NCBI GenBank assembly: GCA_037305845.1
Contig: CP147778.1
Span: 3,512,205 to 3,576,204 of the forward strand
DNA: 64,000 nt
Source of the DNA: Candidatus Freyarchaeum deiterrae
Lineage (GTDB): Archaea > Asgardarchaeota > Jordiarchaeia > Jordiarchaeales > Jordiarchaeaceae
Reading direction: 5' to 3'
The notes below the pieces were generated by a model. It had not been told where the DNA came from. It was given only the letters and a program-made list of their open reading frames with translations, and did not search any database. The position numbers and the translations under genes were made by a program. Below are positions 1 through 64,000 of this stretch, piece after piece (position 1 is the stretch's first letter; every line of letters begins with the position of its first letter).

Positions 1-2313
1 TCTAATAACACTGCAACTAACAATAATTACGGTTTCGCACTATGCGATAGCTCAAACAATAATAATCTTTCGGGTAACACGGCAGACAGCAACACTTATG
101 AGAACGGCATCTACGGCGACGGCTTCTGCCTGAACTCTAGCTCGTATAATATTCTTTCTGATAACACCGCAAACAAAAACGGCTTTGGCTTCCACCTAAA
201 CCCCGGCTCTAACTACAATACTCTTTCGGATAACAACGCAACCAACAACTGGCAAGCTGGCTTCTGGCTATACTCCAGCTCAAACAACAATCTTTCGGGA
301 AACATAGCCACAAACAACCACCAAGGCTTCACCCTAGCAGATAGCTCGAACAACATTCTCTTGGGCAACACCGCGAACAAAAACAGTATAGGCTTCTATC
401 TGGCCAGCTCTTACAATACTCTTTCGGGTAACACCGCAAACAACAACGACCAAGGCTTCTATATAATCTACGGCTCTTACAATACTCTTTCGGGTAACAC
501 CGCAAACAACAACGATGTCGCCGGGTACTACCCATGGTCCAGCGACGGTTTCTTCCTATGGTACAGCCCGTACAACAATCTTTCGAACAACACTGCAAAC
601 TACAACAAATGCGGCTTCTACCTAGCCTACAGCTCTTACAACACTCTTTCGGGAAACACTGCAACCAACAACACTTACCACGGCTTCTACCTAGACTACA
701 GCTCGGACAACAATATTCTTTCTGGCAACACTGCTCTAAACTGTAATACGGGATACTATTGGTCTTCCGACAGTAGTAATAATGATTTTACGGGCAGTGT
801 TTGGGCCAACTACCTGTGTGTGAACATCACAGACCCTCTGGGGCTTCCTATTCCTGGCGCAGAGATTAACGTTGAAACCGACGGAACACCGGTATACGCT
901 ACACCCCATTTTGGAGGTTTAAACGATACAACCGATTCGAATGGTTTAACCCCATGGATCATTGTCACCTACGAGACTGGTACAGGAATAGACCAGATGA
1001 CTTTGAACACCACCAACGTCACCGTGTACTACGCACAGTTGCCCTTCTCAAACAATTCAAGAACGGTTAGCATGTCTGCGTCACATGTAGAAACATTCCA
1101 GGTGGAGACGGTGACTATCACCTCACCATCCGAGGGAGCCATACTAACCAACGCCGATGTCCTCTTAGCATGGACTAGCAGCGACAACACGGGCGTAGAC
1201 CACTACGCGGTCAGAATCGACGGCGGAAACTGGACCAGTGTGGGTACGAGTCTCAGCTACAATTTCTTCGGTCTCTCAGACGGCTCTCACACCGTTGATG
1301 TGAGGGTCTTCGACCTTGCGGGTAACAACGCCACCACATCTGTGTCATTCTTCGTGGACACTACTCCGCCATCTGTGACTATCACCTCACCTACTGCGAA
1401 TGAGCTGTTTAATACCACCAGTGTTACAGTGAACTGGACTGGCAGCGACGACACCGGCATAGACCACTACGAGGTTATACTTGACAGCGGTTCCTGGACT
1501 AGTGTGGGGACGAGTCTCAGCCACGTGTTCAGTGTTTCCAACGGTACTCACACCGCGTACGTTAGGGCCTTCGACCTTGTGGGTAACAGCGTCACCGGCT
1601 CTGTTTCCTTCAATGTGGACACTACTCCGCCAACTGTGACTATCACCTCACCCTCCGGGGGAGCAGTACTTCCCACCAATGTTACAGTGAACTGGACTGG
1701 CAGCGACGACACCAGCATAGCCTACTTTGAGGCTAGGATTGACGGAAATATCTGGGTTAATGTATCCACGAGTCTCAGCCACACCTTCACCGGTGTCTCA
1801 AACGGTTCTCACACCGTTGATGTTTTAGCTTTCGACCTTGCGGGTAACAACGCCACCGGCTCTGTTTCCTTCAACGTGGACACTACTCCGCCATCTGTGA
1901 CTATCACCTCACCTACTGCGAATGCGATGTTTAATACCACCAGTGTTACAGTGAACTGGACTGGCAGCGATGATACCGGCATAGACCACTACGAGGCCAG
2001 GATTGACAGCGGCTCCTGGGGCAACATGGGAACTAACACCAGCTACGTGTTCAGCAGCTTGTCCGACGGTCTTCACACAATTGATGTTATGGCCTTCGAC
2101 CTTGCGGGTAACAACGCCACAGCTTCTGTATCCTTTACCGTGGCTTCCGTGCAACCAGGACAATCTCAGACAATGCTCCTGGCTCTCCTGTCGTTGGCTG
2201 GAACGCAGGGAGGAGGAACCAGTCCTCTGGTCTACGTTGCTATCATAGGTGTCGTGGGTGTGGGTGTAGTGGCTGCTGGTTTGTTCTACTACTTCCGCAG
2301 AGTGAACGCTTAA
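1..2313 (+). CDS. Membrane-anchored surface protein: parallel beta-helix (NosD/CASH-like) repeats, 4 Ig-like domains, C-terminal TM (5' end outside the window)
   Basis: Frame 1 is open from base 1. It has GFxLxxSSNNxLSGNTAxxN repeats, four ~87-aa VTITSP...D.AGN repeats, and a terminal TM followed by YYFRR. Confidence 0.9.
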   Translation, partial: SNNTATNNNYGFALCDSSNNNNLSGNTADSNTYENGIYGDGFCLNSSSYNILSDNTANKNGFGFHLNPGSNYNTLSDNNATNNWQAGFWLYSSSNNNLSGNIATNNHQGFTLADSSNNILLGNTANKNSIGFYLASSYNTLSGNTANNNDQGFYIIYGSYNTLSGNTANNNDVAGYYPWSSDGFFLWYSPYNNLSNNTANYNKCGFYLAYSSYNTLSGNTATNNTYHGFYLDYSSDNNILSGNTALNCNTGYYWSSDSSNNDFTGSVWANYLCVNITDPLGLPIPGAEINVETDGTPVYATPHFGGLNDTTDSNGLTPWIIVTYETGTGIDQMTLNTTNVTVYYAQLPFSNNSRTVSMSASHVETFQVETVTITSPSEGAILTNADVLLAWTSSDNTGVDHYAVRIDGGNWTSVGTSLSYNFFGLSDGSHTVDVRVFDLAGNNATTSVSFFVDTTPPSVTITSPTANELFNTTSVTVNWTGSDDTGIDHYEVILDSGSWTSVGTSLSHVFSVSNGTHTAYVRAFDLVGNSVTGSVSFNVDTTPPTVTITSPSGGAVLPTNVTVNWTGSDDTSIAYFEARIDGNIWVNVSTSLSHTFTGVSNGSHTVDVLAFDLAGNNATGSVSFNVDTTPPSVTITSPTANAMFNTTSVTVNWTGSDDTGIDHYEARIDSGSWGNMGTNTSYVFSSLSDGLHTIDVMAFDLAGNNATASVSFTVASVQPGQSQTMLLALLSLAGTQGGGTSPLVYVAIIGVVGVGVVAAGLFYYFRRVNA
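1108..2140 (+). repeat. Four tandem Ig-like domain repeats (~260 bp each)
   Basis: gtgactatcacctcacc and ttcgaccttg(c/t)gggtaac recur. Repeats 2 and 4 start almost identically. Confidence 0.85.
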
Positions 2314-2315
2314 AA

Positions 2316-2410
2316 TAGGGCTAGATACCTCCTGACCGATTGTTCGGGAGTCTACTCTCAACCCTCCTTTTTTTGTTTTAGATATTGGTTTCGAATGCGA
2401 CACTAGAAAA
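2316..2410 (+). terminator. Hairpin plus T-tract 3' trailer, homologous to 24680..24780
   Basis: ccga-ttgt-tcgg core stem, flanking pairing, then ctcctttttttg. Confidence 0.6.
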
Positions 2411-2642
2411 TTCAGGTTAGGTTATGCAGTTTGTGAGTGGGCTTTTTTGGATTCTGTTTCTGGTTTGCTTATTGTCTTATTTTGGTGTTTATTTTATTTG
2501 ATTTGCTGGGCTGGAAATAATTGTGTTTTTTTGTTTGTTTTTCGTATTACGTGGATGTTAGCATAATTTAAATATTTTAAAGATTAAATGATTGTTTAGG
2601 TAGTACGGGTCAATTTCCAGTGGAACTTTTGGTGAAAAAACA

Positions 2643-3425
2643 ATGTACGGTATAACGGTAAAAAATTTGGGAAAAGTGCCCAAAAAAGTCAATCACCCGA
2701 TATGCATACAGGGTCTCCCTGACATAAGCAACGTGGGAACAGAGGCCGTAAAGCAGCTAGTGGAAAGACTCGAAGCCAAAAAGGTTATGGAGCTGGGGTT
2801 TAACGACCTCCCACCCATAATCATAATTAACGATGGAATCCCACACCTTCCAGTCATCCAGATACATTTCTGGAAGGATCCACAAAACAAGCAGGACATA
2901 TTTTTCGTTTCAGGCGACGACCAACCGTTGAGCTCCAGGGGAATCTACACCATCTCACAATATCTGGCGGAGCTCATGTCGAAAAATGATGTGCAGCTTA
3001 TAGTAACCCTCGGCGCATACCTAGTTGAAACTTCCAGCAGAAACGATCCAGTAAAAATATACGTAGCCGCCACTCACAAGGAAAACGAACACTTGGAAAA
3101 ACTCCTCAGCCTGCCCCACGCCAAACCCATGACTGAGGGAGAAATACTCGGAGCAAACGGCATGGTACCAACACTAGCAAAACAGAAATTCAACATAGAC
3201 GGAGCAATAATTCTATCCGAAACCAGTGCACAAATCGCCTCAACAGGAACCAACGATCCCAACGCCACAACGGCACTGGTTGAAACCATGAAAAAATACT
3301 TCAACCTTCCACTAAACGGCACCCCCACAAAAACCACGAAACACTCACCACCAACCAATGAAGACAAAAAGCCCCCAAAAGTAGAACTTCCAGAAACATA
3401 CAACCAAAGCAGCTACATAGGCTGA
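2643..3425 (+). CDS. PAC2 family (proteasome assembly chaperone-like) protein
   Basis: GLPDISNVG, GDDQP, TLGAY and ILGANG motifs; C-terminal HbYX-like YIG. Confidence 0.85.
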   Translation: MYGITVKNLGKVPKKVNHPICIQGLPDISNVGTEAVKQLVERLEAKKVMELGFNDLPPIIIINDGIPHLPVIQIHFWKDPQNKQDIFFVSGDDQPLSSRGIYTISQYLAELMSKNDVQLIVTLGAYLVETSSRNDPVKIYVAATHKENEHLEKLLSLPHAKPMTEGEILGANGMVPTLAKQKFNIDGAIILSETSAQIASTGTNDPNATTALVETMKKYFNLPLNGTPTKTTKHSPPTNEDKKPPKVELPETYNQSSYIG

Positions 3426-3720
3426 CCCCCCCTCAACAATACACCACCAATAACAACAACAATAACAACAATTAAAAATCACCACAAAGCAAAGCATTCG
3501 GGGGGTTCCCAATTTTTAATTTTTCCAAATCAAACAAGGATAAAACACATGCTCATTCTATATTATACTTATGATTTCGAATCCTTTTTGATAAACCATT
3601 ACTTTTTAGTGAAACCAACTTAAAGAACTTAATCGCGTACCTTTTATTCTCTGAAGGCGTCCTATTACTATTAATATGATATCATATTATTGAATGTGTT
3701 AATAATAATGAGGCTTTAAA

Positions 3721-3915
3721 ATGAAGGATGAAACTGGTAAAAAGAAATCTGACCCGGAGAATCGAATAAGAAATGTTACCCTCTGGAGATGCACAAACTG
3801 TGGGGGGCTCAACAGGACGGAAGAGCAACCAGAAGTATGTGAACTCTGTGGAGAGGGAAAAACATTCGAAAAAATGAAACTAAAAATCAAAACAAGTCCA
3901 ACTCAAGACACTTAA
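3721..3915 (+). CDS. Small rubredoxin-like/zinc-ribbon protein
   Basis: WRCTNCG...PEVCELCG...F pattern. Confidence 0.7.
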   Translation: MKDETGKKKSDPENRIRNVTLWRCTNCGGLNRTEEQPEVCELCGEGKTFEKMKLKIKTSPTQDT

Positions 3916-3963
3916 AAAAAAGTAAAAAAGAAGAAAATATTGTAGGATTTAACTCAAAACATT

Positions 3964-6900
3964 TTAGGAAATTCTCTTCATGGATTTAGGTTCTTTCTTT
4001 CTCTTACCCTTACTCTCAGTTTCTGACGATGCGTCGGATTCTTCGGAATCTTGTTCTCCGCTTTCTTCTTCTGCTGCTGCTGTTGCTGCTGTTGTTGGTG
4101 CAATGCCTTCTTTGTCGCCTGAAGTTTCTTTTGGGCTTTCGACTTTTTCTGGTTCGGCTATTTTCTCTGGTTCTGGTTGTTTCAGTACTTCCCATTCTTG
4201 TTCTGTCTTTATTTCTGCTTTTTCTGGTTCTGGCGTCTTAGGTTCTTCCACTACTGTGGGTGTTTCCGCTTTTGGTTTCTCTGGTTCTTGTTCTTTAAGC
4301 CATTCATCCGGAATATTTAGTTCTGTTTCTTTTGTTTCCGATTTTTCCAGTTCTTTCGATAGTTCTGTTTCAACTTCCTCTGGTTCCGGCTCGGTTTCTT
4401 CCGCTTCTTCTGGTTTTTCTGTTCTGGCTTTCTTGGGTTTCTTTATTGGTTTCTTGAGTATTTCTTGTCTTTCTTCTGCTTCATCTATGGTTTGTAAGAC
4501 TTTGGCGCTGATTTCTCCTGGCACGTTTACTGATTCTAGGAGTTTTTCGCGTTCACGTGGGGCAGCGGTCTTCAGCTCTACGGCTAGTGCGTAGGCTTCT
4601 TCTTTTTTCATTCCGGATTCTATGAGCAGTGGTAGGATGCGGTCTGCCAGTTCCATTGGGATGTATTGATCCGCTTTGGGCTCTAATCCCAGAGGGGCTA
4701 GTTCTTCACTGCGAATGTTGGTTACCACTATTTCTCTTGGTACCAGTTTAACTTCTAACTTTTCTCCACGGGTAATTTGGGCTATTAGTTCGTCGATTCT
4801 CTTTATGATAGCGGGTATCGTTGCTCTCTTGATGAGGGCGTAGCCAGTGAACAAGGCGACGGGTATGGCTACGGCTGCTAAAGTTAGTAGGAATGTCGAT
4901 ACTGGAACTCTGGTGCTCGGGGTTAATGCGATCGATTTCTCCTTAATTGACACCATGAATGATATCTGCTGAGGTTCGTAGTTTGTAGCCTGAATCAGAA
5001 TGGTAATCGGTATCGATGAGGGTGGCAGCCCGAAAGTTGGAACTAGAACTAAGTAGTTACCACCACCCAATTGTGAAGCACTGATCTGCTGTGTACCTAC
5101 GCTACCTGCGCCACTTGCTCCGCCGAAAACTGGTAACCCACCGGTAACCGTTACGGTTGCGTTGGGTACTGGATTTCCATTACGATCCACGTATGTAAAT
5201 GAGAGGGGGGCAAAAGTCCACGAGTTTTCAATCTGAACCAAGGGGCCTGCGAAGAGATACTCTGAGGATCCGAATATTTCCGGAATAAGAGTTGCGGATG
5301 TGAATGTAGTGGGGGTTCCTTTGAGATTTAGGGTCAAATACTGGTATTGAGCAGTATAGTTGGTAAGTACCGCCTGTATTACAACGGTGTATACTCCAGA
5401 TTTGAGTGTCCCGTTGGTTATTTGTCCAGAGTAGTTACCTACATTAAGGGGATCATTTAAAGCTCCGTGTATAGTAGTGTTTTCTCTTATACCCCAAGTC
5501 ACGCTGGCACCTAGAACGGGGAAGCCTTGACCGGCGCGTTGGAATAGAGCGGACATGCTAATATTCTGGTCGAAAAATCCTTCAAGGCTGGTATTTGCAA
5601 CTGTGAGAATGGTTGAAACGCTGCTGATAGTGAGATATATTGAGACGCTGGGTATCGAGTAATTCGCTTTGGTAGCACTTACCTGGATTATATATTGACC
5701 AGGCGTTAAATCACTCAAAGTGCCACTGGGAACCTTGAAAGCCCCAAATCCTTGATCCGTCATAGGCTCGTTTATGTGAGTTGTTCCAGGAATTGTTGAA
5801 AGCACTGTAAACGGAAACTCTGGGTCATTTAACACGGGTTGGTAGTGATGTGTTTCAGTATAGTTAACAGTGACAGGGAGTAAATCAAGATTCGGAGCCC
5901 ATTCGATAGTCCAACTGGATATAAACGTAGGAATAACATTAATTTTGTTTAGCAGCAGAAATATTGCGATAGGCGACGGATTCTGATTATTTACAACATC
6001 ACTGGGTATTGCGAACACGGTTATGGTGTAGCTTGTATTACCCGAAAGTCCCACTAAAGTAGTGTTGAAATTAGCATTGTATAAACCCGTAGTTCCCGTG
6101 CTGGTCATGTTGATACTGCGGTTGAATCCATTAGAATCAGAAATATTGAAGCCTATCAACTGCGCATCTATGCCGATACCAGTAATACTGTTATTAAACC
6201 AAACATTGAAGCTTACATTGTCCGACCAAAACATGCCAAGTATTTGGGTTCCATTTACGCATTGCAGGTAGGTTGGTTTAGCGGTAAGGCTGAAGCTCAA
6301 ATGAATCTGTAACGCTAGGGGCCCGGTCATATTTATGGGCTGGCTGACATTTAGTCCAGTTGTTTTGTTGACAATATTTTGGATACCATAGGGTGTCCCA
6401 CCGGCAGTTACGTTTATGTTTAACTGTTGGTTTGCCCAAGCGTAGAATGAACAGTTTGCGAAGTATCGGTTAACATCCTGTGAGATAGGGGTGTATAACA
6501 CATTTGTGTAATTTAATGTCACGTTTGCATTCTGGACTAGGTTGGTAGTACTGTCATAGACTTCGAGGTAAATGCTAGTGATATTCATAGCTATGGTAAT
6601 GCTGGTTATGGGTGCTGTGAAGTTATCTTGGGTATTCCATCTTATGGCTTGACTTGAATAGTTCCAGTAAGAGGGGGTTGGGTTTACGTATGCCTGTATC
6701 CCGTACTGGCTTGAGTTAGAGCTCTCGTATAGTGGGAAAGAGATTTGTCCCAGGGAGTTTGTGAGTCCTGATGTGTTGTATCCTGTTGGGGCTCCTGAAT
6801 TATAGTCATTATAGACTGTTACATTTACTCCAAGTATGGGATTTCCGAAGTTGTCGGTAACGTTAACCTGTAGTGGGAAGATTTTCCTAATCTCGTTGCC

Positions 6901-8232
6901 AGAAACGCATGTCACATTGTGGTTCACTTGATTCCAAGTGTTTGCCGCTTGGCTGACTCCTCCAGTCAGACCCACGATGTAGTATTGGAAGGGTATCTGT
7001 ATGAAATGTTCACCGGAGTTTCTCATGTCGTTTCTGACACCGAAGGATGAGACTCCACTGTCAAAACCCGTGCCGTACTCCATACTAGTACTATTTGCTG
7101 TGTCTCTCGGCCACTGTGAAGAGCCGAGAAAACCTAAACCGATCCCATCGTTACGTACCAGAGCCATGTAGTTCTGAGGCTGTGTTCCCGCTTTAGCCTC
7201 GACAAAAGGAATGCTCGTGGCTATTCCGAGATTGTTATTGTCCACGTAGAAATTCCACGAACTATCTACAGATGTAACCGCAAAATCGTATATTGGAACA
7301 GCGTTAGAGTTTATACTGAAGGGAGTACAGTTCTGGATCTGAATTGCAACTATGCCTGTGTAAGCGTAGAAGGTGTAAGTCTTGTTCATTGGCCCATAGC
7401 TTCCTCCAACTGTGAAGATATCTGTGCTGGTCTTGCTAATCGTGACAATAGCTCTTATGGGTCCGTTTTCAATGACATTGATAGTCCAATTGAGTGTATT
7501 GCCCAAGCCAAACCGTCCGTTATCATCAGCATCTATACGGTCTATTCCTTTGTGCACTCCACTCGTTGGGATGGTTTCAACTCCGTTTATCTGGAACGAT
7601 TGGAATGACGCGTCATTATCGTATGTTAAATCAGCTGAGTAAGACTGATAGTAGCCACTTATTACACCTGTACTAAAACTGAAAGTACTACTACTAGTTA
7701 CGGTGATGCTGAGGTTGCTTGGTTCTGGCTCAGGTGCTCCAAAGGTACTATTATAGTAGAGGTAGTATGTTGACGTTCCACTCTTTGTTACATTAACTGG
7801 GAAAAGCAGGTCGCAGCTCCTAAGGTAACCGTCACCGTAATATGTTGCGTTTGAAATTTGGCTGGGTAATTTTACCCAACTGGCTGTGGTGCTGTTGTAG
7901 TAGGTTAGCTTGGTGCTGTTTTTATTACAGTTTCCATCCAAGAAGTTCATGTATACACTTGCTGGTGCGTTCACTCTGTCTGTGTATCCCGGCTCGGTTA
8001 CGTTTATTTCCTGTCTGAATGTGTAAGTGTAATTCCACCAGAGGTTTGGTTGTGGTTGCGGGTTGGCTTTTGAGGTTACCACGTTTGGCGCTTGTATACT
8101 GGTGAGAGTGTTAGGTTGGGGTGTGAATGCCGTTTGGTTGTTTTGTAGTATGAGGGGTATAGCAATTACTATGAGAAACGCTAGGATAATCACTAATCCT
8201 AAAATGTATTTCCTCTTGTTAGTATTGAACAT
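3964..8232 (-). CDS. 1422-aa cell-surface glycoprotein: N-terminal signal/TM, DUF2341-like start, Ig-like domains, TM, helical then acidic cytoplasmic tail
   Basis: N-terminal hydrophobic segment, WWNYTYTFRQEINV motif, many N-x-S/T sequons, TM near aa 1115-1140, E/K/P-rich tail. Confidence 0.8.
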   Translation of the reverse strand: MFNTNKRKYILGLVIILAFLIVIAIPLILQNNQTAFTPQPNTLTSIQAPNVVTSKANPQPQPNLWWNYTYTFRQEINVTEPGYTDRVNAPASVYMNFLDGNCNKNSTKLTYYNSTTASWVKLPSQISNATYYGDGYLRSCDLLFPVNVTKSGTSTYYLYYNSTFGAPEPEPSNLSITVTSSSTFSFSTGVISGYYQSYSADLTYDNDASFQSFQINGVETIPTSGVHKGIDRIDADDNGRFGLGNTLNWTINVIENGPIRAIVTISKTSTDIFTVGGSYGPMNKTYTFYAYTGIVAIQIQNCTPFSINSNAVPIYDFAVTSVDSSWNFYVDNNNLGIATSIPFVEAKAGTQPQNYMALVRNDGIGLGFLGSSQWPRDTANSTSMEYGTGFDSGVSSFGVRNDMRNSGEHFIQIPFQYYIVGLTGGVSQAANTWNQVNHNVTCVSGNEIRKIFPLQVNVTDNFGNPILGVNVTVYNDYNSGAPTGYNTSGLTNSLGQISFPLYESSNSSQYGIQAYVNPTPSYWNYSSQAIRWNTQDNFTAPITSITIAMNITSIYLEVYDSTTNLVQNANVTLNYTNVLYTPISQDVNRYFANCSFYAWANQQLNINVTAGGTPYGIQNIVNKTTGLNVSQPINMTGPLALQIHLSFSLTAKPTYLQCVNGTQILGMFWSDNVSFNVWFNNSITGIGIDAQLIGFNISDSNGFNRSINMTSTGTTGLYNANFNTTLVGLSGNTSYTITVFAIPSDVVNNQNPSPIAIFLLLNKINVIPTFISSWTIEWAPNLDLLPVTVNYTETHHYQPVLNDPEFPFTVLSTIPGTTHINEPMTDQGFGAFKVPSGTLSDLTPGQYIIQVSATKANYSIPSVSIYLTISSVSTILTVANTSLEGFFDQNISMSALFQRAGQGFPVLGASVTWGIRENTTIHGALNDPLNVGNYSGQITNGTLKSGVYTVVIQAVLTNYTAQYQYLTLNLKGTPTTFTSATLIPEIFGSSEYLFAGPLVQIENSWTFAPLSFTYVDRNGNPVPNATVTVTGGLPVFGGASGAGSVGTQQISASQLGGGNYLVLVPTFGLPPSSIPITILIQATNYEPQQISFMVSIKEKSIALTPSTRVPVSTFLLTLAAVAIPVALFTGYALIKRATIPAIIKRIDELIAQITRGEKLEVKLVPREIVVTNIRSEELAPLGLEPKADQYIPMELADRILPLLIESGMKKEEAYALAVELKTAAPREREKLLESVNVPGEISAKVLQTIDEAEERQEILKKPIKKPKKARTEKPEEAEETEPEPEEVETELSKELEKSETKETELNIPDEWLKEQEPEKPKAETPTVVEEPKTPEPEKAEIKTEQEWEVLKQPEPEKIAEPEKVESPKETSGDKEGIAPTTAATAAAEEESGEQDSEESDASSETESKGKRKKEPKSMKRIS

Positions 8233-8250
8233 TTACTATACCTCATGCAA

Positions 8251-8296
8251 AGAAAGGCGAATAACGTCACAACTTTTAGTGAATCGCTTTCCTTTC
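8251..8296 (-). promoter_or_regulatory. 5' leader hairpin resembling 22461..22511 and 40025..40069
   Basis: Minus strand reads GAAAGG-AAA-GCGA-T-TCAC-TAAAAGTT-GTGA-CGTTAT-TCGC-CTTTC. Confidence 0.4.
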
Positions 8297-8734
8297 ATTT
8301 CCTTTCTTTTTCTGCTCACTCGTTTGAAGTATTGCTCTTAATGCTACTCTCCGAATACTAGAGAACTCGGAGATTTCTTTCAGTCGTTCGCTTTCCTTGA
8401 AAATTCTTTACTTTTTTTGATAATTGGTTGTCGTTACTAATAATTTGTTCATCTTTTACCTATATTCCTTTCTATTTTCTAATATTTATCAGAAAAATAT
8501 GGTTATTTTACTAAAAAAATATCCACTAAAATGGTATAATATAATTATTAAAATAATAATGAAAGTTACATGAAACGAGAACCCTAAAGCATCCTTTATC
8601 TTAATAAATTAGAAAGTAGGAAACCCCTCTGAAAGAAACAGTTTTGTAAAGCGCTGTTAGCAGAAAGAAGTTTTCGGTTAACGCCCTATACCGCGTATTC
8701 GTTGATTAGAAAAAATAAAAAAATGAGTTGAGGA

Positions 8735-10780
8735 TTATTCTTTGAATTTGTCCAGTTTTTCAATGAGGCTTACTAGTTCTTTCTGAAGTTTTTCCCTGAG
8801 CTCTATATCCTGAGAAGTTATTGTGCCCTTAAGCTCTTTGTTTTGCAGCTCCTCTATTTGCGTTCTTACCTCTAGGAACTGGTTCTGGATATTTTGCATC
8901 TTCTCCAAGTCTTTCGGTGTCAACTTCTTCTCCAGCAAGGAGGGTGCCCTTGATATGAATAAACCGGCGTAGATGTAGTCTTTCTGAACCTTGTCGTACT
9001 TGGCCTCTGTCTTATACCGCTCAATGATGTACTTCTTGAAATCCATTTCACCCGAATCATACCGGGACTTCAGTTCCTCAAGCTTCGCCCCATAATTGTT
9101 AACGTCTTTCTGCAGGTTATTCTTATTCCTCGCCAATTTTTCTATCTTCTGTTTCTGAAGCCTTTGCACCTCATCCAAACTAATTAAAGACCCTAAAATA
9201 GAGGGAAAGGCTTCACTAAACTGGGTTACTCTGCCCTTCCAGCCTTCCAGTTCCTTATGATATTGTTGCTCGACGTTTATGAGAAACTCGTGCAGTTTGC
9301 TTCTAATCCAGAATTCCTCATTAAGACCTAACTCGCCCGCAATACAGGTAGCAGTGAGCATTTTTGTCTCCTCACGGATGAATGTCCCGAACTCTGTCCC
9401 CAGCCTCTTCATGCCTCCAACCTTCATCTCCGCTAGAAATGACTTGACCGCTGACATGAACCCGGAAACAAGTACGACGTCCTGCTCCATAGAAATGAAG
9501 TCTAAAGACCAGATCATAGTACTAGTAGAAGTGTGGTCGACAATGATGCTCTCCATATTCCTCATGGCATTTATGGGAATCCTTCTCTTCTTTTCCTCGA
9601 GATAAAGAGAAGCTCCTGACACTGCGGCGACGCCTATAATGCCAATAGTCAAAAAGATGTTGTTCTGTCCTTGAGTTTGGAAAATTGAACCCAGCATATA
9701 GCCCTCAAGAAGAGTTGTCATAATAATGCTCGCATAAAGATTTGCACCATAAACAAAAACATCAGCAGAAAAGTTAACAGTACTAAACCAAGTGGAGGTA
9801 AAATTGAAAACTAGGATACTCGAAGAACCAAAACCTCCTGTGATATTACAAGTACCCGTTCCTCCAGTAGAACCTAGTATCGAATTTCCATTAACTTGTA
9901 AGCTTATGTTTGAAGGAAAAGGCAACCCGGACCCAGTTAAATTGGTGGCACTTAGATACACTCTGGTAGAAAAATCGGTGTCGTTCAGTGCCGTTACCAC
10001 CAGTGGTGTTACAGAGGTAACATTGTAAGCTGAATAATTACCACTAGTATCAACAGTGTAACCCCAGTTCAAAAATTGACTAGAAAGAGATGTGTTCTGG
10101 GCTGCAACTACAAAAAATGTTCCGTTGTCGGTATTATTTGGATACAAAGGCACCACTCCACCAAATCCATGTACACCACTTGTTATATCTATTGTTTTCC
10201 ATGTGTTGTTTGCCTGACTTGTAAAGTCGTAAGTTAACCAAGTAGTGATGTTTGTGCCCGGTTCAATACTAGACGTGGTCGAGTTCCAAGTCGCATTGTA
10301 AATTGAAAAATACATAAAGAGAGTTTTAGTGCTCGGAGAGCCCATATTTTTAACAGCAATTAGGTACAAGCTAACATTATACAGATAACAAGGTTGGTTA
10401 TCAATGTTAAAGGACATCGCGTACGTGGAATTCCACAAAGACACCGTACTTCCCGGAGATTCAGCTATTCCAATAGTGCTGTTAGGAGCAGTTATGCCTG
10501 ATAAACTGAAATTCACACTGTCAACCTGCGGCACACCCGATAGTTCAACCACTAAAGGAGAACTAGTGTTCAAATTAGGATAAGAGCTAAAAAATATTGT
10601 ATCTTTAGCGTATACTGACGAACTATGTAAAGTTAAACCACTATTCGCAAATTTATAATCCGCCAAGTTTAACAGTGGCCCAGTCGAAGCGTTGGAAAAA
10701 CATAAAGCCAAAGGCACCATTAGAGGAACCACTAGAATCAATATGCAGAGAACTATCAGAATAAACCTTCTTCTATCCAA
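8735..10780 (-). CDS. Single-pass surface protein with cytoplasmic longin-like domain and SHOCT-like coiled coil
   Basis: Signal segment, sequon-rich ectodomain, TM followed by KKRR, DVVLVSGFMSAVKSF and LEGWKG...F motifs, then heptads with GEMD/GTIT turns. Confidence 0.75.
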   Translation of the reverse strand: MDRRRFILIVLCILILVVPLMVPLALCFSNASTGPLLNLADYKFANSGLTLHSSSVYAKDTIFFSSYPNLNTSSPLVVELSGVPQVDSVNFSLSGITAPNSTIGIAESPGSTVSLWNSTYAMSFNIDNQPCYLYNVSLYLIAVKNMGSPSTKTLFMYFSIYNATWNSTTSSIEPGTNITTWLTYDFTSQANNTWKTIDITSGVHGFGGVVPLYPNNTDNGTFFVVAAQNTSLSSQFLNWGYTVDTSGNYSAYNVTSVTPLVVTALNDTDFSTRVYLSATNLTGSGLPFPSNISLQVNGNSILGSTGGTGTCNITGGFGSSSILVFNFTSTWFSTVNFSADVFVYGANLYASIIMTTLLEGYMLGSIFQTQGQNNIFLTIGIIGVAAVSGASLYLEEKKRRIPINAMRNMESIIVDHTSTSTMIWSLDFISMEQDVVLVSGFMSAVKSFLAEMKVGGMKRLGTEFGTFIREETKMLTATCIAGELGLNEEFWIRSKLHEFLINVEQQYHKELEGWKGRVTQFSEAFPSILGSLISLDEVQRLQKQKIEKLARNKNNLQKDVNNYGAKLEELKSRYDSGEMDFKKYIIERYKTEAKYDKVQKDYIYAGLFISRAPSLLEKKLTPKDLEKMQNIQNQFLEVRTQIEELQNKELKGTITSQDIELREKLQKELVSLIEKLDKFKE

Positions 10781-11035
10781 GTTTATTCGCTCCTCAGCCT
10801 TTCATCCACTCACAACTTTGATATATATATGATAATGAGACATATATAATTCTTTTTTAAGTTCGCAGACACTGAAAAAGGCTTTTTATAATTACTGAAA
10901 ATTAAGAAGAAAACCAAAATCCATGTTAAACTGTTTATTCCACCCTAATAACAATCCATCACCAAAAAAAGAACTTAGATAAACCTCAAACCAAGACAAA
11001 ATCATTCCATAAAAAAAAATAAAAGTTAAAGATTA

Positions 11036-13933
11036 TTATTTCTTTAGTTTTTCCAGCTTCTCTATAAGAGACACTAACTCCGACTGCAGCTTATCCCTAC
11101 GCTTATGATCCTTCTCTGTAATCTTACCCTCTAGCTCTTTCCTTCGCAGCTCCTCAATTTCCATCCTGAGTTTAAGGAAATTCTCCTGAATCTTCTCCAC
11201 GTCCTCAGTGGCTTCCGGCTTAACCTTCTTCGCCTTCGTCGTGGGCGGCACCCTTGACAAGAAGAGGCTGACCCGAATGTATTCCTTCTGAACCATGTCA
11301 TATTCCGGATCTATCTCAGCCGTTCCCGCTTCAAATTCCGCCTTACTGATTTCCTTAGCTTCAAATTGCTTATTTAGAGTCTCCAGTTGAGAACCCAGAT
11401 TATTGAGTTCACCTTGAAGCTTCGCTTTCTCGTTCTCCAGCTTCAAAATTCTTTGTTTATGAAGCTCCTCAGCCTTCTCAAGATCTATCACCGAAGCCAG
11501 AATCGTTGGGAATGACTTTCTGAAAGGCGCAACATCACCATTCCATTTCTCAAGCGTCTCAAAGTGTTGCTGCTCAGCCGTGGAAACGAAGTCACGCAGC
11601 TTCTGCCTAATCCAGTTCTCCTCCGCTGGAGTGTTACCACCAGTGATACAGGTAATGGTCAGAAGAACACTGTCCTCTCTGATAAACGTTCCAAACTCGG
11701 TCTCAAGCTTCCTAAGACCACCCTTCATCATCTCACCCATGAACGACTTAACCGCCGACATGAATCCAGAAACCAGAGTCACATCCTGCTCCATCTTGAT
11801 AAAGTCGAACGCCCACAAAGTAGCACCAGTAGGAATATGATCCACGATAATATTCTCAAGACTAGACAACGCCGCAGAAGGAATCCCTCTTCTCTTGCCC
11901 GCCACAAAGCCAACAGCAACCACAGCAACGACAGCACCCACCAACCCGATCACAAGAAGCATACTGCCCATGTTTGGGCCCGACTGGGAGGCCCCCAACA
12001 GGAGAGCAGCAAGACTATTACTGGGAGCTGGCGGAGGCACACCATAGAGAATAGTAATCCCACCAGAAGTCGGATTACCAAAGTAGACACCACCATCAAC
12101 TGTCACATTAACAGTATAGGAACTATTAGAAGGAAAAGTGACACGTAATGTGTAGACTCCACTGCCATTCTCGACCGACGAGTTAATATGAGCACTCCCA
12201 CTAACACTAAAGTTAGCTAGAGCGATACCTGCGATTCCCTCATTTATATCGGTTCTATTAAATCCCACTGTTATGTTAGCAAGCTGATTAAAGTCAGCAT
12301 AACTGTCATGACTTAATACGGTCAAACTAGTTAGCGCAGAGTTATTCACTTGGAAACTACCTATTTCCCTGTAACCGACCTCAACGCTTGAGTTAAAGAA
12401 AACCGTAAAGTTGTAGTTTCCAAAGGAGGTAATATTTTTCTGAACATCAAGTGGGAACCAGAAAGAGCTAGTAGTAGTGCCAGAAGTTGCGTTAGTGAAT
12501 CTTAGTAATGGTGTTGAATTGTAAATGGAGAGATTGGCATTCCAGCTATTACTGATAGTTGTGTTGAGAGCTATGTTAATGGTTAAGTTGTCAGGCACGA
12601 TAGCCCCTATATTTGTAACGTTATGACCTTGATTCATTACGGAAATGTTTGTAATATAGTTGGGTGCGTTGCACTGCAAAGTCCAAGTACCATTAGTTGC
12701 CTCAAATACAAGAGGACGAGGGAAGGAAATATAATTACTCTGTGTTACGTTAAAAGCGTAAGAAGTTGCATTCTGCCAATCGAAGGGAATAGTCACATTT
12801 ACATAGTTATGAACAATCGTAGAGTTAGCAGGGAAACCATTCCCAGAACCTGTTGAAACATCCACTGTAACAGTCCAATTAGCAACGGAAGTGGTATCAA
12901 CCTGATAATTGGTAGTAGCGTTAATGTTTTTGCCGTAAGTTACATTCCAAAAAGTAACATTGTAAGTAACTGTAGACATCCAAGTGGTTGTAACATTAAA
13001 GAAGATAAAACCAGACGAAGGTGTGATGTTGAGATACATCGTATACATACCTTCTCCCACATTGCTCGTATTCGAAACAGACGTACCATTAATATTTAAT
13101 GATATATCAGTGGGGTAAACGCTCTGAGGGTTTGTTTGATTACTAGCACTAACGCTAACATTTAGCGTTAAATCAAGTGGATGGCCAGTTGCGGTCCAAG
13201 TTGGACCATTCCACCAAGCATACCCTTTTGGTGTATATCCTCCACTGGGGTTTCCAACCGCATTCCAATTGCCATTAAGAAGGTCTCCCGCTCCGTTTCT
13301 CTCAATCGTTATGAAAAATGTGTGATTGAAGGTATCACTATCGTTTAAAAGAATGTGACTAAAAGGAATGTCCTTCAAATATGTACCTGTGGTCAATGAT
13401 ACATTCAAAACAGCTGGACCTCTTTGAAGATTTGGTATAGGAAAACCTGTACCGTTGTTTTGAGCATTATATACTCGGAGGTTTGCAGTCCCACTAAACA
13501 AAATAGTCAAATTTAAGATAGCAGAATCAAGGTATGCTGTTGGATTTGTTATCTGAAAGGACATAGCCGTTGAGGTAAGCGATATTTGCCAAGAATCGTT
13601 CGATGCAGTATTAGTACTTATGATTGTGCAGTTCGGGGCGGTGATGTCTTCAAGTGTTATGTTTGCGTATGTTATGTTCCAATTTTGGGGGCAGGGTATA
13701 TTGAAGCCTGTTGTTGTATCGTTTATCGTATTGGGGGAGGCTGTATTATTTGTTTGATTGAGGATTGTTGGTATTTGACCACCTATCCCACTGGGGGACT
13801 TTGCTATTGGGTTGCTGGAGGGGTAACTCGTATTGGTAAATAGGAGGGGATTGTTGTATGTCATTATTATGGCTGCGAGGGGTAATAATGCTATAAGAAT
13901 TAGGACGATTATTATTGCAGCTTTTCTTTTCAT
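11036..13933 (-). CDS. Paralogous single-pass surface protein with cytoplasmic longin-like domain and coiled coil
   Basis: Same architecture. MEQDVTLVSGFMSAVKSF and TEFGTFIRE are nearly identical to the neighbour. Confidence 0.75.
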   Translation of the reverse strand: MKRKAAIIIVLILIALLPLAAIIMTYNNPLLFTNTSYPSSNPIAKSPSGIGGQIPTILNQTNNTASPNTINDTTTGFNIPCPQNWNITYANITLEDITAPNCTIISTNTASNDSWQISLTSTAMSFQITNPTAYLDSAILNLTILFSGTANLRVYNAQNNGTGFPIPNLQRGPAVLNVSLTTGTYLKDIPFSHILLNDSDTFNHTFFITIERNGAGDLLNGNWNAVGNPSGGYTPKGYAWWNGPTWTATGHPLDLTLNVSVSASNQTNPQSVYPTDISLNINGTSVSNTSNVGEGMYTMYLNITPSSGFIFFNVTTTWMSTVTYNVTFWNVTYGKNINATTNYQVDTTSVANWTVTVDVSTGSGNGFPANSTIVHNYVNVTIPFDWQNATSYAFNVTQSNYISFPRPLVFEATNGTWTLQCNAPNYITNISVMNQGHNVTNIGAIVPDNLTINIALNTTISNSWNANLSIYNSTPLLRFTNATSGTTTSSFWFPLDVQKNITSFGNYNFTVFFNSSVEVGYREIGSFQVNNSALTSLTVLSHDSYADFNQLANITVGFNRTDINEGIAGIALANFSVSGSAHINSSVENGSGVYTLRVTFPSNSSYTVNVTVDGGVYFGNPTSGGITILYGVPPPAPSNSLAALLLGASQSGPNMGSMLLVIGLVGAVVAVVAVGFVAGKRRGIPSAALSSLENIIVDHIPTGATLWAFDFIKMEQDVTLVSGFMSAVKSFMGEMMKGGLRKLETEFGTFIREDSVLLTITCITGGNTPAEENWIRQKLRDFVSTAEQQHFETLEKWNGDVAPFRKSFPTILASVIDLEKAEELHKQRILKLENEKAKLQGELNNLGSQLETLNKQFEAKEISKAEFEAGTAEIDPEYDMVQKEYIRVSLFLSRVPPTTKAKKVKPEATEDVEKIQENFLKLRMEIEELRRKELEGKITEKDHKRRDKLQSELVSLIEKLEKLKK

Positions 13934-14334
13934 TAAATCCCGCCTACTTTAACTATTTTTTCGCGAATTCTGTGGATTATAATTATTTATTATTGTTGTT
14001 ACTATGTTTTCTTTTTCTATCACTGTAATTTTCCTTAAGAAGAATTTTTTGTATTTTGTTTGTTATTACTTAAGTATTGTTTTCTGTAATATTTAATTCT
14101 TCTTTTGCGATTTTCACATTTCCGCCTAAAATTTTCTTATCTTATAAGATTGTTATGGTATCTCATTAATAAATCTAATTCTCACATGTCTTTAGATGAT
14201 GTTCCATGACTCGTTACGATTTTTGATATACGCGTTGTGCAGTGAAACATCAAAAAACTAAATAGCTACCGTACTATAACGGCTTTAATAGGAAGTGTTA
14301 ACCTACTCAATACTTGGATTTAGGAGAGGTTTTG

Positions 14335-14690
14335 ATGCCGTTCGATCCGTTAGAGTTGGCGTTGAAAACGGAGGAAATTGTTCTGCGAGGGGAGAGGCGA
14401 AAAAGGAGAGCGATGTAGATGTCCTTTTGATAGTAAAGGATAAAAAAATCGAGAAAGAAATTGTCGGGATAGCTGTTGATGCCCTGCTTATGCAGAGAGA
14501 ATACGTCTCACCAAAAACTTTGACTGAAGGAGAGTTTGATGCATTGAAAAACACGGTTTTCATTAGGAACGTTTTCAGACAGGGAGGGTATTGTAATTGT
14601 TGGATGAGGTTGTTGATGAGCTGATAAAGAGGGCTGAAGGGAGGCTAGAAGCGTCGGAATATCTTTTGATAGGAGGATACCGCATTAGGG
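14335..14690 (+). pseudogene. Chimeric remnant: radical SAM 5' end, MNT 3' half and HEPN 5' end
   Basis: 14335 encodes MPFDPLELALKTEEIVLRG, matching the start of 17548. Another frame gives ARGEAKKESDVDV (MNT), followed by DELIKRAEGRLEASEYLL (HEPN-like). Confidence 0.75.
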
Positions 14691-14755
14691 TTGGAACCCC
14701 TTAAATTCAATTTTGCAAACGTAGCTAACTACCTAACAGAAGGGGATAATGAATA

Positions 14756-15157
14756 ATGGCGGAACGTTCAACTGGAGTAATAGTTGGTGGCATAATAGCA
14801 CTGATTGGCGCTGTTTTAGGACTCTTTGGATGGTACGTACTTACTGGTATGGCATCTGCAGCTAGCATGAGCACATTATACTTCCTGGTTAGTCCAATCG
14901 CGGGTCTCGTGGCGTGGTTCACTACGCCCGCTGTTGATGCTCTTCTCCCATTGCTTGTCTTGGGCGGATATATTTTGGCAATTATATTCTCAATCGTGCT
15001 AATTTCAGGGAGGAGAATGAGAGTTGCAGCAATTTTAATCATTATCGCGGGTATACTCTCAATTCACCCTATATTCTATGGCGTATGGTTGTGGGTAATC
15101 CCTGGTGTCCTTGAACTAGTTGGTCCTGTTATTCCTTTAGCGAAGGGTGCGTGGTAA
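14756..15157 (+). CDS. Small multi-TM membrane protein
   Basis: Several hydrophobic segments, upstream RBS-like purines, T-tract after the stop. Confidence 0.75.
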   Translation: MAERSTGVIVGGIIALIGAVLGLFGWYVLTGMASAASMSTLYFLVSPIAGLVAWFTTPAVDALLPLLVLGGYILAIIFSIVLISGRRMRVAAILIIIAGILSIHPIFYGVWLWVIPGVLELVGPVIPLAKGAW

Positions 15158-15339
15158 AAAAAAGAGCAGCAATCTCTTTACCCGAAAACTTTTTTTATTT
15201 TTATTTTTAAACTTCTTATCAGTTTCAGTTGGGTACGGCAGACCCGGAACGCGGCTAGTGTCCAGATGCATGGAATGGGTTCCTAGTGGGCAATCCTAGT
15301 ATTTTTCTTTGCTTGGGCTAAGGGAGATTATGTCTTAGA

Positions 15340-15573
15340 TTATTTCTTTTCCATTAATTCCATGAATTCTTCCTTCGTTAAACCAGCTTGTTTGATGATG
15401 GCCACCAACAAGCCCTTTTTTATTTCTCTGTGGTCTGGAATCACTATCCTCGTGTAGGGTGGCTTATTCAACTTCAGAACTATGTGGCTTCCTCTCTTAT
15501 GGTGAACCTTGAAGCCGATTTTAGCTAGGATTTTTACGACTTTTCTACCCGATAAGACAGGAAGTTTACTCAT
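15340..15573 (-). CDS. hicA: HicA toxin
   Basis: GF...GSH...IPDH..I..G motif. Confidence 0.9.
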   Translation of the reverse strand: MSKLPVLSGRKVVKILAKIGFKVHHKRGSHIVLKLNKPPYTRIVIPDHREIKKGLLVAIIKQAGLTKEEFMELMEKK

Positions 15574-15796
15574 AGACTTTCACTAAGGTTACTTCAGGCT
15601 TTGTATCAACTGGCACTGGCAAGCCGTCCTTCTTAAGGCTCTCGATATAAGCTTCTATGGCTTCCTTGATGTTCGCCAAAGCTTCCTCTCTTGTATCTCC
15701 CTGAGAGAAGCATCCTGGAAGCGTGGGGCAGAAAGCCACATAACCCTTTCCCTCTACGTCAGGCTCTAAAACGACGACGAACTCCGTTCTAATCAC
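15566..15796 (-). CDS. hicB: HicB antitoxin
   Basis: CPTLPGCFSQGDTREEALANIKEAI; overlaps hicA. Confidence 0.9.
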   Translation of the reverse strand: MIRTEFVVVLEPDVEGKGYVAFCPTLPGCFSQGDTREEALANIKEAIEAYIESLKKDGLPVPVDTKPEVTLVKVYE

Positions 15797-15899
15797 CGGT
15801 AGTACTATTATTTGAAGTACCTTTTAAAGGGTTCTCTAGGGAAACTAATACGTGCTCAGAGAAGTTTAATGAAATCTTGCCCCAGATTTTTAGTGATAT

Positions 15900-16260
15900 T
15901 AATTTTGAGGAAAATGCGTTAAAGAAGAAGATTCGAGGCAAAAGCAAGAGAAAAACAGGGCTCTGAAACTTCTTCAGTAAGTGGATTCTTCCGCTGATTT
16001 CCTTTCGTTCAACCAGCAGCTTTTTACCACTATCGTTTTTTCCTTGTTTGCCACGATGTTTGCGGTAATACCTATAATAATTGGAGGACTAGGTATCTTC
16101 CAACTCGGCTCTCTCTTCATAATCGTTATCGTCTATGGGGTAGGAGCGATTATACACTTGAGGTGAGAAGAAGAAATAGAAAGGCGGGAGTAAGACCTTA
16201 AAACCATTTACAAAAGTATACCCCCAGAGTAGAGTAAGATTTCTTGAACACAAAAAACCA
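15900..16260 (+). pseudogene. Degraded membrane-protein gene
   Basis: Two-TM stretch (15981..16166) bracketed by in-frame stops within protein-like sequence. Confidence 0.35.
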
Positions 16261-16520
16261 AAACAATATTCTCCTTCCCTATTACATTTTTTAGTATTAT
16301 TTTTTCTCTCTTTTGCTAAGAAGACGCTACGTCGAAGGGGAAGCGAACAATTTTCGTCGCTTTTTCCAAGAGCAGTGTAGCTAATCGCCAACGATTTAAT
16401 TTAGTAAGGGGCCTGTTAATAGTATTATTATTTTATTGCAACTATTTTACACCAGGACGGCCATGGGGGACAAAGTTTTTTAGAGCCGCTTTTCTTTCGA
16501 TTACCATAAGGTGGTTTTGT

Positions 16521-17027
16521 TTGAAATTTGGGGTTGAGTCTATTCCTCAGGGAGAGTATCGGAGGACGGTTCGTAGGCTCACCGAGCTTTTGAGCGCGAG
16601 GTTTGGGGAGAAACTGGTCTCTATTGTTATTTTCGGCTCCGTTGCTCGAGGTGAGGCGCGAAGGGAAAGTGATATAGATGTGCTTGTGGTGTGTGAGGAT
16701 TTTGAGAAATCCATGCGCAGAACCGACAAACTGGTCGACATCATACTGCAACTATGGGAGGAAGAGAAGAAAGCTCCGGAGGAGCAGGTCTGGATTGAGT
16801 TTTATCCCCTCCGTCCGGAAGAAGCGGAGAAAAACCGCCCAATCTACCTAGACATGATTGAGGACGGAGTCATAATACTTGACAGAAACGGTTTTATGGA
16901 AAACGTTTTGAAAAGATTGGAGAAAAGGCTCAAAGAACTCGGGTCGAAAAAGGTTTACCTCCCAGATGGTTCCTGGTACTGGATTCTTAAACCAACAATA
17001 GAGATGGGAGAGATTCTGGAAATATGA
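16521..17027 (+). CDS. Minimal nucleotidyltransferase (MNT) antitoxin
   Basis: FGSVARGEARRESDIDVLVV. Confidence 0.9.
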   Translation: MKFGVESIPQGEYRRTVRRLTELLSARFGEKLVSIVIFGSVARGEARRESDIDVLVVCEDFEKSMRRTDKLVDIILQLWEEEKKAPEEQVWIEFYPLRPEEAEKNRPIYLDMIEDGVIILDRNGFMENVLKRLEKRLKELGSKKVYLPDGSWYWILKPTIEMGEILEI

Positions 17028-17485
17028 ACAACGAGGAAATATTCAGATCATATCTTAGAGACAGTGAGTACTCCTTGCAAGAAGCAAAAAATGCGCTAAA
17101 GGAAGGAGTGTTTCATAGGGCTGTTAGAAGATCTCAGGAATCGGTGGAGCTAGTAATAAAGGGAACCTTAAGATTACTCGGACTGGACTACCCTAGGAAA
17201 CACGAGGTGGGCAGCTTGCTTGAAACAGCTGTCAAAAATATGAGTCTTCCACAGGAGATAGCAAGTGCCTTACCAGAAATAAAGAAAATAAGCGCTAAGC
17301 TGTCACTCAAACGTGGACCTGCATTTTATGGTGATGAAGAGGCACTTAAAACCCCTGAACAACTATATACTAAGAAGGATGCAGAAGAGGGCATCAAGGA
17401 TGCGGAATATACTATAAAGATTTGTAAAGATATCCAAACATTGTGGAAAAAACAACTAAAACTAAAAACAGGGAAACAAGCGTAG
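17024..17485 (+). CDS. HEPN domain protein
   Basis: SQESVELVIKG, PRKHEV and RGPAFYG motifs; ATGA overlap with MNT. Confidence 0.88.
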   Translation: MNNEEIFRSYLRDSEYSLQEAKNALKEGVFHRAVRRSQESVELVIKGTLRLLGLDYPRKHEVGSLLETAVKNMSLPQEIASALPEIKKISAKLSLKRGPAFYGDEEALKTPEQLYTKKDAEEGIKDAEYTIKICKDIQTLWKKQLKLKTGKQA

Positions 17486-17547
17486 CAGAACGCCTTAAAG
17501 GAGAAGGGATTATCCTGCAACAATCTTGAGTTATGAAGGTGATCTAA

Positions 17548-18276
17548 ATGCCGTTTGACCCGCTAGAGTTGGCTTTGAAAACGGAGGAAGTTGTTCTGCG
17601 TGGGGATAGCAGGAGGTATTATCGTTTTAGGGGTGGTCATTGGTATGGGGGGATTGCTACTGCGGATTGTTGTGGGTGTCCTCTGCGGTGTGTTTTCTGC
17701 TGGGGTGCTGAGGCCCGGGATGATCCTAAGAGGTATGGTGGTGAGTTTTATACTCCGGAGGAGGTTTTCCGGAATTTGACCCGGGTAGCGAAGAAGAGGG
17801 GGTACAGGTTGCTTAGGCTTAGTGGGAATGAGCCGACTTTGGGGAGGGAGCATCTTTTCAGGATTCTGGAGTTGGTTGACCGGACGGGTTACACTTTTGT
17901 TTTGGAGACTTCGGGGATACTGCTGGATGGGGATTACGTTAAGCGGTTGTCCGAGTTTGAGAATGTTCATGTTAGGGTTTCTCTGAAGGGGGCTTGTGAG
18001 GAGGAGTTCTCAAAGCTTACCGGTGCTAAACCTGAGGGTTTTCAATTGCAGTTGAGGGCTTTGAAGAATCTGGTGGATTACGGGGTTTCGTGTAATGCGG
18101 CGGTGATGTCGTCTTTTAGTACGGCGGAAAACATGCGGGGGTTGGTAGGCTGGCTTTCCGTGTTAAGTGAGGACTTAGCTTCAAACCTTGAGAATGAGAC
18201 GGTGATTCTTTATCCTAAGGTGAAGAAGCAGTTGGCACAAGCGGGAATAGAACCGTTCACTAGCTGTTCTCCATAA
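17548..18276 (+). CDS. Radical SAM protein
   Basis: CPLRCVFC (CxxxCxxC), SGNEP, ETSG. Confidence 0.9.
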   Translation: MPFDPLELALKTEEVVLRGDSRRYYRFRGGHWYGGIATADCCGCPLRCVFCWGAEARDDPKRYGGEFYTPEEVFRNLTRVAKKRGYRLLRLSGNEPTLGREHLFRILELVDRTGYTFVLETSGILLDGDYVKRLSEFENVHVRVSLKGACEEEFSKLTGAKPEGFQLQLRALKNLVDYGVSCNAAVMSSFSTAENMRGLVGWLSVLSEDLASNLENETVILYPKVKKQLAQAGIEPFTSCSP

Positions 18277-18554
18277 AGGGAGAGCGCATCGTAGTGTAGC
18301 GCAGCGTGTTTCTTAATTATAAAGAATTTATCATGGTTTACGCTTCTAATGGTTTTAAGGAGACTAACTTTTACTCTTTTTTGGCTCGTGTAGTAGAAAT
18401 CTAGTATTTTTTGGGGTATGTTTTCTGAACTGAAAGGTTTATTAAATTGGTGGGCAAAAAGTTATAAGGAATATCACAACATCGGTTTTTGGTATCTAAA
18501 ATAATTAAAAATATGGTGGAAGAATCGGTATTAAGATTCTTGGAGGAAATTTGA

Positions 18555-19730
18555 ATGAAGGAACCAGTAATTGTTAGTTATGTGAGAACTGCTATTTCTA
18601 GGTCACGTCCCAAAGAGCCGGAAAGGGATGTCTTTAACAGTGTGCGTTCCGACGAATTGGCCGTGATAGTAATTAAAGAGGCTATAAAGAGAGCCGGAAT
18701 AGATGTGAAGAACATTGATGAGTGCATTTTCGGGTGCGCTAATCAAACTGGAGAACAATTCATGTACGGTGGCCGAAATCCAACTCTTGAAGCGCAGCTT
18801 CCGTTTGAGGTCTCTGCTTTGGCTTGTGACCGACAGTGTGCTTCTGCAATGTCTTCAATACACATTGCTGCCATGGAGATTATGACTGGCTTTTCAGATG
18901 TGGTCTTAGCGGGCGGAGTTGAACACATGACCCATATACCCATGGGAATGGGAGCTAATCCTAACATGAAACTTATACAGCAGGAGAAGAGATTCGACTG
19001 GGGGACCGCCGTGAACATGGGGTTAACAGCCGAGAAGCTATCGAAAGAAGCAGGGATTACCAGACAGGTGCAGGACGAGTGGTCTGCGCGCAGTCACCAG
19101 CGCGCTGCACAAGCGCAGACTGATGGATTCTTCAAGGATGAGATTATACCAGTTGAGGTGACTATGGCTGACGGGAAGAAACAGGTAATCGACAGCGACC
19201 AGAGCGTAAGAGCTGATACAACCGTAGAGAAACTCGCTACTCTGCCACCAGCCTTTACAAAGGACGGCATTATCACCGCCGGCAACTCTTCACCATTGAA
19301 CGCAGCTGCCGCTTGTATGCTGTTGATGAGCAAAGAGGCAGCGAAGAAATACGGCTTGGAACCTATGGCAACCATTAAATCTTTAGGGTGGGCGGGAGTC
19401 GACCCGAGTGTCATGGGTAAGGGACCAGTACCCTCAAGTAAGAAAGCGTTGAAAGCCGCAAAACTCACCCCGAAGGACATTGACTTCTGGGAAATAAACG
19501 AAGCCTTCGCGGTAGTGGCACTCTACGCCATACAGCAACTAAAAATCGACCCCGAGAAAGTAAACATTCACGGCGGAGGCGTCGCACTCGGACACCCACT
19601 AGGCATGTCTGGAACCAGAGTAACAGGCACCCTAGCTCGAATTCTACAAGAGCAAGGCGGCAAATACGGATTAGCAACTCTATGCGTTGGTGGAGGCCAA
19701 GGAGCCGCCACAATACTCGAAAAAGATTAA
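18555..19730 (+). CDS. Acetyl-CoA acyltransferase (thiolase), catalytically intact
   Basis: RQCAS, NEAF, GHPLG and CVGGGQG motifs. Confidence 0.95.
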   Translation: MKEPVIVSYVRTAISRSRPKEPERDVFNSVRSDELAVIVIKEAIKRAGIDVKNIDECIFGCANQTGEQFMYGGRNPTLEAQLPFEVSALACDRQCASAMSSIHIAAMEIMTGFSDVVLAGGVEHMTHIPMGMGANPNMKLIQQEKRFDWGTAVNMGLTAEKLSKEAGITRQVQDEWSARSHQRAAQAQTDGFFKDEIIPVEVTMADGKKQVIDSDQSVRADTTVEKLATLPPAFTKDGIITAGNSSPLNAAAACMLLMSKEAAKKYGLEPMATIKSLGWAGVDPSVMGKGPVPSSKKALKAAKLTPKDIDFWEINEAFAVVALYAIQQLKIDPEKVNIHGGGVALGHPLGMSGTRVTGTLARILQEQGGKYGLATLCVGGGQGAATILEKD

Positions 19731-19920
19731 ACAAGGGACAACCAACCAAATCGAGTCCCCTGCCATATCTTTTCATTTTTTTAATTTTTTTCAAAACGAT
19801 TTTTGCCAGTAAAGATTATTTGTGTGTGTTAAAAAAGAATATAAGAAGAGCAGTCTCCAGAATTCTATAGTTGACCCAATTTTTGTTTTTTTCGGGATGG
19901 AGTAATGGAGGTAGATTTTC

Positions 19921-21087
19921 TTGCGAGAAGCGGTTATCGTGGATTATTTGAGAACCCCTATCTCTAAGGCTGACCCTCAAAAGGATTTTTACAAGAACAT
20001 GCGTGCGGACGACCTCTGCGCTCTGGTTATCAGGAATCTGGTTGAAAGAACTGGTGTGAGGGCGGAGGAGATAGAGGAGTGCATTATTGGGTGCTCCAAT
20101 CAGGGAGGCGAACAGTGGACCTATGGGGGTAGAATAGTCAGTCTAATGGCGGGTTTACCCTTCTCCGTGGCTGCTTTGGGGGTTGAGCGTCAGGGTGCCT
20201 CGTCACTTGAGTCGGTGTCTATAGCTGCGATGCAAATAGTGCAGGGCTACGCGGACATAACTGTTGCAGCGGGAATGGAGCACATGCTTCATATACCCGT
20301 AGGTTCCGGTGTGGACCCCAGTCTTCAATTTGTGAACATGAAGTCCTTTGACGCGATACTAGCTTTGAGTATGGGTTTATCCGCGGAAAAACTCGCTCAT
20401 GATTTTGGGATATCTAGAAAGGAAATGGACAAGTTTTCGCTTCAAAGCCACATGAGAGCCGTTAAAGCTAGGAAAGAAGGATTCTTCAAGGAGGAAATAC
20501 TACCCGTGGAAACCATTCTGGACGACGGAACAAAACTGGTTGTGGACTATGACCAGAACGTTAGGGAGGATACCACCCTTGAAAAAATCGGGGCTCTGCC
20601 TCCAGCATTTAAAGAGGACGGATTAATAACCGCGGGGAACTCCACGTCCCTGAACGATGGTGCGGCAGCAGCTATTCTAATGTCGAAAGAAAAAGCCGAA
20701 GAGTACAATCTCAAACCGCTGGCAACAGTGAGGTCCATGGGGTGGGCTGGTGTAGACCCCACTATATTTGGATATGGAGACATACCTGCGTGTAGGAAGG
20801 TTTTGGAGAGGGCGAAACTAAATGTGGGGGAAATTGATTTCTGGGAGATAAACGAAATATTCGCCGTAATCGTTCTGGCCGCCATCAAGGAACTGGGGCT
20901 AGATCAGAAAAGAGTCAACGTGAAGGGCGGAGCCATAGCTCTAGGGCACCCTACCGGAATGAGCGGCGTAAGAATTGTAGGAACCCTAGCAAGAATTCTA
21001 GGTAAAGAGAATGGAAGATATGGAATAGCGTCATCCGCAGCTGGCGGAGGACAAGGGCAAGCAATACTGCTCGAAAAGGAGGCTTAA
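19921..21087 (+). CDS. Thiolase-like protein lacking both catalytic cysteines
   Basis: Full-length paralog with RQGAS, NEIF, GHPTG and SAAGGGQG. Confidence 0.88.
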   Translation: MREAVIVDYLRTPISKADPQKDFYKNMRADDLCALVIRNLVERTGVRAEEIEECIIGCSNQGGEQWTYGGRIVSLMAGLPFSVAALGVERQGASSLESVSIAAMQIVQGYADITVAAGMEHMLHIPVGSGVDPSLQFVNMKSFDAILALSMGLSAEKLAHDFGISRKEMDKFSLQSHMRAVKARKEGFFKEEILPVETILDDGTKLVVDYDQNVREDTTLEKIGALPPAFKEDGLITAGNSTSLNDGAAAAILMSKEKAEEYNLKPLATVRSMGWAGVDPTIFGYGDIPACRKVLERAKLNVGEIDFWEINEIFAVIVLAAIKELGLDQKRVNVKGGAIALGHPTGMSGVRIVGTLARILGKENGRYGIASSAAGGGQGQAILLEKEA

Positions 21088-21316
21088 TCATTTTCTTGAC
21101 ATTCTAATCAGATAAAAATCCTCATTTTCGTCCACAATTTCTAATTTCAAATTTATCTCCGGGCACAGCTTATACAGGAAATCGACATTAAAAGTAATCC
21201 ATTTGAATTTAGAGCTTCTGTTGTTTTTCCATTCAAAATATCTTTCATCAATAATATACTCATTGCCAAAATATTTTCTCACAGTAGGAGTATAATGCTT
21301 CACCAAAAAACTCCAT
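21088..21316 (-). pseudogene. Internally deleted SAM-methyltransferase-like remnant
   Basis: MEFFGEALYSY start in one frame and FKWITF...FYLIRM tail in another; the catalytic core is absent. Confidence 0.35.
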
Positions 21317-21366
21317 AGAATTTTTCACAATCCCTCATCCCAGTCCTATAAACGCTGGTTAAGCTC

Positions 21367-22041
21367 TCAGATCTTTATATCTGGTTTATTAGTAACTACC
21401 CCATCCACACCCAGCATGATAAGGTTTTCAATCGTCGGAGGCTCATCCACAGTCCACGCATAGATTTTCAAGCCATGCTCATGGACTTCTTCAACCATCT
21501 CCCAAGTAATGTATCCATGAAAAGCACAGAGATTCTCAGCTCCCGCGTCAAGTGCTAGCCTACTGGGATTAATAGGAGCCCCTCGAAAGATTACACCAGT
21601 CTTAACTTCTGGATTTAGCTCCTTAACTCTTTTCACGCTTCTGTGGATAAAGGAGGTGACCAAAACGTTATCCAGCATATCATATTTCTCCACTATTTCT
21701 AAAACCCGCTCCTCTATCCCAGCGATTTTCAACTCTATGACTAGTAACGCTTTGCCTTTAACCAGCTCAAGAACTTCTTCGAGAAGAGGTATCTTTTCCC
21801 CTTTACCCGCGTCCAGGCTCCTTATTTCTAGCAATGACATATCTCTCAATTTCCCAGTCCCATTAGTGGTTCGGTCCACGGTATCGTCATGAAAAACCAC
21901 AATGTTTCCCTCTATACTAGACCGAACATCGATCTCCACTCCATCCACACCGAAATCCAGTGCCCTCTTAATGGCTTTCAGAGTGTTTTCAGGCTCGTAG
22001 AAACTCGCACCTCTATGAGCAATAAGCAAAGCTTTTTTCAT
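21367..22041 (-). CDS. Glycerophosphodiester phosphodiesterase
   Basis: AHRG, PENT, EIDV, HD and WTVD motifs. Confidence 0.93.
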   Translation of the reverse strand: MKKALLIAHRGASFYEPENTLKAIKRALDFGVDGVEIDVRSSIEGNIVVFHDDTVDRTTNGTGKLRDMSLLEIRSLDAGKGEKIPLLEEVLELVKGKALLVIELKIAGIEERVLEIVEKYDMLDNVLVTSFIHRSVKRVKELNPEVKTGVIFRGAPINPSRLALDAGAENLCAFHGYITWEMVEEVHEHGLKIYAWTVDEPPTIENLIMLGVDGVVTNKPDIKI

Positions 22042-22460
22042 AGTAAACCAGAAAACTCAAGGAGGTTATATACATAGCCCCAAAATTTCAGCATTTTCTA
22101 AACATATTTTCTAAGATTGGAGTTAAGTTTGGGAAGTCTTCAACCAGGCTGTTCCTTCTTCAATGCAGCCAGTTAAACTATGAGAACACGTGTCCCCCCT
22201 CCCCCGACAATAACAAAATTTATTAGAAGGTTCAAAGGTACATATAAAAAAATAATTAAAATGTATAAAAATATAATAGTGTTGTATAAATAAAATTTGT
22301 ATGTAAACTATTTAAAGGAAAAGCCATTCCAAAAAAAGGGCGTTGAATAGCTAACTAAAAACCGTTAACGATACGGGTAATACGGGAGAAGAGAAGAGAG
22401 GAGGAATAAACTGAAACAGACAATTCGCCTTTTCTGCAGTTCCAGACTAGAAGTAAAAGA

Positions 22461-22535
22461 GAGGGAAACAAGGACTCCAAAACATACTAACTAAAATTGG
22501 AGCCTTGCCCTACGTAGAAACTTTACTGTTTCTAC
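22461..22535 (+). promoter_or_regulatory. Conserved two-hairpin 5' leader element
   Basis: AGGG-AAA-CAAGG-A-CTCCAA...TTGGAG-CCTTG-CCCT followed by GTAGAAAC-tttact-GTTTCTAC. Confidence 0.65.
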
Positions 22536-22565
22536 AACCTAAAAAAAACTAACCATAAAAACTGA

Positions 22566-24677
22566 GTGAAAAACATGAGAAACATCAGAGCAAATAAAAA
22601 GGCACTAAAGATAGCAGCAGTTCTACTCACGGCAGCAACAATCCTCACAGCGGTTGCCAATACCCAAAGCCAGAGCCAAAGCCAAAACGTGTATCCGTTC
22701 ATCAGCTTATACCTGCAGGGCGTCAACCCGCCAAGTCCCAACAACGCCATCGTTCTACCAAAGGCTGACATAGGTACTAGCGTCACATTTGACCACGATT
22801 ACACTGAAACGATAAATGTGACCGCGGACAACATAGTGATAGACGGAGCCGGACACTCTGTAACAGGCCCCGGATCATCCGGGATCGGCTTCAACTTGAC
22901 CGGCAGAAATAACGTGACCATAAAGAACGTCAATGTCAATGGGTGGCAGTACGGCTTCTACCTGTACCAAAGCTCGAACAACAACATCATAAATAACACA
23001 GCAAACAACAACACAAACAGCTACGGCTTCGCCCTACTCTCCGGTTCGAACAACACTCTTACAAATAACACCGCCACAAACAACACCTACGGCTTCGAAA
23101 TATCCTCCGGCTCTAACAACAACAATCTTACAAATAACACCGCCACAAACAACAACTTCGGCTTCCACCTATACTTCAGCTCTAACAACAATAATCTTAC
23201 GGGTAACACCGCAAACAACAACTCTCAATTCGGCTTCTTCCTAGACACCAGCCCCACCAACAATAATCTTATAAATAACACAGCAAAAAACAACGGTGCT
23301 GGCTTCGGCCTATCCTCCGGCTCTAACAACAATAATCTTACGGGTAACACCGTAAACAACAACTACTACGGCTTCTACCTATACTCCAGCTCTAACAACA
23401 ACATCATAAATAACACAGCAAACAACAACACAAACGGCTACGGCTTCTACATACGCTACAACTCGAACAACAACACTCTTACGGGTAACACCGCAAACAA
23501 CAACACAAACGGCTTCTACCTAAACTCCAGCTCCAACTACAACAATATCATAAATAACACCGCAACATACAACACCAACAACGGCTTCTACCTAAACTCC
23601 AGCTCGAACAACAATAATCTTACTGGTAACATTGCAAACAGCAACACCAACGACGCCGGCTTCTACCTATTCTCCAGCTCAAACAATACTCTTTCTGGTA
23701 ACAACGCAACCAGCAACACCATCTACGGCTTCTACCTAGACTCCAGCTCCAACAACAACATTCTTACAAATAACAACGCAAACAACAACGCCCACTTCGG
23801 CTTCATCCTAGACTCCAGCCCCACCAACAATACTCTTACGGGTAACACCGCAACCAACAACTCAAACGGCGGATTCTACCTACACTACAGCTCGAACAAC
23901 ACTCTTACAAATAACAACGCAACCAACAACGGCTACGGCTTCTTTCTACAATACATCTCAAACAACAATACTCTTTTGGGTAACACCGCAAACAACAACA
24001 CAAACGGCTTCTACCTATGGTTCAGCTCGGACAACAACACTCTTACGGGTAACACCGCAACCAACAACTACTATGGCTTTTATTTGAGGGATGCGTCTAC
24101 GGGTAATAACCTCCTAGGTAATACTGCTTTAAACTGTACTGCTACAGGGTATAACTGGACTGCTGACTGTATCAATAATAATTTTACGGGTAGCGTGGAG
24201 AAGTACTATTTGCGTATAAGCGTCGTCGATCTTCTGGGCTCTCCTATTCCGGGTGCAGATGTTTTGGTTGTGACCGATGGAAGAATTGTGTATTGGACCT
24301 CACACTTTATTGTTACACTCCCCATAAGCCCCCCAACCGACTCTAATGGTGTCACCCCCTGGATTGCGGTCCTCTACCGAACGTTCACAACAAACCAGTC
24401 CATGACTATGAACACCACCAATGTTACCGTGTACTATCAGGGAATCTCCGTCTCGGGAAGCAACCCTAGGACGGCTAACATGTCCACATCACACGTGGAA
24501 ACGTTCCAGGTGGCGACGATGACTGCAACGTCTCTAGCGTTTTCCTCATTGATGCTGTCTAATTTGCAGGGAGGAGGAGGCACCAGTCCGCTGGTTTACG
24601 CTGCTATCATAGGTGTCTTGGGCGTGGTTGTAGTAGCAGGTGGTTTGATCTACTACTTCCGCAGAGTGAAAACTTGA
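22566..24677 (+). CDS. Membrane-anchored parallel beta-helix (NosD/CASH-like) surface protein
   Basis: Signal peptide, about 17 repeats of 22-24 aa, C-terminal TM plus YYFRR. ATG 22575 aligns with the paralog start. Confidence 0.9.
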   Translation: MKNMRNIRANKKALKIAAVLLTAATILTAVANTQSQSQSQNVYPFISLYLQGVNPPSPNNAIVLPKADIGTSVTFDHDYTETINVTADNIVIDGAGHSVTGPGSSGIGFNLTGRNNVTIKNVNVNGWQYGFYLYQSSNNNIINNTANNNTNSYGFALLSGSNNTLTNNTATNNTYGFEISSGSNNNNLTNNTATNNNFGFHLYFSSNNNNLTGNTANNNSQFGFFLDTSPTNNNLINNTAKNNGAGFGLSSGSNNNNLTGNTVNNNYYGFYLYSSSNNNIINNTANNNTNGYGFYIRYNSNNNTLTGNTANNNTNGFYLNSSSNYNNIINNTATYNTNNGFYLNSSSNNNNLTGNIANSNTNDAGFYLFSSSNNTLSGNNATSNTIYGFYLDSSSNNNILTNNNANNNAHFGFILDSSPTNNTLTGNTATNNSNGGFYLHYSSNNTLTNNNATNNGYGFFLQYISNNNTLLGNTANNNTNGFYLWFSSDNNTLTGNTATNNYYGFYLRDASTGNNLLGNTALNCTATGYNWTADCINNNFTGSVEKYYLRISVVDLLGSPIPGADVLVVTDGRIVYWTSHFIVTLPISPPTDSNGVTPWIAVLYRTFTTNQSMTMNTTNVTVYYQGISVSGSNPRTANMSTSHVETFQVATMTATSLAFSSLMLSNLQGGGGTSPLVYAAIIGVLGVVVVAGGLIYYFRRVKT

Positions 24678-24679
24678 AA

Positions 24680-24780
24680 TGCGAGTCAGAGGACTCTTGA
24701 CCGATTATTCGGCAGTCTTGCCCTCGGCTCCTCCTTTTTTTATTTAAGTATTATTGGTGTCGAAAGCGGTATTAGAAAAA
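24680..24780 (+). terminator. Hairpin plus T-tract trailer homologous to 2316..2410
   Basis: gact-cttga-ccga-ttat-tcgg-c-agtc, then ctccttttttt. Confidence 0.6.
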
Positions 24781-25398
24781 TTATACGGTCTGTGTGAGTT
24801 ACGATTCTGTTTTGGCTTTCTGATTTTCTTTTTGGTATACCAGTAGATAGATTCACGAAAAAAGGAGGCATGCTTGTTTAATAATTTTTTATCTATGCGC
24901 ATTTAAAAACTAATAAACTAATTATATTGATTTAAAATTGGAAAGATATTTTCTACAAAAAGAAAAATGTTAGATAGGTAGACTATGATTACTAAAAATT
25001 TTATTTTAAAAAAAGGGGGGTAGCAGATTTTTTATTCGACTGCATTTGAGAGGACTACTGCTTTAACCCCCTTTTTAGGAGGACGATTAAAACTTTTAAA
25101 AGGTTCCTGATACCTCTCTCTCAGTTTTTTTAGATTTTCTCTATTTGAAGAGGTTTTGTCTTTCGAATGGGAGCAAATAATTAAAAAAAATTATGCGCTC
25201 TCCATGTGTTTTGTATTTGCCTTTATTAATTATTTAAATTTTGGTGTTAAGTAATGATGACCATTAATGATGACGAGTGATGATGATTACGCGGCATCAA
25301 GTAGTCTATAGGTTAATGATATGAGAGAGATTGAGAGGGTGACATTATTGCTCGATGTAGATTTGAAAAATTAGAACCAGCAGGTGGAGTCGACTTCT

Positions 25399-26076
25399 TT
25401 ATTCTATAATTTCGATAGAAATATCTGCAAAGGATTCATCTTTTTTGTCAGATATTTTCAAAGTTACAACATCACATTTTGCAGTTCTTTTAAAATATCT
25501 TGAAATCACTGTTTCAACAACGCCACAAAGTACATAAAATAGATATGAACAATCGTCGAGATCCTCTAAGAAAGAGGATTTTTTGAATCGATAGAGGGCT
25601 TTGTTTCCTTTTTCATTAAGTTCTACGATTTTTATCTCAGTTTGGAGCTGAAATGGGTCCTGAATATTGAATGTATCTCCAAACAGTTCTAGGAAATTCC
25701 TGTTGGTTAGACTAGAATCAATCACTTCGGGAAAACGAAAATTAAAATATTTGCCAAACTCACTGCCTATTTTTTTGAAGTTTTGTTCCTGATTTGGAAA
25801 ATATCTTTTAAGTCCTGATAGAATTTCTTTACTGAAATTTACCATCCTTTCCCGTGGTAAGTATTTTCTTTCGGCCGAGAGGTATAAATTGTATGCTCCG
25901 ATTCTTTTGCTAATTACCTTTTTTTTAGCTTCCAGACTGGCGACATATTTTGAAACGGTGTTTCTCGAAGCCTGAATACCACTCATAATACTCGCAATTG
26001 TTAAACCCTGTGGATTGCTCTGTATGTAATCCAGAATTTTATCCTCGTAATATATTTTACCATTATTTTTTGGAAT
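25399..26076 (-). CDS. Winged-HTH plus V4R-like domain transcriptional regulator
   Basis: SRNTVSKYV HTH and C-terminal CGVVE...C. The frame stays open upstream of ATG 25986 (YEDKILDYIQSNPQGLTI) to an ATT 7 nt after GGTGA. Confidence 0.7.
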   Translation of the reverse strand: MPKNNGKIYYEDKILDYIQSNPQGLTIASIMSGIQASRNTVSKYVASLEAKKKVISKRIGAYNLYLSAERKYLPRERMVNFSKEILSGLKRYFPNQEQNFKKIGSEFGKYFNFRFPEVIDSSLTNRNFLELFGDTFNIQDPFQLQTEIKIVELNEKGNKALYRFKKSSFLEDLDDCSYLFYVLCGVVETVISRYFKRTAKCDVVTLKISDKKDESFADISIEIIE

Positions 26077-26354
26077 TGTTAATTCACCCTCTTCTATTTT
26101 CCCTATGTTTTATATATTGGCTTCAATATAACCCCAAAAGGAATAAAGAAATCCTTACATATATATTGATTACGATTGCGATTATATATGTAATGCTTAT
26201 GATTAAATGTGGGCGTTTAGAAAAATGATGTAAAATCTCTTCTCCAGTGGACCCTGATCACATCTAGTCCTTTGAGCTGCTCGACCGCAATGTCGCGCGC
26301 CACGGGCACATTCATTTTTGATATTCGGAAAAGGGGGGGCGATTTTCTGAGGCG

Positions 26355-26768
26355 TTAGTGGGTTGTCCCTATCGCCTGTATGATTACTTTGCGTGTTCTG
26401 GGTCCGTCGAGTTCCAGGTGGAGGATTCTCTGCCAGGTGCCCAGTTCTAGTTTTCCGTCATCTACGGGTATGGTTACCGCGTTTTTGGCGAAGGCCGCCG
26501 CTATGTGAGCCGCAGCATTAGTGTCAATTCTGTCATGGTCATAATCCGCCCTACTGAAGACCTCCTGCACCCATCTCTTAATATCATTGAGCAAACCCCT
26601 TTCAGCCTCATTAACCAATATAGCGGCAGTAGTGTGAAGAGTGTAAACAAAAGCAATCCCCTCCCTTATTCTAAAACCATCCACAATAGATTGAACCTCA
26701 CCAGTTATATCCTTCAACTCAATCCTCTCACTAGTTTTAACCTCAAACTGTTTAGAGAATAACTCCAT
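26355..26768 (-). CDS. yjbQ: YjbQ/UPF0047 family protein
   Basis: HTTAAILVNE, NAAAH and LGTWQ..LELDGPR motifs. Confidence 0.9.
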   Translation of the reverse strand: MELFSKQFEVKTSERIELKDITGEVQSIVDGFRIREGIAFVYTLHTTAAILVNEAERGLLNDIKRWVQEVFSRADYDHDRIDTNAAAHIAAAFAKNAVTIPVDDGKLELGTWQRILHLELDGPRTRKVIIQAIGTTH

Positions 26769-26923
26769 CCGTACACCTCCAAAACCAAAACCACAAATAC
26801 AAAACTCAAACCCATACCCTATTTATTCTCGTCACCCCACTACCCTTTATCTCAAGCTTTTAAATAGTTTCTTCAACCAATAATACTCAAAACACCCAAA
26901 GAAACAAACAAATAGACTTACAA

Positions 26924-27056
26924 ACAACCCCCCCTCCTCCGATTCTAGGGGTAGAGGGTAGGGGTGGGGATACACAAGGGGAGGGGAAGGGGCATAGGGG
27001 TGGGGGGGAGGAGATACGTTTAATTCTTGTTATTTTGTTTGGGAACTTTTTAAATA
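26924..27056 (+). repeat. Dispersed G-rich element, copy 1
   Basis: Shares aaccccc.ctcc, gggtaggggt, caaggggagggg..ggggca.agggg and tttgtttgggaactttttaaa with 47462..47600. Confidence 0.75.
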
Positions 27057-27094
27057 TTGGACTGCCTTGAGTATAAGTATATTTGTAGAATTGT

Positions 27095-27205
27095 TTTGAA
27101 AATTTTTAGGATGTATTTTTGATGGTGACTGAAGGATTCGCGGTTATGAAGTGTCCCCATTGCTAGGACAATAATAGCCGTAGAAAAGTTTTCCGGATCT
27201 TAACC
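27095..27205 (+). pseudogene. Internally deleted copy of the 28098 zinc-ribbon gene
   Basis: The gene start (atggtgactgaagga...ccccattgc) is joined directly to the gene end (atagc.gtagaaaagtt); the cag codon has become tag. Confidence 0.8.
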
Positions 27206-27470
27206 AGTTAACAGTGAAGAACTAGAAAGATTAATTTCCTCATTTTTCAAATATTGAAATCCAAAAAACGATTAAAAATGTAGAGGGGGGTAGACGCTGA
27301 ATTTACCTTTCTAAGGGCGAGGGATAAGGACAGAGTAGCCGAATCATGCCGCAAATCTTTTCGTGTTACTAGGCTTAACCAAAGATAGAAGCCATCGTCC
27401 CGCCGATTGATGGTGATAGGAGAAATGTCTTTAATATGAAACTGATTATATTCAGTTGGAGGTATTTAAA

Positions 27471-27692
27471 GTGAAGAAATTGCGTCTGCCGATAATTATT
27501 GAGATGGACGAGGATGGATATTACATTGCAAGCTGCCCGATGTTTAGGGGTTGTCATTCTTATGGAGAAACTATAGATGAGGCGTTGAAAAATATAAGGG
27601 AAGTTATAGACATGTGCCTTGAGGAGACAAAGCTTGAGGATCTCAACGAGTTCATAGAGTTTAGGGAGCTGGAAGTAGTCCGGAATGTCTAA
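27471..27692 (+). CDS. hicB: HicB antitoxin
   Basis: CPMFRGCHSYGETIDEAL; GGAGGT RBS before GTG 27471. Confidence 0.88.
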   Translation: MKKLRLPIIIEMDEDGYYIASCPMFRGCHSYGETIDEALKNIREVIDMCLEETKLEDLNEFIEFRELEVVRNV

Positions 27693-27930
27693 GCTTCCCA
27701 CAATTAAAGGCAGAGAGCTTTTAAAGCTTTTAGAATCTTTGGGTTTTAGTGTCACCAGAACGAGGGGTTCCCATGTTAGGATGAGATCGGAGGATGGGAG
27801 GGTAACCACGGTTCCTGTGCATGGAAACAAAGATATACCTAAAGGGCTTCTGCGTAAAATAATAAGAGAAGATCTGGAGATAAGCTTGGAAGAATTTTTA
27901 GAGTTATACTCAAGATACAAAGGAAAATGA
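27685..27930 (+). CDS. hicA: HicA toxin
   Basis: RGSH...VPVH..KDIPKG. Confidence 0.9.
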   Translation: MSKLPTIKGRELLKLLESLGFSVTRTRGSHVRMRSEDGRVTTVPVHGNKDIPKGLLRKIIREDLEISLEEFLELYSRYKGK

Positions 27931-28097
27931 AAGAGATGACTGACGCTTGGTCTAACATAGCTTACACATTACGCTCTCAGCCCTTACTTCGAGTCATTGC
28001 TCTGTTTATTTTAGTTTTGGGATTTATTAAAATAGTGGAAAAACCGTATATATATTTGAAAAAATTGGGCTTTTAAAATTTTTAGGGTGTATTTCTG

Positions 28098-28289
28098 ATG
28101 GTGACTGAAGGATTTGCGGTTATGAAGTGTCCCCATTGCCAGGAGAATATTGGTATTTACTACGTTATGAGTTTGAAGAAGAAAACGGATAAAGTCATGT
28201 ATGATACGGGTTTTACCTGTCCCAGCTGTAATAATCAGGTGGTCTTGGAAATAAGCAAGATAGCTGTAGAAAAGTTCACTGGTTTTTGA
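28098..28289 (+). CDS. Small zinc-ribbon protein
   Basis: CPHC...CPSC. Confidence 0.75.
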   Translation: MVTEGFAVMKCPHCQENIGIYYVMSLKKKTDKVMYDTGFTCPSCNNQVVLEISKIAVEKFTGF

Positions 28290-28357
28290 CCAACTATTAG
28301 AGTAGAGGACAAAAAATGTGAGGTATAAAGATTGACAAAATCCTAAAAATACTAGTT

Positions 28358-28654
28358 ATGGGGTACCTTCTCTTTTATGTAGCAATTATTTTCCTCATCT
28401 TCGTAAACATGCCATTAAGCAACAACCCTCTTAATAATATGTTAGACATAACGGTGATCGCCGTTTCATCTCAATCACCGGGCTTGATTCTATTTTTTAT
28501 GTTTTACAAAGAAAGTCAGCCGAATATCACATTTATTGTCTTCATTGCTGTGTTTGTTGTTAATCTGGTTATGGTTGGGTTACTACGTGTTTACCTCATT
28601 CATTCTAGGAATAAGAGGATAAAACGTTCCGCCACGGCTAAAGGAAACGCATAA
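28358..28654 (+). CDS. Small membrane protein
   Basis: Three hydrophobic segments and a basic tail; the start may lie slightly upstream. Confidence 0.6.
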   Translation: MGYLLFYVAIIFLIFVNMPLSNNPLNNMLDITVIAVSSQSPGLILFFMFYKESQPNITFIVFIAVFVVNLVMVGLLRVYLIHSRNKRIKRSATAKGNA

Positions 28655-28792
28655 ACTTTTTTACTAACTGCACCCAGTAAAATGTATTATCAACTCGTTG
28701 AATTTATCATATCAAGTGTCTATTCTGGAAACTGAAAAATACAAAACAAAAATTCCTCTAATCATTCGAGAAGTATAAATTGGTGAAAGAAA

Positions 28793-29278
28793 ATGGTTTA
28801 TGTGGATAAACCGAAGCCTAGCAAAGGTTACCTCATATATTTTATACTAGGATGTTTGGTTTTTCCGCCCGCACTCTTAATGCTTACTATTATTCTTACT
28901 ATTGAGTTCACAAACCCCATTTTCCCGAATCCACCTTTAATACTGCTTGTTGACTTTTCTTTTTATGTCGTTTTGTCAATTATCTTCTTTGGAATAATGG
29001 TTCACGCAATGTACAATACAGAGTACCGGATTGAGAACGGAAAACTTTGGTTGAAATTTGGGTCTGCAAGAAAGGAAAGTGTGTCATTGGACGAAATAAG
29101 GGGTATCGAAAAAGTGGAGTTTATTAGAGGAAACTGGCAGCTTCGCTTCCACAATAAATCTTACTGCAACCGATTCAAAAATGGAATACGCATAATCACT
29201 GAGAAGAGCACATATTGGGTCAGCCCCGAAGATAATGAAAGATTCGTTTCGAAATTAGGATTAAAGATTAGTAGCTAA
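28793..29278 (+). CDS. Two-TM protein with bacterial PH-like domain
   Basis: Two TMs, then YRIENGKL..., LDEI.GIE and WVSPED.ERF. Confidence 0.75.
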   Translation: MVYVDKPKPSKGYLIYFILGCLVFPPALLMLTIILTIEFTNPIFPNPPLILLVDFSFYVVLSIIFFGIMVHAMYNTEYRIENGKLWLKFGSARKESVSLDEIRGIEKVEFIRGNWQLRFHNKSYCNRFKNGIRIITEKSTYWVSPEDNERFVSKLGLKISS

Positions 29279-29484
29279 ATTAAAAACGATTAACGACTAA
29301 ATGCGGCTCTGAGATTTAATGAGTGTTTTCGTATTATCTGTAGAACCGTTCTTCATCTACAACCCTGAGGGGGCAGGAGGACTTCTAACGCATTTTGTTA
29401 TTCTGGTATGTTTAGGCAAGGCGGGGGCACTCCAGCTACATCCTTCTCGAATATTCCAAATAACCCTTTACAGTTCTTTCTGGG

Positions 29485-30060
29485 TTATTTTATTTTTGCA
29501 GGCTTATAGACAAGTAAAACATTCCCTGAATTAAATGTCTTTGTTTTCAAAAGTTTAAGATTAATTCTGTCCTTGACGTCTTTGAATAATGGTTTGCCGT
29601 CGCCTAAAATAACAGGATTCACTATAATCAGATATTCATCAATTAAGCCAAGTTGCGTAAAAGTTGATACAATGCTGCCACTACCGTATATCACCATGTC
29701 CTTTCCGGGCTGTTGTTTCATTTTCGCGATTTCTTCCGGAATAACCTCTTTAACCAGCTTGGCATTTTTCCATTCAACTTTTTCCAGTGTCTTTGAAAAA
29801 ACAATTTTGGTTTTATTATTTATTTGGTGGGCAATTTCAAGGTCGCTCTTTGAAGTTGATGGGTTCGTAGCCGCGGCAGGCCAATAACTTTCAAAAAGTT
29901 GGTAAGTCACTCGGCCGAATAAAATAGTATCGACCGTATTTAGTATACTGATGGCATATTGGTTAAATTCTTCATCCACGTTATGCCAATCTATTTCTCT
30001 GTTTGGTCCTTCAAAGTAGCCATCAAGGGATACCATTTCTGATGCAATTATTTTTCTCAT
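29485..30060 (-). CDS. Dihydrofolate reductase/RibD C-terminal family protein
   Basis: SLDGY, FGRVTY, GSGS and LIDEY...P.ILGDGKPLF motifs. Confidence 0.92.
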   Translation of the reverse strand: MRKIIASEMVSLDGYFEGPNREIDWHNVDEEFNQYAISILNTVDTILFGRVTYQLFESYWPAAATNPSTSKSDLEIAHQINNKTKIVFSKTLEKVEWKNAKLVKEVIPEEIAKMKQQPGKDMVIYGSGSIVSTFTQLGLIDEYLIIVNPVILGDGKPLFKDVKDRINLKLLKTKTFNSGNVLLVYKPAKIK

Positions 30061-30087
30061 ATAATTCCCTCATGTAACAGGCATGGT

Positions 30088-30480
30088 TTAAAATGCCCCG
30101 TCCTTATTTGGCGAATCAGCTGGCACTGGCTCGCCGATGTCCCACAATTCTACAATCTTATCACCTTGGAAGCGGAACAAGTGCACAGTTATGTACTCTG
30201 CCTCGCCTGGACTTGGTAAGATGTGACAGTGTACGGCGACCAAGGCGTCATCGCCGAGCACGTGTTTGACTATGAGCTGTTTGTTTGGAAACTGAACGTT
30301 ATCCTCGATCATTGCCTTTTCCAGTGCAGGAAAACCTGTGGGAAAGTGTGGATTGTGGTGTTTACCTCCAAAGTCTACGTATGTCTGATAAGCCTTTTCA
30401 ACCTGGCCCGCCACTACCAGTTGCAGAAATTGCACCGCCGCTTGTTTGTGGTCAAGGTTTTTAACATTTCTGTGCTTCAT
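30088..30480 (-). CDS. SnoaL/NTF2-like protein
   Basis: HHNP, D.LVAVH and HLFRF.GDKIVELWD motifs. ATG at 30480 has an RBS; the longer track ORF runs into the hicA remnant. Confidence 0.85.
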   Translation of the reverse strand: MKHRNVKNLDHKQAAVQFLQLVVAGQVEKAYQTYVDFGGKHHNPHFPTGFPALEKAMIEDNVQFPNKQLIVKHVLGDDALVAVHCHILPSPGEAEYITVHLFRFQGDKIVELWDIGEPVPADSPNKDGAF

Positions 30481-30550
30481 GAAACCACCTGATGACCTAT
30501 TCATTCTAATACTTAATAAAACATTGCATTTTAGAATAGTATAGGATGTA

Positions 30551-30745
30551 ATCGGAGGATGGGAGAGCAACTACTGTTCCTGTGCATGGAAACAAGGATA
30601 TACCTAAAGGGCTTCTGCGTAAAATAATCAGAGAAGATTTGGAGATAAGCTTAGAAGAATTTTTAGAGTTATACTCATGATACAAAAGAAAATGAAAGAG
30701 ATGACCGACGCTTGGTTAGACGTAGAAAAGTTCACCGGTTTTTAG
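30551..30745 (+). pseudogene. 3' remnant of hicA fused to the 3' end of the zinc-ribbon gene
   Basis: Close match to 27786..27950 with an aga>tga stop, followed by gtagaaaagttcaccggttttt matching ~28266..28289. Confidence 0.85.
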
Positions 30746-30992
30746 CCCGTTGTCCGAGAGTTTCTAAAGTCAGTTTTTCCATCTCTATCAGGTCAAAGAC
30801 TCCCTTTTTTTGTCTGTCTTGAGATTTTTTATTAAACTCGGTTACCATAATATTCCTTCTCTCAGCTTAAAGAGAAGAAACTTGATATAAGAGATTATTG
30901 TTATACATAAGATTATTATTGTTATTTTCGAACCATGAGAGAAATGGTTACCAAATTGATCAATAAAAAAACAGGAAGAGAGGTTTATAGTA

Positions 30993-33062
30993 ATGGAGAA
31001 GAAGAGCAAGGTGGTAATGAATAAGAAGAGTAAGATGGTTTGGCCAGCTGGATCGACGGATCCAATGTACAATCGGCCGTATGTGGATATAGACGAGTGG
31101 CGGGACCAACCGGTTCGCCATCGTTATGTCCATGGAGGGTTCGAAGGTACCGAATGTCGGTTCTCCTTCTACTTCCCGCCGGAGGAACTTTACGAAGGAC
31201 GGTTCTTCCAACCGCTCATGGCGGTTTCGGGCACAGAGAATGCTGCAACTATGCCTGCGATGCTGAGCTTTATGATAGCGGACACCGTTCCCTTCGCTAC
31301 TGCAAGTGGCGGCTACCTCGTGGAGTCAAACCAGGGCAAGACGGTCATGTTCCCTGACAAGGATAACACCACCATCACCGGCTTTCGAGCCAGTGCCGCA
31401 GTGGCCCGGTACTCGCGGGTGGTGGCCGCCGAGATGTACGGCGAGCACCGTCCCTATGGCTATGTCTACGGCGGCAGCGGCGGGGCCTACAAGACAATCG
31501 CCTGTTTTGAGAACTGCATCAACGTCTGGGACGGCGCAGTACCATTCGTTATGGGATCACCCATAAGCATCCCCAACGTATTCACGGTGCAGGCTCATGC
31601 CATGCGAGTGCTGCGGGACAAGTTCCCCGCCATCGTTGAAGCATTGGAGCCTGGCGGCAGCGGTGACATGTATAGCGGACTAACCACCGAGCAGCGTGAA
31701 GCACTCGCCGAGGTAACTCGGATGGGGTTTCCACCAAAGGCGTGGTTCAACGTAGCAAAGATCGCTATTGGGTACACAGGAGTCTTCGCCTCCCTCATCG
31801 ACAACATGTTCGATTGGGATCCCGAGTATTTCAAGGACTTCTGGACTGTTCCGGGCTACCTCGGTGCGAACCCTCCCGAGTCCCTCTTACGCGCCCGGGT
31901 TCAGCACAAGACGACCATCAGTAAGGTGATAATGGCCAGTGAGGCTGCTAAGATGGGTGTGCCATTGACGATGCCAGCGAAACTCGGTGACAGCAAGACG
32001 GAGTTACCGGCTATGCTCCAGCTCGAGAGTATACCGGAAGGAAGTCTCCAAGGAGTCGCCATGACCCTTATGAGCGGTGAGGCCGCTGGGCACACGCTCC
32101 ACATCGCCGGAGCGTTCGGCAACCTACTGTTTATTGGGTTCGGCGAGGCGCACTTCCAGGCGCTGACTAAAATCAAGGTCGGCGACGAAGTGGAGCTCGA
32201 CAACGCGAATTATCTCGCCGTCCAGACCTATCATCGCCACCAAGTACCGTCGCCTGACTACTATGTCTGGGACCAATTCCGGGCCGCGGGTAAACCGATC
32301 TACCCACAGCGACCCGTTCCGGTGAGCCCACGCTATATGCGGTACGCCGCCGGCTCCATACCGACCGGTCGGTTCGCAGGGAAAATGATCGTGGTTCAGT
32401 CGCTGATGGACGAAGCCGCCATCCCCTGGCAGGCGGACTGGTACCGCACGCTCGTGAAGGCCGCGCTGGGGCCGCGTCTCGATGACAACTACAGGCTCTG
32501 GTTCACCGAAAATGCTATGCACACGACACAGACCGCCTTGCCGACCGATCCCCGGCCGGTGGCGACAACCCGCGTCATCAGCTATGTTGGCGTCGTGGAG
32601 CAAGGGCTGCGTGATCTGAGCGCCTGGGTCGAGAAGGGCTTGGCGCCCCCTGCGAGCACCGTCTACAAGGTGGTGGACGGTCAAGTGCAGGTGCCGCCGA
32701 CGGCCGCGGAGCGTAAGGGCATCCAGCCTGTGGTTATGCTGAATGCGAATGGCGGCGCGCTCGCCAAGGTCGCGGTCGACGAGACCGTTGAGTTCTCCGC
32801 GGTCATCGAGGTGCCGCAGGGCGCGGGCACGGTGGTGGCTGCGGAATGGGACTTCGAGGGCGCAGGTGACTATCCGCTCGTCGAGCAGTTCGACGACACC
32901 AACACGTCGATGACTTGTGTGACCCTGAAGACCACCTATGCCTTCTCCAAGCCCGGCACCTACTTCCCGGCGCTGCGAGCCACCTCGCAACGACAAGGTG
33001 ACTTCAAAACCCGAATTGCTCGCATCCGGAACATTGGTAGGGTGCGGGTTGTCGTCCGGTAG
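30993..33062 (+). CDS. High-GC alpha/beta-hydrolase-like protein (tannase/esterase-like) with C-terminal PKD-like domain
   Basis: GYVYGGSGGA nucleophile elbow and EWDFEG...FSKPGTYFP tail; markedly GC-rich codons. Confidence 0.7.
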   Translation: MEKKSKVVMNKKSKMVWPAGSTDPMYNRPYVDIDEWRDQPVRHRYVHGGFEGTECRFSFYFPPEELYEGRFFQPLMAVSGTENAATMPAMLSFMIADTVPFATASGGYLVESNQGKTVMFPDKDNTTITGFRASAAVARYSRVVAAEMYGEHRPYGYVYGGSGGAYKTIACFENCINVWDGAVPFVMGSPISIPNVFTVQAHAMRVLRDKFPAIVEALEPGGSGDMYSGLTTEQREALAEVTRMGFPPKAWFNVAKIAIGYTGVFASLIDNMFDWDPEYFKDFWTVPGYLGANPPESLLRARVQHKTTISKVIMASEAAKMGVPLTMPAKLGDSKTELPAMLQLESIPEGSLQGVAMTLMSGEAAGHTLHIAGAFGNLLFIGFGEAHFQALTKIKVGDEVELDNANYLAVQTYHRHQVPSPDYYVWDQFRAAGKPIYPQRPVPVSPRYMRYAAGSIPTGRFAGKMIVVQSLMDEAAIPWQADWYRTLVKAALGPRLDDNYRLWFTENAMHTTQTALPTDPRPVATTRVISYVGVVEQGLRDLSAWVEKGLAPPASTVYKVVDGQVQVPPTAAERKGIQPVVMLNANGGALAKVAVDETVEFSAVIEVPQGAGTVVAAEWDFEGAGDYPLVEQFDDTNTSMTCVTLKTTYAFSKPGTYFPALRATSQRQGDFKTRIARIRNIGRVRVVVR

Positions 33063-33572
33063 GACAAGCGACGGTTCGAACGCGTAGTCCCTTGTGGCGC
33101 GCTGAGTTCATTCGGTTTTCATCCGCGTCTGGGATGAAAACACATTATCCCTTTTTGGGTAAGGCATCTGCACTACTCCAACTTGCTTAGCCTGGAGAGA
33201 ATCAACCACCTCACCGATGCACTCCTTCCTATACGCACCGCCAAGGAATCGAGTGTTCTCATTCAAAACTACTTACTACTTTTGTACCTAATAGTCTGGT
33301 ACGGTAAAATCGTGGAATAGCTCACTATACCTTAGAATAGTTTTTCAGCCACGGAGATTGAAAGCTCTTTTTTCAACCCTTCTATTTAGCCGGAAATTTA
33401 AACTTGCAAAGGCAGTTCTCCAGATTTTAATGTTTTCTTAGGTAGAAGTTTTTAAATATTATGGACTGGTTATTAGTGTTTGTTGAATCGATTTACGAGC
33501 TCGGGGCGCTATCAGTCCATCTCAGAAGAGGATTTTGAAATAAATGTTCCTTGGATTTGAAATAAATTAAAG

Positions 33573-34193
33573 GTGAGGAATTTGAAGTTTGTGGCTTTAG
33601 GTGATATTCACAGTAATTTGGAAGCTGCGGAAAATTCTAGAAGTTACATTGAGGAGAAGAGACCGGCTGCGGTGCTGGTTTGTGGTGATGTAACAACCTC
33701 CGGGGGTAAAAGGGAGGTGCAGAGAATCATTGAAACTTTGGCGGTAGGCAATATTCCGGTTTTGTATGTTTGGGGGAATATGGATAGGGTGGAGCCTGAT
33801 TTTCAGGTTCAGGGTGTTAATGCGATTTGCCTTCATGGTAAGAAGAGCGTGTTTGGTGATGTTGAACTTGTTGGGCTTAGTGGCAACGCTTGGGGTTACG
33901 GTTTTCTCAGCGATATTGAAAAGTCGGATAAGCCCTTAATATTGGTGTCACATGAGCCACCGGAAAATGTTTTGGACAAGACTTGGAGCGGAAGCCACGC
34001 CGGTGATCCCCAGATAAGAAGTTTCATAGAGAGGGTTCAACCGGAATTAATGGTTTGTGGGCACATTCATGAGGCCCGTGGGGAGGATAAAATCGGCAAA
34101 ACCATAGTGTGTAATGTGGGAAAACTGGGGGATGGAAACATACTGACCATAGATATTAACGGTGAGGTAGTGGTGAAGAGAGACAAAATCTAA
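33573..34193 (+). CDS. Metallophosphoesterase (Icc-like)
   Basis: DIH, GD, GNMD, SHEPP and GHIHE motifs. Confidence 0.92.
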   Translation: MRNLKFVALGDIHSNLEAAENSRSYIEEKRPAAVLVCGDVTTSGGKREVQRIIETLAVGNIPVLYVWGNMDRVEPDFQVQGVNAICLHGKKSVFGDVELVGLSGNAWGYGFLSDIEKSDKPLILVSHEPPENVLDKTWSGSHAGDPQIRSFIERVQPELMVCGHIHEARGEDKIGKTIVCNVGKLGDGNILTIDINGEVVVKRDKI

Positions 34194-34258
34194 TTTAATT
34201 TAATCTGAGTAAGTGTCTGTCTGTCCTGATTCGGCTTGGCTTGAAAAAACTTTCATTT

Positions 34259-35488
34259 TTAGTTGTCGCAGCCTATTATCATTGGTATTTTTGGGGGCTT
34301 GTACCTAATCTTTGCTGAGACCTCTTTGGTCTGGTTTTCCATTGTGAGTGAACTTATGAGGTACATGGTGTTTAGTAGGTCCATTTCTTCTCGGGTTTTA
34401 AGCTGGCCTAGTAGTTCTTCCAGTTCGAGCGCATTTTTTTCCTCATCGAAAATGGAGAAGAATAGTTCCGATACCTTATCTACATCTAACGCTTCATTTC
34501 CGTTGTTTCTTTCTGCGTTTTTTGCGTATTTTTCTACTACGTATGTGAAATCGATTTCGAGAGAGTTTTCTGTTTCGCGAACTGGGATTTTTGCAAACAA
34601 GTTGTAGCCGCTTAGTAGGCAGAGGGGAATTCCGTCTTTTCTCATTACGAGTATTCCGATTTCGAAGGGTGAGAGTGGGAAGGTGTACGCGGCTTGGACT
34701 TCTTGCTTCTTTAGGAATTCTAATTTCTTCAAATCCTCGATTCCCTTGCTTGAGAATTTGGAGGCTCTAGTTATGGTGTCAATGGTCATGGTAACGCTGT
34801 CGATGTTCAGGGTTTCGGTTATTGCTTGGCAAATCTGGATGCAGGTTGATGCGGCGTCAAACTCCAGCTGTGTTGCATTATTGCAGGGGGATAGTTTACA
34901 CTCTTCTTCGCCCAGTTCGCAGTTTGCGACGAGGTGGAATAAGCTGTAGGCTCTCGATATGAGGAAGTTGATGCCCTCTTTCTCAGCATATTTTTTATAA
35001 AACTGGAACAGTTCGTAAACATCAAGCATTAGGGAATCTGAATCGATATAGTGGGGGATATTCAGCACGCTTTTACCTAGAAGTATTTCGATTCTTCCAT
35101 CCCCCTTATCCAGATTAACAACCAAATTCATTTGCAGCGTTCTTCCATCGAGGAGAACCTTAAGAGGTAACAACTTACTGAACTTTGACTCCAAGATATC
35201 ACTTAGGCTTCTATAAGTGCACTCGGTTTCCCCCTCGTTTTTAAACCGTTCATCATAGTAATCGGTACACTTCAAAATTTCGTGGTCAGCCTTTTCCGAA
35301 AGGTTGTTACTCTTACCCAGAAATACGTATTTATCCTCCACTCTTTTAACATACTGCTTCAATTGAAGCAACATAACTATACGCAGGAGTTTTTCACTAT
35401 CAAGACCCGATTCTTCCAGCAAATTCTCCCAAATAAGCTCTCTTTTAGACTTTAACAATAGGTAAACCGTTATCATATCCTTGTTCAT
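34259..35488 (-). CDS. Hypothetical protein, possible N-terminal winged helix
   Basis: 409-aa ORF with an upstream RBS; no recognised motif. Confidence 0.6.
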   Translation of the reverse strand: MNKDMITVYLLLKSKRELIWENLLEESGLDSEKLLRIVMLLQLKQYVKRVEDKYVFLGKSNNLSEKADHEILKCTDYYDERFKNEGETECTYRSLSDILESKFSKLLPLKVLLDGRTLQMNLVVNLDKGDGRIEILLGKSVLNIPHYIDSDSLMLDVYELFQFYKKYAEKEGINFLISRAYSLFHLVANCELGEEECKLSPCNNATQLEFDAASTCIQICQAITETLNIDSVTMTIDTITRASKFSSKGIEDLKKLEFLKKQEVQAAYTFPLSPFEIGILVMRKDGIPLCLLSGYNLFAKIPVRETENSLEIDFTYVVEKYAKNAERNNGNEALDVDKVSELFFSIFDEEKNALELEELLGQLKTREEMDLLNTMYLISSLTMENQTKEVSAKIRYKPPKIPMIIGCDN

Positions 35489-35847
35489 TTGTCCCAGCCA
35501 CCTCTCTCCAAAATAGTGCCTTCAAACTAGGCGTGCCAGAATTATTTAAAAAGAATTTACCCGTTGCTTCGGGGTTCTGTAATACGGTACAAAAGTGGAA
35601 AATAATACTTATTTCGTGTGAGCCCCAAAGCATGCACATCCACCTTGGGATAATAGGAAACAGGGACACCTTAAAAAAATTTTGACATGTTTCTTTAAAA
35701 TTTGTGTAATGAGTATCAACTAGTACACGTTATCGGGAAACCATGCCCCACATTCGATACTTGTCTAATAAAAATCAGTGTAGAATAATCCAGCGTTTAT
35801 AGACTTGGAAAGAGTAAGTAAGTGTTTCGTTTAAGCGGTCCAATTCT

Positions 35848-36537
35848 TCAGCTCAGCTGTTCACCGCAAATCGGGCAAAAATACGAACCGGAAGGCATTT
35901 CTTTTCCACACTTCGGGCAATGCAAAACCGCTTCTTTCACAATCTTCCGATTTGAATCGGTGCTCCACTTGAAAGGCTTTGCCTTCTCTTTAAACTCCCC
36001 CATAAGCTCCTTAATTTCATCCGCCCGGCGAAATTCTTTAGCGCCGATGTAAGCCTCAACCAGAGAGGTGTAAGAATCAATAACCTTAGAAATTAGGTTC
36101 TCATTAGCGGTTAGCTCAAAGTCTTCAAGAAACTCTCTCAAGTCCTCTATCCACTCCTCAGCATCTTCGTATTCCCTGTTATCGATACACTGGGAAATTC
36201 TGCGAAAATAGGCGTCTGAAATTCGGGTAGCACTTTCCTCCTCAATAGGCAAATCGGTGCTATCAAGAAAATCCCCGAGGTCTTCCATCGTTATCATGGC
36301 ATCATCGTACTCATAGTTCTCAATGTAATCTGAAATTGCATTAGTAAAGGCTTCCAAAACTGGGGTGGCGATATTAAAATCGACACTCGCTCCCTTCCTC
36401 CTCAACCTTCTTATTTGAGCCAGAAGACTAGGCAGCTTATCGTACCTATCCTCATTAATAAAATTAGCAATTTGTTTAATCAGTTTCGCAAGCTCATAAT
36501 CATCATCAGAGCTGTCCATGCTTTCATCCGCCTCCAA
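35848..36537 (-). CDS. Helical-repeat protein with C-terminal zinc ribbon
   Basis: Repeated acidic helices (YEYDDA/REYEDA/KEFRRA) and CPKCG...FCPICG. Confidence 0.75.
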   Translation of the reverse strand: MEADESMDSSDDDYELAKLIKQIANFINEDRYDKLPSLLAQIRRLRRKGASVDFNIATPVLEAFTNAISDYIENYEYDDAMITMEDLGDFLDSTDLPIEEESATRISDAYFRRISQCIDNREYEDAEEWIEDLREFLEDFELTANENLISKVIDSYTSLVEAYIGAKEFRRADEIKELMGEFKEKAKPFKWSTDSNRKIVKEAVLHCPKCGKEMPSGSYFCPICGEQLS

Positions 36538-36844
36538 TGTATAATATATTTGTCAACTGTCACCTACTTAAACTAATGCGAAGTATTCTCATACACAATG
36601 AATATATCTGAGAATAAAAAGAATTCCAAAAATTTAAAGTATACTAATCCTGCAACCAAACTTTTTTTATTAAATGCTTGGTGTTCTGTTTATAAAGTGG
36701 TGGATGTAATCCTTTGAGAGTTATGGTTGTCAATTGCACGTTACCAGTATCAAGTAGCCTAGCAAAGCGATTTTTATACCCCCGGGTTTCGGTGGCATGC
36801 TCCGTCATATTAGCTTAGCCTACCTACAGCCTTCTCAGGTTGAG

Positions 36845-37387
36845 CTAGTGTTCGTGTCCACCCTTTCCTTCCTCGTCATGTTCCTCGCTACCCTTCACGC
36901 TTGCGTACAGGTGATGCGAATACAAGACAAAACCCAGATAAGCCTGCACGTACTCTCTTGCAGCAGTCACATTGTTTACGTCGTAATTCTTCTTAGCCAT
37001 GGCATTTTTGAACCTTTCTTGCAGTTCCTCTTCTACGGAATGCGAAATGAGATCTATCACTTCTTTTGCATTTCCTTTTTCTATAGCCTTTTCCGCCCTT
37101 GGAACTATAGGACCCCAATCCAGCCCAGCGGGTTTCAACCCAGTATAAGATGCGCCTTCTCCTTCTCTGTGCAGACGTACAGCGGTTTCAAAGAACCAAT
37201 AATCAGCGAGCTCAGCAGCATCCTTATCCTGTTTTCTTACACGAAGAGCTTTTTGAAAAGCCTTCTTCAATTCGGCTTCAGCCTTTTTCGGCACCCAGGG
37301 AAGTATCAGGTTAACATTACCTGCTTCCAAAGCCATTTTCGCAGCCTTAACAACCGGTCCATCCATCGTATCACAATGTGGTGGCAT
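36845..37387 (-). CDS. DUF6448-like protein
   Basis: HCDTMDGPVV and FFETAVRLHREGEGASYTGLKP motifs; His-rich tail. Confidence 0.75.
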   Translation of the reverse strand: MPPHCDTMDGPVVKAAKMALEAGNVNLILPWVPKKAEAELKKAFQKALRVRKQDKDAAELADYWFFETAVRLHREGEGASYTGLKPAGLDWGPIVPRAEKAIEKGNAKEVIDLISHSVEEELQERFKNAMAKKNYDVNNVTAAREYVQAYLGFVLYSHHLYASVKGSEEHDEEGKGGHEH

Positions 37388-37689
37388 CCACTCACCTCAA
37401 GATAAAAATCTCATAGCTTCTCATTTAAAAATTTTATTCATTTTCTTGTGTTTTATTTAATAATTATTTCTTTTTCCTTTTGCCACCCGAAAATGTTTTG
37501 TCAGAAATAGAATCAACCTGTTTTCCATTGATTACGGTAACTCCCTTACGGGTGGTCTCCGAGAGAAATCTTTCAATTGACACACTTAGAATGCCATAAA
37601 CACCCATGAAATAGTTTTCCGAAACTGCAAGATCTACCTCATCCAAAAAATAAGTAAAACTTAAATGTAAGGAAGTCTTACTAAAAGGT

Positions 37690-37914
37690 ATGATTCTTGG
37701 CAAAGTTAGTGAAAAAGGACAGATAGTAATACCAAAAGAGATCCGAGACAAGTTCAACATAAAGCCGGGAGACACTATAGCCTTCAAAATGATAGACGGA
37801 AAAGTAATCATTGAGAAGATAATTGAAAAAAGAACAAAGGACATTTTGAAAGCTGGCAAACCGGTTGAACCAAGCGTTGAATTCCAAAGAAAGCTCCGGG
37901 AGGAGTGGGAGTGA
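37690..37914 (+). CDS. vapB: AbrB/MazE-fold antitoxin
   Basis: KGQIVIPKEIRDKFNIKPGD. Confidence 0.9.
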   Translation: MILGKVSEKGQIVIPKEIRDKFNIKPGDTIAFKMIDGKVIIEKIIEKRTKDILKAGKPVEPSVEFQRKLREEWE

Positions 37915-38330
37915 GGGTCTGCCTTGATACAAACGTATTCATCGCTATTAAGAACAAGGAAAACGATTCTCAACACTGCGAGAGAATACTTGACGCTATA
38001 GAAGATAAAGAAATAGAAGGAGTAATTTCGACTATTACCATTGCAGAAACACTAGTAGGATTCTATTGGAATAAAGAAGAGAAAGAAGCAGAACACTTTT
38101 TAGTACAAATTCTTCAGAATTACCATGTGTTGCCAGTTGATATTGAAGTATCCGAGAAAGCTGCGAGGCTCAGGGCTCAACAGGGAATTAAACTTCCCGA
38201 CGCAGTTATCATGGCTACAACCATAATCACCGACGCAGACTACTTGATAACTAAGGATGATGCACTAAAAAAGAAAATAGGAATCAAATCCCTAACTCCC
38301 CAAGAATTTGCAAGCAAATATCTGAAATAA
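37905..38330 (+). CDS. vapC: PIN-domain toxin
   Basis: LDTNVF, E, DAVI.AT and ITKD motifs. Confidence 0.9.
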   Translation: MGVRVCLDTNVFIAIKNKENDSQHCERILDAIEDKEIEGVISTITIAETLVGFYWNKEEKEAEHFLVQILQNYHVLPVDIEVSEKAARLRAQQGIKLPDAVIMATTIITDADYLITKDDALKKKIGIKSLTPQEFASKYLK

Positions 38331-38560
38331 TTAACCGTTAATCCTTCATCCATTTGAACCATTTATTTACATAATAACTGCACTTATACTGCTACTCTCT
38401 TAGATTATAACTTTCGATTCGCGTTCAACGACTTTTCATTTATTGTTTATTCTTTTTTCTTTTTTTTATGATAGGATATGATTCTTCGTTTAGTGCTTCC
38501 ATTTTTTGGAGTCTAACATTATTAGTAGGATTTAAGTAAGCCAAAGTCTTACTTAAAAGT

Positions 38561-38806
38561 ATGAAAGTAAAGACATCTTCAAAGGGACAGGTAGTTATTC
38601 CTAAAGAGATAAGGGAGAAACTGGGTATTAAGCCAGGTACAATTCTAAACATTAAGGCTGAGGAAAGAAGAGTGATACTTGAGTTAGCTCCAGAAGCGCC
38701 GGACGTATTTGTTGAGGCTGGCGAAATTGCGGAGCAAAGTTTGAGAGAATCTAAGGCGAGCAGTGACAAGGCAGAGAGACTTCTGAGGGATCTTGGTGTC
38801 AGCTAA
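38561..38806 (+). CDS. vapB: AbrB/MazE-fold antitoxin
   Basis: KGQVVIPKEIREKLGIKPG. Confidence 0.9.
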   Translation: MKVKTSSKGQVVIPKEIREKLGIKPGTILNIKAEERRVILELAPEAPDVFVEAGEIAEQSLRESKASSDKAERLLRDLGVS

Positions 38807-39236
38807 GGTTTCAATTGACACAGGGGTTTTCACAGAGTACATTGATGTCAAGGGATCCTTCCATAAACTCGCCAAAGCTCTCTTTGACTCCCTTTACATG
38901 ATAGAGGTGTTTTTACCAGGAGTTATTCTTGCGGAAACCTGTTATGTCGCGGCGAGAATCTACAAAATCTTGGGATTAGGTCAATATTTTGAAAGAGCAT
39001 TGAAACTTGTTGAGTGGCTCAGTGCACATCCGTCAATCAAAGTGGTTCGTAGCTTCGACTTGGATGTGGAAGCTGCAAAAATCAAAACACACTACAACGT
39101 AGCCTTAACTGACTGCTACATCTTAGCAGTTTCAAAAATTAGGGACTGTACGGCGATATTCCGAAAGAGGGAAAAGGAGATGCCGCCCAGCATAGAAAAA
39201 GACTTCAACATTCTATTTCTTGAAGACTATGCATAA
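38793..39236 (+). CDS. vapC: PIN-domain toxin
   Basis: IDTGVF, AE and ALTDCYILA motifs. Confidence 0.85.
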   Translation: MVSAKVSIDTGVFTEYIDVKGSFHKLAKALFDSLYMIEVFLPGVILAETCYVAARIYKILGLGQYFERALKLVEWLSAHPSIKVVRSFDLDVEAAKIKTHYNVALTDCYILAVSKIRDCTAIFRKREKEMPPSIEKDFNILFLEDYA

Positions 39237-39400
39237 TTATTGGTTCTATCGTATACCTATCTATAAGAGGATTAGTGTCACTTAAACTGTGCACTTATAA
39301 GGCTACTCTCTTTAGGTTTGAGGAAAGAAAAATGGAGCAGTACTCGTACAAACAGAACATTTTAAGAGTCATATTGGTGGATGTATTTTGGTGAAATAAT

Positions 39401-39580
39401 ATGCGGAGCGTTTCTCACCAAGTTGAATTAAGCGAGGAAGAGATAGAAATAATGGTTGGAACTCTGAGATACGCATTAGAATACTGTCCAGTCGAAAGCA
39501 TAAGTCACAAAGTAGACATAACTAATGAAAAAATTGAAGATTTAATCGCAAAGCTGGAAAAAGCATTAAAGCCACGATAA
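39401..39580 (+). CDS. 59-aa hypothetical protein (not in the ORF track)
   Basis: GGTGA RBS, MRSVSHQVELSEEEIEIM...KALKPR*, T-tract after the stop. Confidence 0.65.
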   Translation: MRSVSHQVELSEEEIEIMVGTLRYALEYCPVESISHKVDITNEKIEDLIAKLEKALKPR

Positions 39581-40024
39581 CCGACTCCGTTTTTTGAGTT
39601 TTTCTTAAAGTTTTTAGAAGAAGGAAAGCTAATTGTTCGTTTGAATACCAAAAATAGCTCTAAAAAAGTTACTGAACTGAAAGCCACAACAGTGAGATGC
39701 AGAACGCATCGCTCTCACCCCGAAAAGAAGCGTTCAATAAAGCTTCCTTCTCGACCTTTCAGTGGTTTAGTTTTACCTTCAAATTGAACATTTTTGCTTG
39801 AGCTCCTTTTTTTGACTTTTCTTTAGTTGCCAATTGAATTAGCACAATAAGGAATGAAGGAAACCATAAATTATAAATATGTTATACACACATTGTCGGG
39901 CAACATAAACTTTTCAATACTAAACCTAACAGAGAGAAGGGACGGAGAAACAGAAAACTCGAAAAAAGAGCCAACTACCTGCCTAATGCTCCGTCTATTT
40001 TTAGCACCCGAATAAGTGAGGTGA

Positions 40025-40096
40025 GAAGGAAAGCAAGGTATCCTAAACTAAACGTGGAACCTTGCCCTTTAGTAGAAACTTACTTTAGTTTCTACT
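40025..40096 (+). promoter_or_regulatory. Conserved two-hairpin 5' leader element
   Basis: AAGG-AAA-GCAAGGT-A-TCC...GGA-ACCTTGC-CCTT followed by AGTAGAAACT-tacttt-AGTTTCTACT. Confidence 0.65.
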
Positions 40097-40134
40097 CAAA
40101 AATGCTAATAAAAAAATAGAATTGAGGAAAAATC

Positions 40135-42978
40135 ATGAAATGCATCAGGAGAAACAAGAAAACCCTAAAGATAGCAACAGTTTTAGCAGCAGTTCTACTC
40201 ACAACCACAATCCTAATAGCGGTTACCACAATACAGAACCAAAGCCAAATCCAGAACCAGAACACGTATCCCCTCATAAACTTGTACCTGCAGGGCATCC
40301 CCCCAAACCCTAACACCGTCATTCAACCAAAGATGGACATCCACGATAACTACGATTTTCTAGGTAACATCAGTGAAACGATAAATGTGACGGGGAACGA
40401 CATAGTGATAGACGGACACGGATACTACCTGCTGGGCACCGGATTTTCCGGGTACGGCTTCAATTTGACTAACAGAAACAACGTAACCATCAAGAACGTT
40501 ATAGTTACAGGGTGGAATCAAGGCTTCCGCCTAATCAATAGCTCGAACAATAATCTTACGAATAACAACGCTACAGGCAACAACATGGGCTTCTTCCTAG
40601 ACACCAGCTCGAACAATAGTCTCACGGGTAACAACGCCACACTCAACGAATACTATGGCTTCGACATATCCACCAGCTCGGGCAACAATAGGCTTTCGGG
40701 TAACATCGCAGACAACAACGACATCTACGGCTTCAACATAGAATTCAACTCTAACAATACTCTTTCGGGTAACACCGCAAACAACAACCAACAAAACGGC
40801 TTCTACCTGGACTCCAGCTCCAACAATAATCTTACGGGTAACTCAGCAAACAGCAACACCTACACCGGATTCTACCTAACCAATAGTCCATCCAATACTT
40901 TTACGGGTAACAATGCCACAGGCAACATCAACAACTACGGCTTCATCCTACTCTCCAGCTCAAACAATACTCTTACGGGTAACACAGCAAACAGCAACAC
41001 TTGGGGTTTCTACCTAGTCTCTAGCTCGAACAACAATAATCTTACGGGTAACACAGCAAACAGCAACATCAACTACGGCTTCATCCTATCCTCCAGCACG
41101 TACAATAATCTTACGGGTAACAACGCCACAAACAACAATTACGGCTTCTACCTAGTCTCTAGCTCGAACAACAATACTCTTACAGGTAACACCGCAAACA
41201 ATAACCCCTCTAGCATCGGTTTCTTACTAGACTCCAGCTCAAACAATACTCTTTCGGGTAACACTGCAAGCAACATCGGCGACGGCTTCTACCTATTGTC
41301 CAGCTCGAACAACAATCTTTCTGGTAACAACGCATACAATAACACCTACGGTTTCTACCTATTCTCTGGCTCCAATAATATTCTTTCCGGTAACAACGCA
41401 ACCAACAGCACCAGCGAAGGCTTCTACCTAGTATCCGGCTCGAACAACAATACTCTTACCGGTAACAACGCAACCAACTGCAACAATGGCTTCTACCTAG
41501 ACACCAGCACATACAATAATCTTACGGGTAACACCGCAAACAACAACGGCTTGGACGGCTTCAGCCTAGTCTCCAGCTCAAACAATACTCTTTCGGGTAA
41601 CAACGCAACCAGCAACGCCTACGGCTTCAGCGTAGACTCCATCTCGACCTACAATAATCTTACGGGTAACACTGCAAACAGCAACATCAACTACGGCTTC
41701 AGCGTAGACTCCAGCTCAAACAATACTCTTTCGGGTAACAACGCAACCAGCAACGCCTACGGCTTCTACCTAGACTCCAGCTCGTACAATACTCTTACGG
41801 GTAACAACGCAAACAGCAACACCGACACCGGCTTCTACCTATCCGCCAGCACGTACAATAATCTTACGGGTAACACCGCAAACAACAACGACATCAACGG
41901 CTTCTTCCTACAATCCAGCTCAGACAATAATCTTACGGGTAACAACGCAAACAACAACAACAACGGCTTCTACCTATCCTCCAGCACGTACAATAATCTT
42001 ACGGGTAACAACGCAAACGACAACGACATCAACGGCTTCTTCCTACAATCCAGCTCAGACAACAATACTCTTTCGGGTAACAACGCCACAGGCAACACCA
42101 ACTACGGCTTCAGCCTAGAATCCAGCTCAAACAATACTCTTACGGGTAACAACGCCACAAGCAACTACTACGGCTTCAGCATACAAGCCAGCTCGACCTA
42201 CAATAATCTTACGGGTAACACTGCAAACAGCAACACCGACACCGGCTTCTTCCTACAATCCAGCTCAGACAATAATCTTACGGGTAACAACGCAAACAAC
42301 AACAACAACGGCTTCTACCTAGGCTCCAGCTCGAACAATAATCTTACGGGTAACAACGCCACAAACAACTACGTCGGCTTCCAATTGATTACGACATCTA
42401 CTGGTAATAACCTCTGGGATAACATTGCTCTAAACACTACAACTGGAGGATACCAACGGAGTATTGACAGTATTAATAATAATTTTACGGGCAGCGTGGA
42501 GGCGTACTATCTTCGTGTGAACGTCACAGATTCGGGAGGTCTACCTTTGTCTGGAGTAGAGGTGCAAGTTGTTTCAAACGGAACAAGACCAGTGTGGTAT
42601 GCTACGCCGCATTTTGGAGGAATGGGCTTGCCAACTGGTTTGGATGGTTTAACGCTGTGGTTCGCTGTGCCCTATCAGACCTACATGGCAGACAATTCTA
42701 CGACTATTAACAACAACACCGTTACCGTGTGGTACTCCACTTCGTCGGAGATAGCCGTTTTCTCAAGCAATCCCAGAACGGGGTTCGACATGTCCGAATC
42801 GCACACGGAAGACTTCACCGTGACTTCCTGGCAACCAATAACGTCTCAAGCAATGCTCCTCGCTACGCTGCTGTTGGCTGGAACGCAAGGTCCTAGTCCC
42901 CTGATTTACGCTGCCATAGGTGTTGTGGGTGTGGTGCTTGTTATTGGTTTGGTCTACTACTTCCGCCATAGGGTGTAA
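40135..42978 (+). CDS. Membrane-anchored parallel beta-helix (NosD/CASH-like) surface protein
   Basis: Signal peptide, about 28 repeats, C-terminal TM plus YYFRHR. Confidence 0.9.
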   Translation: MKCIRRNKKTLKIATVLAAVLLTTTILIAVTTIQNQSQIQNQNTYPLINLYLQGIPPNPNTVIQPKMDIHDNYDFLGNISETINVTGNDIVIDGHGYYLLGTGFSGYGFNLTNRNNVTIKNVIVTGWNQGFRLINSSNNNLTNNNATGNNMGFFLDTSSNNSLTGNNATLNEYYGFDISTSSGNNRLSGNIADNNDIYGFNIEFNSNNTLSGNTANNNQQNGFYLDSSSNNNLTGNSANSNTYTGFYLTNSPSNTFTGNNATGNINNYGFILLSSSNNTLTGNTANSNTWGFYLVSSSNNNNLTGNTANSNINYGFILSSSTYNNLTGNNATNNNYGFYLVSSSNNNTLTGNTANNNPSSIGFLLDSSSNNTLSGNTASNIGDGFYLLSSSNNNLSGNNAYNNTYGFYLFSGSNNILSGNNATNSTSEGFYLVSGSNNNTLTGNNATNCNNGFYLDTSTYNNLTGNTANNNGLDGFSLVSSSNNTLSGNNATSNAYGFSVDSISTYNNLTGNTANSNINYGFSVDSSSNNTLSGNNATSNAYGFYLDSSSYNTLTGNNANSNTDTGFYLSASTYNNLTGNTANNNDINGFFLQSSSDNNLTGNNANNNNNGFYLSSSTYNNLTGNNANDNDINGFFLQSSSDNNTLSGNNATGNTNYGFSLESSSNNTLTGNNATSNYYGFSIQASSTYNNLTGNTANSNTDTGFFLQSSSDNNLTGNNANNNNNGFYLGSSSNNNLTGNNATNNYVGFQLITTSTGNNLWDNIALNTTTGGYQRSIDSINNNFTGSVEAYYLRVNVTDSGGLPLSGVEVQVVSNGTRPVWYATPHFGGMGLPTGLDGLTLWFAVPYQTYMADNSTTINNNTVTVWYSTSSEIAVFSSNPRTGFDMSESHTEDFTVTSWQPITSQAMLLATLLLAGTQGPSPLIYAAIGVVGVVLVIGLVYYFRHRV

Positions 42979-43256
42979 TCCAGATAAGAACATGAATGAA
43001 TGATGAAAGCTTGTGAACCCTTAACTCACTATTACGGGGTTTCGCTTTTCTTCCCTTTCCCTTTTTTTGGTTCAAGTTCTCAGGGCGTTTATCGTTTAAC
43101 TTTTAGATTCCTTTTTCCTAGTTCTCTTTTCGTTTTGTTCTTGCGCTCTTGTCCTGTTTTCTTTTCTCTTCAGAGAGTTTATGTATTCACGACTCACGGC
43201 GGTAAACGACTAGTTAACTGCTGCTTCTATTATTTATTCGATAAATTCTTTGATGA

Positions 43257-44435
43257 TTATTTTACCTTTTTCGGAATGACTAGTTTTTCTAGTTCTCTGG
43301 GAAATTTTGTGAGTAGTTCGTAGCCTTTCTTTTTCACGAGTACGGTGTCGGAGTGTCTGACTCCACCGTAGCCGTTTATGTAGACTCCGGGCTCTATGCT
43401 TATGATCATGTTTTCTTTGATGGGTTTATCGTATCCTTCGGCTATCCAGGGGGCTTCGTGGGTGCTTATGCCTATGCCGTGTCCGGTTCGGTGGAGGAGG
43501 TTCTCTCCGTAGCCTTTCTCTACTAGGTAATTCTTTGCCGCAAGGTCGACTTCTGAGCAGATTGCGTCCTCTGTGACCTGTTCCAGGGCTTTGTTTCTAG
43601 CCTCCTTCATGTCCTCGAAGATTTTCTTAGCCTTGTTCTCTACGCTTGTGGCGAAAAATGTTCTTTCGCACTCGCTGGAATAGCCGTCCGATTGTACGGT
43701 GGCTAGGGCGATATTGGGAACGCCTGCCTTTATGACATCAAATGGTCCGGGAGCCCTATGGGGAGCTGCGGATATGGGCGCTGGCCATACAGCTGCCGTG
43801 CCGCCGGTAACCATAAGATTGGCGTTCGGTATCTTACCCAGGACCTTCATGTAAATCTCGGTACTCACATTAGCTATAGCCATTAGAGCGATAACTCCCT
43901 CCGCAGAATTTCCAATCAAAACCTCCACAGCTCGGTCAGCCACCTCAGAGGCGAACGTAGTCTTCTCGACTTCCTTTCTGGATTTAATTAGCCGCAAATC
44001 CTCAACCAGATCCTTCGCCACAACCTCGGGCAGATACCTCAAATACTTTAAGGGAAGACTGGATTCCACGCCCAAAGTCTGATATTCCTTTACCATCTCT
44101 ACAAGAGCATCAAACCAGTTTTCCCCTTCCTTTGCTGGAAACTCCCAGTAAGCACGCACCTCTCCCACCCCGGCGATGTCTCGAGCGTGTTCCTCCTCCA
44201 GTTTGGGAACGAGTAGAACGGGGGAATCGTTTCTCGGCACCAGCATGAAAAACGGTCTCTCAAAGGGACGATAGGCGAGACCGGTTAGGTAGTAAACGTT
44301 TTCTCCATTATGTATAAGATAAGCGTCCAGATTCTCCTGCTCCAGCTTCTCCTGAAGATTTTTAACCCTATCAGAAAACTCCTTTTTAGAAATCTCCAAA
44401 AATTTCACCTCTACTCCTTTTCTGCCACATTGCAT
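43257..44435 (-). CDS. Xaa-Pro peptidase (M24) family
   Basis: HRTGHGIG, HEAP and SIEPG motifs with a creatinase-like N-domain. The start is probably GTG ~44408. Confidence 0.9.
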   Translation of the reverse strand: MQCGRKGVEVKFLEISKKEFSDRVKNLQEKLEQENLDAYLIHNGENVYYLTGLAYRPFERPFFMLVPRNDSPVLLVPKLEEEHARDIAGVGEVRAYWEFPAKEGENWFDALVEMVKEYQTLGVESSLPLKYLRYLPEVVAKDLVEDLRLIKSRKEVEKTTFASEVADRAVEVLIGNSAEGVIALMAIANVSTEIYMKVLGKIPNANLMVTGGTAAVWPAPISAAPHRAPGPFDVIKAGVPNIALATVQSDGYSSECERTFFATSVENKAKKIFEDMKEARNKALEQVTEDAICSEVDLAAKNYLVEKGYGENLLHRTGHGIGISTHEAPWIAEGYDKPIKENMIISIEPGVYINGYGGVRHSDTVLVKKKGYELLTKFPRELEKLVIPKKVK

Positions 44436-44886
44436 AATTATTTCTTTTCACTCTCGACAGGCTTCCTGCATCAGTCCCGTCTCGATCTCCACGAGATGTT
44501 TCAGCACAACTTCTTCTAGATAATAGGAGAAAAGAAAATAAGCTTTGTGCCCTCAAAGATCCAAATGAGAGAACCAGAGCCAATCAAGCAAAAGCATCAG
44601 AGAAAAAGTTTTTGAACTTTCACTATCACTGAAAACCCGTTCTGAATTCCTACATTATATTCTGGGAGCGTTAACAGACGAGGTTTTCTTAAGAGTGTCT
44701 CTCATCGTTTGGGAGTTTGTTGGTAAGGCTTCTTCAAAGATTTGGAGCCTTATGAAGGGGTGGAACCGAATAAATCTACATAACCCACAAAGAAAAAAGA
44801 AATAGATATATACTTATTAATGGATTTATACACGAGGAGCGTTGCCTTAGAACGGCGAAAAACTCTCATTAAACAAATAGGGCTAG

Positions 44887-45453
44887 ATGGAAAGAGACAT
44901 GACAGAGTTCGATGGTTCTTCTGAAAAAAAATTGAAAAAGGAAATGTTGGATATCATCGGAAAAGTCAGAGAGTTAAGGCTAAATCCATCTGATGCTAGA
45001 GTGCAAACTGGGGGTAGACCTACAAGAAGAGTGCATAAGGAAACAACCCAAATCATCGACGCCCAGCCCGCAAGAACACCTACTAAGCCAGAAACCGCAG
45101 TGAGTTCGAGTTCAGTGCAGACAGTTCCCGCGGTAAAAGTAGAATCTACAACTGATACAAAAACGGTTTCCTTAAAAAAGCCCGAAAAAACGAAAATACT
45201 AGGGCTAATTCCTGTGCCTCAACAGAAGCAGACATCACTAAGCAAGGAACCCGAAGCGAAGGAGTCTCCAGACTCCTCTGTGGGAATCGAATCTTTTTAT
45301 TCGAAGGATGCGAGGATAGAACCCAAAATTCCAGAGAAACTGAAAAAAATTTGGGAGTCCTTTATACCTAGGGAAACAATTTGCCCCTATTGCGGAAAGC
45401 TTGTACTGAGTATTGATGATGAATGTTCCCACTGTGGGGCAGTGAACCTTTAG
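44887..45453 (+). CDS. Low-complexity protein with C-terminal zinc ribbon
   Basis: CPYCG...CSHCG. Confidence 0.7.
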   Translation: MERDMTEFDGSSEKKLKKEMLDIIGKVRELRLNPSDARVQTGGRPTRRVHKETTQIIDAQPARTPTKPETAVSSSSVQTVPAVKVESTTDTKTVSLKKPEKTKILGLIPVPQQKQTSLSKEPEAKESPDSSVGIESFYSKDARIEPKIPEKLKKIWESFIPRETICPYCGKLVLSIDDECSHCGAVNL

Positions 45454-46039
45454 TTGAAACAGCAATTATTATATCACTAATTCAATTCACTACTGAAATT
45501 TGATAATTGCCGAGAATGCTTAACTAGCCTTTTTTAGAAAACTTCTTCTGCAAGGCTTAATCGAGCTTGAATGGGAGTTACGTTAAGGATTTTTTCTATT
45601 AATCCTCGCAAACTCTTTTTGTGACATCACATAAATTTATTTTTAACCGATATAAGTTCCAATACTATTCCCCATACCCGTCAAAGAAAACTCAGTCCCC
45701 GAATAAAAAAACTGAATATTATCTATTATATTATAATTAGAGGTCCTCGCATTTCCACTATCTCTTATGCCGTATTGAGATGCTGGTTTTTGAACTTGGC
45801 AATCCGTTATAATATTAAATGAAGAATAATAAAGATATATTGAACTCCAAATAGCATTTGCTAAATAACAGTTTGAAACCGAATATCTTGAATTTGCATA
45901 TAGGATTATACTACTATTAAAGAAACCTTCTATCTTACAGTTTATTATATTTGATTGAGCAATCCATGCTTTTTGAGGTTGAAAAACAAATGGTGAAAGT
46001 TATATATTTTTGAGTCCCTACTTTGGGTAGGGTGATTTT

Positions 46040-46567
46040 ATGTTTGAGGCTCCTAAAGAGTTTAATGAGCTTTTGAAAATTCTTGAAGAGTTCAACTACA
46101 ATGCCTATCTGATCGGTGCGAGGGCGCTAGCACTTCATGGTTTCCTTCATAGGACGACGAAAGACATAGATATAATGGTATCAGTTAGCGATGTTAAGGA
46201 GTTAAGAGGAAAAATAACAGAAACTTTGAGGAAGCGTGGGTTTAATGTCCAGTGGAGGAGTTGGGGGCTTTTAGTAAAAACTTCAAGTGGGTATGAGATT
46301 GACGTGAATGGACCCTTGCTGATTTACGATGATGAGTTCCATACTCTCTCAAAGCAGATACACAGAAATCTTTATCTTCCATCAATAGAAGACTTAATCG
46401 TAACAAAACTTATGGCACTCGGCCGCAGAGACTACGAAGATTTAAAAGATGTTCTAGAAAAAGCTGAGAAAATAGATTACAACCGCCTCTGCAAAAGAGT
46501 TAACGAAGCGGGACTACTTAAAGAATTCAACAAGCTGTCAAAGCGTTTAGGTATGAGACAATGTTAA
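46040..46567 (+). CDS. Nucleotidyltransferase (AbiEii/DUF2204-like)
   Basis: IGARAL..HG..RTTKDID, and KL...RRDYED. Confidence 0.85.
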   Translation: MFEAPKEFNELLKILEEFNYNAYLIGARALALHGFLHRTTKDIDIMVSVSDVKELRGKITETLRKRGFNVQWRSWGLLVKTSSGYEIDVNGPLLIYDDEFHTLSKQIHRNLYLPSIEDLIVTKLMALGRRDYEDLKDVLEKAEKIDYNRLCKRVNEAGLLKEFNKLSKRLGMRQC

Positions 46568-46839
46568 AACTATCAGAAATAATTCCTGAAGAAGTTCTGA
46601 AACTTCTACACGAAAAAGGATTCAGGTTGGAAGGGCCTTGGGCGGAATACAACGAGCTTGAAGGAAACATCTTCAAAGTCAGATACCTACCACTAAAGGT
46701 GGAATTTGCTGGAAGCGACACCACGATTCTAGAAGAATTAAAAAAGTACGCTAAACAGATTGTTTACGGCAAGAACAAAGTCGCACTCCGAGTCTCAAGA
46801 CGACACTGGATAGTACTAAAATTCACCATCGAAGCATAA
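46561..46839 (+). CDS. Small partner protein overlapping the NTase
   Basis: 7-bp overlap; 92 aa. Confidence 0.65.
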   Translation: MLKLSEIIPEEVLKLLHEKGFRLEGPWAEYNELEGNIFKVRYLPLKVEFAGSDTTILEELKKYAKQIVYGKNKVALRVSRRHWIVLKFTIEA

Positions 46840-47461
46840 ATCTCCACTACAAAAAATAATTGTTAAAAATCATACAGAAACGAGGCTTTTCAAAACTTAC
46901 ATGTTAAGGCACTAGGAGTTATTTTTTAGAAAAATTTTTCTGCCTTCAATCCTCGTTACTGAGGAACTTCTTTTGCAAGTGTTTGCTTTTACAACCTAAA
47001 ACCCACAACTTTCAGCCCATTTCACTCATTTTTTTGTGAGTTTAATCCAATAACTGTTAAAAATTAGCATTATCCACTTTGTTGTACGAAAGCAAAGTGG
47101 ACTGCATTTTCAGAAAAAAAAGTTTGTAGGTAAAAACTTTTCCAAACCTTTCCATTTGAGAAGAGAGAACTCATTTTGAGGTGGAAACAGTTATCTTTCT
47201 TTTCGGTCCATCCAGAGTCGTTAGCAAGTTTTCAAGGAAGAGACGCCCCCGGAGCGGTTCCTGGCAGTTTTCATGAGTGTCTATTTCGATTTGTTTTTCA
47301 AGCAGGTCTGGAATTTCCATAATCCCTAGAGAGGTTCGCAGCCTGAGTTCACGAAACCAAAAAAACCTCAACTAAAATATTACCCCTGAAAAATCCTTCA
47401 CCCAAAAGTAATAATCATATACGCTTTTATTAACGCTACCCCCGTTTACCAAAGCGGAACA

Positions 47462-47600
47462 TAACCCCCTCCTTAGACTCTTGGAGCTGAGGGGTAGGGG
47501 TAGGAATGCAAGGGGAGGGGGAGGGGCAAAGGGGGCACAAAAAGAGAAGAGAATCCATTCAATACCGGTTATCTTTCTTTTTGTTTGGGAACTTTTTAAA
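47462..47600 (+). repeat. Dispersed G-rich element, copy 2
   Basis: Shares blocks in the same order with 26924..27056. Confidence 0.75.
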
Positions 47601-47833
47601 AAAAGGAGTAAACTTCTAGTCAACGAGAGAGGAATGAGGGTAAGGGGGCTTCTCGTAATGGGCAGGAAGCGGGAACCCAAATTGTGAAGACGCTTTTTAT
47701 TTTATTAGAGTGGAGAAATGAGATTTTTGCTAGGGATAGGCAAAAGCGGTGTTAATCATATAATTGGAAAAGTTGTAGTTTTTTTGTCGGTATTTGTTAG
47801 AAAAAGCTAAATATTAGACTGCTTTCTTCACCA

Positions 47834-48796
47834 ATGTTTGTTTTTACAAGGGTGAATCCTGTGCGGAGACTTGACACTGAGCAAAAAGGGGTTATTTTCG
47901 CTGTTGTTGAGATCTTTATATCGGGATTGTATCCAGTGATTACCAAATACGGTGTTGGTTTTCTTAACCCGTTGTTTTTTGCTGCGATAAGTGCCCTTAT
48001 CGGTTCTGGATTTATGATCGTTGTATTGAAATTTAGAAGGGAGCTTAGACAACTGTTTTCAAGAGAGCTCATAAAATATTTCATTCCTATAGGCTTTTTT
48101 GGAACCTTCGCCACGGCAGTTTTCTTCTTCCTAGGTTCCACAACGACTAGTGGAATAAACTCCTCCATTCTGCTTCAGGTGGAGCCGTTATACTCTCTGG
48201 TTTTAAGCTACTTTATTCTGAAAGAACTAATCAAGAAAAAACAGGTAGCGCTAACCCTGCTCATCCTTGGCGGAGCCATAGTGATACTGTACAACGGCGT
48301 TCTTTCCATTAACATCGGGGTCATACTCGTGATAATATCTCCTCTGTTCTGGCAGATAAGTCACTTGTTCGCCAAAAGAATATTTGAAAAAACCAGCTTG
48401 TACGTCGTTGCCGCATCTAGATCTTTCTACGGTGGAATACTTCTTTTCGCTCTGACTCTAATCCCTGGTATCAGCCAGTATGGATTCCTAACTGATCCGG
48501 GAATACTGCTCATATTTGTGTTACAGGGACTTACAGCATTTGTGGGCGCGATAGTAGTGTGGTATGCGGTCATAACACGAATAAACCTATCCAAAGCCAC
48601 CGCTATTGTTGGCGTCTATCCTATCTTTTCAGTGATTCTGGCTTGGATATTCTTGGGAGAAAGTGTCTCCATTTATCAAATAATTGGACTAGCAATAGTG
48701 GTAGTGGGAATACTCCTACTCTCCCAAGTGCGCAGTGAGAAAAGGGAAGAGAAAAAACCGCAAACAAAAATGGAAGAGAGAATGAGGAAGGCTTAA
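47834..48796 (+). CDS. DMT/EamA family transporter
   Basis: About 10 TMs; YFILKE and WIFLGE repeat motifs. Confidence 0.9.
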   Translation: MFVFTRVNPVRRLDTEQKGVIFAVVEIFISGLYPVITKYGVGFLNPLFFAAISALIGSGFMIVVLKFRRELRQLFSRELIKYFIPIGFFGTFATAVFFFLGSTTTSGINSSILLQVEPLYSLVLSYFILKELIKKKQVALTLLILGGAIVILYNGVLSINIGVILVIISPLFWQISHLFAKRIFEKTSLYVVAASRSFYGGILLFALTLIPGISQYGFLTDPGILLIFVLQGLTAFVGAIVVWYAVITRINLSKATAIVGVYPIFSVILAWIFLGESVSIYQIIGLAIVVVGILLLSQVRSEKREEKKPQTKMEERMRKA

Positions 48797-50445
48797 CCTA
48801 CGCTTATGAAAGTCAGATAGTTTATGTAATACAGCCACACTTGAGCAAAGGGTATTCCAGGAGTGAAGAACAGGTAGAGATGCCAAATTACTCCACCTAT
48901 AAGGAGGGCGAGAGCAATCGTAGTCAGGGCAACAGTGGCCGCCCATCTGAGTCCCAATTCTCTAGTTAACACCGAAAAAGCCGCAACGCATGGGAAATAA
49001 AGGGATATTACCACAGCGTATACGAGCATTTGTATCGGAGTTAGCAGGAGGCCTAGGTTGCTTATTCCTAGTTTTAGTTGTGATAGCACGAGTAGAGTCT
49101 GAATAGTCATCTCTTTACGCAGCACACCATAAATTAGAGTTATACTGGTTAGGGAGGGCAGCCCGAGCCAATTCGCCATAAAAGGTTGCGCAGGCTGAAT
49201 GATAGCGTCCAGAATTTTAAAGTAGGATAACACGCCCAGTATTAGGCTTCCTGCAACCATTAGGGGTAATGCTATGTATACGAATTCTTTGAGTCGGAAC
49301 CAGGTTTTCTTGAGCACTGCACTTGCGGAAGGAATCTGGTAGGGAGGCATCTCCATCACAAGTCCGGGCGAGGATCCGGGTAGAACCTTTGAGAGAATAA
49401 TGCCGCTACCTACTACGACTCCGAATATGACAGAATAAACCATTAGAGCGTACTGTATCCCCACGTAGTAAGCCACGGAACCCAGTATGACAGAAGTTCT
49501 AGCGGAGCAAGGTATCAGAACTATTAGAAACGTTGCGATTAAACGCTGTTTTCTGCTCTCCAGAATACGGGTTCCCATTAATGCTGGAACATTGCAGCCC
49601 AGCGAGGTTAATAGTGGTATTATGGATTTACCGTGTAATCCAAACCGGTGCATTATGTTATCGAGAAGGAAGGCTATTCTGGTGAGGTAGCCTGTATCCT
49701 CCAAGAGAGCCAGAACTATGTAAAATGTTAAGATGTAGGGAATGGCGATGGAGAATATTGCCTCAACTCCTACTACAACTCCGTTGATGAGCAAATCGTT
49801 TATTAAATATGGATAAGGGTAAAGCTGTGGCAAAAGGAGTTTAACCAGCGGTGTGTAGGCTGGGTTGATGTACAGGTAGAGGAGTTGGGTGTAATTGTTG
49901 AATGTGGTGTATCCGAGCACGTTTTGTATGAGCGGTATGATTCCATTTTGAAAAATTCGGTTAACAGTGTCTTCTAAATAGCCGCCGCCGAAAAATAGTA
50001 GAGCAAATATTCCCACGACCACCAGCAGGAGGAAGGGTATTCCCGTGTAGTATGACAAAGTTATACCATCAAGTCTCTCTCTGAAGGAAGGCTTGGTAGT
50101 CCGCTCTGTGCTAACCTTTTTCGCAATTTCCCCTGCAAGAGCGAACCTCTCTTTCGAGATGCGTGTTCCAGACTGCTCGCCGTACTTCCACTCTATCTCA
50201 TTTCTTAGTTTTGAAGCGAATTGCCTAAGAGATGGAGGAATCTCTTCTTTGGAAGCTAACTCTGCTGCTCTCAAATCTCCCTCCAGCAACCACTTGGCAA
50301 CTACTCTGGCAGAAGCCAAGTCTTGGGTATGAAGCTCCCGCATTACTCTTCTTTCTAATCTTCTAATTACTCTTTCAATGTCTGGACTGTAGCCCACGTC
50401 ACTGAATCTATGCTTGTGAGTGAAGCCTATTCTCTCATCTTCCAT
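48793..50445 (-). CDS. feoB: FeoB membrane domain (separate gene)
   Basis: LEDTGYL.R, GCNVPA, PCSAR, MEMPPY and RKE motifs. ATG 50445 follows a GGGGAG RBS just after the G-domain stop. Confidence 0.88.
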   Translation of the reverse strand: MEDERIGFTHKHRFSDVGYSPDIERVIRRLERRVMRELHTQDLASARVVAKWLLEGDLRAAELASKEEIPPSLRQFASKLRNEIEWKYGEQSGTRISKERFALAGEIAKKVSTERTTKPSFRERLDGITLSYYTGIPFLLLVVVGIFALLFFGGGYLEDTVNRIFQNGIIPLIQNVLGYTTFNNYTQLLYLYINPAYTPLVKLLLPQLYPYPYLINDLLINGVVVGVEAIFSIAIPYILTFYIVLALLEDTGYLTRIAFLLDNIMHRFGLHGKSIIPLLTSLGCNVPALMGTRILESRKQRLIATFLIVLIPCSARTSVILGSVAYYVGIQYALMVYSVIFGVVVGSGIILSKVLPGSSPGLVMEMPPYQIPSASAVLKKTWFRLKEFVYIALPLMVAGSLILGVLSYFKILDAIIQPAQPFMANWLGLPSLTSITLIYGVLRKEMTIQTLLVLSQLKLGISNLGLLLTPIQMLVYAVVISLYFPCVAAFSVLTRELGLRWAATVALTTIALALLIGGVIWHLYLFFTPGIPFAQVWLYYINYLTFISVG

Positions 50446-50458
50446 CCCAAGGCTCCCC

Positions 50459-51328
50459 CTATCTACTCGCTTTCCTTTTTGAGGGATTCTTTCCCTTTCT
50501 TTTGGCAATTTTCTTTTTTCCTTGCACTTCAATCCGGGAATTCTCTCTTCCCCTTCTTCTCAAAGGAGTTCCTAATGATCCACTCTCTAAGGGAATGTCT
50601 CCTGGTTTACATGCCGGCACTTCATCTCCGAGACGCAAAGGTTTCCCTTCCTCGTGTAAGTGATGTTCGTCATGTAACTGGCCATGCAAGTGATGAAGCC
50701 CGTGGTGATGATACTGGTGTTCTCTTTTGTGTTCTATAGTAGCTTCTAGGAGAGCGGTTTCTAGGAGTTTCCTCATGTTCTTACCGTGAATTGCAACCGT
50801 GGGAATCACTGGTATACCTAATATGCCTTCAAGCTTCTCCGTATCTATTGAGATACCTCTCTTAGCCGCGAAGTCAACCTGATTTAATGCAATAACCACG
50901 GGAACATTAAGTTCCAATAATTGAAGAGTGAGGTTCAGGTTGCGCTCAAGATTAAGCGCGTTAACCACGTCTATTATGACATCGGGTTTCTCCTCAAGTA
51001 TAGCCCTAACAGCAACCTCCTGATCCTTGGAACCGGCACCAAGAGAATAGGTCCCCGGAAGATCCTTGAACAATATTTTTTGTCCATCGACCTCCATGGT
51101 GCCCTCCATTACCTCTACCGTTGTTCCGGGATAATTTGAAATCATGACGTTTATTCCGGTGAGTTTATTAAAAATAGCCGATTTTCCCACATTGGGGTTA
51201 CCAGCAATATATATTTTGACGAGCTCATCTTCATTCTTACCCTTTCGCTTGGAAGAAAAAAGACCGGGTTGGTGACAGCTAGCAGATCCGGATTCCGCCC
51301 GTTTCCTACCCTTTCTGAATCGCGACAT
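50459..51328 (-). CDS. feoB: FeoB GTPase domain with His-rich tail (separate gene)
   Basis: GNPNVGKS, NYPGTT, DLPGTYSL and NQVD motifs. Confidence 0.9.
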   Translation of the reverse strand: MSRFRKGRKRAESGSASCHQPGLFSSKRKGKNEDELVKIYIAGNPNVGKSAIFNKLTGINVMISNYPGTTVEVMEGTMEVDGQKILFKDLPGTYSLGAGSKDQEVAVRAILEEKPDVIIDVVNALNLERNLNLTLQLLELNVPVVIALNQVDFAAKRGISIDTEKLEGILGIPVIPTVAIHGKNMRKLLETALLEATIEHKREHQYHHHGLHHLHGQLHDEHHLHEEGKPLRLGDEVPACKPGDIPLESGSLGTPLRRRGRENSRIEVQGKKKIAKRKGKNPSKRKASR

Positions 51329-51350
51329 TGTAATCTCTCCTCAAAATTTT

Positions 51351-52031
51351 TTATGCGGGTTTGACTTGAATCTGTTTTGCTATATCATTTCCCACAGCTA
51401 TCTGGCACTTGCCTAAATTCACAAGTAGCGGACCTCCCATGGGAGTCTTCTGCATTACTTTGAGCTTTACACCGGGAAATATACCCAGAGAGCATAGTTG
51501 ATTCAGTAGGTCGGTTCGCTCATTGGAAATTCGGGTAACCTCAACCTCTGAGGGAGGTTCATAATCCGTTAATGGTTGCGAGTTATCTTGTGGGGCGTTT
51601 CCATCTTGGTCAGGTATAATGTTTCCATGGGGGCAGCTAGCAGGGTTGCCGAGAGCTTTATCTAGTTTTTCTAAGACATTTTCAGACAGTGCATGCTCAA
51701 GTTTGCAAGCTTCATCATGTGATTCATCCCAGTTGACGCCTACCACATCAACCAATAATCGCTCCGCTAAACGGTGCTTCCTCACCATGGAAGAGGCTAG
51801 GACTTTACCCTTTTTCGTCAGCTTCACGCCTTTGTAAGGCTCGTAATCGACCAAGCCCTTTTTGCTCAGAGTTTCTGAGACCATCTCTGTTACTGAGGAT
51901 GGCGAAACTCCGAGGTCTTTGGCTAAATCGGTGGTTTTGACCCTTTTCTTGCCTGACTCTTCAAAACGGTAAATTCTTTCCAAATATTCCTCTTCGCTTG
52001 AGGTAGCCTTTACCATACGAACCACCTTCAT
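51351..52031 (-). CDS. DtxR/MntR family metal-dependent repressor with FeoA/SH3 domain
   Basis: EEYLE.IY, RKHRLAE, ACKLEH and CPHGN.IP motifs. Confidence 0.93.
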   Translation of the reverse strand: MKVVRMVKATSSEEEYLERIYRFEESGKKRVKTTDLAKDLGVSPSSVTEMVSETLSKKGLVDYEPYKGVKLTKKGKVLASSMVRKHRLAERLLVDVVGVNWDESHDEACKLEHALSENVLEKLDKALGNPASCPHGNIIPDQDGNAPQDNSQPLTDYEPPSEVEVTRISNERTDLLNQLCSLGIFPGVKLKVMQKTPMGGPLLVNLGKCQIAVGNDIAKQIQVKPA

Positions 52032-52042
52032 TATCTATAAAT

Positions 52043-52092
52043 AATTTAGGTAACCCTAAATTTTTCCACAATGAGGTTTAGGCTCACCTAAA
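52043..52092. promoter_or_regulatory. Two DtxR-type operator palindromes
   Basis: aatttagg-taac-cctaaatt (52043..52062) and tttagg-ctca-cctaaa (52077..52092). Confidence 0.8.
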
Positions 52093-52159
52093 TATTTAAA
52101 TATTGTGGTAGAAGAGGAATCAAAACTTATCCCCTTTGCTGGCCGGGATAAACCCAAAA

Positions 52160-52561
52160 CTAGTCTGATGATAATTTTCCCAAATATCTGGACTTCTTAA
52201 CGGTTTGAGAGGTAACCTCCTCAACCTTACCCTTGGAGAGAACAAAGTGCCTTGCCTCTATATCGGAGCCTGAAATTTTCTTCGCTTCTTCCACAGCGTA
52301 GTGAAGCTGTATGCAGTGAGGCGAACCGTCAACGGTTAGAACGGATATACTTCTGGGAGGCTCATCAAGCCTCAGCATACTGGCTATTTTGTAAACCAGC
52401 ATATTGAGGTGCTCCGACTCCAAGCAAACCCAGAGAAGAGTCCTGCCCTCACTGAACTCTCGAAAAATGTTGGGATGCTCTTTTTCTATGCATACACTGT
52501 AGAACAGTAAATCTTTTCCCCGAACCATTTTACTTCCAGCATTGGTTTCCAGCAAACGCAA
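52160..52561 (-). CDS. Cys/His protein resembling the C-terminal domain of Fe-S cluster-binding proteins
   Basis: C...CLE...TVDGSPHC. Confidence 0.6.
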   Translation of the reverse strand: MRLLETNAGSKMVRGKDLLFYSVCIEKEHPNIFREFSEGRTLLWVCLESEHLNMLVYKIASMLRLDEPPRSISVLTVDGSPHCIQLHYAVEEAKKISGSDIEARHFVLSKGKVEEVTSQTVKKSRYLGKLSSD

Positions 52562-52884
52562 TTTTTACCCTCCAAAAAAACAAATAGTAAGTTCTGATTT
52601 CCCTGAAAAAGGAGCCCTCCAGTTAATTAACTTTTTTCCAGGTCCAGCAACTAACAACATCCCTATTCTAGAATAGCTACCGAGATAGTAAATTACGGTT
52701 CAAGGTCTCAAAGGTAGAGTATAAATCTGCATAAAACAAAAGAACCATTTATAGGACAGGAAGAAGCGAATTTCTAGCTTCAAGTTGAAAGAGAACACAT
52801 TTATGGCTCCATCTGACGAGTAACGCTAAAAATCGCTTCAATGACCAATCAATCCGTATCGCTCGCTGTTTCACGCTTTAGGTT

Positions 52885-53685
52885 TTAGAGTTTGCATAGA
52901 GGGCAAACAAGGGTATCTTGGACGAGGCATCCGGTACAGGAGGAACCTTTTTCTCTCTTCTCTTTACAGAGAAATGATTTTAGTTGAGTGTAGTTTATCA
53001 TAACTTCTTCCTGAGTTTTCAACTCCAAATCGTTGAAGCAGCCCTCAGTTTTGCATAACCAGTCCTCTATTTCTCGCCTATTTCTAGGATCCAAATCTCG
53101 TGGAGTAAGTTTGAGCAAATCTATGGGCTCATTGGCTGTCGTGTCTTCTCTTAAGTTGTGGGCTATGATGACCTTTCTTCCTCCATCAGGTGTGATGGAA
53201 GAGGCTTGTTTGCGTTTATCCAATTCTCTTGTAAAGACCGAGACTTTGACGTGTTTCTCATCATCTATACTGCCTCGGGCTGGGCGGTATCCTCCGAATC
53301 CCTCCCTCGGCGGTTTCCCTGCGTTCAGGTCTTCTTTGACAAGAAAGCTAGCAGGTTCTAGACGCCGCTTCACGGGTTGTCTGGGTGGAGGAATTGGAGT
53401 TAAACTTGTTGAAGATGAGCTTTCTGAGGACGTCCCGGATGCAGGTAGTATCTGCAAAGCAGCCTCGTTTCCAAAGCTTGAGGATGTGGATAATTTCTCG
53501 AGATTTTCCAGTCTGCATTCGATATCAGTCATTCTTTGATTCATTGCAGCGAATTCTCGGTTCATCTGCTCTATATATTGGTCAAAAGCTCCTGCAATCT
53601 TTTCCATTCCCTGTTCAAGTACCTTTAAATTCAGAACTTTTAGGGTTTCTTCTACCTTTTTTTCTGCTCCCATTAAAGCACCCAC
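52885..53685 (-). CDS. Hypothetical: coiled coil, disordered linker, Cys-rich C-terminus
   Basis: Heptads at the N-terminus; CTGC...CPLC at the end. Confidence 0.65.
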   Translation of the reverse strand: MGALMGAEKKVEETLKVLNLKVLEQGMEKIAGAFDQYIEQMNREFAAMNQRMTDIECRLENLEKLSTSSSFGNEAALQILPASGTSSESSSSTSLTPIPPPRQPVKRRLEPASFLVKEDLNAGKPPREGFGGYRPARGSIDDEKHVKVSVFTRELDKRKQASSITPDGGRKVIIAHNLREDTTANEPIDLLKLTPRDLDPRNRREIEDWLCKTEGCFNDLELKTQEEVMINYTQLKSFLCKEKREKGSSCTGCLVQDTLVCPLCKL

Positions 53686-53899
53686 CTAATAAAATATGAA
53701 GTATTTACTGTATATATTTAATTTTCGGATTAAAAAAATCTTTGCTTCGCTACAAAATGAGCCCCTTTATAAATGCAGAAGCCATTACCTCGATATGCTA
53801 GACTAAGCTTTAGGGGCTTGTTCGCAAATACTCATTTTCCAAAGCCAAAACCAACCGTAGTTAGGTGAAATTGAATTTGTTATGTGGTGGGTGGGTTGG

Positions 53900-54697
53900 T
53901 TAGTGTTTTTTGAGAAATTCAAGGGTTGTTTTGTTGAATTCCTTCGCTCTTTCCAAGCTGAGGCTGTGTGCGCATCCTTGAAGTACTTTCAGTTCCGCGT
54001 TCGGAATTTTGGAGGCTAGCTCTTCGGAGCACCAGACTGGTGCCAGAATGTCTCTGTTTCCCACTAGGATAAGTGTGGGAGCCTTAATTTCTTTTAGTCT
54101 CTTGGTTGCATCGAATTTTTCTATTGCATTGCATTGGCGGATGAACGCATCCGGAGGTTGAATGTAGGGATATTTTACAAGCTGTTCTATTACCATTTTT
54201 ACGAGAGACTTGCTCTCCAGGGTTTCACGGGTAAAAGTCCAAACGAGTATATCCTCTATGAATAGTTCACGGGGGACGGTTTTGATTAGTTCCTTCCAGA
54301 TAGTTAAGACACTTAACCACCTGGCCCCCCGAGGCATTGTGGCGCATAGAATAAGGCTTCTCACCATTTCAGGGTAGTTTAGAGCAAAGGTCTGTGCTAT
54401 CATGCCTCCCATGCTTCCACCGAGTATGTGGGCTTCTTTTACTCCAAGCTTGTTCAGAAGGTTGTAAGTGTCCTCGGCTAAAGTGTCCACTGTGTATTCG
54501 ATGTCTGTTTTGGAGGTTCTTCCTGAATCTCTGTTATCAAAGGCTATTACCCTGTATTTCTTGGAGAATGGGGGTATCTGGAGAATCGAACCCGAAAGGT
54601 CGCCTCCCAGACCCGCAATCAGAACCAGGGGAACCTCATTTTTTTCTCCATGTATCTCGTAGTAAATTTCAAAATCGTCAATTTTCATCACTGGCAT
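53900..54697 (-). CDS. Alpha/beta hydrolase
   Basis: GGSMGG, D (GNRD) and H (CAH) triad. Confidence 0.92.
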   Translation of the reverse strand: MPVMKIDDFEIYYEIHGEKNEVPLVLIAGLGGDLSGSILQIPPFSKKYRVIAFDNRDSGRTSKTDIEYTVDTLAEDTYNLLNKLGVKEAHILGGSMGGMIAQTFALNYPEMVRSLILCATMPRGARWLSVLTIWKELIKTVPRELFIEDILVWTFTRETLESKSLVKMVIEQLVKYPYIQPPDAFIRQCNAIEKFDATKRLKEIKAPTLILVGNRDILAPVWCSEELASKIPNAELKVLQGCAHSLSLERAKEFNKTTLEFLKKH

Positions 54698-55073
54698 TTA
54701 TAGCGCCTCTCTAACTAGTTTGTATTTTAAAGTTTAAAAATTATGTAGGTAGTTATCTGTAGTTTGTCAGATTTAATATTTTAGTCCCCCGAACTTCTAC
54801 AATTACGGCGAAATGATGCTCCCGGTGGCAGCTTTTTTCCACATAAACCACTGAAACCAAGAGAGGCAAGAAGGAGACATCTGCCAGCTTAAATCATTGT
54901 TTCACAGAAGAAAAAAGGCTATAAGAAGTAGGGTATCCTCATGCTTCAACTAAATTATATTCCGCTTTTAAGAATGAGTGTTTTCGTGCACAGCAGAATG
55001 ATTAGTGTTTTTCGAAAGTTATGAAAATGTAAAAACTTCTTGTCCTAAAAAAGCAACTAATACTTTAGGGTTA

Positions 55074-55889
55074 TTACACGAAACTTATGTTCATAATCAT
55101 GGCTAGCATTCCTCCATCCACTGGCAGAATTGCTCCTGTTATATAGTCAGAGGCTTGGGATACTAGCAAGAGAGCCGCGGCTTTGATTTCGTCGGGATTT
55201 CCTTCTCTTCTCAGGGGAATCGCGGAGCATACATTTTTTTCAAGTCCTTGTTTGAATGTGAATTCGGTCATGTGGGTTCTGATGAATCCTGGGAGGATTG
55301 CGTTCACGTTTATGCCGTATTTTGCCCATTTTACTGCGAGGTCCTTTGTCAGGGTTATTAGGCCTGCCTTGGAGGCATTGTAGGCGGGTACTGGCATGAA
55401 TTCTTCCGGTATGCCTCCCATTCCCGCTGTTGAGGAGATGTTGAGTATTTTGCCCTTCTTATTATTCTCTACCCAGTAATTGGCAACTTTTTGGGAGAGG
55501 AAAAAGGCAGCCTTAAGATTGACTCTCATTATCTTGTCCCACTTCTCCTCAGAGTATTCCAGAGAGGGCATACCCCAAGTCATCCCTGAATTGTTAACAA
55601 GGATGTGGATATCGTTGAATTCCTTCAAAGTTTTTTCAACTAGGTTGTTAATGTCTTCCATTTTTTCAACATCGCATTGGACAGGAAAAACTCGAGTCCT
55701 GTGGCTTGAAAGCTCCGTAGCAGTCTTTTCCAAAGCATCTAACTTACGGGAAGCAATAACAACATTGGCACCGGCCTCAACTAACCCCTCGGTGATGGCT
55801 CTTCCGATTCCCCTTCCGCCGCCAGTAACAATAGCCACTTTACCATCCAATCTAAATAAATCCATAACGTTCATAGAAACACCCTTCAT
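55074..55889 (-). CDS. Short-chain dehydrogenase/reductase
   Basis: TGGGRGIG, NNSG and YNASK motifs. Confidence 0.94.
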   Translation of the reverse strand: MKGVSMNVMDLFRLDGKVAIVTGGGRGIGRAITEGLVEAGANVVIASRKLDALEKTATELSSHRTRVFPVQCDVEKMEDINNLVEKTLKEFNDIHILVNNSGMTWGMPSLEYSEEKWDKIMRVNLKAAFFLSQKVANYWVENNKKGKILNISSTAGMGGIPEEFMPVPAYNASKAGLITLTKDLAVKWAKYGINVNAILPGFIRTHMTEFTFKQGLEKNVCSAIPLRREGNPDEIKAAALLLVSQASDYITGAILPVDGGMLAMIMNISFV

Positions 55890-56021
55890 TAATAATTATG
55901 CGTAAACCGCGAGATTGAAACATCTGTATGAAGTTTATTTTGAATACTATTTCGGATATTATAAAGATAACGAGAAAGAACAAAAACTAAATAAGAAGTG
56001 TTTTCGTGCACAGCAGGATGA

Positions 56022-56759
56022 CTAGTGTTTTTGGAGAAAGTCGAGAACAGCTTTGTTGAACGCCCACCATTTTTCCAAGAAGTTAGCATGACCACTTCCC
56101 CATAGTACTTTAAACTCCGCATCTGGGATTTTGGAGGCCATCTCCCTAGCAGACCATATGGGTACGACATTGTCTCGGTCCCCAGCTAGAACCAGTGTGG
56201 GGGCTTTAATTTCATTCAGTCGCTCCGTCACGTCGAATTTTTCTATTGCTTCGCATTGACGGTAAAATTCCTTTGGCAGTTGGAGGTAGAAGTATTTTGT
56301 AAGTTGTTCTACGATGGGGTTTTTTGCTTGCAGTGTGATAGTCTCGATTAGCTCATTCCACATTTTCATGACGCCCAATCCCTTTGGTCCGCGTGGAATG
56401 GTGGAGCAGAGAATCAAGCTTCTCACTTTTTCAGGGTAGTTTAGAGCAAAAGACTGGGCAATCATGCCGCCCATGCTAAAACCAAGAATGTGAGATTTTT
56501 CCAATCCTAATTTATTCAAGAGATTGTATGTGTCCGCAGCCATAGTGTCGATAGTGTAGCTGATTTCTGTTTTAGAGGTTCTACCAGAATCCCTGTTGTC
56601 AAAGGCGATTACCCGGTATTTCTTAGAAAATTCGGGTATTTGCAGAACCCATAGTCGAGCGTCAGAACCTAGTCCCATAATCAGTACTAGAGGAATCTTG
56701 TTTTCTTCCCCGTGAATCTCGTAGTATATTTCAAGATCTTTAATCTTCATTGTTGGCAT
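56022..56759 (-). CDS. Alpha/beta hydrolase, paralog of 53900..54697
   Basis: GFSMGG, GDRD and SGH; about 20 aa shorter in the cap region. Confidence 0.9.
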   Translation of the reverse strand: MPTMKIKDLEIYYEIHGEENKIPLVLIMGLGSDARLWVLQIPEFSKKYRVIAFDNRDSGRTSKTEISYTIDTMAADTYNLLNKLGLEKSHILGFSMGGMIAQSFALNYPEKVRSLILCSTIPRGPKGLGVMKMWNELIETITLQAKNPIVEQLTKYFYLQLPKEFYRQCEAIEKFDVTERLNEIKAPTLVLAGDRDNVVPIWSAREMASKIPDAEFKVLWGSGHANFLEKWWAFNKAVLDFLQKH

Positions 56760-57065
56760 TTATACCTCGTCTCTTACCTTACTATTTGAGAGCCTTTTTA
56801 GAGTCTCATTTTATATATTGATTCATGTTAAATTTGCTTAAAATACAAAAAAAGGATATAAAAATTTTGGCAAATACATTAAAACTAATCAGCAAACCCA
56901 ACCGTCTCCCCTAATTCTTTCCATGATTTAAACCATGAGCTTTTTTAACGACAGTTATGTAAATTCTGCGGAGAAAAGTAGTGAAGCCAAATTATGATTT
57001 GGAATATTCTAAAAAATGCGGTAAACTTTAGAAAATTCTGAAAAACTTATCCTCTGAATAAACGA

Positions 57066-57788
57066 TTATACCATATAACATCTCATTATGCATTGTGGTT
57101 CACTAAATTTTAAGACAGAGTAGTCCCATTCATAACCTGTACCCATTTTGAGAAATTGGCATACGTACATTGTGGAACCACACATAATTTTGCCATCTGA
57201 CCGTTTTAACAAGCCGTAATCCGCAGCTTTTTTACATCCGTTAAAGTAGAAACAGCCTCCGTGAAGTATGTCTACGCTTTCATCTTCATTCTTCCTGTAT
57301 CCGAATTCAATTGGAGCAATCTTCATTCTAACCGCGAGCTGGCGGAGCTTTGCTAGTATCTTGTCTACATCGGCTTTTTGCGGTTGTTTCATGTTGTCAT
57401 CCGATTCCTCTACCCTTTTTGTAACACCTCTATACATGAGTTTGGTTCCAGCCGCCAGAGAGCCTTCGAACTTTTTTTCAGTCGCAAACTGGGCCCCAAG
57501 CAATATTTCGAACGGGGGTATTGATAGTTTTTCCGATATTGAGATTAGATACTCCTTCAGCTGGTCTAGGGTTTTAATATCTTCGGGCATTGATCCGTTT
57601 TTGAGATTCTTAGATATCGCGTTTCTAGCGTATTTTATGAATGTGGTGGTGAATGCTGGACCGTACAATTTTTCTCTTTCCTTTGCCCCTATTGTATTTA
57701 TCTCCATGCTGTTCCTGACATCCAGTTTTTGGTATGGGGCCTTCTCGAACATTATAAATTCAGATAGCTTTTGTTTTTCCTCTTTCAC
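57066..57788 (-). CDS. Protein with C-terminal V4R/output-like Cys domain
   Basis: CFYFNGC...MC...C. Confidence 0.55.
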   Translation of the reverse strand: MKEEKQKLSEFIMFEKAPYQKLDVRNSMEINTIGAKEREKLYGPAFTTTFIKYARNAISKNLKNGSMPEDIKTLDQLKEYLISISEKLSIPPFEILLGAQFATEKKFEGSLAAGTKLMYRGVTKRVEESDDNMKQPQKADVDKILAKLRQLAVRMKIAPIEFGYRKNEDESVDILHGGCFYFNGCKKAADYGLLKRSDGKIMCGSTMYVCQFLKMGTGYEWDYSVLKFSEPQCIMRCYMV

Positions 57789-58018
57789 TTTCCACCCTTC
57801 TAATTTATCTTACGTTTGTTGTCGTTGGTTATTTTTTTCATCATATTCTGTATTAATACAACATAATTAATAATTTAAATCTTTTTATTAATTACTTCTT
57901 TATACTTGGTATATATTGAGTTACGTGGAAAAAAAGAGACCTTTAGGACTTAAAAAAAGGAGAGGTATAATCCCAGGTTTTACATAAGAATTAATCGATA
58001 CGAGTTCGTGAATTTAAT

Positions 58019-58315
58019 TTATTTTACGGCTTTTAATTTGCTCTCGGCTGTTGCATCCTTATCTTTACGGTCGTCTATACTTAGGGTAGTTATTACTCTC
58101 TTAGCACCCATTTTTAGAATCGTTTCATGTGCCAATTTAGTAGCTTCAAAGATTTCGTCCAGTGTTTTTGCCTCTATCACAGAAGAAGTAGCGCCCGGTG
58201 TAATTTTTACGCCAGAGTCCTTTAGTGCTTTTATCGCCCCTTTAACATACTTCGCTAAACTTGTTCCTTCCCCAACGGGAAAAGTTGTTAACTCCGCTAT
58301 TATCATTTTAACCAC
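58019..58315 (-). CDS. MTH1187/YkoF thiamine-binding family protein
   Basis: PVGEGTSLAKYV...RVITTLSIDDRKD. Confidence 0.9.
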   Translation of the reverse strand: MVKMIIAELTTFPVGEGTSLAKYVKGAIKALKDSGVKITPGATSSVIEAKTLDEIFEATKLAHETILKMGAKRVITTLSIDDRKDKDATAESKLKAVK

Positions 58316-58353
58316 GGAAAAGATATTAACAATCCTTCCTTATACGATTTATT

Positions 58354-59163
58354 ATGACTCATTACCGAATGCCCAAGGGTATGAGGTACTCCACACTGGA
58401 AGAGAGAAGAGAGTACTATGATAAAGAGTTCCCCCCGAAAAGAGTCGCAGAATGGTTAGGAGGTAGGAAGAACACTGTTTTTGCTCTGATTCCCGGAAGA
58501 CACACGGGCATCGTTCTTCCCGAATATAAAGACATAATAAACAACACCGTCGTAGTTAACGACTACGGGGACCTGGAAGGTCTCAGAGAGTACATCATCC
58601 AGTATCTTCCAGAGGGAGTATATTACGACAGAAACCTATACTCGGATATTGAAGCATGTGACAAGTGTGAGATGGAGCCTCGGAACTGCTGGAACTGTAA
58701 ATACTTTCTTGGACAGGAATTAGCCTTCGACCTCGACCCAGAGAATGTGGTCTGCCCCTATCACGGAAACTATGAAAAGAAAATGGAGAAACATCAGGGA
58801 CTCAGTTTCTGCATGTACGAATTCAAAACAGTAAGACGAAAGGCACTGGAGCTCTACGAGGAACTGAGCCGAGAATACTCGGAATTAAGATTCGTATACT
58901 CGGGCAGGGGGTTCCACATCCATGTTTTGGACAGCGAAGCGATAAAGACCGGGAAGGAGGAGAGGGAGAAAATAGCTGAAAAATGGGCGAAAAAATATCC
59001 CATCGATCCCTGGGTGACTAGCGGAGAAATGAGGCTGATAAGGCTCCCCTACTCACTACACGCGATGGTCTCCAGAATCTGCATTCCCCTAAACCTTGAG
59101 GAAATAAAAAGTTTCGACCCTAGAAAGGATAAAAAGTGTTTCCCTTCGTTTCTAAAAATGTAA
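58354..59163 (+). CDS. Archaeo-eukaryotic primase small-subunit-like protein
   Basis: ELAFDLD, YSGRGFHIH and ID..V...RLIRLPYSLH motifs. Confidence 0.85.
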   Translation: MTHYRMPKGMRYSTLEERREYYDKEFPPKRVAEWLGGRKNTVFALIPGRHTGIVLPEYKDIINNTVVVNDYGDLEGLREYIIQYLPEGVYYDRNLYSDIEACDKCEMEPRNCWNCKYFLGQELAFDLDPENVVCPYHGNYEKKMEKHQGLSFCMYEFKTVRRKALELYEELSREYSELRFVYSGRGFHIHVLDSEAIKTGKEEREKIAEKWAKKYPIDPWVTSGEMRLIRLPYSLHAMVSRICIPLNLEEIKSFDPRKDKKCFPSFLKM

Positions 59164-59235
59164 TGGGCTAGTCGTATAAATTTGCGTAGGTAATATAAAC
59201 TATTAGGAGTTCTCTGCTTTAAATTAGGAGAAGAA

Positions 59236-61986
59236 TCATTTATTTGATAGTCTTCTCGAAAACCATTTCCTAACTTCCGATACAAGGATTACCACGCAGG
59301 GGATGATTGCTAGATAAGCCCAATCAGTCAACGTTAGAGTTGTAGTGCCGAAAATGTTTTGCAGGAATGGAACGTAAACTATTAAGGATAGCACAGAGAG
59401 TTGATATGCTATACCAACCAAAATCCACATGTTGTTCCGCAAACTTGTCTTAAATAAAGATACTTTGCTCGTTCTCATCGCGAGAAGATTACCGGTTTGG
59501 GCCACAACTATGCCAGCGAACGTCATGGTTGTACCTTTAATGTATAGGGTGCTAGTTGGATCTAATTGCGAGCCTAGATACCAACCACCAAACCACCATG
59601 TATATAGGCAGCCGAACACAGCTCCGGCGGCGATTATTAAACCTATGTAGAGCGAGCGGAGGATAACCCCTTTGCTGAACAGTCGCTCTCTAACGCTTCG
59701 CGGTGGTTGCTGCATAATGCCTGGCTCTGGCGGTTCCCGACTTAGGGCTAAAGATGGAATTATATCTATACCGAGGTCTATGGCTAATATTTGGAGGACG
59801 GTTAGTGGGAGAGGTATGGCAAGTAGGATGTAGAGTAGGAAGGGAATCAGTTCAGCCCAGTTGTGGGCCCAAACGTATGTGATGAATTTCCTCAGGTTAT
59901 CGTATACTGCACGCCCGGTTTCCACGGCTTTGACTATTGATGAAAAGCTGTCGTCGAGCAGAACCATGTCGGAAGCTTCTCTCGCAACATCTGTTCCCGA
60001 AACACCCATGGCTACGCCTATGTCTGCCTCTCTTAGTGAGGGACCGTCGTTGGCTCCATCCCCGGTAACAGCGACAATCTCGCTGTTCTGTCTAAGAACC
60101 TGCACTATTCTGAGTTTCTGTACGGGCGTAACCAGGGCGAAGATGGAGCATCCGTTTTTTACATCCTTTATAATCTGCTCGTCGCTCATATCTTCTATTT
60201 CGACACCAGTTATTACGCGGCAGCTTTCTGCCCCTGAGCCGGTTGATTCTATGATGCCTACTTCTCTGGCTATGGCCTGCGCTGTTAGACCGTAGTCTCC
60301 GGTTATTATTACGACCCTTATTCCAGCCTGCTTCGCCAGCTCTATCGATTCTTTAATTTCTGGGCGGGGTGGATCTTTCATGGCTGCCAGTCCCAAGAAA
60401 ACCATGTTTTTCTCAACGTTTTTGCCCTCAAAAGATCCGCCGTCTGGCAGCTCGTTGTACGCTACGGCTATTATGCGTAGGCCTTCGCTTGCGAATTCAG
60501 AAATTTTTTCCTCAATTGAGCTCAAATGTTTATTGGTTAATTTCCCTATTTTATCGTCATCGAGTATTCTATCGCATATGGGGAGAATGCTTTTCGGGGC
60601 ACCTTTTGTGTAAACGTAATTTTTGTTAGTATTTTCATGAATTGTGGTCATCATTTTTCTCTCGGAGCTAAAGGGTATCATGTGTATGATAGGTTTTTGT
60701 GCGAGCGTATTTTGTACGTTCAACCCATACTTTAAGGCTGCAACAAGCAGTGCTCCATCGGTTGTGTCCCCGATAACGTTCCAGAGGGGATTTTTATCTG
60801 AGGGGGGTACCACTTTAGCATTGTTACAGAGGGCGGAGACCTCAAGGAATTTCTCAATTTGGTTTGTTTCCTCTCTTTCTAAGGGTCTGCCGTCAACTGT
60901 AAATTCGCCGACTGGAGAGTACCCAACACCGGAAACTTCCACAACTCTGTCCGGAACCCATATTTTTGTAACAGTCATCGCTCCAGTGGTAATTGTCCCA
61001 GTTTTATCTGTGGCTATTACTGTCACGCTGCCGAGTGTTTGAACCGCGGATAGACGTTTCACGAGAACATTCTGCTTCAGCATTTTCAGAGTACTTATCG
61101 CAAGCGCACTCGACACGGTGACTTGTAAGCCTTCAGGAACTAACGCCGTCATTACACCTATCATAAAGATTATGCTAGTGTAAATGTCTATGTGAAGGAA
61201 AAATGTAGTTATTAGGAAAAAGAGGACTCCCAAAGTAATTGCTATTATGAAAGTAGCTCTTGCGGTAAAACCAATTTCTTTCTGGAGGGGACTCTGTGGA
61301 TCTTTTATCTCCAGAGTTAAACCCGCAACCTGTCCGAACCTTGTATTCATTCCCGTTGCGAATACAACCGCCTTTCCCCGCCCCTTAACAATACTTGTGC
61401 TCATTAAAACAAGATTCGGAGCGTATAAATAGGCTGCTTCCTCAATTACCGCTGGCTCCGCGTTTCTCGGTTGCGGCTCCGACTCCCCGGTCAGGGGGAT
61501 GTTGTTCGTCCATAAATCGAAAGCTTCAATCAAGCGGGCGTCCGCGGGAACACGATCCCCCTCTTCTAAAACTATGATGTCACCGGGAACAAGCTCTTCC
61601 ACCAGTACCCTTTCGAGTTCTCCATCTCGAATAACTTTGGCGTATTCCGGCATCCAGTGCCTTAAAGCTTCAGTAGCCTTTTCCGCACGCCACTCTTGGA
61701 AAACACTGCCAACTGTATTAATGATAACCACAATTACGAGAACCGCACCCATCTGAAAACTACCGCTTATTACAGAGAGTACAGCTGCTAAAAGGAGAAG
61801 AATACTAAACAAATCTTTAAAATTCCTAAAAAACCGGTAGGCCATTGTTGTAGGCTTAATTGAAAAAAGCATATTGGGACCATAAACAACAAGTCGTCTG
61901 CTTGCTTCCTCGCTGCTTAACCCTTTAGGCGAGGTTTCAAGAGCTTCATAAACCCTTTTGTTCTGCAGACCGACAACGTTTTCCAA
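59236..61986 (-). CDS. Cation-transporting P-type ATPase (type II)
   Basis: TGES, PEGL, DKTGT, KGAP, DPPR, TGD and GDGAND motifs. Confidence 0.95.
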   Translation of the reverse strand: MENVVGLQNKRVYEALETSPKGLSSEEASRRLVVYGPNMLFSIKPTTMAYRFFRNFKDLFSILLLLAAVLSVISGSFQMGAVLVIVVIINTVGSVFQEWRAEKATEALRHWMPEYAKVIRDGELERVLVEELVPGDIIVLEEGDRVPADARLIEAFDLWTNNIPLTGESEPQPRNAEPAVIEEAAYLYAPNLVLMSTSIVKGRGKAVVFATGMNTRFGQVAGLTLEIKDPQSPLQKEIGFTARATFIIAITLGVLFFLITTFFLHIDIYTSIIFMIGVMTALVPEGLQVTVSSALAISTLKMLKQNVLVKRLSAVQTLGSVTVIATDKTGTITTGAMTVTKIWVPDRVVEVSGVGYSPVGEFTVDGRPLEREETNQIEKFLEVSALCNNAKVVPPSDKNPLWNVIGDTTDGALLVAALKYGLNVQNTLAQKPIIHMIPFSSERKMMTTIHENTNKNYVYTKGAPKSILPICDRILDDDKIGKLTNKHLSSIEEKISEFASEGLRIIAVAYNELPDGGSFEGKNVEKNMVFLGLAAMKDPPRPEIKESIELAKQAGIRVVIITGDYGLTAQAIAREVGIIESTGSGAESCRVITGVEIEDMSDEQIIKDVKNGCSIFALVTPVQKLRIVQVLRQNSEIVAVTGDGANDGPSLREADIGVAMGVSGTDVAREASDMVLLDDSFSSIVKAVETGRAVYDNLRKFITYVWAHNWAELIPFLLYILLAIPLPLTVLQILAIDLGIDIIPSLALSREPPEPGIMQQPPRSVRERLFSKGVILRSLYIGLIIAAGAVFGCLYTWWFGGWYLGSQLDPTSTLYIKGTTMTFAGIVVAQTGNLLAMRTSKVSLFKTSLRNNMWILVGIAYQLSVLSLIVYVPFLQNIFGTTTLTLTDWAYLAIIPCVVILVSEVRKWFSRRLSNK

Positions 61987-62340
61987 ACAAATTCCACCCT
62001 AAATGTTACTTGTAAACTTGACGATTGTGCAACCCCCATAGTCGCTTTCATAGGCGAACCGTTAAAAAAAGCCTAAATTTTTATTCGCCTTGAGATTTTG
62101 AGAGCAGTTTAACTATGGTAAAAATCATTTACATATCTCACATCCATTAATCAAAGATAATTTGATTGAGAATAATCCAAAGCGAAAATTTAAATGTATC
62201 GGAATAAAAATTTTCGTTCCACAAAAATTTGGTAATGATTAGTGAATCCATAAAAAAAAGGGTTTAAAACGGAATTTTGTTGTGAATACCTGTTCGTAAG
62301 AGTTATAGTTGAATAAAAAAACTTTGAATAAGGCGCTGAA

Positions 62341-62418
62341 CTACTTTTTCTTCTGCTTTGGCTTAGAAGCCTTGACTTCCTTTCCCTTGTTGTAGTATTC
62401 CGTTTTCTTCTTCTCCAT
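62341..62418 (-). CDS. 25-aa Lys-rich small protein candidate
   Basis: MEKKKTEYYNKGKEVKASKPKQKKK*, with a GGGGG RBS-like stretch and TTTAAA upstream. Confidence 0.45.
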   Translation of the reverse strand: MEKKKTEYYNKGKEVKASKPKQKKK

Positions 62419-62591
62419 CAATAGAAGACCCCCTGTATCGGAATCTTACTTTAAATAAGTTTTCAAAGTATTTATTTTTTACCCAGACTGTTTAATTTTG
62501 CTCAACTCAATTCAGTGGGATCCCATCATTTGAAACGGGATGTTAAGGGGTTTTTTGTATTTAATAGTTGTGAAAAGAAGGGGAATATTGG

Positions 62592-63848
62592 TTAGGATAT
62601 CTCTGTCTTCTTGGTTCTGCCTATTTTCGCCTTTCTTTTTTGCTTCATTTCTGGAGGTTCTCTCCTCTTTATTATTACTCCTATAAGTGATGCTAAACCC
62701 AAAGTTATGGAGAAGCCGATTATTCCTGGAATTAGGGTGGCTAAATATCGGGAGGTACTACTAATAGTTTCACCCCATAGAAAGAGTACAATTTGAGGTA
62801 TCTTAGTGAAGGAACTGTAGTATAATTCGTAGATGATTAGGGGATAGAGCTGTGGAAGATAATAGCCTGGAAAGAGGGCGTAGCTAATAGTGTATGAATA
62901 TATCGGGAATAAAGTGTTGGTACCCGTCAAGTCGCCCCAGAGAGCTAAGGTTTGCCCTATGGTTTCTATACTATCAGGATTACTTGATGATACTGGTAGC
63001 AAAACTGCAATCACTATTACACCAAGGATGACACCCCATTTGAACCAGCTCTGACTCCAGATTCCCCTAGCAATTTTTTCCTGTTTCTTAACCTTACCTT
63101 TTTGCTTTCTGGTTTTTTTACTCTGTTTCAAAGCTATTTCTTCTTCTATTTCCTCTTCTTCTTCTTCTACTTTCTCGGCTCTCCAGTGAAAGAGTCGCTT
63201 TAAACCTATTTTTGGTAATTCCAGCATATCGGGCCTCATCCGTATGGTGTACTCTATCACAATCGAAGTGATTATCGCTTCCCCTATTCCAATGACAAGA
63301 TACCATCCGACCATAACTGGAACTGTGATTTGTATTCCGTAGGGGAGGGTTTGAGACCAGCCTAACTCCAAGCCACAAGCCAATGCGGCGAGTACTGTAG
63401 CTATATAAGATGCGCATGCAGCACCTACTCTTATGCCCCAGTTTCCTCTTCCAATGAGTTTCCTAATTCCCAGGTAAAGGAAGTAACCCACGAAGCCTGC
63501 GATTATTCCCATATTTAAGACGTTAGCCCCGAGGGCGGTGACTCCACCATCGGCGAAGAGAAAGGCCTGTATTACTAACACTAACACCATGGAGATTAGA
63601 GCTCCTAAGGGTCCCAGAAAAACGGATATCAGAGTCCCTCCAAGGATATGCCCACTTGTGCCTCCCACAATCGGAAAATTGATTAGCTGAGCTGCAAAAA
63701 CGCTTGCCGTGAGCAATGCGAAAAGAGGTATATGCTTCGTATTGAAATGCTTCTTCATTTGAAAAAAGCCGATGACAATGAACACTGCGGAGATAATTGT
63801 TGTCACGGCAATAATTCTCCAATCTAAGTAGCCGTCGGGTAGGTGCAT
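62592..63848 (-). CDS. cbiM: ECF Co/Ni transporter S component CbiM fused to a PDGLE-like (NikN-type) domain
   Basis: MHLPDG N-terminus, GTSGH, FADGGVTALGAN and NPDSIE motifs. Confidence 0.9.
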   Translation of the reverse strand: MHLPDGYLDWRIIAVTTIISAVFIVIGFFQMKKHFNTKHIPLFALLTASVFAAQLINFPIVGGTSGHILGGTLISVFLGPLGALISMVLVLVIQAFLFADGGVTALGANVLNMGIIAGFVGYFLYLGIRKLIGRGNWGIRVGAACASYIATVLAALACGLELGWSQTLPYGIQITVPVMVGWYLVIGIGEAIITSIVIEYTIRMRPDMLELPKIGLKRLFHWRAEKVEEEEEEIEEEIALKQSKKTRKQKGKVKKQEKIARGIWSQSWFKWGVILGVIVIAVLLPVSSSNPDSIETIGQTLALWGDLTGTNTLFPIYSYTISYALFPGYYLPQLYPLIIYELYYSSFTKIPQIVLFLWGETISSTSRYLATLIPGIIGFSITLGLASLIGVIIKRREPPEMKQKRKAKIGRTKKTEIS

Positions 63849-64000
63849 GTTTTGTTCCTCAATTTTAATAATCGGCTAGTAATATTTTTATTAATAAAAG
63901 TATTATTGAAAACAAGGTTCAAGTACTATATAAACTTAACCACGCAAAGGATTTCGGCTCCAGCTTCGCTAAATGTTAAAGCTTCCCCTCTCAAACTTCC

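Follow-up and report, generated by a model that had tools for sequence, protein, structure and literature searches.

Structured 5' leaders are found on bacterial S-layer and outer-membrane genes, such as slpA of lactobacilli and ompA of E. coli. The iron-responsive element (IRE) is a hairpin with a bulged C and a loop, CAGUGN, that is conserved. To our knowledge, no cis-regulatory mRNA element of an Asgard archaeon has been characterised by experiment, and a literature search listed none; almost nothing is known, either, about the control of the cell surface in these relatives of eukaryotes. Among archaea, examples of long 5' untranslated regions (UTRs) that stabilise mRNA have been described: those of the mtaA and mtaC mRNAs of Methanolobus psychrophilus stabilise these transcripts in a temperature-linked manner (PMC5378194).

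Here we describe two adjacent hairpins that form a compact candidate element of about 75 nt before about 12 genes in three species. We lean towards reading the pair as a cis-acting RNA module in a long 5' leader, putatively read by a trans-acting factor. The bulged hairpin is termed H3 and the second hairpin H4; H1 and H2 are blocks further upstream. Two copies lie in the window, i.e. the whole stretch of 64,000 nt that was analysed. The genome carrying the window, which spans 3,512,205-3,576,204 of a single contig of 3.58 Mb, is termed G000; G002 is Ca. Jordarchaeum madagascariense EB_bin_7 and G005 a third congener. Copies were sought with two covariance models, R1 built on H3 and H4 and R2 on H3 alone, and folds were tested as ViennaRNA minimum free energy (MFE) structures against 200 dinucleotide shuffles per window copy. 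The leaders fall into groups A and B, between which the leader sequence outside the hairpins can barely be aligned.

The hairpins and their surroundings

The features in the window are as follows.

22213-22226, plus strand: candidate BRE/TATA ACAAAATTTATTAG of gene 1, about 350 nt before the ATG; the block is kept in all group-A copies, its function putative
22333-22376, plus strand: kept blocks of the 5' leader, AAAAAGGGCGTTGAA and a small hairpin with CCGT/ACGG arms, H1 (22362-22376), found in group-A copies of two species
22385-22435, plus strand: H2, a purine tract, the AAACTGAAACAGAC motif (22408-22421) and a pyrimidine tract, present in all copies
22462-22511, plus strand: H3 copy 1 (ViennaRNA fold; R1 95.9 bits, R2 71.2 bits)
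22514-22535, plus strand: H4 copy 1, GUAGAAAC, a 6-nt loop and GUUUCUAC, 8 bp (fold and R1)
22536-22574, plus strand: A-rich unstructured spacer with SD-like GAGTGA (22564-22569), from the sequence
22575-24677, plus strand: gene 1, NosD/right-handed beta-helix secreted protein of 700 aa (Pfam NosD 1.6e-49, Beta_helix 4.8e-47)
39868-39881, plus strand: candidate TATA AAATTATAAATATG of gene 2, about 260 nt before the ATG, aligning with AAAAAGTATAAATA of other group-B copies; putative
39941-39995, plus strand: GACGGAG/CTCCGTC arms of the upstream stem of copy 2, then T5; the stem forms in the MFE structure, with a z of only -1.6
40025-40070, plus strand: H3 copy 2 (ViennaRNA fold; R1 64.7 bits), loop 40044-40055
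40071-40096, plus strand: H4 copy 2, 10 bp (ViennaRNA fold and R1)
40097-40134, plus strand: A-rich spacer with SD-like TGAGGA (40123-40128), from the sequence
40135-42978, plus strand: gene 2, NosD/beta-helix secreted protein of 947 aa (Pfam NosD 2.7e-87)

In H3 the outer stem (A)GGG/CCC(U) is separated by the AAA bulge from a CAAGG/CCUUG stem, and a lone bulged A lies between the latter and the inner stem CUCC/GGAG, which carries an A-rich loop; in H4, GUAGAAAC/GUUUCUAC arms close a short loop. Copy 1 of H3 reads AGGG, AAA bulge (22466-68), CAAGG, A bulge (22474), CUCCAA, an A-rich loop of 16 nt (22481-22496) that contains ACUAACUAAAA, then UUGGAG, CCUUG and CCCU. The original prediction, made from the letters of the window, had placed the same fold upstream of both complete beta-helix genes. 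Its coordinates and structure are correct: the MFE structures are precisely those described (-28.4 kcal/mol for copy 1, -28.8 kcal/mol for copy 2), with z-scores of -6.97 and -4.57, and 0 of the 200 shuffles was as stable in either case.

The H3/H4 fold is adopted by 14 of 16 copies (z from -2.4 to -6.6); pairing is lost in the copy at 0.62 Mb (z -1.2). H4 is a near-perfect palindrome with a loop spacing of 4-6 nt across copies, and the distance between the arms of H3 ranges from 3 to about 30 nt. The extremes are the 2.91-Mb copy, with a 3-nt loop in its MFE structure, and the 3.51-Mb copy, with about 30 nt between the inner-stem arms. The length polymorphism of the loop comes from tandem repetition of short units, (ACTA)n and (TAG)n (G000 3505797-3505833 and 3222633-3222654).

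Could the loop carry a signal of its own? Of 16 H3 loops, 13 contain ACUAA[AC], and in several the sequence is UACUAAC, as in the yeast branch-point and the QKI-type ACUAAY motif. The three shortest loops are without the motif, so it is dispensable, and its presence is probably a matter of slippage and common ancestry.

The stems further upstream have fared less well. In all copies a conserved A-rich motif, AAACUGAAACAGAC in group A, stands between a purine and a pyrimidine tract, and the two tracts pair in the MFE structures. The folding energy, however, is no lower than the composition would predict (z mostly about -1, in a range from +0.75 to -2.9), and the arms of a given copy pair no better with each other than with those of other copies (-14.2 against -13.9 kcal/mol; p = 0.33). 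Of the further stems that had been proposed upstream of both hairpin copies (22385-22435 and 39941-39995), the complementary tracts thus remain, whereas H2 finds no support as a specific helix and was rejected as a covarying stem.

Both beta-helix proteins of the window carry a signal peptide. Past their stop codons, by 58 and 84 nt for genes 1 and 2, pyrimidine-rich stretches end in T7 (24735-24741 and 43062-43068); these are likely archaeal terminators. The first of these stretches resembles the 3' arm of H3 (TCTTGCCCT), a resemblance that looks incidental.

A divergent hairpin was also considered before the gene for a 1422-aa surface protein (window 8255-8345, minus strand; GAAAG, GAAA, GCGA … UCGC, CUUUC). 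It has no R1 match, and the 91 nt folded give z = +0.48, for a stretch that ends just before the far side of the proposed outer stem (8251-8370 was the range first given). On this partial fold, we do not regard the hairpin as significant.

Copies in the genome and its relatives

R1 and R2 together find 10-11 clear copies in G000: nine full H3 and H4 copies and one more with H3 only. The R1 matches begin at 3201730, 3222611, 3502698, 3505775, 3510222, 3534661 and 3552226 on the plus strand and lie at 2910459-2910528 and 621677-621754 on the minus strand; the copies at 3.50-3.51 Mb form tandem arrays. Among relatives, R1 has six matches in G002 and one in G005. Every R1 copy stands 30-115 nt before a start codon, on the same strand as the gene.

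Beyond these three genomes, R1 was run on three further congeners, on the order's second family and on 80 distant homologs from JGI metagenomes (at most 46% identity), without a match in any. A degenerate pattern run over GTDB genome contigs returned four loci of the genus Jordarchaeum (three in G002, one in G005) and six bacterial matches, about the number estimated for chance. As far as can be seen from these searches, the element is limited to one genus. Nor did a wider regulon emerge from a generic descriptor (4-bp stem, AAA bulge, 5-bp stem) run over the whole genome: it gave 163 matches against 64-94 in shuffles, and the excess is mostly AT-rich low-complexity sequence.

Of interest is the copy that R2 adds. 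It is an H3 without H4 before a secreted glucose/sorbosone dehydrogenase gene (G000:884790-884831, L135:491-532; Pfam GSDH 7.6e-45), with an inner stem of UUUC/GAAG instead of CUCC/GGAG. The GSDH ortholog in G002 likewise bears H3 without H4 (C413:16681-16721; matched by R1 and confirmed by R2). A related signal peptide (…ALKIA.VL…LLTA…QNQNQ) is common to all hairpin-bearing genes, and because the GSDH gene has both H3 and the signal-peptide type of the NosD family, hairpin and signal peptide behave as a portable 5' module. At least six paralogs with the same N-terminus have no hairpins and other leaders. One NosD-family paralog of G000 lies at 599910.

A marginal R2 match of 15.9 bits precedes a surface gene with Ig domains (Big_7, Big_13; G000:3009608-3009648, L156:1501-1541). 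The GGGGAAACAGGG half is retained in a structurally shifted hairpin of 13 bp (z -5.0), and since AAA pairs with UUU there, the AAA bulge is not universal.

Other subfamilies of the surface-protein family, in the genus and on one metagenome contig, have long leaders of their own, in which a good TATA precedes the ATG by about 130-200 nt and the conserved hairpins are different ones, e.g. GAACGCC…GGGCG.GAUGAC (L029:960-1175; upstream regions of L117 and L121 and of L111, L112, L116 and L120). Long structured leaders may be general for genes of this family. One group-A copy in G002 (C456:285-643, L019) has an intact leader, yet the gene behind it appears to be frameshifted and has two stops after about 70 codons; it is either a pseudogene or an assembly error.

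Comparison with known classes of element

That the fold matches no recognised RNA family is borne out for Rfam 15: a search gave no match in the whole window at gathering thresholds and none in 22200-22620 at E <= 5. Riboswitch, attenuator and protein-binding leader had all been proposed as functions, and of these the last, as a putative role, fits best. H3 and H4 are two independent simple hairpins, in which no multi-helix junction, pseudoknot or invariant unpaired nucleotides were found; the unpaired loop of H3 is hypervariable in length and sequence, against a conserved core of the riboswitch type. As to an expression platform, there is no terminator-like site and no run of T5 or longer after H4, and the three T5+ runs in 14 leaders have no position conserved across groups. 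The SD is not consistently paired in folds of full leaders, and no conserved alternative pairing that could mask it was seen.

Several other likenesses were considered and rejected. H3 has a 3-nt bulge, 5 bp and then a 1-nt bulge, all on the 5' strand, with a continuous 3' strand (GGAGCCUUGCCC); it is not a bulge-helix-bulge (BHB) motif, because the second 3-nt bulge, on the opposite strand and 4 bp away, is absent. It has no G-A pairs and is no K-turn or L7Ae element: the bulge is followed by a C-G pair and then by A-U Watson-Crick pairs. The CRISPR repeat of the genome contains TTCCTCAGTAACGAGGATTGA, which is unlike H3 or H4; three arrays (G000 at about 28,040, 40,126 and 2,674,871) have one common repeat, in tens of copies each. 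A palindromic operator for a dimeric protein was also rejected, for the half-sites of H3 differ by 3-nt and 1-nt insertions and their spacing is variable, with a spacing of 4-6 nt in H4. With unequal arms and variable spacing, H3 fits a hairpin and not an operator.

Conservation and covariation

An identity profile of 13 copies, aligned from -420 to +700, has a mean pairwise identity of 0.69-0.70 in the 5' arm of H3 and again in its 3' arm with H4, against 0.30 in the H3 loop and 0.14-0.43 in the remaining non-coding leader. The signal-peptide codons stand at 0.74-0.80, and the hairpins are thus at about the level of the best-conserved coding parts. The conservation forms an island, with no plateau, which argues for more than a simple relic of recent duplication. 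Further, the hairpins are kept between groups A and B despite leaders that can barely be aligned, and across three species; in the GSDH ortholog pair of G000 and G002, H3 is kept while the flanks have diverged. Going by these sequence comparisons, we take it that the hairpins are real and under selection. The original prediction of a conserved structured leader before surface-protein genes is thereby borne out as a lineage-specific one, and an identity of about 0.70 in the hairpins against 0.14-0.43 in the flanks is not what recent duplication alone would leave.

Do the copies also change in a way that preserves pairing? Over 16 copies, 95.7% of cells are paired, double changes occur in 3 of 21 pairs and the H3/H4 covariation score is reached by 1 of 500 shuffles; for 18 copies of H3 the values are 95-96%, 3 of 13 pairs and 3 of 500 shuffles, all from sequences that are few and related, so that relatedness alone can beat the shuffle control. 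The double changes are A-U to G-C in H4 (three G002 copies) and CAAGG/CCUUG to CGUGG/CCGCG (G005). Covariation evidence for H3/H4 is weakly positive. The argument that the copies differ in sequence but keep pairing is therefore weak, with only three double-changed pairs in 16-18 copies. The stems are conserved chiefly as sequence and little as covariation. Wobble pairs do not indicate the folding strand, because G-U/U-G cells and A-C/C-A cells are equal in number (eight each).

The family is a mosaic. The 2.91-Mb gene (2910066-2910425) resembles window gene 1 (3534779-3535135) in leader and signal peptide and the 3.51-Mb gene (3510339-3510698) in its N-terminal cap, a pattern that indicates recombination, with its breakpoint close to where the signal peptide ends. 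Recombination among paralogs could homogenise the 5' module.

Transcription and leader length

The hairpins are probably part of the mRNA, as several sequence features suggest. On the sense strand the A>T skew rises from about 0 to between +0.3 and +0.5 at about -300 and stays there as far as the ATG, the background of the genome being 0.06-0.10; at gene 1 the rise begins slightly upstream of the leader blocks at 22333-22376. From -280 to -1, the 14 copies have 53 runs of A5 or longer and three of T5 or longer, compared with 26 and 19 from -600 to -331. As the likely terminators of the window genes are T7 runs, avoidance of such runs is what would be expected of a transcribed leader.

Candidate promoter blocks lie well upstream. 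Group A keeps ACAAAATTTATTAG at about -350; it is homologous to a C-rich…AAACA.CAAA.TTATTA block of other paralogs, where the block is 58 nt before the ATG in one case and about 170 nt in others. Group B has AAAAAGTATAAATA at about -275. The genome-wide norm is an SD peak at -20 to -11 and TATA-like words at -60 to -51 (about -55), and by this norm the hairpin leaders are unusually long. Promoter discovery from tRNA upstream regions, k-mer enrichment and an EM matrix gave a signal too weak to place the transcription start site (TSS). With our own weak promoter matrix, A-rich sites directly after H4 score at about the median promoter; if a TATA lay there, at -35 to -46, transcription would start on the conserved SD or beyond it. 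Between H4 and the ATG the spacer is about 30 to 63 nt long and is without a conserved TATA, and in group A H4 ends at -31 to -35. No conserved upstream open reading frame was seen in the aligned leaders, where mini-ORFs such as MKI-stop occur in some copies only. A published wetland metatranscriptome has only 1-20 reads per ORF (PMC11291895), and the rows of its table that were covered include none of the leader-bearing genes.

As an aside on the tRNA set, ARAGORN detects only nine tRNA genes in the complete 3.58-Mb genome. Introns would explain so low a number, in keeping with the unusually many tRNA introns that have been reported for the genome.

Possible roles of the element

We infer both the transcription of the hairpins and the binding of a protein from the sequences of the copies. 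The module would sit in an A-rich 5' untranslated leader of about 230-330 nt, common to mRNAs for secreted and surface proteins of the genus Jordarchaeum (Freyarchaeia): mostly NosD-like beta-helix proteins, one GSDH-type dehydrogenase and perhaps one Ig-domain protein. A trans-acting factor, most likely an RNA-binding protein, would recognise the hairpins sequence-specifically, because both arms and the AAA bulge are near-invariant while loop and flanks drift. The putative bound factor might set mRNA stability, translation or both across the gene set, and the hairpins alone may slow decay from the 5' end. It is a long shot that H3 serves as operator in a 'secretome regulon' that acts after transcription, where a dedicated RNA-binding protein reads the bulged hairpin on mRNAs which also have one type of signal peptide in common. 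Were it true, the mRNAs could be coupled to membrane-proximal translation, or variable surface proteins could be expressed in concert or to the exclusion of one another, and the element would be an archaeal counterpart of the mRNA zip-codes and RNA regulons of eukaryotes.

Does the element act in DNA instead? H3 and H4 might be inverted repeats that a regulator binds as double-stranded or extruded DNA, with a proximal promoter in the A-rich spacer and the hairpins never in the mRNA. The conservation of the stems by sequence and not by covariation speaks for this, as do the equal G-U and A-C counts, the near-palindromic H4 and the median-like scores, in a weak matrix, of the A-rich sites at -35 to -46. 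Yet a bound DNA site does not sit well with an arm spacing that varies from 3 to about 30 nt in H3 and from 4 to 6 nt in H4, or with H3 arms made unequal by the AAA and A bulges; a TATA at -35 to -46 sets the TSS on or after the SD, the spacer varies in length and has no conserved TATA, and the A>T skew and T-run avoidance begin about 200 nt upstream of H3. We regard action in DNA as unlikely, though of the competing accounts it has the best claim. An endonuclease that cuts the leader near H3/H4, leaving a mature mRNA with a protective hairpin at its start, with or without a stable small RNA from the leader, ranks after it and is likewise improbable. What speaks for a transcribed leader applies equally to such processing, the distance from hairpin to SD is nearly fixed in group A, and the genome is rich in RNA-processing oddities; H3, however, with no bulge on its 3' strand, is not a BHB substrate, and it lacks the G-A pairs of a K-turn.

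Next in order, and in our view rather improbable, is that the hairpins have no role and are passive remnants of a recently duplicated leader and signal-peptide module, homogenised by gene conversion among paralogs. The mosaic make-up of the family, as in the 2.91-Mb copy, the tandem arrays at 3.50-3.51 Mb and the scarcity of compensatory changes are what such a history would leave, but the island of conservation in place of a plateau is not, nor is the persistence of hairpins between groups A and B, across three species and in a GSDH pair with diverged flanks; the decaying copy at 0.62 Mb displays what relaxed selection looks like. That the element is a metabolite- or ion-sensing riboswitch or transcription attenuator is very improbable indeed. 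Such a reading would suit a long leader with stable structure and no known family, but the hairpins are simple, their unpaired parts are hypervariable and hold microsatellites, T-runs are absent after H4 and scarce in the leaders, full-leader folds neither pair the SD consistently nor conserve an alternative pairing, no Rfam match appears at E <= 5, and the genes controlled encode surface proteins and no metabolic pathway.

The element links mRNAs of a recombining surface-protein family with that of at least one unrelated secreted enzyme that has the same kind of signal peptide. If the putative cis-acting RNA module is indeed bound by a protein, it would open a way into the post-transcriptional control of this lineage and possibly into its surface variation. 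If it is a stabiliser only, it is an ordinary feature, and its range of one genus limits its weight.

Comparison with described systems

The leaders of slpA and ompA are similar in being long, in having stable hairpins before an accessible ribosome-binding site on surface-protein genes and in their presumed role in stability or translation. There is no homology, however, and H3/H4 differ in being common to about 12 paralogous and non-paralogous genes, with stems conserved in sequence; the surface proteins of slpA and ompA are abundant ones. With the mtaA and mtaC leaders the element has in common that it is archaeal, that the leader, putative here, exceeds 150 nt and that translation is SD-led, the post-transcriptional role being likewise putative; phylum and genes are different, and no similarity of sequence or structure exists. 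The BHB motif is alike in its 3-nt bulge beside a short helix and unlike in its opposite-strand bulge 4 bp away, which H3 is missing. In logic only, there is a likeness to the IRE, a protein-binding mRNA operator that a set of genes has in common: it too is a short hairpin, bulged and with fixed letters in stem and bulge, that is repeated in several mRNA leaders; the H3 loop, unlike that of the IRE, is free to vary, and the binding protein here is putative.

Follow-up and report, generated by a model that had tools for sequence, protein, structure and literature searches.

A paralogous family of membrane-anchored beta-helix surface proteins with a predicted variable face in the archaeon Candidatus Freyarchaeum deiterrae

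Background

The closest described counterparts of the locus reported here are PbH1/CASH proteins, represented by the models PF13229, PF05048 and TIGR03804, and archaeal surface proteins named 'NosD domain-containing'. Among proteins that share the fold, lyases, epimerases and tailspikes use the outer face of one sheet, between loops, to bind glycans. Beta-helices on cell surfaces include PfbA of Streptococcus pneumoniae (PDB 4MR0), the polymorphic membrane proteins of Chlamydia (PMC11166332) and the beta-helix adhesins of Candida glabrata (PMC8746771). A 2026 preprint found that the beta-solenoid content of Asgard proteomes resembles that of other prokaryotes, and our literature search returned no paper on the present family in Asgard archaea.

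We have analyzed a 64,000-nucleotide stretch of the genome of the Asgard archaeon Candidatus Freyarchaeum deiterrae (hereafter, the window) containing three repeat-bearing genes, g1, g2 and g3. A preliminary description had suggested a recombination-diversified surface repertoire and had raised the possibility that a diversity-generating retroelement (DGR) produced its variable NNC codons. We report that g3 is one of about 18 paralogous membrane-anchored cell-surface proteins displaying a long parallel beta-helix, right-handed and of the PbH1/CASH type. As a whole, the best explanation is a beta-helix repertoire shaped by ordinary repeat-protein evolution with no dedicated mutator, to which we assign a probability of roughly 0.78.

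Results

The g3 gene and its paralogs have the following features in the window:

40135..42978, + strand: g3, complete; encodes a beta-helix surface protein of 947 aa with a membrane anchor (open frame, profile matches, AlphaFold2 model)
40135..40326, + strand: g3 N-terminal basic-hydrophobic signal/anchor and Q/N-rich linker, aa 1-64 (sequence conserved in paralogs)
40453..42459, + strand: g3 array forming a right-handed parallel beta-helix, about 28 coils with 22-24 aa and three strands each (unit table, Tandem Repeats Finder, DSSP, Foldseek)
41571..42321, + strand: recently duplicated g3 units, seen as exact repeats (79, 58, 44 and 43 nt) spaced 2, 5 or 8 units apart (exact-repeat and unit comparison)
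42472..42850, + strand: g3 C-terminal beta-rich domain common to the family (paralog alignment; low pLDDT)
42907..42966, + strand: g3 C-terminal transmembrane helix, then a YYFRR-type basic tail (model helix, residues 925-944)
22566..24677, + strand: g2, 703-aa paralog with 17-18 coils, array at about 22887-24146 (profile matches, coil parsing)
1..2313, + strand: g1, 3' portion of a paralog of 1395 aa whose start lies 1875 bp upstream of position 1 (coil parsing, Tandem Repeats Finder)

Profile searches matched g3 to Pfam NosD (PF05048; 2.7e-87, 292 bits against a cut-off of 23.6), to Pfam Beta_helix (PF13229; 7.4e-69, 231 bits, cut-off 25.9) and, over 17 stretches, to TIGR03804 (2.4e-111, 363 bits, cut-off 19.45). 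The NosD subfamily model TIGR04247 scored g3 at 89.8 bits and g2 at 43.3 bits, both below its 300-bit cut-off, and on this score g3 was rejected as NosD itself, the nitrous oxide reductase maturation protein. The N-terminal sequence MKxIRxNKKxLKIAxVLAAVLL is conserved across the g3 paralogs, as is the C-terminal motif LAGTQGG.SPL.Y...GL.YYFRR. NCBIfam gave no match for the C-terminal beta-rich domain or for the C-terminal 200 aa, and exosortase/archaeosortase (PF09721) was matched nowhere in the genome; an archaeosortase/exosortase substrate of the PGF-CTERM-like kind was rejected on these grounds. A large protein collection held three homologues of the C-terminal domain, namely two paralogs and one Lokiarchaeia protein that carries the name 'NosD domain-containing protein', with no strain variant among them.

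The family comprises about 18 loci in the closed 3.58 Mb genome, 15 of them elsewhere than g1, g2 and g3, and an N-terminal signal and C-terminal anchor are common to its members (18 loci, 272 parsed units). In g1, about 27 coils reach approximately position 753, after which come four Ig-like (Big_7) repeats and then the family C-terminal anchor; Tandem Repeats Finder reported a 264-bp period at 1171-2143. Among 400 genomes of the phylum, the DNA-level scaffold is confined to this genus. Two contigs of Ca. Jordarchaeum madagascariense carry the family, with g3-type C-terminal domains at 67-73% identity, and the neighboring genes map 70-320 kb away in the studied genome, giving no positional orthologues of the arrays.

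The AlphaFold2 model of g3 has a mean pLDDT of 81 and a pTM of 0.72. Residues 70-740 exceed a pLDDT of 90, with three strands in each 22-24-aa coil; the DSSP strand pattern extends from E107 to E775, mostly at pLDDT > 90, and residues 1-64 fall below 50. The best Foldseek matches were PL6 alginate lyases, AlgG/AlgE and the HK620 and CBA120 tailspikes (E 2e-5 to 1e-3), with NosD and PfbA also found. The lyase, epimerase and tailspike matches have 9-16% identity and TM-scores that are low from unequal lengths. All top matches are right-handed parallel beta-helices, and the handedness of g3 is taken from these matches.

Variable residues, mapped by comparing column entropies with DSSP, occupy one to four positions before the GF dipeptide, one after it and two after the first Leu. 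These positions take up the longest strand, which we read as PB1, together with the turn on either side of it; in one example register, E129-134 corresponds to x(-1) G F x3 L x5, E140-142 to N L T and E145-147 to N A T. Variation is thus contiguous within each coil. As to whether the variable residues form one face, which the preliminary description had proposed to check by modeling, the strand register suggests that they would stack as a ladder along one side of the rod. Assigning residues as inward or outward by strand register and alternation in DSSP, the conserved F, L, L and A would fill the coil core, and an invariant Asn in the turn of two residues that links strands two and three would form an asparagine ladder. 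The variable face is rich in Tyr, Ser, Asn, Asp and Gly, and Lys, Arg and Met are almost absent; the remaining two faces carry conserved Ser, Thr and Asn with many N-x-S/T sequons. Sequons reach 5.0 per 100 aa in g3, mostly in scaffold columns, and the rods of the family are probably glycosylated.

Tandem Repeats Finder recovered a 69-bp unit in g3 (26.5 copies, 40540-42359), a 69/72-bp unit in g2 (about 16 copies, 22950-24079) and 66-bp units in g1 (139-714). Codon parsing gave 17-18 coils in g2 and about 28 in g3, in agreement with the approximately 17 and 28 repeats counted earlier. The unit that had been read as common to the three genes, GGC TTC NNC CTA NNC ... AGC TCN AAC AAT ACT CTT WCG GGT AAC ACC GCA AAC AAC AAC, proved to be the true consensus. 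In the 272 units parsed from 18 genes, scaffold columns hold GGC in 88%, TTC in 97%, CTT in 88%, GGT in 85% and AAC in 91-96%. The earlier characterization of the scaffold as near-identical between genes was overstated, since scaffolds of different genes diverge by 17-18% at codon positions 1-2 and by 14-25% at synonymous third positions, and mean whole-unit identity is about 70%. Variable columns have 2.8-3.7 bits of amino-acid entropy, and four of them are nearly saturated at codon positions 1-2. Their composition includes Y at 22.6%, S at 13.9%, N at 10.4%, D at 8.6%, K at 0.5% and M at 0.2%. The NNC tendency is real: the third base is C in 75-92% of variable codons in g1, g2 and g3, and in 1059 of 1551 across the whole family, compared with 561 expected when genome codon usage is applied to the identical amino acids. 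Codon style also shifts after the last repeat as described, third-position C/(C+T) being 0.74 in the g3 array and 0.45 beyond it.

Such an excess of third-base C, together with variable amino acids that are mostly encodable by NNC, is what would be seen if a DGR or other mutator copied the AAC codons of a template into the variable codons with adenine errors. We consider this origin extremely improbable. RVT_1 (PF00078) was unmatched in the closed 3.58 Mb genome at E <= 0.01, in a search to which 3 of 14 control genomes responded, and each of the 179 scaffold-like DNA copies falls within one of the 18 reading frames, on its coding strand, which leaves no template repeat. The RT and the AAC-rich template that the preliminary description had proposed to look for were thus both sought genome-wide, and neither was found. 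Nor is the variation specific to adenine: consensus-A columns have a mean conservation of 0.82, and the corresponding values for G, C and T are 0.79-0.84; scaffold adenines such as those of AAC AAC AAC and GCA are 86-100% conserved; and the consensus first bases of the variable codons are T, G and T, so that variation occurs at T and G positions. In addition, K, E, Q, M and W, which neither NNC nor NNT can encode, together make up 11% of the variable residues. The variation extends over 2 kb, 28 coils and 18 genes instead of one 100-200 bp variable region, and related arrays use NNT instead. In the arrays of one congeneric genome (G004), L4 is CTT or ATT, the second Leu is CTA and x5 is TAT or TCT, with 13 of 13 T-ending; in another (G005), x5 and x6 are 73-91% T-ending. 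Because arrays of related species have their own array-specific codons, including NNT, the constancy of the third base appears to descend from the founder units.

Scaffold pN/pS is 0.18-0.35, compared with about 1.0-1.7 in variable columns. Scaffold pS is 0.3-0.5 for most unit pairs and flank pS is 0.41-0.62. Units did not cluster by gene, with identities of 0.70-0.75 within genes and 0.68-0.70 between them, and nearest neighbors often lie in another gene. This mixing, and scaffold third positions conserved about twice as well as their counterparts in the C-terminal domain, might be read as frequent gene conversion or cassette recombination between paralogs, in which scaffold similarity is kept as a substrate for exchange. 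Such exchange nevertheless appears very unlikely. Old units equally predict a lack of clustering by gene, and scaffold pS resembles the value for the N-terminal flank (0.41-0.46). The longest exact tracts shared between arrays, about 40-46 nt, equal the length of a conserved scaffold stretch; no long tracts came out of this check for gene conversion, and matches of 51-91 nt lie outside the coil arrays by offset. No promoterless or partial cassettes were found beyond the 18 full reading frames. Cassette-based antigenic variation was rejected, there being neither silent partial cassettes outside full-length frames nor long conversion tracts.

Within g3, some units have been duplicated. The non-adjacent recurring blocks noted earlier are borne out as exact repeats of 44 nt (41643 and 42192) and 43 nt (41885 and 42020), and we found further exact repeats of 79 nt (41898 and 42243) and 58 nt (41571 and 41709). 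Unit pairs 15/17, 19/21 and 20/25 are 97%, 96% and 100% identical, respectively. The proposed recombination-diversified surface repertoire thus stands as regards paralogous surface solenoids, a fixed scaffold and some within-gene unit duplication, but ongoing recombination between paralogs is not supported.

Two-fold scaffold sites (TTC 97%, AAC 91-96%) are better conserved than four-fold sites, which hints at some codon-level selection beyond descent. Genes of this genome reach C/(C+T) values of up to 0.96. The ten most C-biased long reading frames include an aldehyde dehydrogenase, an SNF-family transporter, Cas1, Cas6, HypD, an NADH dehydrogenase-family (PF00146) protein and similar proteins; these are not classical highly expressed genes, and translational selection for C-ending codons was therefore left unproven. 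It also cannot account for the column-specific T-ending CTT, GGT, AAT and ACT codons.

Discussion

The NNC and scaffold pattern is genuine, but it is in keeping with the ordinary evolution of repeat proteins and not with a retroelement. It is hypothesized that the arrays grew by amplification of founder units, which would make column-specific synonymous codons common by descent. Purifying selection would then hold the scaffold, while exposed positions would change at or somewhat above the synonymous rate. The variable third base would remain C in that synonymous divergence is only partial, and C-to-purine changes would give stops (from TAC or TGC) or disfavored Lys, Arg, Glu or Gln. Unit number would shift by occasional unequal recombination or slippage within genes, with no dedicated mutator.

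Considering fold and anatomy alone, we suggest that the variable face would serve to bind ligands, of which glycans or other molecules of cell surfaces are the likeliest, in which case the paralog family would offer a repertoire of adhesion or recognition specificities. A pN/pS near 1 fits either diversifying selection or a mere lack of constraint, and from the sequence comparisons the variable face may not take part in binding at all. The proteins could accordingly be structural envelope or stalk parts, or carbohydrate-active enzymes, with unconstrained variable positions and no repertoire function; the closest solved folds, which are alginate lyases, epimerases and phage depolymerases, are in keeping with the enzymatic form of this proposal. 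We regard it as unlikely, given that the variable columns depart strongly from a random composition (Tyr at over a fifth, Lys nearly absent), that variation is limited to one strand with its turns and the two remaining faces are conserved, and that the coils are very regular, lacking the long loop insertions usual for catalytic clefts. Eighteen paralogs with differing faces also suit recognition better than a single enzymatic role.

A stronger form of the recognition proposal can be put forward only tentatively, and we think it improbable: the approximately 18 proteins would constitute a germline repertoire of recognition receptors, with the Tyr/Ser/Asp-rich variable face under true diversifying selection and fast turnover of arrays between strains. 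If so, the receptors might target syntrophic partners, viruses or environmental glycans, and the family would be a beta-helix prokaryotic counterpart of eukaryotic repeat-receptor repertoires. Under the explanation that we prefer, a beta-helix repertoire produced by ordinary repeat-protein evolution, this large, genus-restricted family supplies concrete candidates for molecules mediating cell-cell or cell-substrate contact. It also carries a caution, in that an NNC pattern in Asn-rich repeats can mimic the signature of a DGR without any DGR.

Compared with known systems, g3 is nearest to the PbH1/CASH proteins and the archaeal 'NosD domain-containing' surface proteins, with which it shares a strong match to the 22-aa coil motif and three strands per coil. 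It differs in its unusually long and regular arrays and in having its own signal, C-terminal domain and membrane anchor. PfbA, among the fold matches of g3, is likewise a surface-anchored beta-helix rod, and some of the adhesins of this kind, including those of Chlamydia and C. glabrata, form multi-gene paralog families with repeated short motifs, like the g3 family. There is no sequence relationship to g3 beyond the fold, however; g3 is anchored by an archaeal C-terminal membrane helix, and its adhesion role is putative. Unlike PL6 lyases, AlgG/AlgE and tailspikes, g3 has coils without large loop insertions, and no catalytic residues were found in it. DGR targets resemble g3 in having NNC-biased variable codons in a surface-exposed protein, but g3 has no RT, template or adenine specificity, is not of the C-type lectin fold and varies along the whole array. 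The comparison with VLR and TALE arrays drawn in the preliminary description holds as an analogy only: TALE, VLR and LRR receptors have an unrelated fold, the g3 family shows no somatic cassette assembly, and TALE repeats are nearly identical at the DNA level save for two codons, whereas g3-family units are about 70% identical. What these receptors and the g3 family have in common is a fixed scaffold, a few variable positions per unit lining one surface, and a varying number of repeats.

Results

The beta-helix repeat gene and its family

The window is the final 64 kb of a closed genome of 3,576,204 bp. The beta-helix repeat gene under study (g3) and its two paralogs in the window (g1 and g2) are located as follows:

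40135..42978, + strand: g3, 947 aa, with the repeat array inside this single gene
22566..24677: g2, 703 aa
beginning 1875 bp before the window and ending at 2313: g1, 1395 aa, plus four Ig-like repeats

The g3 protein was matched by the Pfam families NosD (2.7e-87) and Beta_helix (7.4e-69) and by the NCBIfam parallel beta-helix repeat model TIGR03804 (2.4e-111, in 17 stretches). Its assignment as a true NosD was rejected, with 89.8 bits against a 300-bit cut-off. A preliminary description had named g1 and g2 as further carriers of the repeat, and both proved to be paralogs with four parts in common with g3: a basic-hydrophobic signal or anchor at the N-terminus, the array of coils (repeats of 22-24 aa), a beta-rich C-terminal domain of ~130 aa, and a C-terminal membrane helix that finishes with YYFRR. 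A genome-wide motif scan identified 18 genes of this type, and the coil statistics below rest on the 272 coils parsed from them.

The nearest named relative is the Asgard archaeon Candidatus Jordarchaeum madagascariense, where two contigs encode proteins 67-73% identical to the g3 C-terminal domain. With two mismatches allowed, the DNA scaffold (the conserved columns of the unit) occurred 99 times in this genome, 22 times in the congeneric genome G002, 0-3 times in the remaining congeners and in no further member of a set of 400 genomes from the phylum, counts that are probably too low in fragmented assemblies.

Most paralogs also have in common the C-terminal motif LAGTQGG.TSPL.Y followed by a Gly/Val-rich helix and YYFRR (42850-42975, 24550-24674 and 2190-2310). 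This looks like a sorting signal; the genome yielded no exosortase or archaeosortase match, and no NCBIfam model fitted the motif. In two members outside the window, at genome positions 345941-351016 (-) and 364655-368650 (+), the usual short basic tail is replaced by a Cys/His-rich, zinc-finger-like tail (..CPHCGTLSHRDHLLEWIK.KG.CPSC..).

Upstream of the three paralogs, a region of ~300 nt is conserved (39830-40134, 22260-22565 and, upstream of g1, L045:620-930), with a mean column identity of 65% over the entire 554-column alignment. It holds a AAATTTATTAGAA box and, directly before the start codon, TGGAGCCTTGCCCT...GTAGAAACTT..GTTTCTAC, and may represent a common promoter and long 5' leader. 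Other reading frames in the window include:

3964-8232, - strand: 1422 aa, sub-threshold Pfam match to Big_1 (30 bits)
8735-10780 and 11036-13933, - strand: 681 aa and 965 aa, Pfam match none or sub-threshold
37905-38330 and 38793-39236: two PIN-like small frames
38561-38806: AbrB/SpoVT-like small frame, overlapping the start of the second PIN-like frame

The small frames were judged from translations only, and their overlap within 37905-39236 is like that of VapBC toxin-antitoxin pairs.

Repeat unit and codon pattern

Tandem Repeats Finder resolved the g3 array as 26.5 copies of a 69-bp unit (40540-42359) and found corresponding arrays in g1 and g2. The unit as first described was recovered in the codon table of the coils, where synonymous codons were specific to each column across all 272 coils: GGC for the first Gly (88%), TTC for Phe (97%), CTT for the second Leu (88%), GGT for the second Gly (85%), AAC for the Asn presumed to form a ladder (96%) and GCA for Ala (75%). 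Four columns are highly variable, with an amino-acid entropy of 2.8-3.7 bits: one directly follows GF, two follow the first Leu, and the last covers the 1-4 residues that precede the next GF. The reported excess of C-ending variable codons was borne out, at 1059/1551, where genome-wide codon usage for these amino acids predicts 561. Likewise, the non-adjacent repeated blocks were found at the coordinates first given for them, where the exact repeats measure 44 and 43 nt, with further ones of 79 and 58 nt, and the codon style does change after the last coil (third-position C/(C+T) falling from 0.74 in the array to 0.45 beyond). The claim of a near-identical scaffold between genes was overstated, mean unit identity being ~70% and scaffold third positions differing by 14-25% between genes.

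Two coil subtypes recur in g3 (40456-42447) and g2, one with N-T-A-N (ACC GCA AAC) and one with N-N-A-T (AAC GCC ACA or AAC GCA ACC), the latter giving an extra N-x-T sequon. In g2 a two-unit period of 141 bp was also detected, and together these features suggest an old two-coil super-repeat.

Origin of the variation

The codon pattern had raised the possibility of a diversity-generating retroelement, which four independent tests, of enzyme, template, adenine specificity and residues, refuted. Reverse transcriptase family PF00078 gave 0 matches in the closed genome and was matched in control genomes (3/14). No template repeat was found, since each of the 179 scaffold-like DNA copies falls within one of the 18 reading frames and in coding orientation. 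Adenine specificity was lacking, with conservation of 0.82 at consensus-A columns against 0.79-0.84 at G, C and T; the numerous scaffold adenines are 86-100% conserved, and variable codons also vary at consensus T and G positions. Finally, K, E, Q, M and W, which neither NNC nor NNT can encode, together account for 11% of the variable residues, so the residue set also speaks against a retroelement. As judged from the genome sequence, no mutator is present for these arrays.

Diversification by recombination had also been proposed, and was upheld for unit duplication within a gene and not for exchange between paralogs. Recent within-gene duplications are few; in g3, units 15/17, 19/21 and 20/25 are 96-100% identical. 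Clustering of units by gene, named in the preliminary description as an observation against recombination, was not seen (mean identity 0.70-0.75 within and 0.68-0.70 between genes), and its absence is equally expected from old units. The longest exact tracts common to arrays of different genes (~40-46 nt) are as long as the conserved piece of scaffold that separates two variable positions, and the longer shared tracts (51-91 nt) map, by their in-gene offsets, outside the coil arrays. Scaffold synonymous divergence (pS 0.3-0.5 for most unit pairs) is similar to that of the N-terminal flank of g1, g2 and g3 (pS 0.41-0.46, dS 0.6-0.7) and somewhat lower than that of the C-terminal domain (pS 0.55-0.62, dS 1.0-1.3). 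Active recombination between paralogs is not supported by these comparisons. The retroelement and recombination tests cover the whole family, not g3 alone.

Summed over unit pairs, pN/pS was 1.0-1.7 at variable columns versus 0.18-0.35 in the scaffold; the variable positions thus evolve at the synonymous rate or a little faster. Their codon positions 1-2 are saturated, and divergence at synonymous sites is only partial throughout. A ratio near 1 is compatible with diversifying selection or with a lack of constraint, and a role of selection on the variable face is presumed here.

The fixed third base of the variable codons is best explained by descent from founder units, a reading supported because congeneric arrays keep their own synonymous codons. 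Arrays of G002 use the same scaffold codons as this genome. In the G004 array the first Leu is CTT or ATT and the second CTA, and the codon that follows the first Leu is either TAT or TCT (T-ending in 13/13); in the G005 array T-ending codons make up 73-91% of two variable columns. The third base is therefore array-specific and not universally C. Retention of C could be favored since a change to purine would create stop codons from TAC and TGC and would turn AAC, GAC, CAC and AGC into Lys, Glu, Gln and Arg codons; Lys and Arg are almost missing from the variable columns (K 0.5%, R 1.6%). Translational selection for C is unproven, the genome's most C-biased genes not being classical highly expressed ones.

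Predicted structure and the variable face

The g3 protein was modeled with AlphaFold2 from an alignment of ten paralogs; mean pLDDT was 81, with the helix (residues ~70-740) mostly above 90. Each modeled coil has three strands, one of six residues, x(-1) G F x L x, and two of three residues each, N L T/S and then T/N A N/T. The invariant Asn lies in the two-residue turn joining the second and third strands, a position we take to be an asparagine ladder, the strands being labeled PB1, PB2 and PB3 accordingly. Alternation along the long strand would place its F and L inward and the two variable residues between and after them outward; the other variable residues form the turns on both sides. All variable columns thus belong to one strand and its turns, and to this extent the model agrees with a single variable face, the inward or outward orientation being derived from strand alternation. 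The PB1 strand and its turns are the usual glycan-binding face in solved right-handed beta-helix lyases and tailspikes. In this family the variable face is rich in Tyr/Ser/Asn/Asp/Gly, and the two remaining faces present conserved Ser/Thr/Asn and ~5 N-x-S/T sequons for every 100 residues, a density that suggests heavy N-glycosylation. Foldseek matches comprised PL6 alginate lyases, AlgG/AlgE epimerases, phage tailspikes and depolymerases, NosD, and the pneumococcal adhesin PfbA.

Discussion

We have established a family of beta-helix proteins, their fold and architecture, and the location of their variation. Its members are membrane-anchored, probably glycosylated rods, presumably located at the surface, with one exposed face that varies among coils and among paralogs. 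We infer that they constitute a germline repertoire of proteins that would bind glycans or other molecules of surfaces. No description of a family of the g3 type in Asgard archaea was found in the literature; a recent preprint reports that the beta-solenoid content of Asgard proteomes is similar to that of other prokaryotes.

The likeness to TALE arrays and VLR receptors drawn in the preliminary description, and to LRR receptors, holds as an analogy only. Among beta-helix adhesin families, PfbA, the Chlamydia Pmp proteins and Candida glabrata adhesins are similar to g3 in overall design only. The g3 protein clearly belongs to the PbH1/CASH class of beta-helix repeat proteins.
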